This document shows positions 1 to 64,000 of a stretch of 64,000 nt of DNA, piece after piece. The stretch lies in NCBI GenBank assembly GCA_001599295.1, contig BCGN01000008.1, forward strand, positions 1,178,001 through 1,242,000, given 5' to 3'. This DNA is from Sporopachydermia quercuum. Lineage: Eukaryota. The translations under genes and the position numbers were made by a program. The notes beneath the pieces are model-generated. The model did no database searches. It saw only the letters and a program-made list of their open reading frames with translations, and had not been told where the DNA came from. Each line of letters begins with the position of its first letter. Position 1 is the stretch's first letter.

Positions 1-1213
1 AACTGAATCCCAACGATGGCCTTCCTATTGTTTGTCCTGCGCTTTGGATAGCCATGACAATAGCACCCTGCTGAGAGGTAAGGCCAATTGATTTAGCAAA
101 CGTTGATAGCGAAAACAACAATACAATGAAACCACCAAGAGAACAAACTTGCCAAAATATTATCAGCATCAATGGATAGCTAAGTAGGGCTTTAGGGTCA
201 AATATCCTTCTACTGGGCTGAACTAAATGATTTCTGCTTCTAACTAATGTACCTGTGATAATACAAAGTGTTACTGACATAATTGCCATCGTTCTTAAGG
301 CCCAGTGCACTCCATACAAAGAAATCATCTTTTGGCAAACTAAAGAATACGTCAAACCACCGGCTCCTGAGCCTCCTGCTGAAATACCGTTAGCTTTACT
401 TCTGTTCTTTTGAAACCACTGAGGAATAACTGACACACTCGGTAAATATATGAAGCCAACACCAATTCCAAATGCTACTCCTTGAGATAAAAACAATTGC
501 CAGATTCTCGTTGCATAACTAGCACCAAATAGCCCAGCAAATTGAAATGCGCAACCCAGATAGATACATTGTTTGGTGCCTAATTTTTCTATAGCCTTAG
601 TAACGAAAGGAGCAATAATCTGAGGTAAGCCGTTGGATAAACCTCCTACTAGGGCATATTCTATTGGGGTTGCTTCAGAAAAGTGATTCGTAGATAAGTA
701 GAAGGCTAGGAAAACACCATAACTAGCTGCAGCACCCCAAGTGTTGAAATTGAGCATGAACTGAGCAAATACGCATACCCATCCATAGCCACCATCTGGA
801 GGTTTCGCATCATCGTCAAGAACTTCGACTCCATTGACAAAACCTGCACTGGAGGCCCTTATTGTATTTCTTGCTTTCGCGCTTCCATCTTCTGTGTTAT
901 TTTCTTCGATTACATCAAATTGCTCCGATGATTGCTTTCTTATCATATTACCGGTACTTTCTCTGGTTAGTCTTCTTGATAATTGTAGTTCCAGCTGTAA
1001 TTCTTGCTCGTCGGAAAGAATAATGCCGTCGTTGGCGATAATGATATTTTGGTTTGCTTCTTCCTCGTTTTCAACATAGTGCATAGGATTGTTTACATGA
1101 TGTGTCCATTTGAATGAATGTGATCTATGAGCTTCATGCGGGGACTGAGAATCAGGAATAGAGATAGGTGGATCCTCACTATCAGGCGTCTGGTTATCGG
1201 TTTCCTTCGTCAT
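1..1213 (-). CDS. MFS monocarboxylate-porter (MCH2/ESBP6-like) transporter, 3' end runs off the window
   Basis: Not in the ORF track. Hand translation from ATG 1213 gives MTKETDNQ...PPDGGYGWVCVFAQFMLNFNTWGAAASYGVFLAFYL...GIGVGFIYLPSVSVIPQWFQKNRSKANGISAGGSGAGGL, typical MCT/MCH motifs followed by TM helices. Confidence 0.88.
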   Translation of the reverse strand, partial: MTKETDNQTPDSEDPPISIPDSQSPHEAHRSHSFKWTHHVNNPMHYVENEEEANQNIIIANDGIILSDEQELQLELQLSRRLTRESTGNMIRKQSSEQFDVIEENNTEDGSAKARNTIRASSAGFVNGVEVLDDDAKPPDGGYGWVCVFAQFMLNFNTWGAAASYGVFLAFYLSTNHFSEATPIEYALVGGLSNGLPQIIAPFVTKAIEKLGTKQCIYLGCAFQFAGLFGASYATRIWQLFLSQGVAFGIGVGFIYLPSVSVIPQWFQKNRSKANGISAGGSGAGGLTYSLVCQKMISLYGVHWALRTMAIMSVTLCIITGTLVRSRNHLVQPSRRIFDPKALLSYPLMLIIFWQVCSLGGFIVLLFSLSTFAKSIGLTSQQGAIVMAIQSAGQTIGRPSLGFS

Positions 1214-1731
1214 TTTGAAAGCCTGTTATGAGATGATATTAAAAAAATATAGGAAGACTAATAGCTGTAGTTCTGCCTATAATTATGTAAATGCAATTGT
1301 AGATGCTGGTGTAGTATTGAGCATGCTAAATCTAGTGGTTGGACCCATCAGATGAACATGGATAATTTCTGTGTGTTCCAGGAGAATCAAACTTTTATGT
1401 ACTGCGTGCTAACAGTCAAAATGTTCTACTATCCTAGTTTCAAAACTTATTGAAGATTGTAGATAATATATGATAAAAAGTTATACCATATTACCACTAA
1501 CTATTGTCTATTGATTCTCTTCTGCCTAGTTTACAAAGATGAGCTGGATCCGACACTTTTGGGCGATATTGTGAAAGAAAAAAAAATGCACAGACGGAAA
1601 CGCAGATATTATCCAAAGCTCAATTAATCACAAATTTGTTATAAATTTTCTCTTACCTTCCCTTCTTCTATTGCTAGAAGGTAAATGAAAAGAATAGAGG
1701 TTTTTTTGGATAATAGTCATAAAAATAAGGT

Positions 1732-1751
1732 TACGGTGAAATATCACCGTA
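1732..1751. promoter_or_regulatory. Palindrome TACGGTGA-AATA-TCACCGTA containing CGG-N10-CCG (Zn2Cys6/Put3-type site)
   Basis: Perfect 8 bp inverted repeat about 520 bp upstream of the MCH-family ATG. Confidence 0.5.
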
Positions 1752-3454
1752 TTTGGTGTTTTGCCGCGGTTTCTAGGATTAAGGTTGATACCGTTATGCC
1801 AGTACAGGAAAGAAGCTTTAGAGTTAAGCCTATATGAGGGTATGAACTGGAACTGGTCGAGGGTTGTTCTGATAGAAATGTTGTACCAGAGTGCGGTTAC
1901 TATTAGGTTTTACAGGCATAAAAACAGTAAATCAAACCCTTATGGTTCTGTTGTTTTCAAAGAATTGAATGTGTGATTTCTGCTTTTCCTTTTAGATATT
2001 TTGTGGAATCGTATAGCACTTGTTTGTCTGACAGATGTTAGAGATAAACTTCCAAGATGTGCATATATGTTGCATTAATCGTGCATGAGATCTCTATTCC
2101 TATTGATCATCTTTGCCCTAACAATAAATCTTAGCAGATCATGATCTACTCTCTCAAGCTTAAAATTTACTTGAAAATAATTATGAATTAGAGCATAAAG
2201 CTGTCTATTTCCTGTCCAAATGACCTAGCGTCATAAAACCGTTCTCATTCAATTAGAAACACACATTTCCTAATACTCATATCAACCCCGTCTTTCAAGC
2301 GGGATTTCCCAAAGTAGAAACTTTCATATTCATTTCTTATAATTTAGCCTTCTTCAGAAACTCCGAAAAACCGGTCCGAGTTCTAACTACAAAAAGAACA
2401 TACTATATGACAGCTGAGAAGGAAACTAATAAAATACGGCTATTATTTATCAGATATCTACAATTTATACATCAAATCTCGGCTGCCTTCGAAGATTGAT
2501 TATATAGTGCTATTGATTATGTTTAGATTAAAAAATTAGTGTTGTTTAATGGTTTGGTCGTTTAGTAGGTGAAATGTAGATAACATATATAAGTAGAAGC
2601 AAATTGATACTATGATAAAGAGCATAAGGATATAAGGGTGTAAATACGAAGTAACGACATCATTCCATAAACATGGCAGGAAATAACATATTTTGTATGT
2701 AGATGATCTAAATCTCTTCAAAGGAGATAAATTCCAATGAGTAATTGAACTTTCTGATATTCAAACAACGACCAGTCAGTTATTGTAGCTCGATAGGTAA
2801 TTAGTCAAATAGCGTGTGAGACGTGAGTTCAGACATTGTTAATTGAATTGCATGCTTACGGCATACAATCCTAGAATTTATCATTAGCAACAAGTACTTT
2901 TTAAACACCATATACTAACCTAAAGAGACTAGCTTAGAAAAGAAGGTATAAATAGTACTCACATTAACTCATTAACTAAAGCTGTTTCGTTCATCAAACA
3001 AAGCAAACAATATATAACAATAACTAGAACGTTCTCCATGATCTATATTTAAGCAAAATAGCAAATAATGTAAACTCGTTCTTGAAGTAGTATAACATAC
3101 ATACATTTCAATGAATAGCTAACTAACTAACAAATAGAACATTCGGTTTTCCAACCAGCTTGAGATACATTTCTTTCTATAATCACCTGCTTTGTAAATA
3201 GTCGAATGGATATCATCTAAATAATAATATGATATCCTGGGCTTGAAATGTAACTTATGCCTTAATACACCTAACATCTCATCTTCCTTTCTTCCCTTTC
3301 TTTTGCCTCACATTAAGAACATTATTGTTATTGACCTGTTGTATCCAATAGAATCATCCAGGTTTTCATCCAGTTCCTCACCTAGAATGTCCAACCCATA
3401 TAGCTGTATTAATTGTATTAGCAGTATGTTATCACTGATCATCTTACACCTCGT

Positions 3455-5071
3455 CTAATCAATTCTTGCCATTGCCAAAGTATTGTATGTCTTCTTATCA
3501 TGTTTCTCGACTTTCTTCTTATTAGCTCGTTTCAGCTTATTTCTCACAACCATAACTGGTATACTGCTTTTGGTGATCAGATAATTCGTGGTATTACCGA
3601 GAAAAGCTCCAGTAATGCTTTTTCTACCTTTTGATCCCACGATAACCAGGGTTGGTTTTATATTATCGATTAGCTCAGAGATCAAATGTTTCGGAATTGG
3701 GTGATGAATTGATTCAATAACTACATGAACTCTTAGTTTAGTTCGTTTGATGAACTTCAAGGTTTCATTCGTAATATACCGGATATTCTCTAACCGTTGG
3801 TTTTCCATACCCTCGGGAGTTTTAGGAACACTGTACAATAAAGCAGAAGTTCCTGATTTTTTCTCTTCTGTTTCAATTGCATTCACAATGTACAGAATAG
3901 ATAAATCAGTGAGAATTGATCCAACGCACCATTCTAAAGAATAAATTGATTCTGATGATAAATCTACACAGCTAAGATATTCTTTTGGCTGCAGACCTTT
4001 ACTGATTACTTCATCATCTAAAGCTTGGAAGAAATTATCTCCTCGGGTGATTGTCCTGATGCAGGTATTGTTTTCCCGATCCAGTTCTGGTTCCGACACT
4101 GAGATGAATTGATTGAGATCCAAAGCGGCTTTTTCGTCTGCTTTAACTTCAATGTCATCAGTATAAGGAATATCATAATCGGAGTTCTTAGCCGTTCCGA
4201 GAATGTCCCGACGATGGTCTCGATATTTCATGAGTTCATTCCGATACTCAGTTCTTGGATCCGGTCCGTTTAGCATCGATTTGTATGAAATGCCACTATT
4301 ATACTGTTTAGCTCTTTCTTTATGTTCTTTAGAGGAGGTGTCATTATCTACTGGATCCAATAGACTTTTAGCCTCCAAAGTCTTCCGATTGTCATCTGGA
4401 TTGTCTCTTCCGACTTTCTTATCCGCCATTACGACCTGTAAATCATCAACGGCAAAATTCGGAGCCACAGAACCTAGTCCTTCGTATTCTGTATCTGAGT
4501 CGGATTCGCTGACTTCTTCTTCTTCCGATTCTTCGTCTTCGAAATCCAAATGGTCTTCGTCGTCATCAAAAGAATCACGTCTGGATGTTGATCCGTGCTC
4601 GGACCGAAGTCGACTTGCCGGGTCAAACCGGACAATACTGAAACTAGAAGGTTCATCAGCAGATCTTGAACTGGAAAGTCTTCTGGCGCGTTCCTGAGTC
4701 AAATATTCCTTTGGGATCTCATCAACAGGAATACCATTGATTCGGGCTTTGTTTGACATCAGCCCCGCGGGCATTGGTGATATTGATCGCACATTACTCA
4801 ATGCTGGACTTAATGAGCTATTAGGAGATATAGACCGTCCTCTTATTGGCGAATGAGAGTCTGGCATAAGTGAATGGTTTGCACCGTAGCTATGATGGGA
4901 AGGTAGCATTGCTGGATCTCCTGGTACTCCTGCTAATAGTGATTGAACAGCGGAGCCTCTTCGTGAGCCGCCTTGACTTGAAAATGATGCTGCTGAATTG
5001 GTTCTTGTTGCAGTCAATAAGTCATTACGACTTGAAGGAGAATTTAGCGATGGTCTCCTTGGTTGATGCAT
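3455..5071 (-). CDS. Universal stress protein (UspA) domain protein with long Ser-rich/acidic N-terminus
   Basis: C-terminal YLSCVDLSSESIYSLEW...LVIVGSKGRKSITGAFLGNTTNYLITKSSIPVMVVR is a USP fold motif. First in-frame ATG is 5071 (the track starts at GTG 5125). Confidence 0.88.
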   Translation of the reverse strand: MHQPRRPSLNSPSSRNDLLTATRTNSAASFSSQGGSRRGSAVQSLLAGVPGDPAMLPSHHSYGANHSLMPDSHSPIRGRSISPNSSLSPALSNVRSISPMPAGLMSNKARINGIPVDEIPKEYLTQERARRLSSSRSADEPSSFSIVRFDPASRLRSEHGSTSRRDSFDDDEDHLDFEDEESEEEEVSESDSDTEYEGLGSVAPNFAVDDLQVVMADKKVGRDNPDDNRKTLEAKSLLDPVDNDTSSKEHKERAKQYNSGISYKSMLNGPDPRTEYRNELMKYRDHRRDILGTAKNSDYDIPYTDDIEVKADEKAALDLNQFISVSEPELDRENNTCIRTITRGDNFFQALDDEVISKGLQPKEYLSCVDLSSESIYSLEWCVGSILTDLSILYIVNAIETEEKKSGTSALLYSVPKTPEGMENQRLENIRYITNETLKFIKRTKLRVHVVIESIHHPIPKHLISELIDNIKPTLVIVGSKGRKSITGAFLGNTTNYLITKSSIPVMVVRNKLKRANKKKVEKHDKKTYNTLAMARID

Positions 5072-6909
5072 TGTATCTGTGTAGTTGGATAGATGGATGA
5101 ACTGTAGCTGTAACTTTTGATACACTCAATATCTAGTGTATCCTTGTAGAATAAGACAACAATTGCATCAAACAACTATGTGTGTCAGGATGACAATTAC
5201 TTTTGTCGTTGCTGAAGTAGGTTTTAACAATTGCTTTCAATGAAAAAAATGGGTTGTGTTACTTATTATGAGAATAGCGTTCTAACGTTAAACTGTAAAA
5301 AAGCAGCCATATGAGTTCATCCAGTAATAAATTATGTAATCTTTAATTTGGCTGCACTGGGGGTGTATCTAGAGATGAGATAGAAATGATTATTTTGAGC
5401 AGAAAAGAAAGAATCCAATGATAGAAGCTGAGAGATAAAGAAGATCCCAGAGAATTTGGAGTGGAAATTTATGGCTTGATGATCTTCGTAAGTTTCTAGA
5501 TAACAATAAAGAAGAAGAAAGAAGAGAAATTAGATGGCGATGATGTAGGACAGTTGACAATGGGACGATTGAGTTACGGCCTAAAGGAGACTTGATAATA
5601 AGGTTACCATTAAGGTTTTACAAACGTTACTTATACATGAGTCATGCAGGGATGGATGTAGGAGCAAGACCAACAGTCTTAAACCTGAAGTGAATAAGAC
5701 GGAATAAATTAATTGATGTGGTACTAACATACTATATGGTTTTGGCTTCGGGTAAGACTAAAAATTTTGAGAATATGATAATGACGAAGGAAAAGCAAAA
5801 AAGTGATTTAAAAAGGAATACTCTACTCAGCCTCGAATTGCGTCAATTAGGTTGAGTCAAGTGTCAAGGTTTGTTTAATGCAGTGCCCTGCAGATAATGT
5901 GCATGGGAGTCCCAAGCTTAATGCCAGATCTTTCTTTTCTCATCGAATAGGTGGGGATGATTATCGGAAGCTCACCTATTGCACCTTTGGCATCGGTTAT
6001 AAGTGACTACAATTATTCTGAAATTCTATCATCAGTTCAGCCTGCTTTGAAAGTCTTTTTTATGTCGCTTTTAGCGTAAGCAAGTCGAATTTAATCTATT
6101 GATGCTTTGACACCTGGAGTTCTCCGTTGACTTATTTGGAGATCAACTTGGTTGAAGCCAGCATTCTTCTCTCTGATTAGAAGCGTATGTTATACTTATT
6201 GTGGGAAATAAACTTCATAATATTAAGTCTTAAAGTCATTGTTTATAAGCGAATGAATTTTTCTTCCATCCTTTTCATCAATATGATTTACTCGCAGTTC
6301 ATAAACCTATCACATGCAGTTAACTTTTTTTAATATACATATGAATATTATATAACTTAAGGCAATAGACAAACGAAGAACGAAAATTCCTGGCGAAATG
6401 CCCTTGTGTATACTCAGTATACTGAACCAACAAAAACATCGTTAGACAACTGGCAGCTATCATATATAATCATATTAGCATTGTACTAAATTAAAAATAT
6501 AATAACGACCCATTGTTAAGGAGGGATTAAAAAGCTATTAACACACCATAATAATAGTCTGGGGGTATTGAACATATAAGGTTCTTCCCTTTCTAACGTT
6601 CAGTTACATGGAGACTTTCTCCATAAACAAGCCTCATCTTTTCTAAATCATTACATAGTCGAATATACACATATTTATACCTACTCGTGCAACAATTAAA
6701 ATAAATAAATAATCAAAACCAATTCAAAACAATAAACAATGTTCTAAGTTCAATCTCGTTTCAGAGATGTTTCAGATAGAATTCATACTCTGCATATTAG
6801 TGCATAGAATAATGCAATAGATACATATTCATATATGAATTGCATATAAGATCGTCATCCTCCCAGAAAATTTATGTAACAACCAGCTATGCATTACTTA
6901 TTACTAAAC

Positions 6910-6929
6910 CACGTGACCTTTCACGTGAC
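6910..6929. promoter_or_regulatory. Tandem CACGTGAC E-boxes (Cbf1-type bHLH sites)
   Basis: CACGTGAC at 6910-6917 and 6922-6929, about 225 bp upstream of tRNA-Glu. Confidence 0.5.
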
Positions 6930-7153
6930 ACATTGGCATTTCACATCTATCTATATTTCTATTTGTACCTTTTATATATATATATACTATTTACTTCGCT
7001 GATTATTTACTCTCATTCTTCTCTTTCTAATTAATAAGAAAAGGAAGGAGAAGAAGGAAAAAGAGTAAGAATTCTAATACAATTCTTCAATTTTTCTTAA
7101 AATTCATTTTATTTTACTGAATGATGTATGATCAGACAGTAACATTTATCGAG

Positions 7154-7225
7154 TCCGATGTAGTGTAACGGCTAGCACGGTCCGCTTTCACCGGGCAAAC
7201 CGGGGTTCGACTCCCCGCATCGGAA
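7154..7225 (+). tRNA. tRNA-Glu (anticodon TTC), intronless
   Basis: Acceptor stem TCCGATG/CATCGGA; anticodon arm GTCCG-CTTTCAC-CGGGC; T-loop GGTTCGACTCC; downstream oligo-T Pol III terminator. Confidence 0.97.
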
Positions 7226-7883
7226 TTATTTTTTCCTTTCTAATTTTGGTTTTTATTCTCAGCAAACAATATTAATATTGGTGTACAACCACTCACTGTT
7301 GTCTTTTTTTTCCAATTTTGTTTGAAGCTGAGTTCACTATGCTCTATTCTTTTTTATGAATATAGTAATCAAGGTTCGTTTACGCTGGTACGTTCATGTA
7401 CGACGACACGGCATTTAACCAATATCCTCTTGCAACATCCAACTACGAAGTATCCAACAATGTCAACTTTTAATTATGAAGTAACTGGCTGTTAATAAAT
7501 ATGTCTATTATGTACACGTCCAAAGTATTTGCGGAATTATTCTTGGCTATCCTTTTTGAAAGCTTCTGCTTCCTGTATATTGCTTTCTGTCATCTTCACT
7601 GAAGACAGACAGAAACACCACACTTGACACTCTACAGAATGTGTATGATTCAAGAGACTCTCTGAATCATTGCACGGCATAAAGACTCGACAGTGCCAAG
7701 TCATAATCGAGCAATTAAACCATTAGTTTAAGTGGGGCATGCTAAACGTAGCCCTCGTCGATTTGAAAGAGAATCCTTTTAGGTAATCTTCCAATTCATA
7801 CACGTTAAAATAAATGTTACAGCTTCGCAAACCCTTAGCCCATATTGGAAGTTAAAATAAGTAAAAAGATTCCCGATTTTCGA

Positions 7884-8891
7884 TTAGAATTTATGCAAAG
7901 CATCTTTTGCCATTTGAAGAGCTCCTTCTTCCGTTTCATTACCACCAATAAATCCTGCCGCATGAACGAAAATACAACCTGGAATTCCAGATAATTTACT
8001 CAATTCTTGATCGCGAACGCCTCTCCATGGTTCAGGTAAAGATTTTCTATTTTCGAAGCCACTTGATTGCTTGGAAATTGCTTGGACTCTATACTTCCCA
8101 GATGAATCAGGATAGACAACATATATAAAATATCCTTCAAGATTCTTTGCAACTTCTAAATCATGTAAATGCTCTTTCCAAGGGCAATATTGCTTAAAAT
8201 TGATGATCTTAGGCTCATCACTGGCTAATGCACTCTCAATTGCTTCCTCAACAATTTTCTTTCCTGGCAACCAACTCTTTCCTAAATAATCAAGCTGCTT
8301 GAAGAAATACTCACCAATCAGCTTACTGGCCTCTCGGAATCTAGCATCAAAAACTTCATCTCCATCCGGTTCATTCCATCTGGGATTAAAACTAGCAACC
8401 ATAGCAGGAAGAGTTATTTGAAAGCTTTTGAATGCAGGTTTGTCGGACTCAGGATATTGTGATATACCATTGTCATTTGCATCAATTGACTCAACAAAAT
8501 CCCTATAAACCTTTTCGTAAAGGATATCAACATTTTTGTCTTCTAATGGAATGTCCAGGAAGTTGGAGATGATTTCCTTACCATAATGCTTGTAAATCAA
8601 TCCTGCAGAGCTTAACTTGGTTCTGTATGAAGGAGAGAATGTTTCCATGAATCCTCTTTGGTGATGATCAAAGTACTTGATACCATCATACTTTCCACCA
8701 ACATCGACGATTATATCACATTTTTCAAGCAACTCTTGATTTCTGGATCTTAGTAGCTCTGCATTTTTGAATTTGGGTAATGATTTGAGCATGTAAACTG
8801 CTAATGCCTCATCCGCATGAAATGTACCTGAATGTGTTCCAATCTTCATTATTTTACAAAATCTTTTGGCAATATTCTGGACAGTTGTCAT
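7884..8891 (-). CDS. MYG1: MYG1 family 3'-5' exonuclease
   Basis: IGTHSGTFHADE, DIIVDVGG..FDHHQRGF, KLSSAGLIYKHYG, LPEPWRG, FVHAAGFIGGN motifs. Confidence 0.95.
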   Translation of the reverse strand: MTTVQNIAKRFCKIMKIGTHSGTFHADEALAVYMLKSLPKFKNAELLRSRNQELLEKCDIIVDVGGKYDGIKYFDHHQRGFMETFSPSYRTKLSSAGLIYKHYGKEIISNFLDIPLEDKNVDILYEKVYRDFVESIDANDNGISQYPESDKPAFKSFQITLPAMVASFNPRWNEPDGDEVFDARFREASKLIGEYFFKQLDYLGKSWLPGKKIVEEAIESALASDEPKIINFKQYCPWKEHLHDLEVAKNLEGYFIYVVYPDSSGKYRVQAISKQSSGFENRKSLPEPWRGVRDQELSKLSGIPGCIFVHAAGFIGGNETEEGALQMAKDALHKF

Positions 8892-9493
8892 TATGCTTTT
8901 TTGATCTATAGTGATTCCAAATTCACAACGAGATTCCTGCTTCTGATCTCTCTATGTTAATTTCTTAAAAGACAATTTTGATGTCTAGTTATAATGAATT
9001 TTTCCTAATATAATTTACTGTAATGAGTATCTCACCATAGAAAAGATTTTCATTAGTAATGAGCTCTACTTGACTACTTGGATAACGTTAAAATCTAGTG
9101 AATCACGTGCAAAATATAAGGGTAAAATAGAACTGCAATTGTTTTATATTTTTTTGAAGGTAATAGCTATCGGTATCAAATATACATATATCCATGATCA
9201 GTGCACTTCAAGACTAGGTAAATAACAGCATGAAATCTATTCCTTTGTCGGCCACAGCTCACAATCTCACAATCTACTCACCAACCCATCTACTCACGCA
9301 CTCGGATGGAACGAAACATTGTACAGGCAATGGATCCTTTCACTAACAGGAAGAAAGATATCACATTGAGAGTTCACGTAATAAAGAGTATACAATTTCC
9401 AGAAATTCTTTCTAACCGAATATTAATGAATTTAGAATCGTCTTGTTGTTCATTCAATATAACGAAGCATTATAGACATTAATATCATCAAAA

Positions 9494-10415
9494 ATGGTAT
9501 GTGTGATTAGCATTTGATTGAAAGAGATGATAGTTGAGAGCATGATAACGATTATGTTGGAGTGTTGATGGGAAGGCTTGAGGTACTTAAAGGTGATTTT
9601 CCGTGACAGCACAACACTTCGACCTTGAATAGTATAAAAGGGCGTTGAGAATGGGTCAACAGAAGTCACTACATCTAGACGAAGTTCAATATTGACCTCA
9701 ACACCTGCCTATGCATGAAATATAGTCAAATGAGTATGGCAACGAAAGAGCTCGTAAAAGATAGAGAAAGATTGGATTTTGATGCCAACAGAACCATAAT
9801 ATTCAACAGGCTTTATAACCAGCATGATTATTTCTTGTGCCGCTCAAAATACGAAGGTTATTTCAACTGTCAGAAAGACATCTATGCCGAATTGGTTCAA
9901 CTCAACGTCAGGATTGATCAGCCCTCCGTAAACAATTTCTACAATAATTGATATAAAACATATCGCTCCCATAGTTATTTAACCAACACTCCTCAACATC
10001 AATTATACTCCAGTTTTATTGATATGAAAAACTAGCTACTAACAAATGTAATTAGGCCGGATTAAAGACCTACGAACTCAGAACAAAGTCCAAGGACCAA
10101 CTTGAAGAACAACTCGTTTCTCTCAAGAAGGAATTAGCATCCTTGAAGGTTCAAAAGCTTACCAGAGCTTCTTTACCTAAGATTCACACCGTCAGAAAGG
10201 ACATTGCTAGAGTATTGACTGTCATCAACTTGAACCAAAGAGATGCTGTTCGTCAACTTTATGCCAAGTCCAAGTACTTGCCAAAGGACTTGAGAGCCAA
10301 GAAGACCAGAGCTATCAGACGTCAATTAACCAAGAACGAAAAGCTTGCAGTCACTGTCAAGCAAAAGAAGAAGCAAATTGCTTTTCCTCAAAGAAAATAT
10401 GCTATCAAGGCTTAA
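9494..10415 (+). CDS. RPL35: 60S ribosomal protein L35 (uL29), 2 exons
   Basis: Exon1 is the ATG only (9494-9496). Intron 9497-10055 (GTATGT...TACTAAC 10037-10043...TAG). Exon2 10056-10415: [20 protein letters not shown]...[15 protein letters not shown]...[10 protein letters not shown]. Confidence 0.96.
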
Positions 10416-11072
10416 ACTTTAAAAGTTCAGTGTTTATTAAAATTTTATGTTTGATATCTATTCATACTTTGTATTTAGGTGTTGATGGTAATTAATCGTT
10501 TATTGTATGAGGTCGTAGCCATGTAAACTCAATGTATTTTTTGATATTTAGTATCGGTGGAAATGCTTTCCTAATAGTGGGATATTGGTATGAAGATACA
10601 TCGAACAGCAGCTTATTTATCCTTCTATTTTATGGCATACTTCCAAGATATGACCATTATGATATGACCATTACGCTATCCATTGTCAGTCACTTTTGCG
10701 CAATTAGCTAAGACCTAACTATCATTAGGTTGACTTACATTTTGAATAAGTCTTAACACTTCTAAACATCCATCCAGCTTTCCGAAAATCCTATATACGC
10801 AGTCTCCATTATTCTTCTATTGACCTTATAAGCCGATATAGACAATTTCCCAAAGCACAGCGTTCACCTTCCTCTAAACAAATTATGTGTATTCAAGTAT
10901 AGTAAACTTCAGCCCACATTGCATTTTACTTTTATTACAAGCATACTCCAATAAAACGAACTACGATGTATATGCTCTCAATGTTAAATATGACAAAATG
11001 TATTACATTCCTTTATTCTGACTATCACTAAAACATCATAATATCATTACTACTACGGACTCTTTCATCCTA

Positions 11073-14000
11073 TTAATTCATCGCCGAGTCACCTTCAGAA
11101 TCCTTATCCTCTTTGCTTACTATTTTCTTACTTCTACTTTTCCGGAATTCTTCGATTCTTAACTTCAACTCATTATTAGGAATCACATCTTCTAATTTCA
11201 ATGGCATTCTATTGAAAGGATCTGTTGGCGTGCTGAGTAAATGAGTTTTGATAGTACTCAAGTCAATATCCACTTTTGACCCCGGAAGTGTCACCGGGTT
11301 CTCCATTACAGTAAACATCAATGGATCTAGGAATTCATCGGGGATCTCACCTAAATCTTCTTCTTGTTGCGCTGATTCAATTAGCACTTGATTTACTTCT
11401 TCAGCAAATGCCAATAACTTATTACAAAACGCTGGAGTAGCGAGATTATGTTTAGTGAGGATATCACGAGCACGAAGAAATAATGAGACATCAAAGGATC
11501 TTTCATCATGAGAAGTAGCCTCAACAAACTCGGGAAATCTACTGAGATTAAAATAAATATCAAGCAAGCTTTTCAACAAAATTCTTGGTTGAAATCCGAA
11601 CTTTTCTGGCTCTTTTACTTTCAGCTCCCTGCACTTTGGTCCTACCAGAATAGCAAGATTATAATCAAGCATAGCGGCTAAACGATCAGAGATTTCGGGA
11701 ATAATAAATGCTTTGGGCACTGAAGCCGTAAAAAGGCCTAATAATTGTATAGTCTTATTGCCAAGTTGAATTAATGATTTAGCATGGTTCCCAGTTGAAG
11801 CTAATCTAGATTCTAAGTCCTGTGGCTCGTTCTCTCCGTTTTCTCCATCATTTCCGTTATTCACAGAGTTTCCAGTATTATTATTGGCATTATTACCAGA
11901 ATTTCCAGTATCTTGCCCAGCATCTCCTCCGGTATTACTATTATTTCCTAATGAAAGATTACCATGATTGTTAGGATCCTCCAGCTGTAGTTGAATATTG
12001 TGGATTTCTGCCAATTTTGTGAGGGCTTCATCAAGCAAGTAAGTCGTATCGTTCAACGCTAACGCAACAAATCTTACAAAGAAATTAATATCACCTTTCC
12101 ATTCTTGTTCCAACCGTTTCCTATATGTAGGATTTTTCCATACTTTGATCATGATTTCTGAAATATAGTATCTGATATTGAACTTTTCAAAGAACTGGTT
12201 ATTTCCTCCGGTAAATTCGGCATCAATATAGAAAGACATTAAAGCTCTGAATAGATGGTGTAGCGCCAGTTCGTTAGTATCAAATAAATTCATCATGAAC
12301 CCTGGAGTACCTCTTTGAGTGTCAATTGTCCCATAGAACAACATTTGAACCAATTCCGACTTAAGATAAGGATTCTTCATTATATTTCTTGTTCGGAGAA
12401 TCGTCACAGCAAATTCAAGTAAGTAATTCAGCTTGGGATTGCCTGTTACACCTGTAACCAAAGGACTCAGAGGATATTTGGAAATGTACAAGCAATACGA
12501 GCTGATGATCTCAACAAAATATTCAGGTAAATAGCAAAACATGAACTCATTTGGCGATTCATCATTTAAAGGAAGCTTCAGTTTCTTACTAGGGTATTCG
12601 TGATTAGGATCAATGGCTCTAGTTAAGAAAACACACATTCCAACCACGTAATCGAAAAAGTCATTCTGGATTGACTCAGCGACAAAGAACAGTCGAATCA
12701 CATGCATCAATGATTTCAATTCTGTCAACCGTGTTTCATACCGAGGAACCAAAGTAGAGTAAAGATTCCTTATAGTTGGCATCCTGTTAAATTGCATTGG
12801 GTCATTTTGAGCAGCCTTCAGTTGATCAATCTGTCTTTCCAAGCTCTTGATTTCATTTTTCAATCTATCATCACGTTGTATTAAGGACCCTAATCCATAT
12901 TGGTGGTATGCTGCTGTCAGATAGAATACATGAGAGATGAAATTAGGGGAAATCTTCTCAACTGATTCGGTATCGTTATAATAGTTATCAGAGGCTTCTT
13001 GATCAACAGCTAGTTTAGTCTCTTCCTTAATGTCAATTAACTTCACTCTTCGGAAATAATCCAAGTCAATCTTATCAATTTTGGAATATGTAGGATCAAG
13101 AAAAGGTTGTGATAATCTGGTAAGAATGTATGTAATATTTACCATAAGTCCATCCGAAGAAACCTGTTTATAATCAACTTGCAAAGACCTTCTTTTATGG
13201 TTAGCATTGATAATTTTTGCGAAATATGATAATAAATCGTACCTGCATTTTTCTGATGCCCTCACTATTCTGTTCGACATATAGAAGAGGTCGTTTAAAA
13301 CAACAGAATATTCAACCTGAACCGATTCAATAATTGGTTTCAGTTGCATTGGATTCGAACCAGATGAGATGGCAGTACTGAAATGATAAGCCGCAACTTT
13401 TTCATCGAAAGGTGATAATCCCAAAATTAAGCCAAGAAGACAGGACTTTTCCAGTTGCACTACTGCAGCAGATGAATCTGAAACATTTGACACAGGATAA
13501 AATCCAGGAATAGTACATAACACTTCAATTACTTGTTTCGAAGAGAATAAAGATAAGACAAATGCTAGTAGCTGATTATAGTTTTTGGACATATCTAAAG
13601 ATTGGAATCTTGATAATAACACTTGAACAATTGGTTGTAATAAATCAACAAGCTGCCCATCTTCTAAAGTTGTGTCTATGATAGTAGAGAAAAACTCTGA
13701 ATCGGTGGAAGTATTACGAAGCAATTGATCAATCATTGGCTTGATAGATAAGATATTGAACATTTCTGGTGCAGTAAATAACAGAACGCCATATCTTGCT
13801 AAGACCTTTGTTAAATGGTTGAGAAAGTTTGTTTTATCTTGAGCTAAAGGATCATTTGCTGAGATAAATCTTCTGGATTGGCGTGTCCTAGTGTATGCGT
13901 TTACTAAATAGATGAAATGTGTTTCTGAGTCTTTGAATGGAATTTCTGTTAATCGTTCCATGAGAATATCATCAACATCATCTTCAGTTAATTGGGGAAT

Positions 14001-14665
14001 ACGTTTTGCAAGGGACGTACTATCATTATTAACCAGTTTGGTTTCATTGGCAGTATCACTGCCTTCTGTTGTGATATCGTTATCAGCCTTCTCTTGAGCC
14101 ATATCTAGCTCTTCATTATCGACAAAAGCAGAAATCTTTTCCTTAGACAGTTCAGGTAAAAGAACCAAATCAAAATTCTTGTTTTCAGGAGAAATACTAA
14201 TTCTCAAATTAGACTCTATTTGATTGTTGATCCAAGTTTCTATAGTAATTGGTGCAACTGTTGGAGTTGGAGTTGGAGTATCAGTTTTATCTAACGTACT
14301 ATTATCAACATCTTCCATAGCTGCATCAGCTTCTGATTTCATTGGAGTTTTATCCTTTTTAACGTCAGAATCCTCATTCATGTTTTTGTTTTCAACGGAG
14401 GCTTCATTGCTTGTAGTAGGAGCCTTTTCATTTGTCGTGGAATCATTCTTTACATCAGTCTTTGGCTGGGGTTGAAACCTGGCCAAAGCAGCTAACCGTT
14501 TTCTTCTGATCTATGAAATGTTAGTACCAACACAAGTAGGGTAGAAAATGAATATGTTATTTCAAAAGTTATTATGAGAAGCAATTGCGCTTCGACGGTG
14601 GCTGCTATTAATCGATCAATATATCATTTAATCAAACTCTCACATACTTCGTCTTGATCCATCAT
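11073..14665 (-). CDS. UFD2: U-box ubiquitin chain elongation factor E4, 2 exons
   Basis: Exon1 14665-14648 (MMDQDE), intron 14647-14511 (GTATGT...TACTAAC...TAG), exon2 14510-11073 starting IRRKRLAAL. Ufd2 core plus C-terminal U-box (IPDEFLDPLM...TDPFNR). Confidence 0.95.
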
Positions 14666-16084
14666 TGGGGGCAACTCTGATGGAAGGAGGCACAACTATG
14701 AGTAGAACGGGATCTACAAACCTGAGTGTTCCAAACAATCTTCAATTGTTAAACAAATATGTTATTCAATAGATCTAGAGAAATACAAGCAAATCTTACA
14801 GGGGATTCGGTGATAGATTCGACAATCTAATTGTAGGTATTGTAGTAGACTGTTACTAGGCCGTTGCGGATGGAATGTTGAGGGCGGTTGAGGAGATAGA
14901 AGGTAATAGTGATTATGTGAACAATGAGATTCTCAATGATTATGTGATTAACAATTAATAGGGAATGAAACGGAAAGGGCGAGGAAGATATGAACATAAG
15001 TGCTTTGAATGACCAAAAATTGAATAAGTTTTGAGAAATACGCTCATTAAAGTAATAATCATCCAGTAGGTTATAAAATAGTGAAATCAATTTTGTTGGT
15101 TTTATTAGTATCACTGATGCCTCCTTGCTGATTGTTCTGAAGGTACTTGTGAGAAAGGGAAGAAGAAAAATGTCACGTGTGTTGTGTTGGTTACTCATTT
15201 TTCACTTCATATGAAAGATGAAAACGAGAGATTAATTGATCAATAGATATCAGACGTATCAATCTCCGGCATGAAAATAAAAATTTATGAAACTAGGTAG
15301 AACAATTCATTTAAATAACGAATAATTCAAAATTTATTAAAGATTTAAATCAAGCTACTTTAAGCTCCGTCAAAATATTTTTTTTTTTCACTTCTTGAGA
15401 CAGTACGTCAATCATATCATCTTTTTCAATATCTACTAGAATGATCTACTATGCCTGTTAGTGCCTCTTCAGAATCAAATACAGCGAATATTCCTTCCTA
15501 TAGTTAATTTTTACTTTCTAAACTTTTAATTATCTTTTATTAAAATAAAGGATTATAAAAGACTATTTATTTTTATACTTGTATCTACTATAATACTCTT
15601 CGCTCTCATATTGATCATAATATCTCATCTTAAATAATCTCATAGTCTTCTAATCATATCACGTAACACCCCCGAACCCCGAACTTAGCATTCCACCCAC
15701 CCGTAATGTTGTCTCGTCCCATTTCCCACATACCAGCTGTTCAGTCACCTCTCGAGCCAGATCATTTAATCTGCGTTTAATTGGCAACCTTCCTGATACT
15801 GTTTCTTCCCCAAGCTTACCCCAAGAACTCAAAGTAATGAGATAGCTCTGACTATTTACCTTTAGCATCATGTCAGTCAACTGTTATCTGAACTGTTCAA
15901 TTGTTGATGGGTACTAGAGAAACACAAACACGCAATTGAAAATTTATTTTATGTTGTAAATTTTCATTGTTTAAAATTCGTTTTACTTAGTGTTTGTGGA
16001 AATTTGGAAAGCTCGTACTGAAATATCCTTCCTTAGATCGGGTTTCAAACGCAGAACAACAATTACTCGGCCATTTTTGCCAAT

Positions 16085-17314
16085 ATGACAGAACCATCCG
16101 AGCAATCGGAACAGCAGACCCTGGAAAATATCCCGAATGGGGAGAAATCTGGTTTTGAGAAACCTGGTTCTTGTGTAATGCCAGTTAATACTGATCCCGA
16201 ATCTTCCGAGATATCAGACAGCATCCACTCTAACATGTCTTCTCCACCAACACCACCACTAGAACCGGAGCGGGAACAAAAGCAAAAAGCAGATGCAGAG
16301 CCAAAACGTGTCTCATCTTTGATCCCCGAGAGTTTAGAAAAAGCTCTTCTGAATCCGCGTGATCGCAGCTTTATTCTTAATTTGGAGAAAGAGATCATAC
16401 TCTTCTTCAAATCTACTTCGAAGTCACATGATCTGCCACCAATGAAAAATGCTTACTACAGACTCTTGGCCCATCAAGCAGCAGACTATTACCGACTTGG
16501 CCATACTGTTAATGTTCATGAATCAACAATCACTGTTTTCAAAGCTGCTCCAAAACAGAATGGCAATGTGCATCCAAAATCTCCTGTTTACGAGCCAATT
16601 CCTCAATTGTATGCCAAACCATGCGATCCGCTTGATTTCAGGATCCAAAGACTGTACAAAGTGGTACCCAAAGACGATTTCAATCCAAATCCATATCCAA
16701 TAAACCCTCAAGTCGTATATTTGTTTCCTCCCCCAGCTTCTCTGACAGCCTATCCAGGTGCTGGAACAACAGGTGTACCTACTACTGTTGGTTTGCCAGA
16801 TATAACGGGAGCTGATTTAGAGTTGAAACGAGCTCAGAAACAAGCAGCATATAATGAAGCTCGTGAACGTATATTTAAAGATTCTCCGTCAGAAGAAATT
16901 GGTATCGAGAATGCGGAATTAGATTCTCCAGGTTCTGAAATACCCGAAATATCTTCGGTCTCATATGACGCATCATTTGATCGAAACACTGGTCAGTACT
17001 TAAATCCTGCAGGATATTACCCAGTCAATTTGAACTTTGTCCCATATTCTTCGGATTATGTCCCATTTTATGCGTACGCAGCACCAGGCACCAATGCTGG
17101 TGGTGCAACGGGTATCAATTATGGAGGTTACAATAACTATAGCTATGCACCGCAATACTTTCCGCGGCCGTTCGCTCACACCAGTGGTTCCCGGAGGTAT
17201 AAGAAACACAATGGAAACTATCAATCGAATAACCGGAAACATTCGGATGACAGAAGCCAGCATAATCATTCCGAGGAAAGGAATAAACCAGAATTGAACA
17301 AACCTTTGAACTGA
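16085..17314 (+). CDS. RBS1: R3H and SUZ domain RNA-binding protein (Rbs1-like)
   Basis: LLNPRDRSFILNLEKEI...NAYYRLLAHQAADYYRLGH (R3H) and KQAAYNEARERIF (SUZ), followed by a Y/N/G-rich tail. Confidence 0.8.
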   Translation: MTEPSEQSEQQTLENIPNGEKSGFEKPGSCVMPVNTDPESSEISDSIHSNMSSPPTPPLEPEREQKQKADAEPKRVSSLIPESLEKALLNPRDRSFILNLEKEIILFFKSTSKSHDLPPMKNAYYRLLAHQAADYYRLGHTVNVHESTITVFKAAPKQNGNVHPKSPVYEPIPQLYAKPCDPLDFRIQRLYKVVPKDDFNPNPYPINPQVVYLFPPPASLTAYPGAGTTGVPTTVGLPDITGADLELKRAQKQAAYNEARERIFKDSPSEEIGIENAELDSPGSEIPEISSVSYDASFDRNTGQYLNPAGYYPVNLNFVPYSSDYVPFYAYAAPGTNAGGATGINYGGYNNYSYAPQYFPRPFAHTSGSRRYKKHNGNYQSNNRKHSDDRSQHNHSEERNKPELNKPLN

Positions 17315-19412
17315 GTTTGTTCTTGAAGCATTTCGCATATAATAAAACCTAATGATAAGTAAAGCAATGACGACATGGTAAATAGAGATAATAATGATGG
17401 GTTCTGTATACGTGTATATTCAATATATATGTGCGCATATGAAAGACAATGACAATGATGGTATTGGTGATGCTATTGCTACTATGATAGTATTATGTAG
17501 GTCTGAACCTAGGTTTGTAGCATGATGCAAGCAAAATGGACTGATGTGTNTTCGTACTTTGGATTTAGAGACAATGACAAATATTAGTAAACTTACAATA
17601 AAAGAAGTAAATAGGTTTTGATTCTTGATTTAAAAGTATTGTGGAAGTGGAAAATACTTAAATCAAATTCGATTAATCAACTGTATGGAATTTATTTCAC
17701 CTTTAAATTCTCTATTGCTCTTATTCTTTTTTCCAATCTGTATAATCATTGGTATCCCTTTTCACATTCTTCTGGTGTATTTGGTGTTATGCTGATTCTT
17801 TTTTTTCATCACCCCATATGATCTAATCGTTTTTGTTTGGGAAGTCCTTTCATAACACTCCAGATTCGACTGATAAAACCGTGAAAATGACCCTTTAGTT
17901 CTATTGTAGTCCTTTTGATGCAATCGTTAACTGCAAGCTGAGCAAAAGTTTTATTATCTTTGGCAGTGTCCAAACAGCTTTGGAGAACAAATAGACTCAT
18001 TTCCTACTATATTCCTATATTCTTACTGTTATAGGAGATCTATCTTCAAGAAGGTGCTACATATACCTAAAGTAAGTGCAAACTAATACGGTCAAATTCA
18101 TTAATGGAAAGCCTAAAAAATTTGTCTCTAGGTAAATATATCTCAAAGAGTCAATTAATTTACAAGATATATCAGTTTTAGAAACTGGAAGCAAGTAGCT
18201 TTTGAAAGCATCTCATCCTGACGGATTGAGAAGAGCGATATGATTCCAACGCTTCCCATTATATCCATTCAACATTTTTCCTTCCTATGAAGAGCAGTAA
18301 CACTATATCAAAAGCCTCTTTAACATACAAGGATAATAACAATGAAAAAGTCCTACTCTCCTCCTATTCTCCAATACCTATAACCTCACTATTGCTATTA
18401 TTGATTATTCCACCTACAAATTATTTACGATCGTTGTTTTATTATCTTATCAGTTTGTGATTCTTTTCTTGATGGAACAGGGCCCTGTTTTGAGACTGAA
18501 TATTTTGAAGTGTTTGTTTTGTTGGCAGCGTAATTTGTAGAACATAATATATTGCATTATGATAGAAATGAATAAATAATTAGTCAAACTTGTCTAAAAT
18601 TGGTTGAATGGAAATTGTGCTTGGTGAGAACAAAAAATAATATGTTGAGATGACGAAGGAAGGAATAAGTAGTAGTAGACAGAGAAGTTCAAGATTAACT
18701 AATTAGAATGGAACATCCCGACAAGAGTTATGGATATGTAATGGTATTTTTGAGATGCTCGTGGCTAGTCAATTAGAGACATCTAGTATTGTTCAATTCC
18801 GCGAACAAATTTATTGCTAGGTTGGCTGTCACTAAAGCAAAATTGTGTTATTATTCCGCTTATTTATCTTTAATGGTACGAATTATCATTCATAATGATT
18901 TAAATAATGAATTGCTTTGAATTCACAACGAATTCTTGGTCCTTCACCTTTTGTTCATCTTCGTNGAAATGATGTTCGAAAATAGTCTTTTTTAATTTTC
19001 CTCCTCTGATCCATCTAATTCCGAGCAATACTAATAATAATTACTCAAATGTAAAATGATACTGTTCGAACCGATGCTATCAGTTTGGTGGCCTCCATTG
19101 TTTCGATTTCGAATCAAACCTGTCTTCTCGTGGATTATTCTCATCATATTATCCCTAATTATTTCCTGAATCTTACAATCAAGTACCAACCCTTAATTCT
19201 TATCATTACTTTTTTATTAGTATATTATCTATCACCGATCCAGTATTAAAACAAAATAAATTAACAAAAAAATATATCTATCTATCTCTTCGACTCACGA
19301 AAGGAGTTCTTCCATCATTCATCATTATATTACATTAAACATCATCAGTCTTCATTATTCATCAACTAATCACCAATTCAAGCACGAAGCCGAACATAAT
19401 CACTCACGGTTT

Positions 19413-19456
<44 letters not shown>
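19413..19456. repeat. (CAAG)11 microsatellite
   Basis: Perfect tetranucleotide run. Confidence 0.95.
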
Positions 19457-19749
19457 TGTCATTGAAATCTAGTGCTATTCTGTGATCCCCATCACTTCTT
19501 TATATCCATTGTTCTCTTCAATCTGCCTTTTCACAGTTGAAACCGTTCGTTTATATTCTCACTGGGTAAAACTCCTTTACAGCATTTACAGCCACGACAC
19601 GTCCATACTCTAAGCTGAAACCCCCTACTGAGAACATACTATTCACCATTTCAGCAGCAGGAATAATACAATCTTCTCTTCAACATCCATTTGATCATTC
19701 ATATCTCAAAACACATAGCCACCACATGTTCTCATTGTATTTATCAAAT

Positions 19750-20862
19750 TTACTCATGAGAAGATAAAAACAATTCATACTTATCTTTCAAAGACTCCAA
19801 ATGAGCATAAGAAGGATTTGTTGAATTGAACTGATCATCAGTCACTAAATCTGTTGATGATCCGTTAAACTCTCTAATGTTATCGACATAATTATAATCC
19901 TCGAACGATGCAAAATAATCAACAATTCCCAATGGGGATTTTGTCTGTTGCACGGTTTCCTGCGAATGTGAATGGCTATGTGGTTGCAAATGAGGCGAGT
20001 CAGATGAATCACGTGGAGTGTGAGTCTGACCAAGCGATTCTGGTGAATAATACCCAGTTGATGATAATGCTTGAATACCTTTGCTGTTCATGTTTATGTT
20101 ATGAGATTCAGTAATATTATTGTTACTGCTATTGCTTATTCCCATAGCTAGGTTAGGCAGACAAACAGCAGAAGGATTAGCGGAACTTCCGATAGGACTT
20201 GCTAGGGGTAAATCAGTTCTTGAAAATGAAGGGTGTAGAAACAAATCAAACATATCTTCTTGGGAGAATTTGGTATCGAAGAACACCGATGAAGGTGAAA
20301 AGAAAGCAGTAGAACTGTTCTCCTCAGTACACGTTGATGTGTTCAATGAAGTTGAGGAATTGCTTCCAGATAGAAAAGCTTCTGATAAACCCAAATCATT
20401 GGGAATTGGTAGTGACATATTGATGTTGACTGATCTCAATAAAGGAGACGATGTTATAGAAGAAGCAGCAGACGTTGCCGTTGAGACTGAAGCAGATGTA
20501 GGAGCCGATGAGTTAACTGAGGATGGAACTGAAGATGGCACAGAAATCTGTCCATTCAAAGCAACTGGTCGAAACCTTTCTCCTGATAATGAGATTTCTC
20601 CAAAATCATTTAATTTCTCCTTTTCTTTTTCCATCATTTCTAACTGTTTGAGCGTCTTCTTTCTTCTAACAACTTTCTTAGGATAAGCGGCACTTGCTCG
20701 ACCTCTTTTCTTTTGTTCTCGGAAATATTCGCAACTAATATTCAAATCTTGACAATGTTTACATGGTGTTTTACCATCACATTTTGTTCTTTTCTTATTA
20801 CACTGATCGCAAGCTCTCCCTACACGGGTTACTTTCTTTGGTTTAGGCATTGGCGCCGTCAT
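19750..20862 (-). CDS. Zn(II)2Cys6 transcription factor with XlnR/Xyr1/AraR-like DNA-binding domain, short (370 aa)
   Basis: [45 protein letters not shown]; the remainder is Ser-rich low complexity. Confidence 0.88.
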
Positions 20863-21850
20863 TTTGGTTCAAGTTCTTTCTATTGTCGATTTTTGTCACA
20901 ACTGAACTTATATTATTAGCAATAGTTGCTGCTAGATATTATCGTTGCCAATATCAATATCAATTCGATTATTGATTGAAATACCATATAATCTTTCCTT
21001 TAATGCACATAAATGTTATCAATGTAACTGTTCTTCTATTGCCAATTTACTACACTAATCCTTTAGTACCTGTTCCCCTTGGCACTATCAATCAGTACTC
21101 TAATATTAAACACATACACCATGCAGATGTGATTAGTGTCTATCATTAAATCCGATCTCTGCTTTAACAGACACCAGAAAAACAGAAGAAAACAGAATCA
21201 ATTCACTTGTATATCTATTCTGATCACCACAAATAAATCAATCAATCACGAAACTCACTTGTAGCTTCAGCAGCACTGCCAAAATTATTCCATCAAAGGC
21301 TGCAACTTGCAAAATGGTACACTTGTTTTTTATTTTATTTCAGGGGATGAATGTGAATTTGTTTGTTGGACATGCGAGAAAACAATGCAACAGGAGAAAT
21401 TTTTATGCGGCTGAAGTTTATTATTGTACACAAGACTAGCCACAACCAGAAAGAAACTTCGTAGGCTCCACGCCACAAATATACTCCACGGTAGGCCCTG
21501 TAATTAGACGACAGGTGTAGTCTACGTTCGTGTCCTGGTGCTAGCCTAGTAACCAAAAGAGCGGGGGATATGTGAGATGCAGGAATATGAGTAGAAAGCA
21601 GTAAAAACAGAAGAATGAAAATAGTATTGTAGATGATCTAATGGCAAGTGAAGTTTATTGGGAGAACCAAACTATTTATATCAGAGAGGGGAAGAGAAAG
21701 TAGATGAATAGGTGAAAATTGTTGTGTCAAGTACATGTGAAGAAGTTTCGTAAATACTGAAAAAGGCAATTATCTTCTTTAGATGAAAGAGGGCGGAATA
21801 AGGTTTGAGTGTACTGCTTGCTGTATGTCAGTAGTGTTATCCCGACATGA

Positions 21851-21886
21851 TGCATTGAAGTGCATTGAAGTGCATTGAAGTGCATT
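21851..21886. repeat. Tandem repeat (TGCATTGAAG) x3.6
   Basis: Directly visible 10 bp unit. Confidence 0.9.
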
Positions 21887-23618
21887 TTGGATGGATGATT
21901 TCAGGAATGGAGAAGATATATGAACTATGACGAAACTGTAATCATTGTTCGAAAATAGTGGTGATGGTCTATTGAGGCAATTATTACTAGTACCAAACCC
22001 AAACTAAAGACTGCCTAGAAGAAAGGAGGGAATGAATTAGCGAGTATGCGCAGTAGATGATAGTTGAATCAAGTTAGCCTTATCAAACAATCAAAGACTT
22101 TGATTATAACACACGGACCGATGAATATAATATAGAGCCTCACTTTTATCATGCACTGAATTGCGGGATTGGANGGAAGGAATTTATCTCTACCGCAACC
22201 GAGAAGATATCATGTATTTTGTTTTTCTCTCCTCATACGAGTTCATCTAGCATGTGAAAGACAATATGATTTGATATGCTGATAATTGCTATCCACTATT
22301 CTTTTTCAGGAATGAAACCAACCCATTCACAATCACCGAATCACTTCTTACTTTCCTAGCCAACAATCCGAGATCCGACAGGGCTATTCAATTCTCACCT
22401 TCGCTAAACAGTATAATCACATCAAGAATACATGTCTAGTGACTCATCTCATAACAGAGTCGATGTAGAAATGTTACATCCCAGGAGTCTGAAAATGATC
22501 GTAATTAGTCTGAATAGGCTCTCGGATGGAACATTTATCAATAAATAATCAACTACATAAGACCATACATGTTACTATCAATAACATTTTGAACCATAAG
22601 AAAGAATCAAATACCATTGTCCTTTCATTGCTTACAACGCACAAGGGCATTCTACTGATTTGCAAAACATAGTATTGAAGTACTACATTCAAGGACATTC
22701 TGCACAATTAAGTAATTGAACATACTGAAAAGAACACCCTTTTTGAATAAGGCTAAAGCTAAATTTGACATAAAAGAAAAGTTCATAAGCAAAACACTTC
22801 TTCTTTTGGATATAACAAATATTACAACCAAAAAAAGGCCCTTTATTATCATCCAACATACATGTCACTTTTGAATGATCTATCAAATGTATTAAAAATT
22901 TAAAATATTGTCAAGTTAAATAACATTATTTTTCATGTTTTCTTTCTTTTCTGAATGATAACATCAAAGCAGTAGGGCATTTCCTTCCACTCCGGTCAGA
23001 CTATTCCCGAGCTTAATCAAAACCTTAATTATCATCAGATTCGGTATAAACCTTATGTGTAATACGGAGAATCTCTGTTAAACAGAAGTTCATTTCGCTC
23101 TTTGGCAAGAGGGGAAAGCAGTTAGCACCTTAATAGAACATTACCTCAAGAGGAAATTAGAGCGGGGGTATCGATTTGTAAAATAACGCAGCTTCCCCCT
23201 CAGTTACCTGATTTGGTAATCCATACCACTATCCACACATTCTTATTTAGTCAAGTGTGGCTGTTATATAAAAAAANTTCGTGGCTCAGAGACTTGGTCT
23301 ATTTCCTCTCACTCACTACATCTCTGTATTAGGAAACTACGGGTATTACCTTTCATACAAACAGATGATCAAACCAAATCATTTATATAAAAGTTTTGCA
23401 TTTCATTAAATCATCTATCTTTTATTGTTATTGTCCGTGCTATTGTTATTATTATTACTATTACTCCTTCTTTTCCTTCTCAATAATCGTTTGTATACAT
23501 GCAATGATATTTTCATTCAAAACCCACCTAAACCATTTTCCGTTTTCTACTACGAAATTCCTTCTTTTTATCATGTCCTTTTTCATTACTGTTGTTTGTA
23601 TAACGCATATTTCATGCA

Positions 23619-26540
23619 TTAATACTGATATTCATTATTAAAATATCCGTTATTCATATTCAAATTCATCTTTTGACAATTGATTCCCATATAATCATTA
23701 GTGTATCCTCCAAAATTTGATTCGGCAATCCCACCGTTATCGCTATTTGATTCATAATTATCTCCATATCCGAAATTTCGGCCATAGTTCTGTTGAGGGG
23801 GGAGCCCTGCCAACGTTCCATTAGCTTTATGATGCCCATGGTTATTCTGATTATGAGTATGATGATTATGACTATGATGATGCTGATGTTTATTGGCCAT
23901 TAGTTTTCCATTATTACCAGCCGTAGCACCGCTTCTTGATCCGAGTCCTAATTCTTCTAATAATCGTTTATATCCGTGTGGTAATCCATTTCCAAGTTCA
24001 TTTATTCCTATTTTGATTTGAGCCACAGCTGGAATCCGAACAGCATCTTCCAAATATGGCGTAGTTATGAGTTTATANAGAAATGTTGGTCCTTGGGATT
24101 TATCACGAAGGATTCTCTGCAGTAAGATTGTTGGTTGATTTTCTGGATTTCCGTCTAAATGAAATAAACATCGCAATATGCTGTCCCGAGCTTCTGATCC
24201 GTTCCGGTGGCTGATAAGCTTTAGAATTGTCAAGTTACCTAGTTTATGTGTACATAGGTAATCCAGATAAGGTTGCAACTGTGGAGCAAGCAATTGCGGA
24301 CGCAGTTCTAACGTGCAAGTATCTAAATACCAGGTTAGAAGTAAGGCTCCGTTCGGATCAGTAGCTAAATGTGTGGCATGCGAAACAATTACCGCGGCTA
24401 TTTCTGCTTGTTGAGTTTTGGTAGCATATGACGATTCCAAACAAGCCCGGATAGCCCGAGCACCGAACCGTCCCCGGGAAATCTCTATAAAATGAGCCAT
24501 GATGGTTTCAAAAAGGAAATCATTCCACGGCTGACCAAATTTCAAACATACTTGCAGAACATAATTTCCAAATTGATCATTGAAAAGTGGCACAGTGAAT
24601 TCCTTTAATGATTCAGCAATGAGCCACTTTTCTCTGCCACTCTGTGCCACACCTACTATTTTCTGGGCTGCCCAAGTTCCGTTTTTATGAATTCCGATTT
24701 GCCCCATATGTGGTGCAATATACTTGAGCATTACTGACTTTATCGTAGTTGACGCTCCATCGAAAAGCTTTTGAACTACAGTGTTTCCTATATAGTCACT
24801 AGCTAATTCAGCTATTTCATCTAACATCAAAATGGCAATTTCTTCCGTTTCTTCCTTTCCGATACTTCCCGCATCAAGTCGCTTCCGAACTTCTCTCAGG
24901 TAAGGAGCATCGAACACTTTAATTGTACTGACTTCACTAGCCGGAGGTATTTCTTTTGGTTTCGGAGTTCTCAAAGCACGGAAAACTGCTTTAGAAATAA
25001 CCAAGATTTCTTCGGAATTCAATCCAAATTCTGAGCTGATTTCGGTAATTTTAGGGCTAATTTCTTTTAAAGTTGGAGCGGTTGGAGGCACAGAAATAGG
25101 CACCAATTCTGCGGGTGCGGAAACAGGGATTTGTTGCGGTAACTGTGGTTGAGCGGAAGTGACAGGTTCTTCCCGAGACTTCGGTACAACTCGGGCAAAA
25201 GCTATAACCATGGGTTCCGTACTAGGGCTCAATTGGGTATGGGACAATGCTACTTTGGCCTGCATAGCGGCATCAATTGAATCAAAAGTAACCAAAGCAC
25301 AATCTCGGGACTGTACAATAATCAACTCTTTAACGTGTCCATACAATTGGAAAACCCCCGCCAAGGCTGCTGCTGATTTTCCGGGTGGAACTGGTCCAAA
25401 ACATAACGTTGTTTGTGGTCCCAAGGAAGGATCCGCTAATGATGTAACAAATGTAAGTCCAGAGTCCGTCAAATGGCTTTCTGGACGCTCCACAAACTGA
25501 TTCTTCGTGGATTGTACTGCTGACACTCCAACAGTTGCAGCACGTGGTCTATGAGCGTCATTAATATGACTGTGTCCCAAACCGGGAGGAATACTTCCGA
25601 TAGGTCCCATTTGAGATTGAGGTAGGAAACTACCATTTTGAGACGGTGGAGGAAGGTTTGTAGAAGCAGTGGAAGACATTTCAAAGTACCCTACAGGGGA
25701 CTCAATGGATTCGGCTAAAGTTGGTGGGGTAAGGATAGCTGGATGGTGCAAATACGAGGCATTAGCTAGAGCATTGTTTGTTGAATAAGATCTGACTCTA
25801 GTGCTAGAGGATACTTGGGTACCCATTTGTTGCCCTACTTGTGGCACCACTTGTTGACTTATTTGTGATCCGTTGCTAAGTCTCATTTTGGTTTGAAAAT
25901 CATTAGAGAGACCACCTAGACTTTCAGGGGAAGTCCATAAACCAGAGGTAGATCCGGACCCAGCACTTGGAACCAAAGCAGGCACAGAAATTGAGCCCAG
26001 AGAAGCTTCAGGAAGAGTATATAGACTTCCTGACCGAAGTCGAGACACCTGGGTGGCGGCAACATCGTGGTAATTCTCCAATAAGGTACCCGAAACACCA
26101 GAAGACCCACCGATGGGTGAATACAAATGACTGGCCGAAGAACTGGATGCGGAAGATGTAAACTGTTCCGAGTTACTTGAGTTTGAATAAGGAGTTGATC
26201 CAATAGATCCTAAAAAAGAAGGAGATGCCGAGACGGAGTTCGGATACAATTGGCTTTGCAACCCAGGTGTACTGAACCGAGACGGCAGAGTTCCAGCTCG
26301 AGTTCTTCGTTTTGGGTCCAATTCTGATCCAAGTCCCAGGGTTGGAATTCCTTGAAGACCGATTAACGGTGGAGTTGGTGATGGTTTATTAGAAAATGAG
26401 AACCGAGAGCAAGACGGATGAGACGGATCGGAAGAATGGGGAGCTAAAGCGGGTGAGCCGTTGAGACTNGAGTCTTGACGGATGTAAGAAGCATAATTGC
26501 TTGATAGTCCGTCATTATTTATATTTTCCATTGGCGTCAT
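23619..26540 (-). CDS. JSN1: Pumilio-family RNA-binding protein with RRM (Jsn1/Puf1-Puf2)
   Basis: RRTRAGTLPS motif; RRM (TLCFGPVP...CALVTFDSIDAAMQAK); PUF repeats (ELASDYIGNTVVQKLF, HKNGTWAAQKI, DQFGNYVLQ). Confidence 0.92.
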   Translation of the reverse strand: MTPMENINNDGLSSNYASYIRQDXSLNGSPALAPHSSDPSHPSCSRFSFSNKPSPTPPLIGLQGIPTLGLGSELDPKRRTRAGTLPSRFSTPGLQSQLYPNSVSASPSFLGSIGSTPYSNSSNSEQFTSSASSSSASHLYSPIGGSSGVSGTLLENYHDVAATQVSRLRSGSLYTLPEASLGSISVPALVPSAGSGSTSGLWTSPESLGGLSNDFQTKMRLSNGSQISQQVVPQVGQQMGTQVSSSTRVRSYSTNNALANASYLHHPAILTPPTLAESIESPVGYFEMSSTASTNLPPPSQNGSFLPQSQMGPIGSIPPGLGHSHINDAHRPRAATVGVSAVQSTKNQFVERPESHLTDSGLTFVTSLADPSLGPQTTLCFGPVPPGKSAAALAGVFQLYGHVKELIIVQSRDCALVTFDSIDAAMQAKVALSHTQLSPSTEPMVIAFARVVPKSREEPVTSAQPQLPQQIPVSAPAELVPISVPPTAPTLKEISPKITEISSEFGLNSEEILVISKAVFRALRTPKPKEIPPASEVSTIKVFDAPYLREVRKRLDAGSIGKEETEEIAILMLDEIAELASDYIGNTVVQKLFDGASTTIKSVMLKYIAPHMGQIGIHKNGTWAAQKIVGVAQSGREKWLIAESLKEFTVPLFNDQFGNYVLQVCLKFGQPWNDFLFETIMAHFIEISRGRFGARAIRACLESSYATKTQQAEIAAVIVSHATHLATDPNGALLLTWYLDTCTLELRPQLLAPQLQPYLDYLCTHKLGNLTILKLISHRNGSEARDSILRCLFHLDGNPENQPTILLQRILRDKSQGPTFXYKLITTPYLEDAVRIPAVAQIKIGINELGNGLPHGYKRLLEELGLGSRSGATAGNNGKLMANKHQHHHSHNHHTHNQNNHGHHKANGTLAGLPPQQNYGRNFGYGDNYESNSDNGGIAESNFGGYTNDYMGINCQKMNLNMNNGYFNNEYQY

Positions 26541-29240
26541 GCCACAAAATTGGTTCTCGGAGCTAATGTTTGCGAGTTGTGTTTGCGTCTATGTTTATTA
26601 CTTGGTTTGTCGATTGTGACCTGTGATGAAAGTTTGATCTTTCTTTGTAAGCTGAATGAGCAATTATAATTATGATTGAAAAAATGATTGAAATAAGCCA
26701 CAATTAATGATGAGTAAAGCTTCGAATCACGACTATCTTTTTATGCAACGCTACGTATGATTTAGTAATCCTGTTAGATTAATGAAAGTTGTCAAAGCGT
26801 ATACTAATTCTATTTCAAAAACTGTTTTTTTTTTCCTTCGTTTTCGAAAGAACGAGCACTTGTTCTAATTCCATACACTTATCATCCATTCACAAAATCG
26901 GATTTGTGGAGGAAAAGAACACAAATAGGCTTTATGAGGCAGTGGAAACTCAAAGGGGGTAGTCTGAGAGACTTTACTCAAGCTGATTTTAATGTGGGGA
27001 AATGGGACAAATCGTCAAAGTTTGGGTTTTTCCAACGATAGGGAGAGTTTTGGGACAATACAAGTAATCCATATGACGTAGCTGCTGTAGAAGATTAACC
27101 ACATGTTAGCTTGTTTAGAAGTTATACGTGTGGACAATTGATAGAAATGATTATTAATGATTTCAAATTTAATACATAATCTTTGGTTGTCTATAAGTCA
27201 CTCTGATGAGTTTCAAAGGGATTTGATTAATCGCCGGGATCCGATAGCATCCGAGTATCCCGGATCAACTGAAGGGCAGACAAGGTAATAACTTTATATC
27301 AATATTATACTTGTTCGAGAATTGTCCAGCATATAAAGATAAGAAGGTACAAGGGACCATGGGCGATATGGATGTATTAGAGAAAGGTTCATCAATAGAG
27401 AAGTNCGCAGTATTAATGCTTGAAAACCCATAATATAATAATAATCAATGATAGAAAAGAATTAGATCTATTGAGCACACCGTACCTATAATTTTCTTAT
27501 ACCCCCTTTTTATAGCGTAATCTGATATGTATGTAATTCATCTCTTCTTAACTAAGGGGGCTGTACTTTGAGATCTCGTCCCTCTTGTCCAAGTGTCCCA
27601 GAACACATGCACCTCAATAATGCTCACTCATTATAATCCGTACAGTTGAACAATTCCTAGGACAACCAAACATATCTGAGCATCCCTTACCTACAGACAC
27701 AAAATTCCAGTAAAAAGAGGCGCAGAGAAGAGAGGAATGAAGACTGGATGAGCAAACTTTGTATAACTTACTTTCATACGGATTGTCATGTATTTTGTCT
27801 TATAAATTCCAATTGACAGCACAAGCAGATGTGGGCAGTCTTGGCTTTGATTTGTGTAATATATACTGAGATGTAATTAAAACGAGTAGGAAAGCACATT
27901 TCTAAAGATAAATAAGAGGTAGGATTAGATGATCTGATAATGAGATATTCATTTCAAACCTATTATAAGAGCCAAAAGTTGACATACAAGTTGCATTGCG
28001 CGGAAACAAGCGGACCCTATTTGATCATGTGACATATATCAAGAGCAGTGAAGACCACGTGACAAACATCTACTTACCTGTTTTCCTGTTGTGTCAGCCA
28101 AACGGAGCTCATTTCGGATGAACCGAGATTTTATCCGTTCAAATATAAACCTAAATTTTGTGTAACCGTTTCAGATATTAGCCAATAATCCAATCAGGAC
28201 TATCAGGTACTTGCCTTACTTGGTAAGTTGATTTGATACTGATCAATTAGATAGACCAACAGTCAATAGGTATGAAGTGCACAACCGGAGGACATCAGCC
28301 AGTTTTGAAGAAACCTAAGAACTTGTTATTACTCCTGTAAATTGTTTCATTCTCACCAGTCTCCAAACGCGAACTGCAATATCGATTTATTTAAATATTC
28401 ATAATCTGAAGTCATCCAAATCCAAATCCAAATTCAAGTCCACATATTTCATACTTAGTGTTCGTACTATTAGCGTAAACGTGGTCAAAATATAGATAAT
28501 GGTTCGAGAATTCTTAGCCTCAATGAATGATTAGGTAATTAATTTGGTTGTTCAAAATAATGAGTATTCTATTTTCAGTTATTTTTACTTATTTCTTATG
28601 AATTGTCGATGAATAGAAGAATTGATGAATTGAAAAAACAAGTTTGAATGATCCTGGACTCTGTAGTTTGTTCCGGTTTCTAATTTCTTTGATGCCATAA
28701 ATACCGCTGCTATATTTGTTCAGTGATTCTATTTGCTGGTACCAGTTTCAATACGGCAGAGTAATAGTAAACTCATGCTAGATTCGCACTAGATTTCATA
28801 GTAACGAAGTAATATAGTGATGCTAGTTCCCATAATCCTCTAATCTCATAATAATAAGCAGATAATGAACTGAATTATTGCTAGTAACTGATTGGTTCTT
28901 GATCGTGCTTTCTTTCGCTTTATTTATTGTATTTCCATCAATTGAACCAGATGAATTGAATTATTCGAACAGCATAGTAACTAAATAAATAGTTGATTGA
29001 AATTCCACACTAGTTGTTGCAATAAGAAGAAGAAAATAAAATACTCCTATGATAATAACGGTAACAGTAATACCTGTCATAGTAGTAACATCCTAAGAAT
29101 CATAGTTACTGCTACCATTCGAACAACTACCGAAATAAACTTAGCATAGTAAAACAATTATTCTAATAGCTAAATTATCAGACTTACTTTTAAAGCACGG
29201 TGTTTTCAATTCAATCCATTTCCCATTCTTTCATATCTTC

Positions 29241-30250
29241 TCATAGAAATGTCCTTGATAGAGTAATTCCAGTTGCTATATTATGAACTCTGCCATCAAT
29301 TGCATATCCTTCTTTCAGCAAAATTTCTATTGTTTCTGGTAAAGATTTCAATGAAGCTATAATAAAAATGGGGTTGTTAGTATATTATTTCCGGTTTGAA
29401 AGAAGAATTAATAGAGTAACTGGTAGTATTACTGGTAGTATAACTGGTAGTATAACTGGAAGTAAGCTAAGAAAAAGGTTGAACACCTGAAAAGATAGTA
29501 ATACATACTGGAAAACACTTCAATGAACTCTCCGTCTTCAAGCTCAGTATGTCGATTTTGGTTCCGAGAATCGGATAGATCAACATCCACAAAAACGTTT
29601 AATAAACTAGTGTTACAAAATCCCGGATCATTGAATGCTACTTCACCGCATTTCCGGACCGTTCCGATGAATCCTGTTTCCTCCCTGAGCTCTCTTATAG
29701 CACAATCAGCATAACTTTCGCCCGGTTCAAGCAATCCCGCCGGTATTTCAATGCATACTTTATTCACCGGAGGTCGGAATTGCTTTTGGAGAATGATTTT
29801 GGGTTCCGAAACTTCTTTAATTATAGCTATAATACCAACGGCTATTTATTGTTAGTAAATAAGTAAGATCTTTATTGGAACGAAATTTCGGAGGAAATGC
29901 CGATCTAGGCACAACTCAGATAAAATATTTGAGCTTTACTTACCATCAACAGAGCTTCCTTCTGTTCGGGTCTTCCGAGATCCGAATTCCCACCATCGGT
30001 CTCGTCCTGCAGGATCAATATATCGGATTCTTTCAATCTTAATCCATTTCGAGTCGGTACTTTCTAATGGTTCTGTTGCTACGACATATGCCTTTTGTAA
30101 ATCTGCTTTACTCATTTTGATATCCGAGAAAGTTTCTTCTGATTCTGAAGATGCCGCTTTGCTTCCGAACCCTCGGATAGCTGTTTTACGCAACCCTGCC
30201 ATATTAGTCCATCTCAGATGAGACAATATCCCGTTAGTGCTTCTGAACAT
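29241..30250 (-). CDS. YSA1: ADP-ribose pyrophosphatase (Nudix), 3 exons
   Basis: Exons 30250-29944, 29841-29509, 29356-29241. Introns GTAAGT..TACTAAC..TAG (102 nt) and GTATGT..TACTAAC..TAG (152 nt). QFRPP...EIPAGL...AIRELREETG Nudix box; C-terminus GYAIDGRV. Confidence 0.93.
29417..29464. repeat. 12 bp tandem repeat (TAACTGGTAGTA) x4 inside YSA1 intron 2
   Basis: Units at 29417, 29429, 29441 and 29453 with single substitutions. Confidence 0.9.
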
Positions 30251-30670
30251 ATCCAGTCTCTCCAAAAACGGCTACAATATTACCAAATAAAGCTCTGCTT
30301 CAAAAACAGTAGTATATGTGTTACTTGCCGATCATCAAAGCTTTCCCCACTTGTCCCTGGTGTCAAAAGAAGAACCAAAATGCATCATTGTGAAGTCATT
30401 ATTGAATGATTACATAATTTAATTTGAGTCGTAGAACTGGGTTAAACTTTTATGAAAGGAGACGTGAAATGAAAGTATATTTGAAATAAGTACTCTTTTT
30501 ACATCATTTCCGTTTAAGAGATTCCGGAATAAAATTTCTTCCGCTGATATNAGACATCATGCACAATTTCGGTTTCTTTTCTTCTTTAGAGAGAAATCTC
30601 GGAAAGTGTTGAGACTGAGAACCTTAAATCTTATAAATTTGCATTTTCTAATACGTTTAATTCACTCAAA

Positions 30671-31906
30671 ATGCCGTCAGAAGTTGTGCAGCTTGACAAT
30701 TACAGCCGACTGGGCAGAAATTTCTATTTGGGATTAGGAATGGAAGGTTCGGCCAACAAACTCGGAATAGGTATTATTCTACATCCGAAGGGTCCGCTGG
30801 ATCCGAATAATCCCGAAGCTAGAGCTATTGTACTTTCAAACATCCGAGATACTTACGTTCCACCTGCTGGTGAAGGTTTCCTTCCTAGAGATACGGCCAG
30901 ACATCATCGGAATTGGGTAGTTAGAATTACCAAAAGAGCTTTAATACAGGCTGCAGAGACTCTCGGAAGTAGCCGCCCAGAATTTCAGAACCTTATTTGG
31001 GCTCCTGACGAACCTAATTTATTCGCAAATCCCAGCCCGATACTTGCTCCGAGCTCATTAGACTGCATATGTTTCACCCAAGGTCCCGGAATGGGTGCCC
31101 CACTTCAATCTGTGGTAATGGCGGCGCGGTGTCTTTCCTTAATGTGGAATTTACCCCTCGTTGGGGTTAACCACTGTGTGGGGCATATCGAAATGGGCAG
31201 GGAAATAACCAGAGCTGCAAACCCGGTGGTTCTATACGTATCTGGTGGTAATACTCAAGTTATAGCTTATTCCAAGAACCGATATCGGATATTTGGAGAA
31301 ACTCTTGACATTGCGGTCGGGAACTGTTTAGACCGTTTTGCCCGGACGTTAGGAATTCCGAATGATCCAAGTCCCGGATTTAATATTGAACAACTGGCTA
31401 AAAAGGGTAAGAAGTACTTGGAGTTGCCTTATACAGTTAAAGGCATGGATTTATCGATGTCGGGCATTTTAGCTTATATAGATGGAATAGCGTCGGCCAT
31501 ACTACCCAATTTGGGGTCCTGTCGGAAAAGTACGGTTCCAAATTTATCTGAAATCTCAGAACAATTCACACCGGAAGATCTTTGCTTTTCGTTACAAGAA
31601 ACCCTATTTGCTATGCTTGTTGAAATCACAGAAAGAGCCATGGCTCATGTTGATACAAACCAGGTGTTAATTGTCGGAGGTGTTGGATGCAACGAGCGGC
31701 TACAGGACATGATGGAGCTGATGGTTCGGGATCGGAATGGAAGTGTATTTGCTACCGATGAGAGGTTTTGTATTGATAATGGGTTAATGATAGCACATGC
31801 TGGGTTGCTAGGATATCGGACGGGATATCGGACCAAGATTCGGGATAGTGTTTGTACTCAGAAATTTCGGACAGATGAGGTTTATGTGAAATGGCGGAAT
31901 GATTAG
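30671..31906 (+). CDS. KAE1: tRNA N6-threonylcarbamoyltransferase (KEOPS subunit)
   Basis: [70 protein letters not shown] motifs. Confidence 0.97.
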
Positions 31907-32549
31907 GTAGAAGATTGTGTCCGATTGCCGAACGGAGGGGATCCGACTGGATCCGATGGTAGCTAGTAGGAACAACTATATAGTGATTTTAAACTTTCGC
32001 GATACCGAAGAAGATAACGGATAGGAAAATTGTAATTTCACTACGTGTTCCGTTATTATAGGACAAATAGCGGAAATAATAACAAGAGATTGTCATAAGA
32101 CGGAAACCATATTAATGACTTATTCGGATTTTGGATTCTTCACATTAGGATCGCTACAACAATAAGAAATTAGATTTATTACGTTATGGATATATATTAA
32201 TGCTAAACTAATTCACACCATTTCTGCTTTCGTAGACAAGTAAGTCAAATTTGACTAAATCTTTCTGTTTGGTTTTCGATACGACCCAATAAGGGAGATT
32301 GTGCCTTTTCACTCAAAACTCAACCTACTTTTTCAGTATCGTTTCTTATATGTTGAGGCAACTTTGCTACCTTAACCGGAAACAGATTGAGTTACTTTTC
32401 ATCATATCTTAATCCTAATAATTTCCATAAGAAGAAATGTCTTCTATCATGATCACTCAGTTACCATTTCCAGTATAGAATGCTAAATCTTACTTCCCGG
32501 ATCAAATCTTAACAAACCCAAAATCCTCATCTTTTTCTTGAACTCTCAC

Positions 32550-34735
32550 CTATTGTTTCCGACTCATTATTAGCGTATTCAGGAATTTGTGGCCCAGGAG
32601 TTCTTGAGCCGTGGCTCGGTTGCGAAAATCAATCACAAACGTCCGTTTCAGGAAATCCCGACATTCTTCTGTACATTCCGGTGGAATCTCTGGCGTTGCT
32701 GAAGACGTACCGATCCGAAATATCGCCTGCATTTGACTGTAATCTGGAAAAGGATGCTTTCCTGTAAACATCTCAACTATCAAACATCCCACGGACCAAA
32801 TATCGGCTTTTAGCGTATACACTGTTTGCTTAATAACTTCGGGAGCCATCCAAAACACGGAACCCTGCAAAGAAGCCCTTCGGCCAGATTTTAGGTTATC
32901 GGAATTAATCTTCTTACTGATTCCAAAATCAGTAATCTTCACTCCGCCTTGGATATTTATTAGTACGTTTGCGCCTTTAATATCTCTATGCATAATTCCC
33001 TTTTCATGGAGATAGTTCAAACCTAAAAGGATTTGCCGAACAAAATTCCGGATTAACGGCTCTTCAAAGGGACCGTAATTACTAAGCATGCTGGCCACAG
33101 AGCCTCCCGGAACGTATTCTAGGAAGATATTCAGATGGGTTTCATCCGTGCTTGAGCCTAAATAACGAACAATGTTCTCATGGTGGAGGTCTTTCAGTAT
33201 ATCCATTTCTCTCTGTAGGGCTTGTATCATAGATTCATTTTTAAGATTAGCCGGGATGGAAACGGAAGAGATGGCGGAAGAAGAAGTTGAGCCGTCGGGA
33301 AAAGACGGAAGCTGTACACATTTAACTGCCATTAATTCACCAGTAAGAGCGTTCATGCCGAGGTAAACTTCAGAATAACTACCTGAACCAATAAAAGCAC
33401 CTTTGATCCATTTTTTAGGGCCTTTGAGTCCTTCCCAAAAGGCGTCATTTAAAAGATCTTCTTCCGACACAGCGTCTTCAAAGAGTTCAATTGATGCGGG
33501 GTCGTCTTCCGCGTCGGAGATGACAGAAAGACGGGAAGAAGTTGCTCTTGAGAGTCTAGCAGCAGAAGCTGCAGTGGAAGTTGCCGCCACTTCCTCCAAT
33601 TCGGAAGCTTTAAGGATCATGTAATCGCCGATTGTGTTAATAGTGCTAGTGTCAGAATTAACGGAATTGTATGTCATTTCACTCAAAATAGACGGAGGCC
33701 TATTAGCGGAATGATTAGAGATAGAATTTTGATTACTATGTCGAAACATCCGAGACATTCCGATGGAATATCGGACAGAGTTTCGGATAGTCTCCCGGAG
33801 CTTCTTCCCTTCAACTTCGGGGAAATATTCGGCTAGGTTGGATGAAATAAGTTCCGATGGAGGTCTTTGGCCATAGAAAGAACGGATGCCATCTGTTGAG
33901 CCGGTTTCTGTGGTTCGAGATANAGCGGAAGCGGACTTGGATCCAAAAGCCGAACCCGATTCTATCCGCCGGGAGGCTGCTAAAGCTTCCGGAGTCGGGA
34001 AAACATCCGATTTACACAGTATTAGGCGGTTCCTTTCCTTCCGATCCGTTGAATGGCAGACGGTGATCAATTCAATATCGGATAACCTCCGTGGTTGGGA
34101 CTTATCTGTGGATGAGTTTGTGGCCGTTGTGTCGTAAACAAATATAGATAAATCATCCGCAGGTACTATTTCCGCCATTGCCCGCTTGATTGACTCTCCG
34201 TTGAAAGTATTAGCCACATTGACATTCCGAACTGATCCGTCCGCCAAAATCACCCGAACTGTATTTCGACGTACTTGAGCCATGCTCATAACATTAGCCG
34301 ACCCGAGATAACCTACGGAAGCACTTTGAGTTTTGATTCGACCACTGGAAACTAATGGTTTAGGCTTACTGGAACCGGAGGTCAGTTTGCCGTTTCTGGA
34401 TTCAAGTTCCGACTGTATTTCTTTAGTGCGAAGTTTATTTGCCGCTAATAAAAGTCGAATTCGGTCTCCGACACAGTCAATGCCGAGTTCTTTCAATGCT
34501 TCCCGATCGCAATGGGGAAGCAGATCGGAAGTGACTTCGTTTTCTGGGAGGAATGAATTTTAAGTTAGAAGGAGTTCTTTCCGGAAATCGCCCAAATAGG
34601 AATACTACCCACCAAAAACAGTAATCGCTTGTCCCTGATTAAGTAATACACTAACGAAACTGAGAACATACCAATGAAGTTTCGCTCATATTGTTCACAA
34701 TGAGCGGAGACAAGAATGTGATGCAAAGGTTCCAT
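32550..34735 (-). CDS. STE11: MAPKKK with SAM, Ras-association and kinase domains, 2 exons
   Basis: Exon1 34735-34672 (MEPLHHILVSAHCEQYERNFI), intron 34671-34544 (GTATGT..TTCTAAC..CAG), exon2 34543-32550. SAM domain (LKELGI..VGDRIR), FYGQRPPSELISSNLAEYFP, kinase RASLQGSVFWMAPEV. Confidence 0.95.
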
Positions 34736-35185
34736 TTTGTGGTCAACATTACACCAGATTGAGTGTAGGCTATGTCTGAATAGGAAATATTACCGAGATG
34801 CAACTACGGAAATTTTCTGGGCTGTTCTGAAGGCCTTGGTAGTTCAAGAGCTCAGATCATAAGATCGAGATTGTAATACATAAAAACTATCTTTAATGAT
34901 GTGTATCATATTTGAGTTTTGTGATCCTTTGTTTCAAACTCAAACTCAAACTCCAAATAAGATTTAAGGTTTATCTCTTGATTACACAACTTCAAACAAA
35001 CCTTACACTCGCAATAAGGATTTAAGATTTGTTATGCCTTTCGCAAAGCCACAACTAGATGTGGCTCATAGGGAACTCGGCTATATATATCTTTTATTAT
35101 AAATACAGTTTTGGTCCAATTATATTAGCTATATACCTCTATGCATGTACCTGCACTACTATTGCATTTAGTAGCCAATAGCCAC

Positions 35186-36850
35186 TTATTTTTTTGATCT
35201 AATCATGATCGGATCATAGCTTTTCACTTTGTGGCTTTTCCCTCCTAGAGGGTCAGTAAGGTTAAATCCTGCAGGATTAGGCGTGGCAGTATAGCTTTTT
35301 GAAAGAGGTGCAGCACTATGGCTTAGTGAATCATTTCTACGATCATCAGATATTAACCGATACGAACTGACAAAAATCCCACTACCAAGAATGGGAACTG
35401 CGCTGGAATTAAGGTTGGAAAAGCCCCAAGATCGGTCAAAAGCTAACGGAGGATCGTCCACTCGGGGTCGGGTTGAATCTAGTAAGCTTGTACCGTACGT
35501 TAATCTATTTGAAGTCGAGCCTTCGGTACAAGGAGACCGAATTTCACTATACAGACGGGGTTGCTGCGGAGAATATCCGGTATAATTGGAAGTGGATTCG
35601 GCAACTAAATTGTTTAAGCTGTGCCGAGATCCGATATCAATTCCGCTATCTGTGTTTGTTTGGAATTCCTCAGAGGATTGCCTTGTCAATTGTGGTTGAT
35701 CCGTCGTTGCTGTGGCCGCAGTAGATGTGGTTGATAGTAGAAAAGCTGATTCCGCTTCTTCTACGTAAATTTCTTGCTCCCTTTTCAAGTTCTGTGGGGA
35801 ACTAGTAACTAAATACACTCCGCAAAACGTCAATAAACAACCTGAAGAGAACTCCACCAATTGGATACCCGTTTTGTCCTCAAAATCTCGGTAAATCAAT
35901 CCCGAAGCTAACATTACCGATAGCGTGAAGAACGTGAAATGCACGGGAATAACCGTAGTTGATCCAAATATCTGTAACACTCTATTCAGATATTTTATTT
36001 GTAGCACGGCTGTTACTATAGCAACCATTGCTAATAGATAGAACCTAAAATCGGTAACGGAAACCCAAAAATTAAAGCTAATTAATGTACTAAGTGCTTT
36101 ACTGGAAATGGCTGTATATGCACCAAAAATAGCAACTGTCACTAAATCTATAATCAGAAACATAGCTCCTGGAGTTTTCGTATTCTGCGATTGTAACTTC
36201 GGATGATAACTCCGAAGCTGTGATAGAAGTATGATGAGTAGGGAAACCGTCATTACTACGTAAGCTCTGCATTGAATTGTGTTGAAAGCGGAATAAACCC
36301 AGTCAGGATCATTTGGAAAGTTGCCATGGTTCGGATCAGAAGAGGAGTTTCCGGAAGATATTAGAATTAGTAATATTCCTAGACCAGAAAAACTCACTCC
36401 GAGAATATCCACACAATACACAGATTCGTTAAATATTAATGGAGCAATAACACAGTTGGATATTATAGTTACTACACCTAAAGGGGAAACGACGGAAGCG
36501 GGGGCAAAACCATAAGCAACAAAGTTTCCGATTTCACCCATAGTCATCAGAATCATTCCGAACCACCATAATCCGGATTTCAAATAAGGTTCCGATTCAT
36601 AGGAAGCCTCGACTTCCGTCTCCGTTACTGGTCCCGTTATTGGCACCGGCTTGGGTCGAGACAACATTTGATGGGCATACCGTTGAATATTTATAGCAAA
36701 ACTGATCAAAACATTGCCGATCATAGAGCATAGAACTCCAATGACTATATCCGAATCCCCCGTTAATTCCATGCTTTGATAGATCGGAGATCTGCCCAAA
36801 ATTGTTAGACTTTCGGATGTCTGAAGTGAAGATATGCTTGTCGTAGTCAT
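35186..36850 (-). CDS. NIPA/DUF803 family magnesium transporter
   Basis: PYLKSGLWWFGMILMTMGEIGNFVAYGFAPASVVSPLG, QIKYLNRVL and VIPVHF motifs; multiple TM helices. Confidence 0.9.
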   Translation of the reverse strand: MTTTSISSLQTSESLTILGRSPIYQSMELTGDSDIVIGVLCSMIGNVLISFAINIQRYAHQMLSRPKPVPITGPVTETEVEASYESEPYLKSGLWWFGMILMTMGEIGNFVAYGFAPASVVSPLGVVTIISNCVIAPLIFNESVYCVDILGVSFSGLGILLILISSGNSSSDPNHGNFPNDPDWVYSAFNTIQCRAYVVMTVSLLIILLSQLRSYHPKLQSQNTKTPGAMFLIIDLVTVAIFGAYTAISSKALSTLISFNFWVSVTDFRFYLLAMVAIVTAVLQIKYLNRVLQIFGSTTVIPVHFTFFTLSVMLASGLIYRDFEDKTGIQLVEFSSGCLLTFCGVYLVTSSPQNLKREQEIYVEEAESAFLLSTTSTAATATTDQPQLTRQSSEEFQTNTDSGIDIGSRHSLNNLVAESTSNYTGYSPQQPRLYSEIRSPCTEGSTSNRLTYGTSLLDSTRPRVDDPPLAFDRSWGFSNLNSSAVPILGSGIFVSSYRLISDDRRNDSLSHSAAPLSKSYTATPNPAGFNLTDPLGGKSHKVKSYDPIMIRSKK

Positions 36851-37606
36851 TATAGTAGATTATGGCAGATTTCCATCATTCTTAGCGTTTATTTCGACTA
36901 AATTCGATGATATATTATGAGAAAGAAAATGAATACTGAATGCACTGATTTCCGTTCTCGGCAGAGTTTCGGAATATCTAAACTAAATTTTTACTTCTTC
37001 ATAAGAGTTCAAACCTTCTTTAATTGCATATCTTACTTAAAAACAGAGAATTGACCCTCTGTTTAATATACATCAAAGATATTACCGGTGATTAGTGACA
37101 AGAAATGTTAGCTCACGGAGATTTAGATCAGATATTGATAACGGAAATAATGAGATTTTTTGGGTATTAAGATTAAGGTTCAAGTATTTTTGAGAGTAAG
37201 AAAGGGCTCATGCACCTCTTAGCTAGAGCTTAAAGTGTAATTCTTTTAATAGAAAACAACCTAACATAATAATAGATAGATTAACAAGTGTAATATATAA
37301 GGTGGGTGAGTCTGGTGAGCATTGTTATCAGAAGAAACCTTTTGATCATTTGCCATTGTACCTTTCAGATATTGACTACTATATGAATATATAAATATAA
37401 GTATAGTCTCAGTTGATGACTGTTATAATACTAGTAATATTTACTAGAGAATGAATTGTTGATTATCTAGTTCTACAGTATTTATTTAAAATAGCTCGTT
37501 ACAAGGCCATTGTTGGAGATAAACCTCGGATATAGTCAGTTTGAACTACAATCTATTTTTTTATCCACCATTCAACCAATAACATTATTCACTACTATTA
37601 TTGAAA

Positions 37607-37912
37607 ATGTCTGCCAAAGATAGTAATAATGACAGTACTCAGAGTACTACAGAGCGATCTGATCCGCAACCTGTGAGTCGTACTAATATCAATGATATTG
37701 ATCCTAAAGATCTGTTAGTTCAAGTTGGTGATCAGTTCATACCATTTAGTGAACTACCTAGGAAACCTCATACTCCTAGTCTTCCTTACTTGCAATCACA
37801 TTCAAATACGCAAAGGACGGATCAATTACATCAACGGACCGATGGAAGCCCACAACATTTAAATAATGGTTCAGGTGTATTAGGATTTGATAAACGACCA
37901 ACTGGTAATTGA
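37607..37912 (+). CDS. Small hydrophilic hypothetical protein (101 aa)
   Basis: ATG in strong yeast context (AAAATGTCT); occupies its own intergenic space; no recognisable domain. Confidence 0.5.
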   Translation: MSAKDSNNDSTQSTTERSDPQPVSRTNINDIDPKDLLVQVGDQFIPFSELPRKPHTPSLPYLQSHSNTQRTDQLHQRTDGSPQHLNNGSGVLGFDKRPTGN

Positions 37913-38697
37913 CAAGAGTAGCTTTAGCATTCTTTACAGTGCATATGTTCCATACTGTGTGTAAGGCTATTTTCTACTGGTTGAGGGAGTGAACAAAAAT
38001 TTCTGATAATACGGAGCACTCTATTAAATAGTAGGTTACTTTTGTTTGGTATTGTTTAATACTTAATATTTAATGAATTAATTGAATACTGGTTTGGTAC
38101 TTTCAAATCCATTCATACTTCACTTTATATATCATTGTTGGTTGGCAAAAGTTAGAAAGTGGAGTACCCTTTAGCAACTTCTTTCTTTGATACTTTATTC
38201 ATCGCTTGATAGCAAAAATATCAGTCTATTTATAAAATTAAGTATTTCTAGAATCGGGATTCACATCAATGCCAATCATTTAGATATCTTTTATCAAATA
38301 TTTTGCCCCATTTTCATTGTTTCTCCATCAGTTTCACTCAACTTGACTTAGCTCTATAGTCATATATCCTAAAAGGCAATTAACCTAACTGAGTATGCGC
38401 GTCATGAATTCTTAGAACAGATTAAACCATTTATCTATTCCTTTAATCAATCTATCCTTTCTTCTAAGTCTCCTTCAAAACAAATCTTCATAGATTTTGA
38501 CTACGACAATACTTTCATACACCTATCCACCATAATCTGAGAAATTACTACATACTTATTCATCTGCCAGTTTCCAACTAACTATCTCATCATTTGCTTC
38601 AAAGGAAGTAACCGCTCACCATCTTCTTCACTCTGGTGCAAGCTTCGCTTCATCTACGAACTCACAACCTAACTGACCTTCTCTCAACACAATCACA

Positions 38698-40464
38698 ATG
38701 GGATTCATCTCACTACCTAGAAGACTGTTAAGACAGGTCATTTACCTGATAATTCTTATCAGTCTTTTGGCTAGTCTGGTAACTTTGGTTGATCTTTTTT
38801 ACTACAGTGTGTTGCCAAACTCAATCCACTCAAAACTAGTTTATCATTCTCCTGATGAAGTTGTTATCGATATCAAAATTCAAGAATGTTTAAAGCTATC
38901 CAAGTGTGATGATGACTCTAAAGACAGCTCTTGGTATAAAATACCAAAAGATCTGAATTTGGATCAATCGTGGATAAAGAGGATATATCTATTCTCCAAA
39001 CGAGTGAAAATCACCGAATTAAAATTGGATGAAGATTTAGTAGTTCTTGATCTGACAACTGCTGCTGATGCTTCTGATTTTATTGTCGATCATCAGCACA
39101 CACCAAAATATGTTTGGGATGATGTAATGAAAACGGTTGAAAAAGGTTCAGACTTAAATATAAAAGATCTGCAAGAAGAAGAAATCCAGGATTATATAAG
39201 TGAAGCTGGCTGGAGCCCTGTCAACCGTGGCCTATGGGTCAAGAGAGGATTGTACAATACTTTAGCTTCAGTCACAGGGCTAGATGTATTATATGGAGTT
39301 GACGCTGTTGATCCAAGACCTCATTGGAGACTTGCTACTGGTAGGTTTGATACGAGTACAGATTCTAAGAATGAATTTATTCCTGCAAGATTGACATATC
39401 GTATTGGAACCAAAGATCCCATTCAAACGCCAGAGTTACGAATTAATGACCAAGGAAACTTCAAGATCCTTCAGGTATCAGATTTGCATTTTTCAACGGG
39501 AGTTGGTGTTTGTCGAGATCCATTTCCACCGGAAACAGCCAAAGACTGTGAAGCGGATCCTCGTACGCTTATATTCTTGAACAAAGTGCTTGATTTGGAA
39601 CAACCCGATTTTGTTGTTCTAACAGGAGATCAAGTAAATGATGGGGCAGTACCAGACTCCCAATCAGCTTTCTTTAAAGCTGTGGCTCCTTTNATTTCCC
39701 GCAAAATTCCCTTTGCTATCAATCTAGGAAACCATGACGATGAAGGTAGTCTTTCAAGAACAGAAATGATGACATTAGCATCATCATTACCTTATTCTCT
39801 TTCAAGTAAAGGTCCCGCGGATGTGGAAGGTGTTGGGAATTACCACCTACAAGTTCTAGCTCAGAAGAACAATCATCCAGCTATGACATTATACTTTCTA
39901 GATACCCATAAACTCTCTAGAACTCCCAAGACTAATCCAGGATATGATTGGATTCGATCTAGTCAGCTAAAATTTTTGAAAGCAACATTTGAAGAGCTGC
40001 TGCCATTCCAAAAAGAATATACACATATTCATACATCTATGGCATTTTTCCATATTCCGTTGACAGAATACCGTGATAGTTCAACACCATTCGTTGGTAA
40101 TTATAAAGAAGGGTGCACAGCTCCTAAATCTAACTCAGGAGCTCGAGACTTACTAGCCGATATAGGAGTTTCTGTTGTTTCTGTGGGCCATGACCATGCT
40201 AACGATTTTTGTATGTTTAGTGAAAAAGAAAATGGAGAAGGTCCGGATTCTAAGAAGTCTAAAATCTGGTTATGTCATGGTGGAGCAGCTGGAGAAGGAG
40301 GATATGGAGGCTACGGAGGATTTTCAAGAAGAGTTAGGTTATTCCAACTGGATACGCAGTCTAATACTATAACTAGTTGGAAACGAGTTGAAGGTTCTGA
40401 AGATGATATGTTAGATAATCAAATACTTGTGTCTGGCGGAGTACCTGTTTATAATGTTGATTAA
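38698..40464 (+). CDS. DCR2: Calcineurin-like metallophosphoesterase (Dcr2/Sia1 family) with N-terminal signal anchor
   Basis: VLYGVDAVDPRP, FKILQVSDLHFSTG, LTGDQ, GNHDDEG, FFHIPL.EY, GHDHANDFC motifs. Confidence 0.88.
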   Translation: MGFISLPRRLLRQVIYLIILISLLASLVTLVDLFYYSVLPNSIHSKLVYHSPDEVVIDIKIQECLKLSKCDDDSKDSSWYKIPKDLNLDQSWIKRIYLFSKRVKITELKLDEDLVVLDLTTAADASDFIVDHQHTPKYVWDDVMKTVEKGSDLNIKDLQEEEIQDYISEAGWSPVNRGLWVKRGLYNTLASVTGLDVLYGVDAVDPRPHWRLATGRFDTSTDSKNEFIPARLTYRIGTKDPIQTPELRINDQGNFKILQVSDLHFSTGVGVCRDPFPPETAKDCEADPRTLIFLNKVLDLEQPDFVVLTGDQVNDGAVPDSQSAFFKAVAPXISRKIPFAINLGNHDDEGSLSRTEMMTLASSLPYSLSSKGPADVEGVGNYHLQVLAQKNNHPAMTLYFLDTHKLSRTPKTNPGYDWIRSSQLKFLKATFEELLPFQKEYTHIHTSMAFFHIPLTEYRDSSTPFVGNYKEGCTAPKSNSGARDLLADIGVSVVSVGHDHANDFCMFSEKENGEGPDSKKSKIWLCHGGAAGEGGYGGYGGFSRRVRLFQLDTQSNTITSWKRVEGSEDDMLDNQILVSGGVPVYNVD

Positions 40465-40984
40465 ATGTACTTTTGATAATTTGGCTGAATTTATATATGA
40501 TATTTGGATTAGTATATATGACTTGGGTAAGATAAATATATTTTATGGTGTTGGTTTATACTGACTAGAAAAAAAGGTGTAGATATTAGAATTCGACGAA
40601 ATATATTGATGGTAATGATAGACCAAAGAGTGAACATGCTCTATACAAAATACAACTAAACAGGCTATCTATGGAGTATTTGATGTAAGTGAACATTNTG
40701 ATAAACTAATTATTTGGAACCCCAATAGTACTATTCACATAACTTATTCGGCTATCATTAATTTTCCTTCCTTTATTCATAGAGTAAATAAGATACAAAG
40801 TTAGGCTAGATAAGTTTACTGTGATATGTGAATTACATCGATTTGGCTGTTGGGATTTACGAGCGAAAAGTAAAGCTATGTTTTATACAAACAAACCACA
40901 GCGGCTGTTGGGAAAGATAAGAAACAAACAGGCTATAATAGAAGCTAATTAAGTGGCAATTTGAATATAAGTAATATAAATAGA

Positions 40985-41160
40985 TGGATAAAATCCTTCC
41001 ACTATTAATAATAATAATAATAATAGCTAGAAGAACATTTAACGGTATATAGAGACTACAAGAAAATATACAAAAAAAATATGTAATTATTGATATTGTA
41101 AACAATAACTTATTTTCATGGATTCAAGCGTTCAAGTTACAGAGGGGTCTTCTGAAGATA
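40985..41160 (+). repeat. Dispersed ~175 bp repeat, copy A (inverted relative to 55123-55295)
   Basis: Hand alignment to the reverse complement of 55123-55295 gives about 16 substitutions plus one 3 bp indel in an (AAT)n tract. Confidence 0.92.
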
Positions 41161-41696
41161 AAAAATCCCAAAAGTCCCTAACAAAAATTAACCACGTGAC
41201 CGGATTTTCCATCATACATTTTCTCCCTAACTAACTAACAATCATTTCCGGTATTCTTTTTCATTAATTTGTTCTGATCCTTTCTAAGAACTTCATACAA
41301 AATAAACCCCATCCTGCCAAAGGAATACATTTTGATAAATATGTGAGAACCTCTAGTTGATATAAAACATCAATTCATCACTAAAAATAGATAATTGATA
41401 GGAAAGAAAGAGTTTGATCTTGCTATTTCATGTCTAATAATTTATACATTTTGCTTAATTGTATTCATTCATTGGATTACCATATTATATGTCAACATAT
41501 GGTGTCTGTCAGCTGCCATTGATCAATCATCATTCTTCTTAACATAGATTAACAACAATCAATCATTCATTTCAGCATACCTATTAACTAAATAAACACA
41601 AGAATTTTATCAATCAATAGCAACAACTCTCAACTGAAGATTCAAATAGCGTCAGGCTCTTTCTCATTAATATAACTTAAACCAATTATATCCAAA

Positions 41697-42579
41697 ATGT
41701 CATCTAGTACAAGACCAGCTCAGAAAGAGGGTGCGAAATCTAACATAAGTGAACCACCAGCAAAGCCACAAGTCAGCACCAATGCACTAGATTTACTTCT
41801 TATAGAAATAGTTCCACTGGCAATAAGAGTTACGCAGGATTTGGAATCATTAAGCATACAGAAAAGTGTGATAGATAAACCTGGAGAGATAGCTAATGCT
41901 GCATGGCATTCTGGTGGTGTAGAATACCTTGATAGTCCGATGATCAACAATGACGATGTAATATATAGAATTGAAACATATGGATTCAATGTTGGGAAAA
42001 GATTAGCAGATGTTTTATCGCAGGAAGCAGATCTTTTTGAAGAACCGTTAGATGTTATGAAATTCTTATGCCGAGATGTTTGGAAGGTTTTATATGGGAA
42101 ACAAATGGACAATTTACGTACCAATCATAGAGTAAGTTGACGGTTATATCAGTTGATGTTAGGTGCTTGATTTGATAAGTCGTTTGGTATAGGGTTCGGA
42201 ATTAATATTTTTCGAATCTAACAATTGTAATCTTTAGGGAACGTTCGTACTTATAGATAACGATTTCAAGGTATTTGCCAATATGAGTATTAAAGGTGGA
42301 AATAAAGAATTATTGAAGAAATCTCAACCGGTAGGTGTTTGGTTCTTGTTATTATCTGTGCTGTTATTGGTATATTCTTAGTAATAGCATCTGTTTGTTG
42401 TTTTCACTTTGATGTTATCTTACTCAAACTAATCTAACAATCTCATTTAGTATCTACATTTTCCATGTGGAATAATCAAAGGAATTCTTGATAAGCTGGG
42501 CATAGCTGCTATAGTAGCCGCAGACTGCCAACAAATACCGGTGGTNAATTTCAACATTAGAACTAGTTTATATGGATAA
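41697..42579 (+). CDS. TRS33: TRAPP complex subunit Trs33 (TRAPPC6), 3 exons
   Basis: Exons 41697-42131, 42238-42330, 42451-42579. Introns GTAAGT..ATCTAAC..TAG and GTAGGT..ATCTAAC..TAG. Spliced protein reads KQMDNLRTNHR|GTFVLID...SQP|YLHFPCGIIKG. Confidence 0.93.
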
Positions 42580-42853
42580 GCGTAATAACAATTGATGCCA
42601 TTCAATCCTACGGAATCCTCATGTTAAACACAGCAGATATTCTTTCCCCTCCTTCTTCAAATATATATGACGAAAAGACTTCAACATATTACATTCAATT
42701 TACTTGCCCCTTTTGACAGTCTTTTTCAAGTGTGTATTATATATTTAACTCAAACTGATGGCACTTATTCCAGACTTTCTTGAAAATGCTGTATAGTATT
42801 ATTATGATTATCTCCTTCTTTTCCTGATTATCATACTTTGTTTTCTTTATTAG

Positions 42854-43663
42854 CTACCGAAGCCATTCTGGAGCTTCCTCAGAATTGATCACAAATGAGC
42901 TAGCATCAAACTCCTATAAATCGCTAGGTTAATAAGATTCAAATCATTTGAATGGACCATCAAACATCGATCAAAGACCAACCAATAAGGAGAACCAAAT
43001 ACATACTTCTATCAATAGCTCAACCAAAACTCTTCCTCCACGAGATCCTGTAAATCTTCTATACTCTTCAGAAACACTATGGGAAAGAAAAGTTAGTAAC
43101 CTAACAAAAATGAACCTAACATTATCGCCAAAAAAAAAAAAATTTACTACAATAACGTACCTTGCCATATTCCAACCTTGAACCCTTCTTAAACAACCTA
43201 TCACAGTGCCAGTGCGATGTCTTCCCATACCACAACAAACTAACAAAGGATATGAGTCTTTCTCCGTTATTATTCTTAAAGCTTGTGTTATACTCGCTCT
43301 GCTTAACCCATCCCATGGATTACCTCCGTCAGGGTTAATCCCTAGAAAATGGACATTAATATCTTCCTCATCAGCGAACTGTAGAAATGTATCACTTGGT
43401 TCTTCTGCTGCTAGCCACAATATAGTTTTTAACTTTAGCTGTCGTAGAAATGGATGATTTATTGGTGCTGGTTGTCCTGATCTATAAAGCTGACTTTCCA
43501 CTGTACAGAAATTCAATGGTGGAACTACTCTGATTGCTGGTGGTTTCTGAATTTTAACTATATTTGAATTTGCATTTGAATTCGAATCAACAGACAAGGA
43601 TTTTTCTGCTTCGTTTCGATTTTCCAAATTTCGTTCTATCATTCTGATTTCTATTTTATGCAT
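42854..43663 (-). CDS. OCA1: Siw14/Oca-family dual-specificity phosphatase, 3 exons
   Basis: Exons 43663-43161, 43076-43007, 42913-42854; introns 84 nt (GTACGT) and 93 nt (GTATGT). [59 protein letters not shown]. Confidence 0.92.
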
Positions 43664-44333
43664 GTGAATATAATATGAATGGAATTATGATGCTGCTTTA
43701 ATCAGAATAATAGATTGTGCGTAGTTCGTTCATAAGAATGCAGTCTCGAGAGGTATGGTTTCGAACCTTTATCTGCCTTGGAAATGTTTGATTGATGATA
43801 GACAATTATTTGAACTGTTGACGATGTTTGCTCTACTATAATAATCATTAAATANCAACAGCGATTGAAGTATATATCGTTAACATAATATGAATATATT
43901 AATTTACTGAATTACTGAAAGACTTGCTGACGATATTACAGCACATAATTGTACAGTCAGTAAACTTGTCTTCCAATAATGATTAGCAGGTGTGAGTGAG
44001 AATGAAGAACGTGCTTGTAAGGTTCGGAGATTATGCTATCATATCCGTAGTGTCAAAATGTTTTCCGTTGTGCCAACTAGCCCTATAAAGGGAAATCAAC
44101 TTAACATATCTCCTCCACTTAACAATTATTCTTTATAAGCCTAGTTGTTTCATTTATTGGACTCATAAAAGAATAATTAATGAAGAATAAATCAGCATGG
44201 AGTTCTATTAGAATATTTCATTACATATTCCGGATAATAGCAATCAAACAAGATGGTTCCATTTTCTTTTCCCACTATTAATGATTTAAACATCTATATA
44301 TATATCATATCAAGTATCAATCTCAATCCTACT

Positions 44334-46121
44334 TCAATATCCCCACAACCTAACAGCTATTCGAGACCTCCGTATATCAGGCCTTAAAGACAAAACCGTG
44401 TTTTTCCATTCACTTAAGCCGTTCTTATACTCTTCTACAATCTCATTATTCGATGAAGAGCAATCGCTCAAAAGAAAACTCGACAGTACATTTGAAATGT
44501 CGTTAAAAACCTCTGATATACAATCAACATAAGAACGAAAGACATTGGTTAGTAAACGAGCCATATAACAATTTAATAGTTCCAATTCATCTTTTAGAAT
44601 GTTGTCCAGTTTAATGAATTCGTCAGCTTCTTCAATTACTTGACTACCTAACCCTTCAGATTCCTTAATCCAATCAACCAGTTTACCGGAAACTGAATTC
44701 TTCGCTGCTTTCTTCACAGTGTCTTGAGAATTCATAACAAAATAGAAACCGCTTTTTTGGCCTAAAACATTCCTCATCAAAATATACGATTTTTCAAGCT
44801 TCTGGCGTCGTTTTAGAACCATCCATGAGTTCTTAGCCATAGTGATGCCTAAATCAACAAGACCTAACAACATGTATACTCTTTTCCACTGGCCGTTGAT
44901 TATCACCGTCTGGAGTTCACCCAAACGTTCTTCCAGTCTTCTACATTTCTTGCTATGAACACTGTTTCCTGCACTGCTGCCAGTAAGATTATATGTCTGT
45001 TCCCATAGAGAAATCAGCTGTCCGAGCTTCAAATTTATTCCATCAATTACAGGCATAGAATCTTTCAATTGTTGCTGGAATATAAATAAACGTTCAATAT
45101 TACTTTTAAGCATACTACAATTATTAATAAATTTCTCATCATCTCCTTTGATCTGTAATTTGAACTGTTCCTCAAAATTCTGTTCTATTGCTCCTAGCTT
45201 TTCGTTCATTATTCTCAACCACGAATCAAATAACAGCTTTACAGCTTTAATTTCTCCTACTTCATTTTCATCATAACTTAACAGTTCAGATGAAGTTATT
45301 ATACGATCAAGAAGCAGAGTATAGTGAACAATTCTTTGTATTGGCTTTGCAATTAGTAGATCAAGTGACCATACTTGATCAGATGTACTAAACGAAAGCG
45401 CACATTCATTCAACCAATTAGTAACATTTCTTCCTCTATATTTTCTCAAGTATCGTAATCTTTTGACCTGGTTAAAATGATTCTCACAATATCTTTCGTA
45501 CTTTCCAGAGATACCTGTATAGTGACTTCTCAGTATATTAGCTAATCTATGAAGGAATCCTGGTACATGAATCTCACATCCTTCGATATTCATCAGAGCC
45601 ATGCAAACTTTTAGATCTCGTATGAATAATTCTCCTTTTTCTATCAGTTCCTCGATATTACAGAAAATATCAACTTGGTCTTTTTGACTCAGAATACCAA
45701 AATACTTAGGAGATATTAGATACTCTTTATATTTAAGTATCTGCCGAAGCATATAATTGTAATTTTCTTCTGTTGATAGTAGATCTGTATAAGCGCTTGT
45801 GAATGTAATTTGAGACTTTCTTCTTTTATTGTTGTCTATTGTTTCTGCTTGCTGCGGATTATGGGTGTCCGTGAATTTCTCATATTCAAACCCTGGTACG
45901 GGATTGGCAACTTCCAAATTGAAACAGCCTTGTTTCGTAGTATTATAATGGGAAAAACAATCGTTATCTTCATAAAAGCTACTTGATTCGCTCAGAGCTT
46001 CTGAGACAACTCTTACATGCTTTCTGTTGAATTGTCTTTTAGTATCTTGTGAGAACGTTCGGCCATGGTGATAGTCTTTTCTTAAGTAAGCAAAAGGATC
46101 TACTGTAGTGTTTTCATTCAT
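44334..46121 (-). CDS. Dbl-homology (RhoGEF) domain protein with coiled/BAR-like C-terminus, Fus2-like
   Basis: DLLSTEENY...IFCNIEELI...YERYCENH...LDLLIAKPIQRIVHYTLLLDRI DH signature; orthology uncertain. Confidence 0.75.
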   Translation of the reverse strand: MNENTTVDPFAYLRKDYHHGRTFSQDTKRQFNRKHVRVVSEALSESSSFYEDNDCFSHYNTTKQGCFNLEVANPVPGFEYEKFTDTHNPQQAETIDNNKRRKSQITFTSAYTDLLSTEENYNYMLRQILKYKEYLISPKYFGILSQKDQVDIFCNIEELIEKGELFIRDLKVCMALMNIEGCEIHVPGFLHRLANILRSHYTGISGKYERYCENHFNQVKRLRYLRKYRGRNVTNWLNECALSFSTSDQVWSLDLLIAKPIQRIVHYTLLLDRIITSSELLSYDENEVGEIKAVKLLFDSWLRIMNEKLGAIEQNFEEQFKLQIKGDDEKFINNCSMLKSNIERLFIFQQQLKDSMPVIDGINLKLGQLISLWEQTYNLTGSSAGNSVHSKKCRRLEERLGELQTVIINGQWKRVYMLLGLVDLGITMAKNSWMVLKRRQKLEKSYILMRNVLGQKSGFYFVMNSQDTVKKAAKNSVSGKLVDWIKESEGLGSQVIEEADEFIKLDNILKDELELLNCYMARLLTNVFRSYVDCISEVFNDISNVLSSFLLSDCSSSNNEIVEEYKNGLSEWKNTVLSLRPDIRRSRIAVRLWGY

Positions 46122-46634
46122 CAGTAAAAGAGATTGAGTAAATTAATGCGTATATATTTTGGCCAATAGGTTAATATTTCAATTACCCTGATATGAAGAT
46201 GTGTGAATTCAATGATATAGCAAGCAAGAAAATAGGCAAGAAACTGCTATTATGCTTGCATGATAAGGGGATCAGATGTTTAAGTATCATGAAGATCCAT
46301 AAGTTATAAATACTCGGCTAATTGAAAGTCCTTCAAAACAGTGTGGTAGTTGCAATAATGCTCTAATAGTCAACTGTATGATTATTCAACCATTCAATTC
46401 ATTGAATCTCTACAAATGTTTCATAATCGTTTGGACCAGGAATTAAAATTTATGCATGGTTTATGCCATTGCAGATTTAATGCAATACATGCATATAGTG
46501 CATAAAATTTGAACTTTAACCCCAAAACCAAAACACAACCTCTTTAATTTCTACTGCCTTCCCCCTTTTAGCAAATTTACTCCCCCCAAATCAAGAATTC
46601 TGCATGATTTGATAGGATGGATGCATAAATTTAT

Positions 46635-49600
46635 TCAGTCAATGATAATTTTAGGTTGTTTCATGGCACCCCGGTTAAAGAAATCAGTTATAACTTTAAA
46701 CCTATCAGTAGCATCTTCTAATTCCATCTGGAACAAATCATTTCTCTCACTGAGATTCTCCTGTGCTTGTCGTATTGCTCTAATCGAATCTACTTCTGAT
46801 AGACACCTTGGACATCTAGCAACAGCAGCAGATCCATAAACAACTTCTGAATGATAAGAAGACGTTCCTATACCTCCTCCGCTTATTGAATTAATATCCT
46901 CAGAGTATCCCTCGCTCACACATCGCTGATGATATGAATGCCCACAGTTGAAATGAACTACAGGTAAATCAAGAGCAGTTCCACAAGAATTGCAATGAGA
47001 ATTCTGAACTATGATTGGTTCCGTTAATAATCTTTTCACTTCTCTTTCCTTGGCTTCTGTTTCATTCCGATAGTTCTCTGTTAATTGTCTATAATTTTCA
47101 ATTTCCTGAAGATCTTCTTCAATGTACTCAAGGAAATAGTCTTTCACCAGTCCAACAGTTGCTATGTTAGTACTGCTTAATATTTGCAATACTTCTAAAG
47201 GTTGTAGTAAGTTTCTCTCTTTGATGATCTTCAAAGTGTTCAGCACTCTATCTTCTCCGACTTCTGTGAATACTTCTTGATTTGAAACAAAGTAGTCTAA
47301 TGCTAATCCGTGCAATTCAGGTTCATCTTTCCCATATTTTTCTAATACAGCCAAAGCATCTTTAGTATTAGCACTGGCACAACAAGCTCTGAACATATCG
47401 ATTTGGTACCCAGTTTGATCTCTAGCAAGCATTTCTCCATCATCACAGCCACTGAGATTGAACAGTAGCATTAACGTAGTAGTATCCATGGATCCCTTTA
47501 TATCCTGTCCAAGTTTTTTAGCTTTCGATTCCCAAGATGCTTTCTCTTCAGGATCCAATGATAGATTAGCATTATTCAGATACATTTCCACCAGTGTGGT
47601 GAGAATATCAAGTTTGTCTTTTTCATTGCCAGCGAATTTGTCATAGCTTTCAACGCATGCCTCCAAGAAGATAATAAACTCATTTGGACGATTTACAAAC
47701 GATGGAAAAATGATCCGAGGCCTCGGAGGATGATATTGTGGCTCAGACACAGGGACCTGGTCTTCATTTTCTTCTGTATTTCGGCTTGCCATATATGAAA
47801 CAAAAGCCCTGTAGCTTTTCAGGACCGGAAACGATGTAACAGTTGAGCTTCTATTATCTCCGGTATAACTATCAGCAGAGTTAATCCCTATATTATTTAT
47901 GTTACGTGATCCAATATCATTTCCGGTTTTCCCATTGATATCTAAATCTCCAGTCTCCGGTTTTGCCTGGTATTTCCCTGTGAATATATCAATCAATAAC
48001 GCTGTGGTTTCATTAGGTAATTGATCAAGTAAAATATAGGCATGTTGAATCAATATCCGCAGCGTATCTTCAACTCCCAATGTTTTAATAAATCTTATGC
48101 ATCCTTTAGCATTCTTCAAGTTTCTTAACTGAATATCTACCGCAATACCTGGCTCCCCGTATTTCTTAGCTAATTCATATGCCTGTTGGAAATACATGCT
48201 TTGGCGACATAAATCAATCACCACATATAAATCAAACTCTGCATCTTTCATGTCCCGTCTGATAAACTCTTCCAGTTTACTTACTTGCTTTCCTTTACAA
48301 TAGCAATTCAATAGGAGTGTCACATGATCTTTGTTTGCTTCCCCAGCTTTTAGCAGGCTTTCTAAATACCATGTTAAATTCTCCACCTGTTGAGAATCTC
48401 GATACCGCAGAATAACTTCATTGCTATTCCCTAAAGGTATAGTTTTAACATACTGAGCCATTGCAGGAACATATTCTTCAACATCATATAAATGATCAGC
48501 ATACTGTTTTCTAATTTCAAGCTGCTTTTTTTTTGGCAGGTTATTATTCCTAGCAAACTGCAAGGCCATATCATATAAATTTCGTTGTAAAAGAATTGCT
48601 AATTTGGTTTCAAATGGCTTTTCATGTAATCTATAAAGGATTCCGTTTGATCCGAGAATATGTAAATCTCCCCAAAGATAGAATACCCATCTAAGAGCAT
48701 CTAAAACTTGTCCGCTGTATCCAATATATGAATACTCAACATTGACAATGCTTATACTAATCGGTCTTGCAACTGTTGAACTTGTATTGCCGGCAGAAAG
48801 CGGAGAAGATAGAGAAATAGATGATTCTTGATTAGCCGAGATTTTCCCATTAGTAATCAAAACAAGATCGGACGTGCTCTCAGACGCATATACCAATTTC
48901 TTCGGAACATCGTATACATATTCTCCTGTTTTCTGAGCTGAAGTATAGTATGTAATAGTGTCTTCGCGTGCCACTACTAATTCTTGCGTTTTCGGTAGAA
49001 TAGTACAGCATCCGACATCGCAACCTTTACTATTTTCTAGAATCATGTCCGGCTTGCCTTGATTTCGGCCCGATGTCCCAACAGTAAGAATCTTAGATGT
49101 AGTTGTTATATACAATAATAATTGCCGGGGATCCTCTCGGAACAGCAAACCTGTCACGGGTTCAGGACTTTCGTATATGATTCTTTGCCGAGATCCTCGG
49201 TCTCTAATTATATCCCCTCTGATCAAAATAACCGTTCCATTAGCATAACCTAAAGCTAAAGTAGAGAAATCCTGAGAACAGCCAAACGCTGAAATTGGGT
49301 ATTCATTTTTGTTATTATTCACCGATACTGAAGCGTGGAACTTATACTCATCAGCATGATGCTTTAACAATCGGTCAAGATCCCACAATTTAATTACAGC
49401 TGGATGCCCTTGGCGTTCTCCGACAGTACATAAAAGCGGAGTATTCGGGACATCCGCTATATGAATCACCGAATAATCTTCGGAATAAACGTGAACAGAA
49501 GCTTCAATTTTTAGGTCTTTATTCACTATTCGGATTTTACCGGAGTCATATCCCAGTACTAGGAAATCTTTAACAGGAGCTACTGAACTTAGCTCTGGAT

Positions 49601-49691
49601 CAGAATACAGCTTCCGAGATTCTCCAGACGCCGGATCTCGGATCGGAGTAAGCTCGTAGAACGGGAATTGTCTCCAGTCACCAAGTGACAT
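46635..49691 (-). CDS. PEP5: HOPS/CORVET core subunit Vps11
   Basis: Probable ATG 49691 (MSLGDWRQFPFYE). GDIIRDRGSRQR, clathrin repeat region (HVTLLLNCY), RING-H2 (CNSCGTALDLPVVHFNCGHSYHQRC...CPRC). Confidence 0.95.
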   Translation of the reverse strand: MSLGDWRQFPFYELTPIRDPASGESRKLYSDPELSSVAPVKDFLVLGYDSGKIRIVNKDLKIEASVHVYSEDYSVIHIADVPNTPLLCTVGERQGHPAVIKLWDLDRLLKHHADEYKFHASVSVNNNKNEYPISAFGCSQDFSTLALGYANGTVILIRGDIIRDRGSRQRIIYESPEPVTGLLFREDPRQLLLYITTTSKILTVGTSGRNQGKPDMILENSKGCDVGCCTILPKTQELVVAREDTITYYTSAQKTGEYVYDVPKKLVYASESTSDLVLITNGKISANQESSISLSSPLSAGNTSSTVARPISISIVNVEYSYIGYSGQVLDALRWVFYLWGDLHILGSNGILYRLHEKPFETKLAILLQRNLYDMALQFARNNNLPKKKQLEIRKQYADHLYDVEEYVPAMAQYVKTIPLGNSNEVILRYRDSQQVENLTWYLESLLKAGEANKDHVTLLLNCYCKGKQVSKLEEFIRRDMKDAEFDLYVVIDLCRQSMYFQQAYELAKKYGEPGIAVDIQLRNLKNAKGCIRFIKTLGVEDTLRILIQHAYILLDQLPNETTALLIDIFTGKYQAKPETGDLDINGKTGNDIGSRNINNIGINSADSYTGDNRSSTVTSFPVLKSYRAFVSYMASRNTEENEDQVPVSEPQYHPPRPRIIFPSFVNRPNEFIIFLEACVESYDKFAGNEKDKLDILTTLVEMYLNNANLSLDPEEKASWESKAKKLGQDIKGSMDTTTLMLLFNLSGCDDGEMLARDQTGYQIDMFRACCASANTKDALAVLEKYGKDEPELHGLALDYFVSNQEVFTEVGEDRVLNTLKIIKERNLLQPLEVLQILSSTNIATVGLVKDYFLEYIEEDLQEIENYRQLTENYRNETEAKEREVKRLLTEPIIVQNSHCNSCGTALDLPVVHFNCGHSYHQRCVSEGYSEDINSISGGGIGTSSYHSEVVYGSAAVARCPRCLSEVDSIRAIRQAQENLSERNDLFQMELEDATDRFKVITDFFNRGAMKQPKIIID

Positions 49692-50039
49692 CTTTATCAG
49701 TACTCGTTTCCTTATGATAAAAGGCATACAACGATGTATGCCAGATGTCAACTACTGACTGCTGATATTCACTGACAATTCTCTACTAGCTAGAACACTT
49801 TCTAGATGAAACTATACAGAGTTGCCATAAGATGAGTTGTATTCAGTTGGATGGTTCAAAGTATTATTGATTTGTATAAACATAAATAATCAATGAACGT
49901 CATCTAACAAATATCAATGCAATCAAAGTATGTAAAGAAATAGGGATGGAGAAGAGACGTAGGAGCTTTCGCAAATTTCCCACGTGACATAATTCATATT
50001 TATGATTATATAATCACAAATCAAAAAGAGTATAAGGTC

Positions 50040-50054
50040 TTGTTTACAAACGCG
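50040..50054. promoter_or_regulatory. Forkhead-type site (TTGTTTAC) next to an MCB-like ACGCG upstream of SPC34
   Basis: TTGTTTAC 50040-50047 and ACGCG 50050-50054; consistent with cell-cycle regulation of a kinetochore gene. Confidence 0.4.
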
Positions 50055-50292
50055 GAAGATAGAATCATATTATGATTTATAATTGTTTTCATATCTGAAG
50101 GGAGCATAATCGATTGTTTGAGTTCATTTAATTTTTTTATTTATTCTTGTTATTCTTGTCAACCACAGATATCCACTTAACAATAGAGAGATAGGGACAA
50201 CATTTTTACCTTCCCCTGCTGATCACAAGTCGTCTGTAACACATTCAAGGTATTGTATATTATTCTGGTAATAAAAGCCACCATCCATCATC

Positions 50293-51044
50293 ATGTCAAA
50301 AACCTCACTTATGTCCTACCATTTGGACAAAATATCGGAACATTCGAAGTCCTTATCAACGTTATACTTCAAAGGACCTGGCATATTCACCAATGCCATT
50401 ATTCTTAAACCAAACATCACNACACTTATTAGAGACTCAGACGAACAAGAGGAAACACTATTCAAATTAGACAAAGAAACAGGACAATTGAACTTCACTA
50501 ATAGAGTGGGCGGACCTGCGGGAAGCGAGATCAAAGAGAGAAACAGAGAGAAAGAAGTCGGTAGGAAACTCAATGTGCTACTGGAGCAAATAGCAGGAGG
50601 GAGTACAGGAAACGAATTCGGTGTGAATGTTTTTTGCGATGCAGCTGAAAAGCTTCTTCAATCATAGTACGTTTTTAGTTTTTTCGGGACTATATAAGGA
50701 GGATTCTTAATGTGATGTATAACAGTTTTACTAACATTGCTTCTAGCCCAATGGAAGGTGCTGGTGCAAGGATAAGACAATTGAGGCAACAATGGACAGA
50801 GGAGATGGAAAATGTGATGCACTATGAAGAAATTGTGGAGTCACAGAAACAGCAATTGAATGCCCTAAATATCTCGTTAAACGATGCATTGGCGTATGCT
50901 GACAAGATAAGTCAATCTTGCCGAACACAACTTGACCAAGCTGACAGGGAATCAGAACTTACTATTGAGGAGTTGATACTGAAAGAAGAAGACGAGATTT
51001 TCGAGTTGAAACAGAAACTCGTACTAATGGAACACTCAGTGTAA
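50293..51044 (+). CDS. SPC34: DASH/Dam1 complex subunit Spc34, 2 exons
   Basis: Exon1 50293-50666, intron 50667-50746 (GTACGT..TACTAAC..TAG), exon2 50747-51044. LSTLYFKGPGIFTNAI...TLIRD...AAEKLLQSY|PMEGA; coiled-coil C-terminus. Confidence 0.88.
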
Positions 51045-52592
51045 GATTACAAATTAGGCGACGAAAGATGTCTATTCAGAATATTCCATCATCTACTTAG
51101 CAGCAATCCAACTAGTTTTATACTATATTGACTCTTCTTTCATACCTCCTGTATTATAAGGATTACAATACTTTGAAATATATAGCTACTGCAGTACAAA
51201 AGAAGTATTGTCTATATATGTGAAGTGTCATGGCTACCTTGAGCATTAACTAACCTCCCAACTTCAAAAATACAACTGATTCTTTTCAATTAAGAACTCG
51301 AATAACACAATTAATAATCTCCTACTTGTTATCAACTTAGATTAGGAATCTTGCTCACTTTTGAACCAATCGATTCATCGCTTCAGTCTGTATAGGATCA
51401 GATTCCTATTCAGTCCAGACCATACTTTCTTGGTGATGGGCTTCATAACATAAGCTTCCTTTTGATGACAATAGAATAAAGGAAATTTACCAGCTGAAGG
51501 GCATTATTTCAACACAAGAACGCATGTGGTTGCCTGTTGAAACCATCAAAAAAGTATTGAGACCTTTTTCTGATTGATTTTACAGATCACATGATCAATT
51601 ATTTGTTCCTAAAAACAAAAGTAAGAATCACCGTTCAAACCATATAGAACATCATATTTCAATAGATTTTCAATATATTAACAAGTCAGGCATTATCGCA
51701 ATACAATTGTCTTGAAAAATAAGATTTAATTTTAGTATTATTTATTCTTTCATTCTTGCATTCTTTCAATCTTTCGAAGAGTCAATCAAATGGTCTTTTC
51801 TTGCTCACAATTGCCCCGGGGAGAGGAGTTTTCTCTATTACCCTCTCATGAGACATCTATTCTTCTAGTTGATTACATGATCATTAAGTTACCATTCAAT
51901 TTCACTTCTCAATTCCCCAATTTCTGCTTGGCCAGAAAAAAGATGGCCTATTATTACTAGTTGATCGGAGCCTACTGATGCAATCAAAGCACCAATTGAT
52001 TNATTTCGGAGGATTATGCTTTAGTGAGACATACCAGCATTCAGTCAGTTATCCGATAGGAGATACAACATTACTTGCATATCAATAATAACAATTAGGA
52101 AATGATCGTTTGATCTACAAACCAAGAACTCGGCCTATACCAATCTTCTCATACTTCACACTGTGCATAAATGAGTCTACAATTCACTACAGAACGTCCA
52201 ACTATCAATAAGTAAAGAACTTTTAGTACATTTGGACTATCAACAACAATATTGCATAAAAAGAGACTAAAAATCAAACATAATACTGTATGCCCAGACA
52301 ATTTTAACGGTACANNTTAATGATACCCAGATAAGTTTACATTACGTTTATGAAAAGGCTAAGTAACTAACTAGTTCACCAACCGTTCAATAAACTAATA
52401 AAATCAGCAGCAGCTTAAGAGTTCTTCAATATTATCAAGCAAAAATTAGTTCAACTGCATCTATTACATTATCCCCATCATCAACGCTACTCTATTTATT
52501 TGCCCCTATAATTTCCTCAGCATTATTGCCAACTTCACAACAGCATTTCAACGGAACTATCATCATTAACTCACATAAACCATACAAGACAA

Positions 52593-54731
52593 ATGGACGA
52601 TCTGTTCAGCTCCAAAGGCACGATAAAAGACCGCAATGTCGTCCAAACCGCTGCCAATGCTGTAGCGGCTACCAATAAATTCTCTCGTGCTGTAGCAGCT
52701 ACAGCTTCTACTCTCATGAGCTCGAAGTACTCAGGATCTCTGAACTCTGCTGATATATTACTAGCATCTTCCCCGCATTATCAGAAAGTTATGACAGATA
52801 TTACGCTATTAGGTAGGTCCAATTCAGACAACAAAAATAAAGCTGTAGGATCCTCAAACCGAAAAACCCAGGAAAACTTGCAAAAGAAGATGTTTGCCTT
52901 GACCCGAACAGCACCTTCCGAAGTATGGAGGAACGCTGTGAAGAATAGGAAACGGGATACTCGATACGATGTGCTGATGAATATACCAGATGAAATGCTG
53001 GAGTCATTACCGAATAGTGACAATACTTTCTCTCTTTTCCAAGGGTTCAATGCTGTGCTACCAGAAGTGAATGAAGAAATACAGCTAGCAAAACGTACTT
53101 TAGAAGGCTCAGAACAATTATCTCTTGGAGACGGAACGGAGGCAGATTTTGCGGGAGAGAAATTTGTGAAACCGAAAAATGCCTTTGGAGTTTCCAACAT
53201 CACCGTGGATAAAATACGACGTGAATCCTCTCCCGATTCGCTGAATAAGTATAAAGCCGATATCTATCATCATATGGACCTACTCGAGGTTCGTAAAGGA
53301 TTAGCAGCTAACGAGATTGAGGAGATTGATGCTCGGATAACTAAGTTGCAGTCTATGCGGGAAATCGTGTTTGATAGAGTTGCAGTCTTGGAACAGGAGG
53401 AGATATTTCTAGATTCACAGCTACAGGAGATTGAAGCAAAGCTTGCGGAAGCGGAAGATACTCTCGAACATTGTTCGGAAGCTAATGGAACGTCTGTTGG
53501 AACAAGTGGAAGCGGAATAAGCAAGAACTCGGAGCAAAACACTCAGTTATCACCAAAGGAATTGTCTCCAGACTGGGACGAATCACAAGCACCAAATGTA
53601 AACACATTCTCCAACGAACAGGATTTCCTATCCCAAAGCATATATAGCAAACTGCAACAGGATGCTGGTCATTCCGAAGTAAGTAGTCCTCGGACGCAAA
53701 CACGGAAGTTCAAACGCCGAGGTGGTAAATCCTCCCGCCGGAAAACCATGCCAACTCTCCAACAATACTATGAATCGGGATCCGAAATCAAGTCATTTCA
53801 AGCCCATGACGGATCAGTTACCTGTTTTGACTTTGATATTCCCTTTGGCACCCTTGTTTCAGCTTCTCTTGATGAAACTGTCCGGATATGGGATCTATCC
53901 CGAGCTAAATGCGTAGGACTTCTAGAAGGACATATAGCGCCCGTGAATGCTTTGCAAATGGAGGAATCAGTTGTAGTAACAGGCTCATCAGACACAACAT
54001 TAAAACTATGGGATCTGAGTAGAATTGGAGATCCGCAATATGAAACAGGAAACAACACCAGTGCGGCTTTGGTTCATACATTTGAATCTCACGTAGGATC
54101 AATCACAGCTATGCATTTTCATAACTATACACTAGTATCGGGATCAGCAGATAAAACAATAAGAGAATGGGATATGCAAACAGGCAGATGCAAACAAACA
54201 ATGGATGTTTTATGGGCAGCCTCAGCTAATGCTGATGATAGCATTGATAATAACCATGAAATCAACAAAAGTAACTGGCCTTTTATTGCTGCATTGCAAT
54301 GCTATGATGCAGCATTAGCTTCAGGTTCTGCTGACGGTATGGTTAGATTATGGGATCTACGAACAGGACAAGTGCATAGAACACTCACAGGACATACAGA
54401 TGCCGTCACATGCTTACAGTTTGACGAGTATTATCTAGTAACTGGTTCTTTGGATAGATTTGTTAAGATTTGGGATTTACGTACAGGATCGGTCATTGAT
54501 GGATTTGCTTATGATTCACCAATCACGTCTTTACATTTTGACTCTAGAAGAATTGTTACTAGTACAAAAGAAAATATGGTTCGTATATATGACCGAGGAA
54601 CAGAGAAGCATTGGACATGTGGAGCTGGAGCTGAGGATCCTAAGTCAGCAGTTGTTAATTATGTCAGGTATCGTGAAGGGTATTTAGTGGAAGGTCGTGC
54701 TGATGGAAAGATAGGTACGTGGGCATGTTGA
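52593..54731 (+). CDS. MDV1: Mitochondrial fission adaptor, coiled-coil plus WD40 (Mdv1/Caf4)
   Basis: FSLFQGFNA motif, coiled coil, PTLQQYY, FDFDIPFGTLVSASLD and WD40 repeats. Confidence 0.92.
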   Translation: MDDLFSSKGTIKDRNVVQTAANAVAATNKFSRAVAATASTLMSSKYSGSLNSADILLASSPHYQKVMTDITLLGRSNSDNKNKAVGSSNRKTQENLQKKMFALTRTAPSEVWRNAVKNRKRDTRYDVLMNIPDEMLESLPNSDNTFSLFQGFNAVLPEVNEEIQLAKRTLEGSEQLSLGDGTEADFAGEKFVKPKNAFGVSNITVDKIRRESSPDSLNKYKADIYHHMDLLEVRKGLAANEIEEIDARITKLQSMREIVFDRVAVLEQEEIFLDSQLQEIEAKLAEAEDTLEHCSEANGTSVGTSGSGISKNSEQNTQLSPKELSPDWDESQAPNVNTFSNEQDFLSQSIYSKLQQDAGHSEVSSPRTQTRKFKRRGGKSSRRKTMPTLQQYYESGSEIKSFQAHDGSVTCFDFDIPFGTLVSASLDETVRIWDLSRAKCVGLLEGHIAPVNALQMEESVVVTGSSDTTLKLWDLSRIGDPQYETGNNTSAALVHTFESHVGSITAMHFHNYTLVSGSADKTIREWDMQTGRCKQTMDVLWAASANADDSIDNNHEINKSNWPFIAALQCYDAALASGSADGMVRLWDLRTGQVHRTLTGHTDAVTCLQFDEYYLVTGSLDRFVKIWDLRTGSVIDGFAYDSPITSLHFDSRRIVTSTKENMVRIYDRGTEKHWTCGAGAEDPKSAVVNYVRYREGYLVEGRADGKIGTWAC

Positions 54732-55122
54732 CTAGTACTCCGGTAAGAAAGGAAAAGTGAAAAAGATTAAAATGATGTGAAGTGGAGCACTTAGATGAAT
54801 GTTCAGCTATCATATTTCTATAATCGAATGAAAACCCCATGAATATAACAATATAAGCACTTCATTCGAACTTCTGCTTTATTCCTACGGAATAGTGAAA
54901 GGAACTCGTATGAGTAGTACATCATAATATTATATAGCTTATCCTTTCCAGAATATGCCACTATACATAGAAACTGCTTTGAATGAAACAGAACTGGTTT
55001 TATTTTTTAATGAACAGTTACTGTAGAAATTTTCTTATGTATTACAGTTAACCTAGTCCTTTGCATTATATTTCTCCTACTGTCCATCCTACTTTACTCC
55101 ATTTAATCATTTTAAGATCCTC

Positions 55123-55295
55123 TATCTTCAGAAGACCCCTCTGTAGCTTGAACAATGGAAGCCATGAAAGTAAGTTATTGTTTACAATATCAATAATTTC
55201 ATATTTTTTGTGTTTATTTTCTTGTAATCTCTATATACCGTCAAGTGTTCTTCTAGCTATTATTATTATTCTTAATAGCAGAAGGATTTCATCCA
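55123..55295 (-). repeat. Dispersed ~175 bp repeat, copy B (inverted relative to 40985-41160)
   Basis: About 90% identity to copy A by hand alignment, e.g. shared ACAGAGGGGTCTTCTGAAGATA and AATTATTGATATTGTAAACAATAACTTA. Confidence 0.92.
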
Positions 55296-55719
55296 AATAC
55301 AATTGTAATTGGCATATCGCGATAAATCATTAACTCCATCCAAGTCACCTGACCTGTACTCATATGTCTTGTGNCCCATCATTTTTACCTTACATCTCAC
55401 TCCATTGTCATTCTCAAATACTCACAACAAGTTATTGTATCCACAGTATATCTCGGCACTAAGAAAGCTTGTCCCAGGATATTAACGTGGAAATTTCACG
55501 AAACACTAAAATAAAAGGCGCGATCAAATTAAACAAGTAACCATCAAGAGAATTGATCTATTCATGGTGTGATATAGATATTTATTATCATCATAACACC
55601 ATTAGAATATCTCATAATATACAATAATTAGACTAGGATTCCTCTGAAAACTCTGTTGTTTAGAAGTAGAAATCCAGTATTTTCTGCTGTATATTTAATC
55701 TTTAATCCAATCCATCTAA

Positions 55720-57445
55720 ATGTCGTTCGGAGGCCAAACCCCTACAATTGTAGTACTAAAAGAAGGTACAGACACTTCTCAAGGACGTGGCCAGATAATT
55801 GGTAACATCAATGCTTGTTTAGCTATTCAAGAGACTCTGAAAACAACTCTAGGGCCTCTTGGATCTGATGTTTTAGTATGTAAAGCTTTGTCGATGCTAA
55901 GCATGATGAATCATATGTATACTATGCTATTTACATATCACTAACATTTCTCTACAGATTGTTGGGTCAGATGGAAAGACTACGATTTCAAACGATGGTG
56001 CAACCATTTTAAACTTATTAGACATTGTTCATCCAGCCGCCAAAATATTGGTTGACATCTCCAGATCTCAAGATGCAGAAGTTGGTGATGGTACTACATC
56101 AGTCACAATTCTTGCTGGTGAACTACTTAAAGAAAGCAAAGGATTCGTAGAAGAAGGCATCTCACCATATATTATCAATAAAGGTTATAGAAAAGCAGCT
56201 CAATTGTCTGTAGCAAGAATTAGAGAACTTGCTGTATCCATAAAGAAAGATGATCCCAAAGAATTAAGAACTCTGTTAGAACGATGTGCGAAAACTGCAA
56301 TGTCATCAAAGCTGATTTATCAAAACTCACAGTTTTTCACCAAAATGGTGGTCGATGCTGTTCAAACATTAGATCCCGAAGATTTAAACGAGAACCTCAT
56401 TGGGATCAAACGAGTAGCTGGTGGCGGTTTCGAAGATTCTCTATTCGTTGATGGTGTTGCCTTCAAGAAGACTTTTTCATATGCAGGTTTTGAGCAACAG
56501 CCTAAGCATTTCAAAAACCCAAAAATTTTATCGCTGAATGTTGAGTTAGAACTGAAAGCCGAAAAGGACAATGCAGAAGTTCGTGTTGAGGAGGTTGCTA
56601 GTTATCAAGCTGTAGTTGATGCTGAATGGCAAATCATTCTCGATAAACTCAAAGCTATTGAAGAAACAGGTGCTAATATTGTATTGTCAAAACTACCGAT
56701 TGGTGATTTGGCTACTCAATATTTTGCCGATAGAAACATTTTCTGTGCTGGAAGAGTGACTTCTGATGATTTGGACCGTGTTATTCAAGCTGTAGGTGGT
56801 TCCATTCAATCTACATGTTCTGATATCAAACCAGAATATTTGGGAACCTGTGAATCATTTGAAGAACGCCAAATTGGTGGCGAAAGGTACAATTTGTTCC
56901 AAGGTTGTTCTAAAACAAAGTCCTGTACTTTAATTCTAAGAGGAGGTGCTGAACAAGTTATCGCCGAAGTTGAGAGATCTTTACATGATGCTATAATGAT
57001 TGTTAAACGAGCACTACAAAACAATGTTGTTGTTGCTGGTGGTGGTGCTATTGAGATGGAAATATCTAAATACTTACGTGATTATTCAAAGACTATTGCT
57101 GGTAAACAGCAGCTTATAATTGCTGCTTTTGCCAGAGCCCTAGAGATTATCCCTCGGCAGTTATGTGAGAACGCTGGGTTTGACGGTACCGATATTCTCA
57201 ACAGATTACGTATGTTGCACGCTAAAGGTAATACTTGGGCTGGTGTTGATTTTGTTAATGAAGATGTTACGAATAATCTTGAAGCTTTCGTTTGGGAGCC
57301 TGCCTTGGTGAAAATTAATGCTATTCAGTCTGCAACTGAAGCTGCTACTTTAATCTTGAGTGTTGATGAGACGGTGAAGAGTGAGGAAGCTCAACAAGCT
57401 ATGCAAGCACCAATGCAAGGTCGTGGTAGAGGAATTCCACGCTAA
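55720..57445 (+). CDS. CCT7: TRiC/CCT chaperonin subunit eta, 2 exons
   Basis: Exon1 55720-55875, intron 55876-55957 (GTATGT..CACTAAC..CAG), exon2 55958-57445. [39 protein letters not shown] motifs. Confidence 0.97.
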
Positions 57446-57817
57446 ACAATGGGATAGTTCGATAGTTCGTTGGATAGACAGTGATATGTTAATATAATAG
57501 GAATGAATTATCAGTGGTTTACTACTTTGTATAGATTTATGTATATGCTTGGATCATGAGCATATATGGTTAATAATGAATATATCATACTGATAATATA
57601 ATTATTATGACATGTAGTACTCCCGAGGTATTATTCTATTGTGTTTCACTGTAATAGTAACCTGTAGCCGGTATTGTTAGCAAACAACAGAAATGATCTA
57701 TCAATATCATCCAAAACATTCCAAAGTTATACCTTTTATTATCACTCTAATCATCCTTCGTGTTTATTTACATTTGAAATATTTGCGTTTGAAATAACCT
57801 GTGGCCTGCATAAACAT

Positions 57818-59289
57818 TCATTCTTCTTCACTACTGCTTAGATTATCTTCCTCCAGTCGTCGTTGGGATACTAACCCTTTTAAACTAATAGGACCTCTGA
57901 TGTTTCCTTGTCTATTAGAAAACTGGTCGTTCTGTTTGCCCTTATCACTATCATTAGTATCAGAATCATCTACTATTGTAATAGCTTGACCTGTATATCC
58001 TGAATCTCCATCATCATCATCGTCATCGTCGTCAACGTCATTACTTTCTTCCTCACTATCATGATTATGATCTAAATCGTATGCTGTAGCATCCGGTTCA
58101 AAATCCTCTGTACCTAGGATTTCCAGCTCATCAGCCAATTCACCCAACAAGTCGTCGTCCTCTTCATCTTCATCTTCGTCCTGCACGATTGAATTCTTCT
58201 CTATTTCGTTTCCAGAGTCTTCTTGACTCGTTTCTGCTTCATTTTCTACAGATTTAGGTAGAATAAGACCTGGGACTTTCTTAGAGCTAATAGCAGGTCT
58301 TCTAGGCTCGGGTTTTGGCTTTGGGTTAATTGGAATCGATTTTGACGGTCGTTTAGAACCAATTGAAGCCGAGAATTTCGTCTTAGTAGATGTGGCGGTG
58401 GATGAATGATTTTTTTCTTTCTTCTGAGGTTCCGTCTTAATATCACTCACAACAAGAGTAGGCTCCGATTGGATTTCCGACGTGTTAGAACTAGCGGTGG
58501 AAACAACAGTGCGATTAGACTTCGCCGGCCGTTTCCCGCTCGTAGGAGCAATTGTTTTTGGAGGTAACTTTTTCCCACCGACAAAAACAGATGTTGGCTT
58601 TTTTCTCTTTGCTTGGACACGCACCGTAGCTGCCAGAGGTTTAAGTTCATAGCTATTAGTTTTCTCGTTGTAAACTAGGACACAGTCGAGTTCTTTGGAT
58701 TTTGTTCCTTTGCCAGAGAAGAAAACTGGTTCGTCAGACTGCACTAATGTTAATGTGTGGTTCATAGAAGTGTGGCAAGTTGGAGTCGATGTCTTGACTT
58801 ATGTGTATAAGAATGATAAGTGTTATGTAAACTTCATGAGTAGGAGTAAAGAAAACAGTCTAGCAGTTAATGAGATGACAAAAAAGGATAGAAACAAAAT
58901 TAGGGAAATACAATCAAATTAAGGACAGAATACATATTTCAACTGCTTGAAAAGTGAACGGATAATTGCTGTAAGCATCAAAAATTAACAACTTAAGTAA
59001 TAATTAACATACCTGTGATCGAGCTTCTATGTTGTATGCTTCGTTTGCCATTGTTTCAAACACCAGTGGTTTTGCATCGTCTATTGAATCTGGTCGAAAG
59101 CCATCTAACATAAGTAGTGATTAGTAAACAGTAGGATAGGTAGGATATCAGGATTAACATTGGTTCATTATAAGAATGTCTCAACTTACATCTAATGCTG
59201 AATGTGCTTTCAGGAGCATCTTCAAGGCTACTATTGAGAAAGTAGTCAGGAATGGACACTCTATATTCTTCACTGGGTACTTCTGTCAT
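57818..59289 (-). CDS. EAF (ELL-associated factor) N-terminal domain protein, 3 exons
   Basis: Exons 59289-59190, 59104-59013, 58738-57818. Spliced protein reads FSIR|YGFRPDSID...NIEARSQ|SDEPVFFSGKGTKSKELDCVLVYNEKTNSYELKPL, then an acidic tail ending GPISL...LSSSEEE. Confidence 0.75.
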
Positions 59290-60482
59290 GNTTAAATTGT
59301 GATGCCGCTCGTGATAGTGTTCGATGCTGTAGAGACTTTTAATCCAAAGTTAAATATAATTAAGGATAGAAAGCGGTTGGCGTGAACCATACGATGGTGT
59401 TGGCAGTTGATAATAGACTGTATTGTGCCAATAGCTGTTGGGATTTGATTGAGATTGTAATGGTTGTAGAATTGTGGATTTTGCTAGTTGAATGTGCTTT
59501 GTGTACCGTAAATAAAACAATCACAAGCACAAACTAGTCCTTCTTTAGAATTGTGTTATAGGATATATTATCAAATCAAACCACAAATTCTTATGTTTGT
59601 ATCTGAGTAGCTTTGAAAATAAAGCATACAAGAAATCCGAATGTTACACCATAAACCTAGCCTTATTATCTCAATTGTGCTGTTATAGCCAAATTGAATA
59701 GTCAAATGTGAATGCCTGTTTTTCCTGCTGCTTGGGCTATTCAGCAGTATTCACTGTAATTTCCTTTCGCCTGTTTCAATTCAAATCAAACCATTATCCT
59801 GTTGATTATCGCTAGAACCCTATAGATTATATTGAATTAACGAAAGGGGAAGCTGATTACTAAGTAAAGAAACAGTAAGAATAAGGTTGAGAAAGGTGGG
59901 GATTGGATATTATGGAAGGAGGACGAACAAGCATAGCTAAGAATGTTAACAGAACAAAATCGAACGTAGAAAGAATTGCAACAGAAGGCCTCACTGTTAA
60001 ATATTGTTTAATAATGAGTGAAACAGACGATTTCTGGATATATGGTATAATCATTGAAGCTTATAGAGCAGCTAGGATCATGAGGCAAAGTTAAGGTTTG
60101 AATATAACGCATTTATTTGCATACAATCGCATATATTTCTTGATTTAAGATACGTGAGCCTTACCTTTTGTTCAAACTACAGAATATAAAACTTAAAAAA
60201 TGTATCTCAGAACNATAGTATTCCATCAGTATATTTGCTGATAATTAATCTCAGAAGGTATTAGGGACAATTGCATTCAACGTTATTTCCTCATCCAGAT
60301 TCTTAGTTTTAGATTTATGCATCTAACATGCACAAAATCATTTTTACATGGAGTATAATTCCGTTCCAGTATTCATTCTAAACTCTTCGAACATCAATTT
60401 ATTATCCTAATTTACTATACTGACGCTATATTAAATCATCATCACTACCCATGCACATATCAAGATCAATAGNTACTAACAA

Positions 60483-61346
60483 CTAAGATCTCAAAGCTCT
60501 CAATCTTTCAGTCAATTTATCTTCCTGAGCTTCATTCACTGCAAGCTTTGTTGCAGGAGCCTCAATCTTCTTATCTTCCATTTCATGCTTCAACTCCAAA
60601 CCTGCTTCATCGGCAACTTGTTGCATCAATGAATCGACTTCTTCTTGAGGTGTAGTTACTGCATTAGCATTACTAGTAGCGTTTTCATAGTAATTAGTCG
60701 CTGCATCCAAATCTTCGAATTGTGTCTCAAACTTCTCCATCACCATCGATATTTTCTCCAAGTTCATTGTTTCCAGGGCTTTATCCATTCCTCTGACAAC
60801 ATTTGCCATATTACCAGTAACTTGTCGCATTGTAACAGCTGTCTGAACTCTTGATGCAACTGCGTCAATACGTGAAGCTAGTCGAAGAAGGTTCAACCGT
60901 TCAGATCGCTTTCTAATAGCATTCTGNGCATAAAGTGAAGCAATATCATTATTACCTTGCATCATGGCCTGAAAAAAAATAGTTAATAAAACTACAGCAT
61001 GTTTCTAAATACTAATCTAATTCGATAATCAGAACATACTTTCTTGACTTTATTCTTTTCAGTTGTTTCCTCCTTAGCAGCTTTAGCGGCCTGCTTATTG
61101 AGCTGTTTAGCTGTGAACTATTGAAACCTGTTAGCGTTTGATGATCATATTACACATAACCGCTAGGGGCAAAGCTGTTTCTATGAAATATTTAGATTTT
61201 GGTGACTAATCTTACCTTCAGCTGGAATAATGATTCTATAAACAGTTAGTATACCATTCGTTGATAATACAAGAGCTTCTTATCATCATCAAAGGCTTCA
61301 CTTTCTACTTTCTACGAAGACAAAACATACTTTCTAGACCTGACAT
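60483..61346 (-). CDS. DID2: ESCRT-III associated protein Did2/CHMP1, 4 exons
   Basis: Exons 61346-61331, 61235-61216, 61117-61040, 60968-60483. [22 protein letters not shown]...[30 protein letters not shown]...[10 protein letters not shown]. Confidence 0.95.
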
Positions 61347-63171
61347 TATGATCTCCCAACTTCCAAAAAGTACGCTCCTTGGTTGACAATACCAGCTTAT
61401 TTATCTATCAATATTAATCAGAAATAATCTGCTGAAAACACTTGATTTGTACTGGATATATCCTATTAGTTGTAGTAAAACAAAGATAGAGCAAATGTAT
61501 GAACCAACTGTGAGTCATAAACCAAAGACGATGCTTCTTTTTCAACCTCTCAAAGTTATGAAACTAAAAAAAGCTCTATCAGTTTGTCGTCTTCGAAATA
61601 TATAACTGATCGTCTTATTATATACATAGATTACACCCTTTTCTTTTTGATAGAATCATTTTGTTATCTACGTAGGATACTGTTAGTAAAGAGAAGAGGT
61701 GCAAAAGAAGCAGAAGATGTTGTGATAAGTATATTAATGATTACGTGATATANAATGAATATATCATGTGATCCCTTTGATCTTCGAATTGCAAGAGGAG
61801 ATGTGAAATAAATAAATAAAGTTTAATATTTGAAGTTTGATGCATGATAGTGTGATATAGTAACTTAATTATCTGTCTGGCGATGCATTGTTGTAACACT
61901 TGAAAAGACGCCCGCAAATAGTAACAATATTAAATAACATTTTGTCCTTTATAAAAAGATATTTTCTTTAAGAAACAATCTTAGCTTGGTTCCTACGCAA
62001 CTTAAAGTATATAATACTTTGAACACCACTTCTACCTCGGTTAAAATTTTCTCTTTTAAAGTTTCATTAATTAGCTCTCTAGACAACTGACTAACTGAAA
62101 ACGGCAACGGTATTTCATTCACACTCAACAGCCAACACTATACTTCACCCACTTCACCAGTTTTATATATAACTTTGCACTCAAAATTTCAAAGCCTTAA
62201 TAAAGCATTTACAAGTAATCATCTAGTACGCTCGTCACAAATTTCAATTATCAGTTTTTCCACCAACATCACCTTTTCATTTTGTCCCACATCACTCCTT
62301 CTTGCCTCATGCAAGTTTCCTGCATCTAACTGTTTCCCTACGTCTATCTTGCATATATTCCTTTTATGGATATATCCCACTTTTTACCGCGTCCCCATTT
62401 TTTGCATCGTCTGGTAGAAGGTAAAAAAAAGTTAATACTTAATTAAATATCTGATATCAAACATTTGTTTACCTAGAATATTGTCATTTCCGTGCGGTAA
62501 ACAAACCACTTACATTCTGTAAAGAGAACTTACATGAATAGCTAACTGAATTATAAATCCCACCACTGGAAAGCTGTTTTATCAGTCACTAGTTATAGAA
62601 ACATTCAACTTTTGGTTATCTATTGTTGATAGTAAGGCATCCAGGCAGCGAACAAAGTAATACGATAGATTTTTCTAGTAAATCTCAACGCAGGATTTAG
62701 CGTATAATTCAGGATTCTATTAGGACTATCAATTGGGCATTCCAGCAGATTTTCCAGCTTTCAGAGGTAGATTTCACAGTTTTGACTCACTTGGGAAGAA
62801 ACCGGTCTGTAATCGTCATTTCACATATTAGAGAGCCCAAAGGTGGTTTCAATTATCAACAGAACGAGAGTAAATTGCTATCATCAGCCAGCAAAAAATA
62901 GGACAAAAGCTCTCATATTGCTATTGGAAGAGTATCTTTCCTCTCTATCCTTCCGTTCCTTTTTTTGCTGCTTAGCTTTTCAATTTCCAGTCTTGAATCG
63001 TTTCTATCAATCGCGTGACAGAAAATCTGACAAATACGACATCGAACAGGACTATTACATAGAAATCACGGCCAAGAAGCAGAGAGTGAACCAAATTACC
63101 TTTCAGAAATCTTATACTTCCAAATACAAGTCTTAGGTAAACTCAACTAGATATAAGTATAATGTTTCATC

Positions 63172-63738
63172 ATGACTAGAACTGATATCAACTTACCATT
63201 CAACTCAACAACTCTCTATTCATCCTTGACATTTATGATCCTCCGTTACAGCGAATTGAATCCCTTGGGATTATCACCATACGTATCTTCGGTGCTATTT
63301 GCTGGCTCGGTATCGATAATAACTTGCTGCCGCACGTTATATAAAATGTTCCAGCCCCCAGAAGTATCAGGCTACGATAAGACAATATCTGCTAACAGAA
63401 GATTTCTTGCTCCAGTACTAATTTTGGCTGAATTGATGGATTGGTTTAAAGTCAATTTCTATATTTTGCTGCTTCGATACTTTTGGGATGATAAGTACAG
63501 GCTTATAGTTGATTTATTCTACAAGATAAAGGGCCATTTGGATGGTAGATATGAGATTTTACTAGATGGGATTAAATACGAGGAGTGGTCAATGAAGCTT
63601 TTAGAAGGATATGAGGATTTGATAACACGATTAAGGACATCGCAGCAGATATTGCAAGTTTATGAAGTGGTGAAGAAGATGCAGGAGAGGTTCAGTCAGT
63701 ACGAGAAGATAGTTGAAAGCCTTAGGGGTAAAAGATAG
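63172..63738 (+). CDS. Hypothetical protein (188 aa), possible membrane segment plus helical C-terminus
   Basis: ATG-initiated 567 nt ORF with no overlapping gene; no recognisable motif. Confidence 0.5.
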   Translation: MTRTDINLPFNSTTLYSSLTFMILRYSELNPLGLSPYVSSVLFAGSVSIITCCRTLYKMFQPPEVSGYDKTISANRRFLAPVLILAELMDWFKVNFYILLLRYFWDDKYRLIVDLFYKIKGHLDGRYEILLDGIKYEEWSMKLLEGYEDLITRLRTSQQILQVYEVVKKMQERFSQYEKIVESLRGKR

Positions 63739-64000
63739 GCGGTAAGAGGTGGAATTCCTTAGAATGTGTATGATAAGTGAGAGTAGCGGTCTGGGAACAG
63801 GAAGCTGAATAGGAATGTTGAACGGGATTTGTTCAAACCTGTTAGTGTCAACTGATGAACATGGTGATTGTCCTGCTAGTTATCCTTCTTACTATTGTAT
63901 TGATTATTTTAATGGTCCGCTTGTTGCTATTACCTGAACAAGGAAGAATATACTCAAATCACCTTCAAATAGTCGTATTATCCTGCACTACTAAGACTCC

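Follow-up and report, generated by a model that had tools for sequence, protein, structure and literature searches.

Why should one short word be crowded into some genes of an AT-rich yeast and be scarce in those beside them? The question is raised by a 64-kb stretch of the genome of Sporopachydermia quercuum (contig BCGN01000008.1; hereafter the window, meaning the whole stretch analysed), in which CCG/CGG, in its best form TCCGA/TCGGA, peppers about one third of the genes examined, in every frame and on both strands. A first-pass annotation, made from the sequence alone, had reported patches of this motif, and we confirm that the observation is real. Its hand counts of CpGs in CCG/CGG context were exact (37 of 42 at 33721-34320, 4 of 15 at 56101-56700 and 6 of 16 at 39001-39600), CGG does make up eight of the final nine Arg codons of KAE1, and the five further patches that it named are all dense in such CpGs (21.8-34.1 per kb, against 7.0 outside patches).

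Six patches of a single trinucleotide

The six patches (Table 1) together span 17.85 kb of the window and contain 520 CCG/CGG motifs, compared with 356 in the remaining 46.15 kb, a 3.8-fold ratio of densities. Clustering is also found by two tests on 600-bp windows that are independent of how the patches were drawn. The variance-to-mean ratio of CCG/CGG (6.03) is the highest of the 32 strand-symmetric trinucleotides, the runner-up being ATA/TAT (3.77), and plus-strand CCG and CGG co-localise (rho 0.49-0.59), with plus-strand CGG (CCGG excluded) at 6.88 in windows of the top quartile for plus-strand CCG versus 1.86 in the other windows. An assembly chimera was ruled out, as single contigs from two studies span 23001-43000 with 0 differences and flat depth; these contigs may be the source of the window DNA, and so they lend no independent support to other claims.

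Table 1. Positions (in the window) and content of the motif patches, their genes and neighbouring features; values marked aa are amino-acid-controlled.
Feature	Position	Strand	Content	Motifs	Observed/expected
Patch 1	3551..5050	-	in ORF 3455-5071, universal-stress-protein-domain gene (Pfam Usp)	39 CCG/CGG in 1500 bp	2.30, z 5.2 (aa)
Patch 2	15901..17450	+	ORF 16085-17314, R3H-domain gene (Pfam R3H)	two segments, 13 + 17	1.66, z 2.8 (aa)
Patch 3	23501..26700	-	ORF 23619-26540, Pumilio-repeat gene (Pfam PUF)	88 in 3200 bp	2.30, z 8.3 (aa)
Patch 4a (densest)	29351..34800		Nudix/YSA1-like, KAE1, STE11/Byr2-type kinase, short spacers, two introns	204 in 5450 bp	ORFs 2.13-4.20 (aa)
Nudix/YSA1-like gene (4a)	exons 29429-29845 + 29936-30271	-
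KAE1 (4a)	30671-31906	+	Pfam TsaD
STE11/Byr2-type kinase (4a)	32550 to ~34690	-	Pfam Pkinase, Ras_bdg_2
Spacers (4a)	30222-30589, 31907-32549				~2.2
Background-density gap in large block	34801..35400		STE11 upstream region + last ~215 bp of NIPA gene	0-1 per 100 bp	0.52 (34801-35185)
Patch 4b	35401..37250	-	NIPA-type Mg transporter ORF 35186-36850 (Pfam Mg_trans_NIPA) + ~400 bp upstream	56 in ORF	ORF 2.64, z 8.1 (aa); 36851-37250, 2.29
Patch 5	47601..49900	-	5' two-thirds of VPS11, ORF 46635-49727 (Pfam PEP5/VPS11)		5' part 2.56, z 7.3 (aa); 3' third at background, 0.72 (aa)
Patch 6	52751..54150	+	5' part of WD40-repeat gene, ORF 52593-54731 (Pfam WD40 families); at a guess from length and architecture, 'TUP1-like'		5' part 2.26, z 5.3 (aa); 3' part 0.49 (aa)
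Small isolated cluster	27230..27265		ATCCGA-type words where no long ORF lies; 4/4 CpGs in CCG/CGG context

The excess outlasts correction for local GC, observed/expected ratios being 1.7-3.0 in patch ORFs and 0.25-1.0 elsewhere, as well as control for amino-acid sequence, under which all ten patch ORF segments remain enriched (1.66-4.20, z 2.8-11.6) and all 13 non-patch ORFs lie at 0.24-1.60. Equal enrichment of other CG/GC-containing trinucleotides, which would have spoken against a motif-specific effect, was not found: the log2 ratio of patch to background is 1.92 for CCG/CGG and 0.82 for the second, CCC/GGG, and CCC/GGG, GCC/GGC and CGC/GCG are only 1.2-1.4-fold up in patches once overlaps with the motif are removed.

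Indeed, nearly the whole difference in composition between neighbouring genes is one trinucleotide. CpGs in CCG/CGG context rise from 7.0 per kb outside to 26.1 in patches, whereas those in other contexts are unchanged (12.4 per kb in patches, 12.9 in background). Total GC is 0.409 in patches versus 0.352 outside, and 0.356 versus 0.338 without the motif. G/C-ending codons that are unable to form the motif (GAG, AAG, CAG, CTG, TAC, AAC and CAC) keep their usage; the patch and background fractions are 0.26 and 0.28 for GAG, 0.30 and 0.38 for AAG, 0.36 and 0.37 for CAG, and 0.29 and 0.28 for TAC. At fourfold sites that follow T and precede a base other than G (T_H), A/C/G/T stand at 0.26/0.14/0.24/0.37 in patches and 0.27/0.13/0.22/0.38 in background, while at those between C and G (C_G) the share of C is 0.20 in patches against 0.09 and that of G 0.23 against 0.11. 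The context specificity claimed by the first-pass annotation thus stands, since only CCG/CGG CpGs rise and T_H sites are identical. Among Arg codons, CGG accounts for 72 of 242 in patches and 11 of 251 elsewhere.

Boundaries, frames and arrangement of the motif

The same annotation held that the enrichment ignores gene boundaries and is dense in non-coding DNA. The first statement is right only for the block at 29.4-37.2 kb, which alone also has enriched non-coding DNA; the five isolated patches are bounded by the ends of coding sequences. At the start edge of these five, density climbs from 5.3 motifs per kb in the upstream 150 bp to 30.7 in the opening 300 bp of the coding sequence, and at the stop edge it falls from 21.1 to 2.2 per kb. 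The Usp ORF has motif-free flanks (506 bp upstream, 311 bp downstream), as do the 326 bp upstream of the VPS11 ATG; the final motif of the R3H ORF is 43 bp short of its end and the next 565 bp have none. In R3H and PUF, motifs come as close as 13-43 bp to the ends of the ORF and even lie slightly beyond them. VPS11 and the WD40 gene, however, contain breakpoints inside the gene. Within the large block, non-coding DNA is enriched 2.55-fold (36 motifs in 2028 bp, or 17.8 per kb, versus 196 in 28,176 bp, or 7.0 per kb, elsewhere; P = 8e-7), and two motifs lie in a YSA1 intron that has GTAAGT and TACTAAC signals. Promoters within patches or next to them show background density, and 100-bp profiles revealed no consistent 5'-to-3' gradient of the motif along patch genes.

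Patch ORFs are enriched for CCG/CGG in each of the three reading frames, the coding strand bearing 219 CCG and 259 CGG. The order of codons creates further motifs at codon junctions, more than the codon usage of the gene itself would give (z at least 2.2 in seven of the ten patch ORF segments). Translational codon selection, already doubted in the first-pass annotation, is therefore rejected, because all three frames and the non-coding DNA of the large block are enriched and the codon-boundary excess goes beyond within-gene synonymous shuffles. The preferred context is Y-C-S-G-R, whose flanks widen the core to a pseudo-palindrome of 5-7 bp, T-C-S-G-A or TTCSGAA. TTCGA/TCGAA is depleted in patches (19 versus 94 outside, log2 -0.94), the strongest depletion among the motif's neighbours is that of AGG/CCT (log2 -0.38 relative to composition), and at fourfold sites it is mainly T that is lost, both to C and to G.

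The placement of motifs looks random rather than designed. Counts of motif pairs are flat over distances 3-60 in all four orientations, and only CCGG (distance 1) stands out; pair distances and periodicity showed no preferred spacing, regular array or dyad in the patches, nor any nucleosome-scale period. Fixed-spacing pairs of CGG half-sites, as in arrays of the Zn2Cys6 (Gal4-type) kind, were not found there either, and the patches are no tandem head-to-tail repeat, with seven motif pairs at distance 3 in their 17.85 kb. In an alignment of STE11, motif-touched codons occur at similar rates in all three classes of column, on 44 of 228 columns that are conserved and the same, 11 of 41 that are conserved elsewhere and different here, and 59 of 271 variable ones.

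Candidate forces behind the motif

These results show that about one third of the window's genes have had one short double-stranded word (CCG/CGG, Y-C-S-G-R) written into their coding DNA, and that it arose by base substitution, above all at synonymous sites, in all frames and both orientations, leaving other composition untouched. They point to a motif-specific force at the DNA level. A positive force is needed, because observed/expected reaches 1.7-3.0 in patch ORFs and mutation-accumulation lines of S. cerevisiae and S. pombe place CCG/CGG among the contexts that mutate most readily (PMC4704713). The Arg codons likewise call for one, since 72 CGG among 242 require multi-step changes from AGA.

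We tentatively suggest that this force is a motif-directed fixation bias on duplex DNA, in repair or gene conversion, a possible reading although not a probable one. The model is very-short-patch repair, which inflates CCWGG in E. coli. A factor reading CGG would steer mismatch repair or gene conversion in heteroduplex toward the motif-carrying allele, and the bias would act only where heteroduplex is frequent and extendable, which would confine it to coding DNA similar enough to align, in genes with active recombination. One would then expect patches that end where coding sequences end, and a block of several genes wherever hot genes adjoin. The protein responsible, a tie to recombination and the confinement to certain genes are all inferred. 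Several findings count against this bias. The shortage of the T-variant TCTGA/TCAGA that it predicts in patches is not seen (50 versus 130 outside, log2 0.0), TTCGA/TCGAA alone being depleted, promoters are at background and there is no consistent gradient. The sharp steps at start and stop codons also speak against a duplex-level process, since such processes are blind to those codons, and the argument that heteroduplex is limited to alignable coding DNA is ad hoc. Moreover, the motif seems to be supplied by transitions as well as transversions (CCT to CCG; AGA to CGA or CGG), so that a repair bias would have to do more than correct T:G mismatches. Less likely still is a lineage-level motif drive, in which a CGG reader (Zn2Cys6-type, or a VSP-like mismatch endonuclease or glycosylase) would bias repair or conversion toward Y-C-S-G-R. 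Such a drive would write the word into the coding DNA of recombination-active genes despite the hypermutability of CCG, recode Arg and Pro codons and nudge protein composition, and would be the eukaryotic equivalent, limited to certain regions, of very-short-patch repair in bacteria.

The patches may instead have come by hybridisation, introgression or conversion between diverged homeologues from a donor genome biased toward CCG/CGG throughout, so that the patchwork would be recombination history rather than a local process. We regard such mosaic ancestry as unlikely, even though a contiguous four-gene block with enriched spacers and introns, breakpoints within VPS11 and the WD40 gene, and patch genes without evident common function (Pfam) all fit it. 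The identity of every codon preference unrelated to the motif is as expected of close relatives, and patches confined to coding DNA are what one would see if nothing else were similar enough to recombine. However, a donor merely moves the question, as it still requires a motif-specific force. Motifs to within 13-43 bp of the R3H and PUF ORF ends leave no homologous margin for homology-limited conversion, and a donor with unalignable spacers should seldom recombine, yet there are six patches in 64 kb. Nor was a paralogous copy found at 80% likeness or more over 23001-43000, and the patches contain no surplus of ambiguous (N) sites (4 of 23).

An explanation that we likewise hold to be improbable is selection for the word, either as a putative binding site of a CGG reader (for example a fungal Zn2Cys6 protein, or a chromatin factor on gene bodies) or on the coding RNA. 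Edges at coding-sequence ends, the restriction to some genes and a pseudo-palindrome of a protein-readable kind are consistent with a binding site, as is STE11, in which Arg encoded within TCGGA replaces Lys at three conserved positions. Yet one site per ~25-30 bp over kilobases would put the sites of each gene in the hundreds, every one under very weak selection, and fixed spacing, dyad and regular array are all absent. For the RNA, patch mRNA segments fold slightly better than their shuffles (mean z -0.84, against +0.19 for background; eight segments each), but the shift is small and the near-equal orientations on the coding strand argue against an RNA motif. The enriched spacers and introns of the large block weigh against both forms of selection.

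Locally altered mutation is more doubtful again. Here transcription- or replication-linked lesion bypass or repair synthesis, for instance insertion of C opposite abasic sites, would create or spare CCG/CGG. A DNA-level pattern over gene bodies, the loss of T to both C and G at fourfold sites and the depletion of AGG/CCT agree with it, but the specificity is for the product and not the substrate, transcription-strand asymmetry is absent (C 0.20, G 0.23 in C_G context), the untranslated flanks of isolated genes are unaffected and other G/C gains are lacking.

General GC-biased conversion is rejected, as G/C-ending codons without the motif are not raised and T_H fourfold sites are identical, and so is CpG-island-type retention, with CpGs outside CCG/CGG equal and promoters low (5.3 versus 30.7 per kb). 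A domain that escapes or receives CCG-specific cytosine methylation, a possibility raised in the first-pass annotation, would suit kb-sized patches with a CpG observed/expected of ~0.92 against 0.64 outside (computed from the trinucleotide-survey counts) but is very improbable, because methylation would deplete CCG, which in patches lies above expectation and is thus more than preserved, because other CpGs are untouched and promoters not included, and because Saccharomycotina have lost all 5mC methyltransferases, as a review states (PMC13297926).

Known systems and consequences

No comparable CCG/CGG pattern was seen in eighty fungal STE11 loci, a search for a close relative found none, the best protein matches being ~50% identical and the metagenome loci distant, and we found no published description of such a motif-specific pattern. 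CCWGG in E. coli is similar in being a short word with a variable central base that is over-represented in any frame. That effect is genome-wide, needs Dcm methylation and the Vsr endonuclease and has depletion of the T-variant as its hallmark, whereas here the word is patchy and the TCWGA variant is not depleted. Vertebrate CpG islands are also kb-scale and CpG-rich, at a subset of genes in a CpG-poor genome; they keep all CpG contexts and are promoter-centred, while here only CCG/CGG is up, above expectation, with promoters at background. The GC-rich introgressed arm of Lachancea kluyveri chromosome C is compositionally foreign DNA in a yeast chromosome with altered codon usage, as the patches could be said to be, but it spans ~1 megabase and shifts overall GC, unlike the kb-sized single-motif patches here, whose limits are those of coding sequences.

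One study, which alludes to 'large introgression events' in yeasts, describes physically clustered genes of higher and lower GC3 in budding yeasts and discusses GC-biased gene conversion, replication timing and introgression as possible causes (Cope and Shah 2022, PMC9246145). As here, composition and codon usage differ regionally among genes. Those clusters, however, shift the whole of GC3 over up to hundreds of genes (PMC9246145), whereas in the window one trinucleotide carries almost all of the difference, other G/C-ending codons are unchanged and the units range from single coding sequences to an 8-kb block. Regional differences of this sort are usually ascribed to the same three causes and are known to confound estimates of codon selection (PMC9246145). 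A motif-directed bias in repair or conversion, if true, would make this a clean natural setting in which to study how sequence context biases fixation in a eukaryote; if mosaic ancestry is true, the word would be a ready-made ancestry marker at kb resolution. Under either reading, roughly one gene in three here may differ in its translation for reasons other than adaptation, since in S. cerevisiae CGG and CCG are reported to be translated slowly (PMC6379720).

Enrichment of a single word in patches

The CCG/CGG enrichment is substitution-based, strand-symmetric, carried by a single word and exerted at the level of DNA, and it is restricted to coding DNA in nine of about 20 recognisable genes plus one multi-gene block. 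The first-pass annotation had counted CpGs in CCG/CGG context by hand, and its counts proved exact, a recount giving 37 of 42 for 33721-34320, 4 of 15 for 56101-56700 and 6 of 16 for 39001-39600; CGG indeed provides, as claimed, eight of the last nine Arg codons of KAE1. Among the 32 strand-symmetric trinucleotides, CCG/CGG had the highest variance-to-mean ratio in 600-bp windows (6.03), followed by ATA/TAT (3.77). Plus-strand CCG and plus-strand CGG, which are counted at different positions, were co-localised (Spearman 0.59, or 0.49 with CCGG removed), whereas other complementary pairs were not (CCC/GGG 0.07, CCT/AGG -0.36). Using a CCG/CGG density threshold, we drew six main patches with a total of 17,850 bp, which hold 520 copies against 356 in the other 46,150 bp, a ratio that is circular because the patches were chosen on the same count; the other tests are not circular. 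Among the sequencing data sets listed, three DNA sets of one organism contain the stretch and no RNA set does. Single contigs from two studies, possibly the window's own source, cover 23001-43000 at even depth and without any difference, which rules out an assembly chimera or artefact; run X5 matched only short conserved pieces of the stretch and X4 matched nothing.

Coordinates of the CCG/CGG patches and of the RNA gene in the window
Feature	Coordinates	Strand	Basis
Patch	3551-5050		density threshold
Patch	15901-17450		density threshold
Patch	23501-26700		density threshold
Patch (gap at about 34800-35400)	29351-37250		density threshold
Patch	47601-49900		density threshold
Patch	52751-54150		density threshold
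tRNA-Glu(UUC)	7154-7225	+	sole RNA gene from ARAGORN and Rfam scans

Composition is otherwise nearly flat. CpGs after C or before G occur at 26.1 per kb in patches and 7.0 outside, whereas the remaining CpGs stand at 12.4 and 12.9 per kb, which rules out retention of the CpG-island type. G+C is 0.409 in patches and 0.352 outside; with motif bases left out it is 0.356 and 0.338, and this residual gap plausibly arises because the coding share is higher in patches. CGG makes up 72 of 242 Arg codons in patches against 11 of 251 outside, and CCG 66 of 274 Pro codons against 13 of 205, whereas every motif-avoiding trinucleotide differs by at most about 0.5 log2 and the codons GAG, AAG, CAG, CTG, TAC, AAC and CAC are used equally. 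Fourfold sites unable to form the word (T before, non-G after) have base frequencies of 0.26/0.14/0.24/0.37 in patches and 0.27/0.13/0.22/0.38 outside. From outside to patches, sites flanked C_G rise from 0.09 to 0.20 for C and from 0.11 to 0.23 for G, and those flanked G_G from 0.02 to 0.21 for G. General GC-biased conversion is ruled out, since motif-free G/C-ending codons and fourfold sites are flat.

The favoured context has a pyrimidine 5' of CCG and a purine 3'. TCCGA is present in 114 copies in patches and 43 outside (6.8-fold by density), and CCCGA is raised 6.6-fold but ACCGT only 1.1-fold. TCCGA and TCGGA being complementary, the word reads as a pseudo-palindrome of five bases, T-C-S-G-A. 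No clear precursor was found among one-step neighbour words, which gave mixed results. Word-spacing analysis of the patches found neither a preferred spacing nor a dyad spacing, ruling out trinucleotide repeats or dyad sites, and a search at the nucleosome scale, which the first-pass annotation had proposed, and at the helical scale revealed no periodicity of the word. In the non-coding stretches 31930-31960 and 27230-27265, short runs of near-repeats of GGATCCGA or ATCCGA resemble the outcome of local duplication of the word and its flanks.

Protein-level controls and patch edges

CCG/CGG is enriched in all three frames of the patch ORFs, and coding-strand counts of CCG (219) and CGG (259) are near parity. 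When each protein was re-encoded with the codon usage of non-patch genes, all ten patch ORF segments carried 1.66-4.20 times the expected count (z 2.8-11.6), against 0.24-1.60 times (z -2.3 to 2.0) in the 13 other ORFs. Amino-acid composition is thus ruled out as the cause, and the excess persisted on amino-acid correction; its disappearance was the outcome that had been named as telling against it. Shuffling synonymous codons inside each gene, which preserves its own codon usage, left an excess in seven of ten patch segments (ratio 1.27-1.44, z 2.2-4.1); codon order therefore favours the word across codon boundaries. All-frame enrichment, cross-boundary excess and enriched spacers together rule out translational selection, as the first-pass annotation had held. 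Insertion of the word is ruled out by normal protein lengths (KAE1 has 411 aa with 48 motifs).

The STE11 protein was further aligned with 60 homologues. In this alignment, codons that overlap the word account for 44 of 228 conserved columns where the yeast agrees, 11 of 41 where it deviates and 59 of 271 variable columns, so that conserved and variable columns are hit at about the same frequency, with a difference too small for reliance. In three of the 41 deviating columns Lys is replaced by Arg, whose codon falls inside TCGGA. Patch proteins contain more Pro (5.8% vs 3.9%) and Ser (10.8% vs 8.6%) than other ORFs, while Lys, Asp, Glu and Phe are scarcer; this shift fits a DNA-level push to CCN, TCN and CGN codons, and could equally reflect more disordered regions. 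The ORF at 57818-58765 (- strand) is intermediate (observed/expected 1.60, z 2.0), and the patch and non-patch classes may not be fully discrete.

At the five isolated patch genes (Usp, R3H, PUF, VPS11 and WD40), word density climbs from 5.3 per kb in the 150 bp before the ATG (4 in 750 bp) to 30.7 per kb in the initial 300 bp of coding sequence (46 in 1500 bp). Three of the isolated genes are enriched to their 3' end, with 19 words in 900 bp (21.1 per kb) over the final 300 bp and one in 450 bp (2.2 per kb) over the 150 bp past it; in VPS11 and the WD40 gene enrichment is limited to the 5' two-thirds. No consistent gradient was found along patch genes. The block of four adjacent genes at 29.4-37.2 kb is different: its spacers hold 36 words in 2028 bp, against 196 in 28,176 bp of ORF-free DNA elsewhere in the window, a 2.55-fold excess (P = 8e-7) at near-equal G+C (0.345 vs 0.333). 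Two words lie in each of two delimitable introns, and the spacer upstream of STE11 stays at the background level. The initial description of the motif as dense in non-coding DNA is therefore borne out in the block spacers, and its claim to ignore gene boundaries stands for this block but not for the five isolated patches, which step at coding ends.

Candidate mechanisms

Strand symmetry and the pseudo-palindromic context suggest that the word is recognised in duplex DNA, and its random placement and great number of sites favour a fixation bias over site-by-site selection. The reading we tentatively prefer is that mismatch repair or gene conversion is biased toward the motif: the word would be recognised in double-stranded DNA and would steer repair or conversion in its own favour, by analogy with very-short-patch repair. 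Counting against it, the T-variant TCWGA shows no depletion in patches and promoters are spared. A further weak point is that density changes abruptly at start and stop codons, unexpected of a duplex-level process unless heteroduplex is restricted to alignable coding DNA.

Mosaic ancestry of the patches would account for the multi-gene block and for breakpoints inside genes, and fits the absence of a functional theme among patch genes; we consider it doubtful, as it leaves the origin of the word unexplained and is at odds with motifs extending to the extreme ends of ORFs. Selection, acting either through a factor that reads CGG or on RNA structure, would explain edges at coding boundaries; it is equally doubtful, as it leaves unexplained the density and disorder of the words, their equal orientations and the enriched spacers; predicted RNA folding shifts only slightly (mean z -0.84 in patch segments vs +0.19 in others, eight segments each). 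Transcription-linked mutation is disfavoured, strand asymmetry being absent at fourfold sites, and cytosine methylation is an unlikely cause.

Comparison with other fungi and content of the window

The evidence comes from one 64-kb window and a panel of distant fungal loci, namely 80 STE11-homologue loci from metagenomes (G+C 0.36-0.59), which at about 37-45% identity over full length and at most 61% in the best segment serve for comparison only. CCG/CGG observed/expected is 0.67-1.02 in the panel against 2.03 in the large patch, and the share of CpGs in CCG/CGG context relative to expectation is 0.73-1.18 against 2.0. When mutations were accumulated in S. cerevisiae and S. pombe lines, CCG/CGG ranked with the most mutable contexts (PMC4704713), and keeping the word at twice the expected level therefore takes a positive force. 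Searches of the openly accessible literature turned up no account of CCG/CGG patches in a yeast. The closest phenomenon described is that genes of higher and of lower GC3 cluster physically in budding yeasts, for a cause left unresolved (PMC9246145); here, in contrast, the units range from single coding sequences to 8 kb and the shift is carried by one trinucleotide. We file the patches as a regional non-adaptive nucleotide bias, outside the gBGC, CpG-island, VSP and introgression classes, because none of these shows its full set of defining features here.

The window has a G+C of 36.8% over 64 kb and, from Pfam, a gene content of ascomycete yeast type, including Kae1/TsaD, a Ste11/Byr2-type kinase, VPS11, UFD2, a CCT subunit, a NIPA Mg transporter and PUF, R3H, Usp and WD40 proteins; the names YSA1, DCR2 and TUP1-like go beyond Pfam and come from the first-pass annotation or from gene architecture. 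GTAAGT and TACTAAC intron signals are present in some genes. The best protein match is about 50% identical for STE11 and 38% for UFD2, whose five matches are uninformative on ancestry, and a VPS11 query of the metagenome collection found no relative. No RNA gene tied to the patches was found in the tRNA and Rfam scans of the window. N letters occur at 23 positions (22 single plus one pair, e.g. 17550, 33923 and 52315-52316), four of them in patches, with flanks unlinked to CCG/CGG; the letters may stand for heterozygous sites entered as ambiguous. An inverted pair at 41006-41173 and 55110-55277 (168 nt, 89% complementary), parts of which recur on several further contigs from this organism, represents a dispersed repeat and may be a small mobile element or solo LTR. 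The 51 bp at 28482-28532, within the ORF-free 26.6-29.4 kb, recur with seven differences on one further contig in each of two runs (X1 and X2) and are a second short dispersed repeat.
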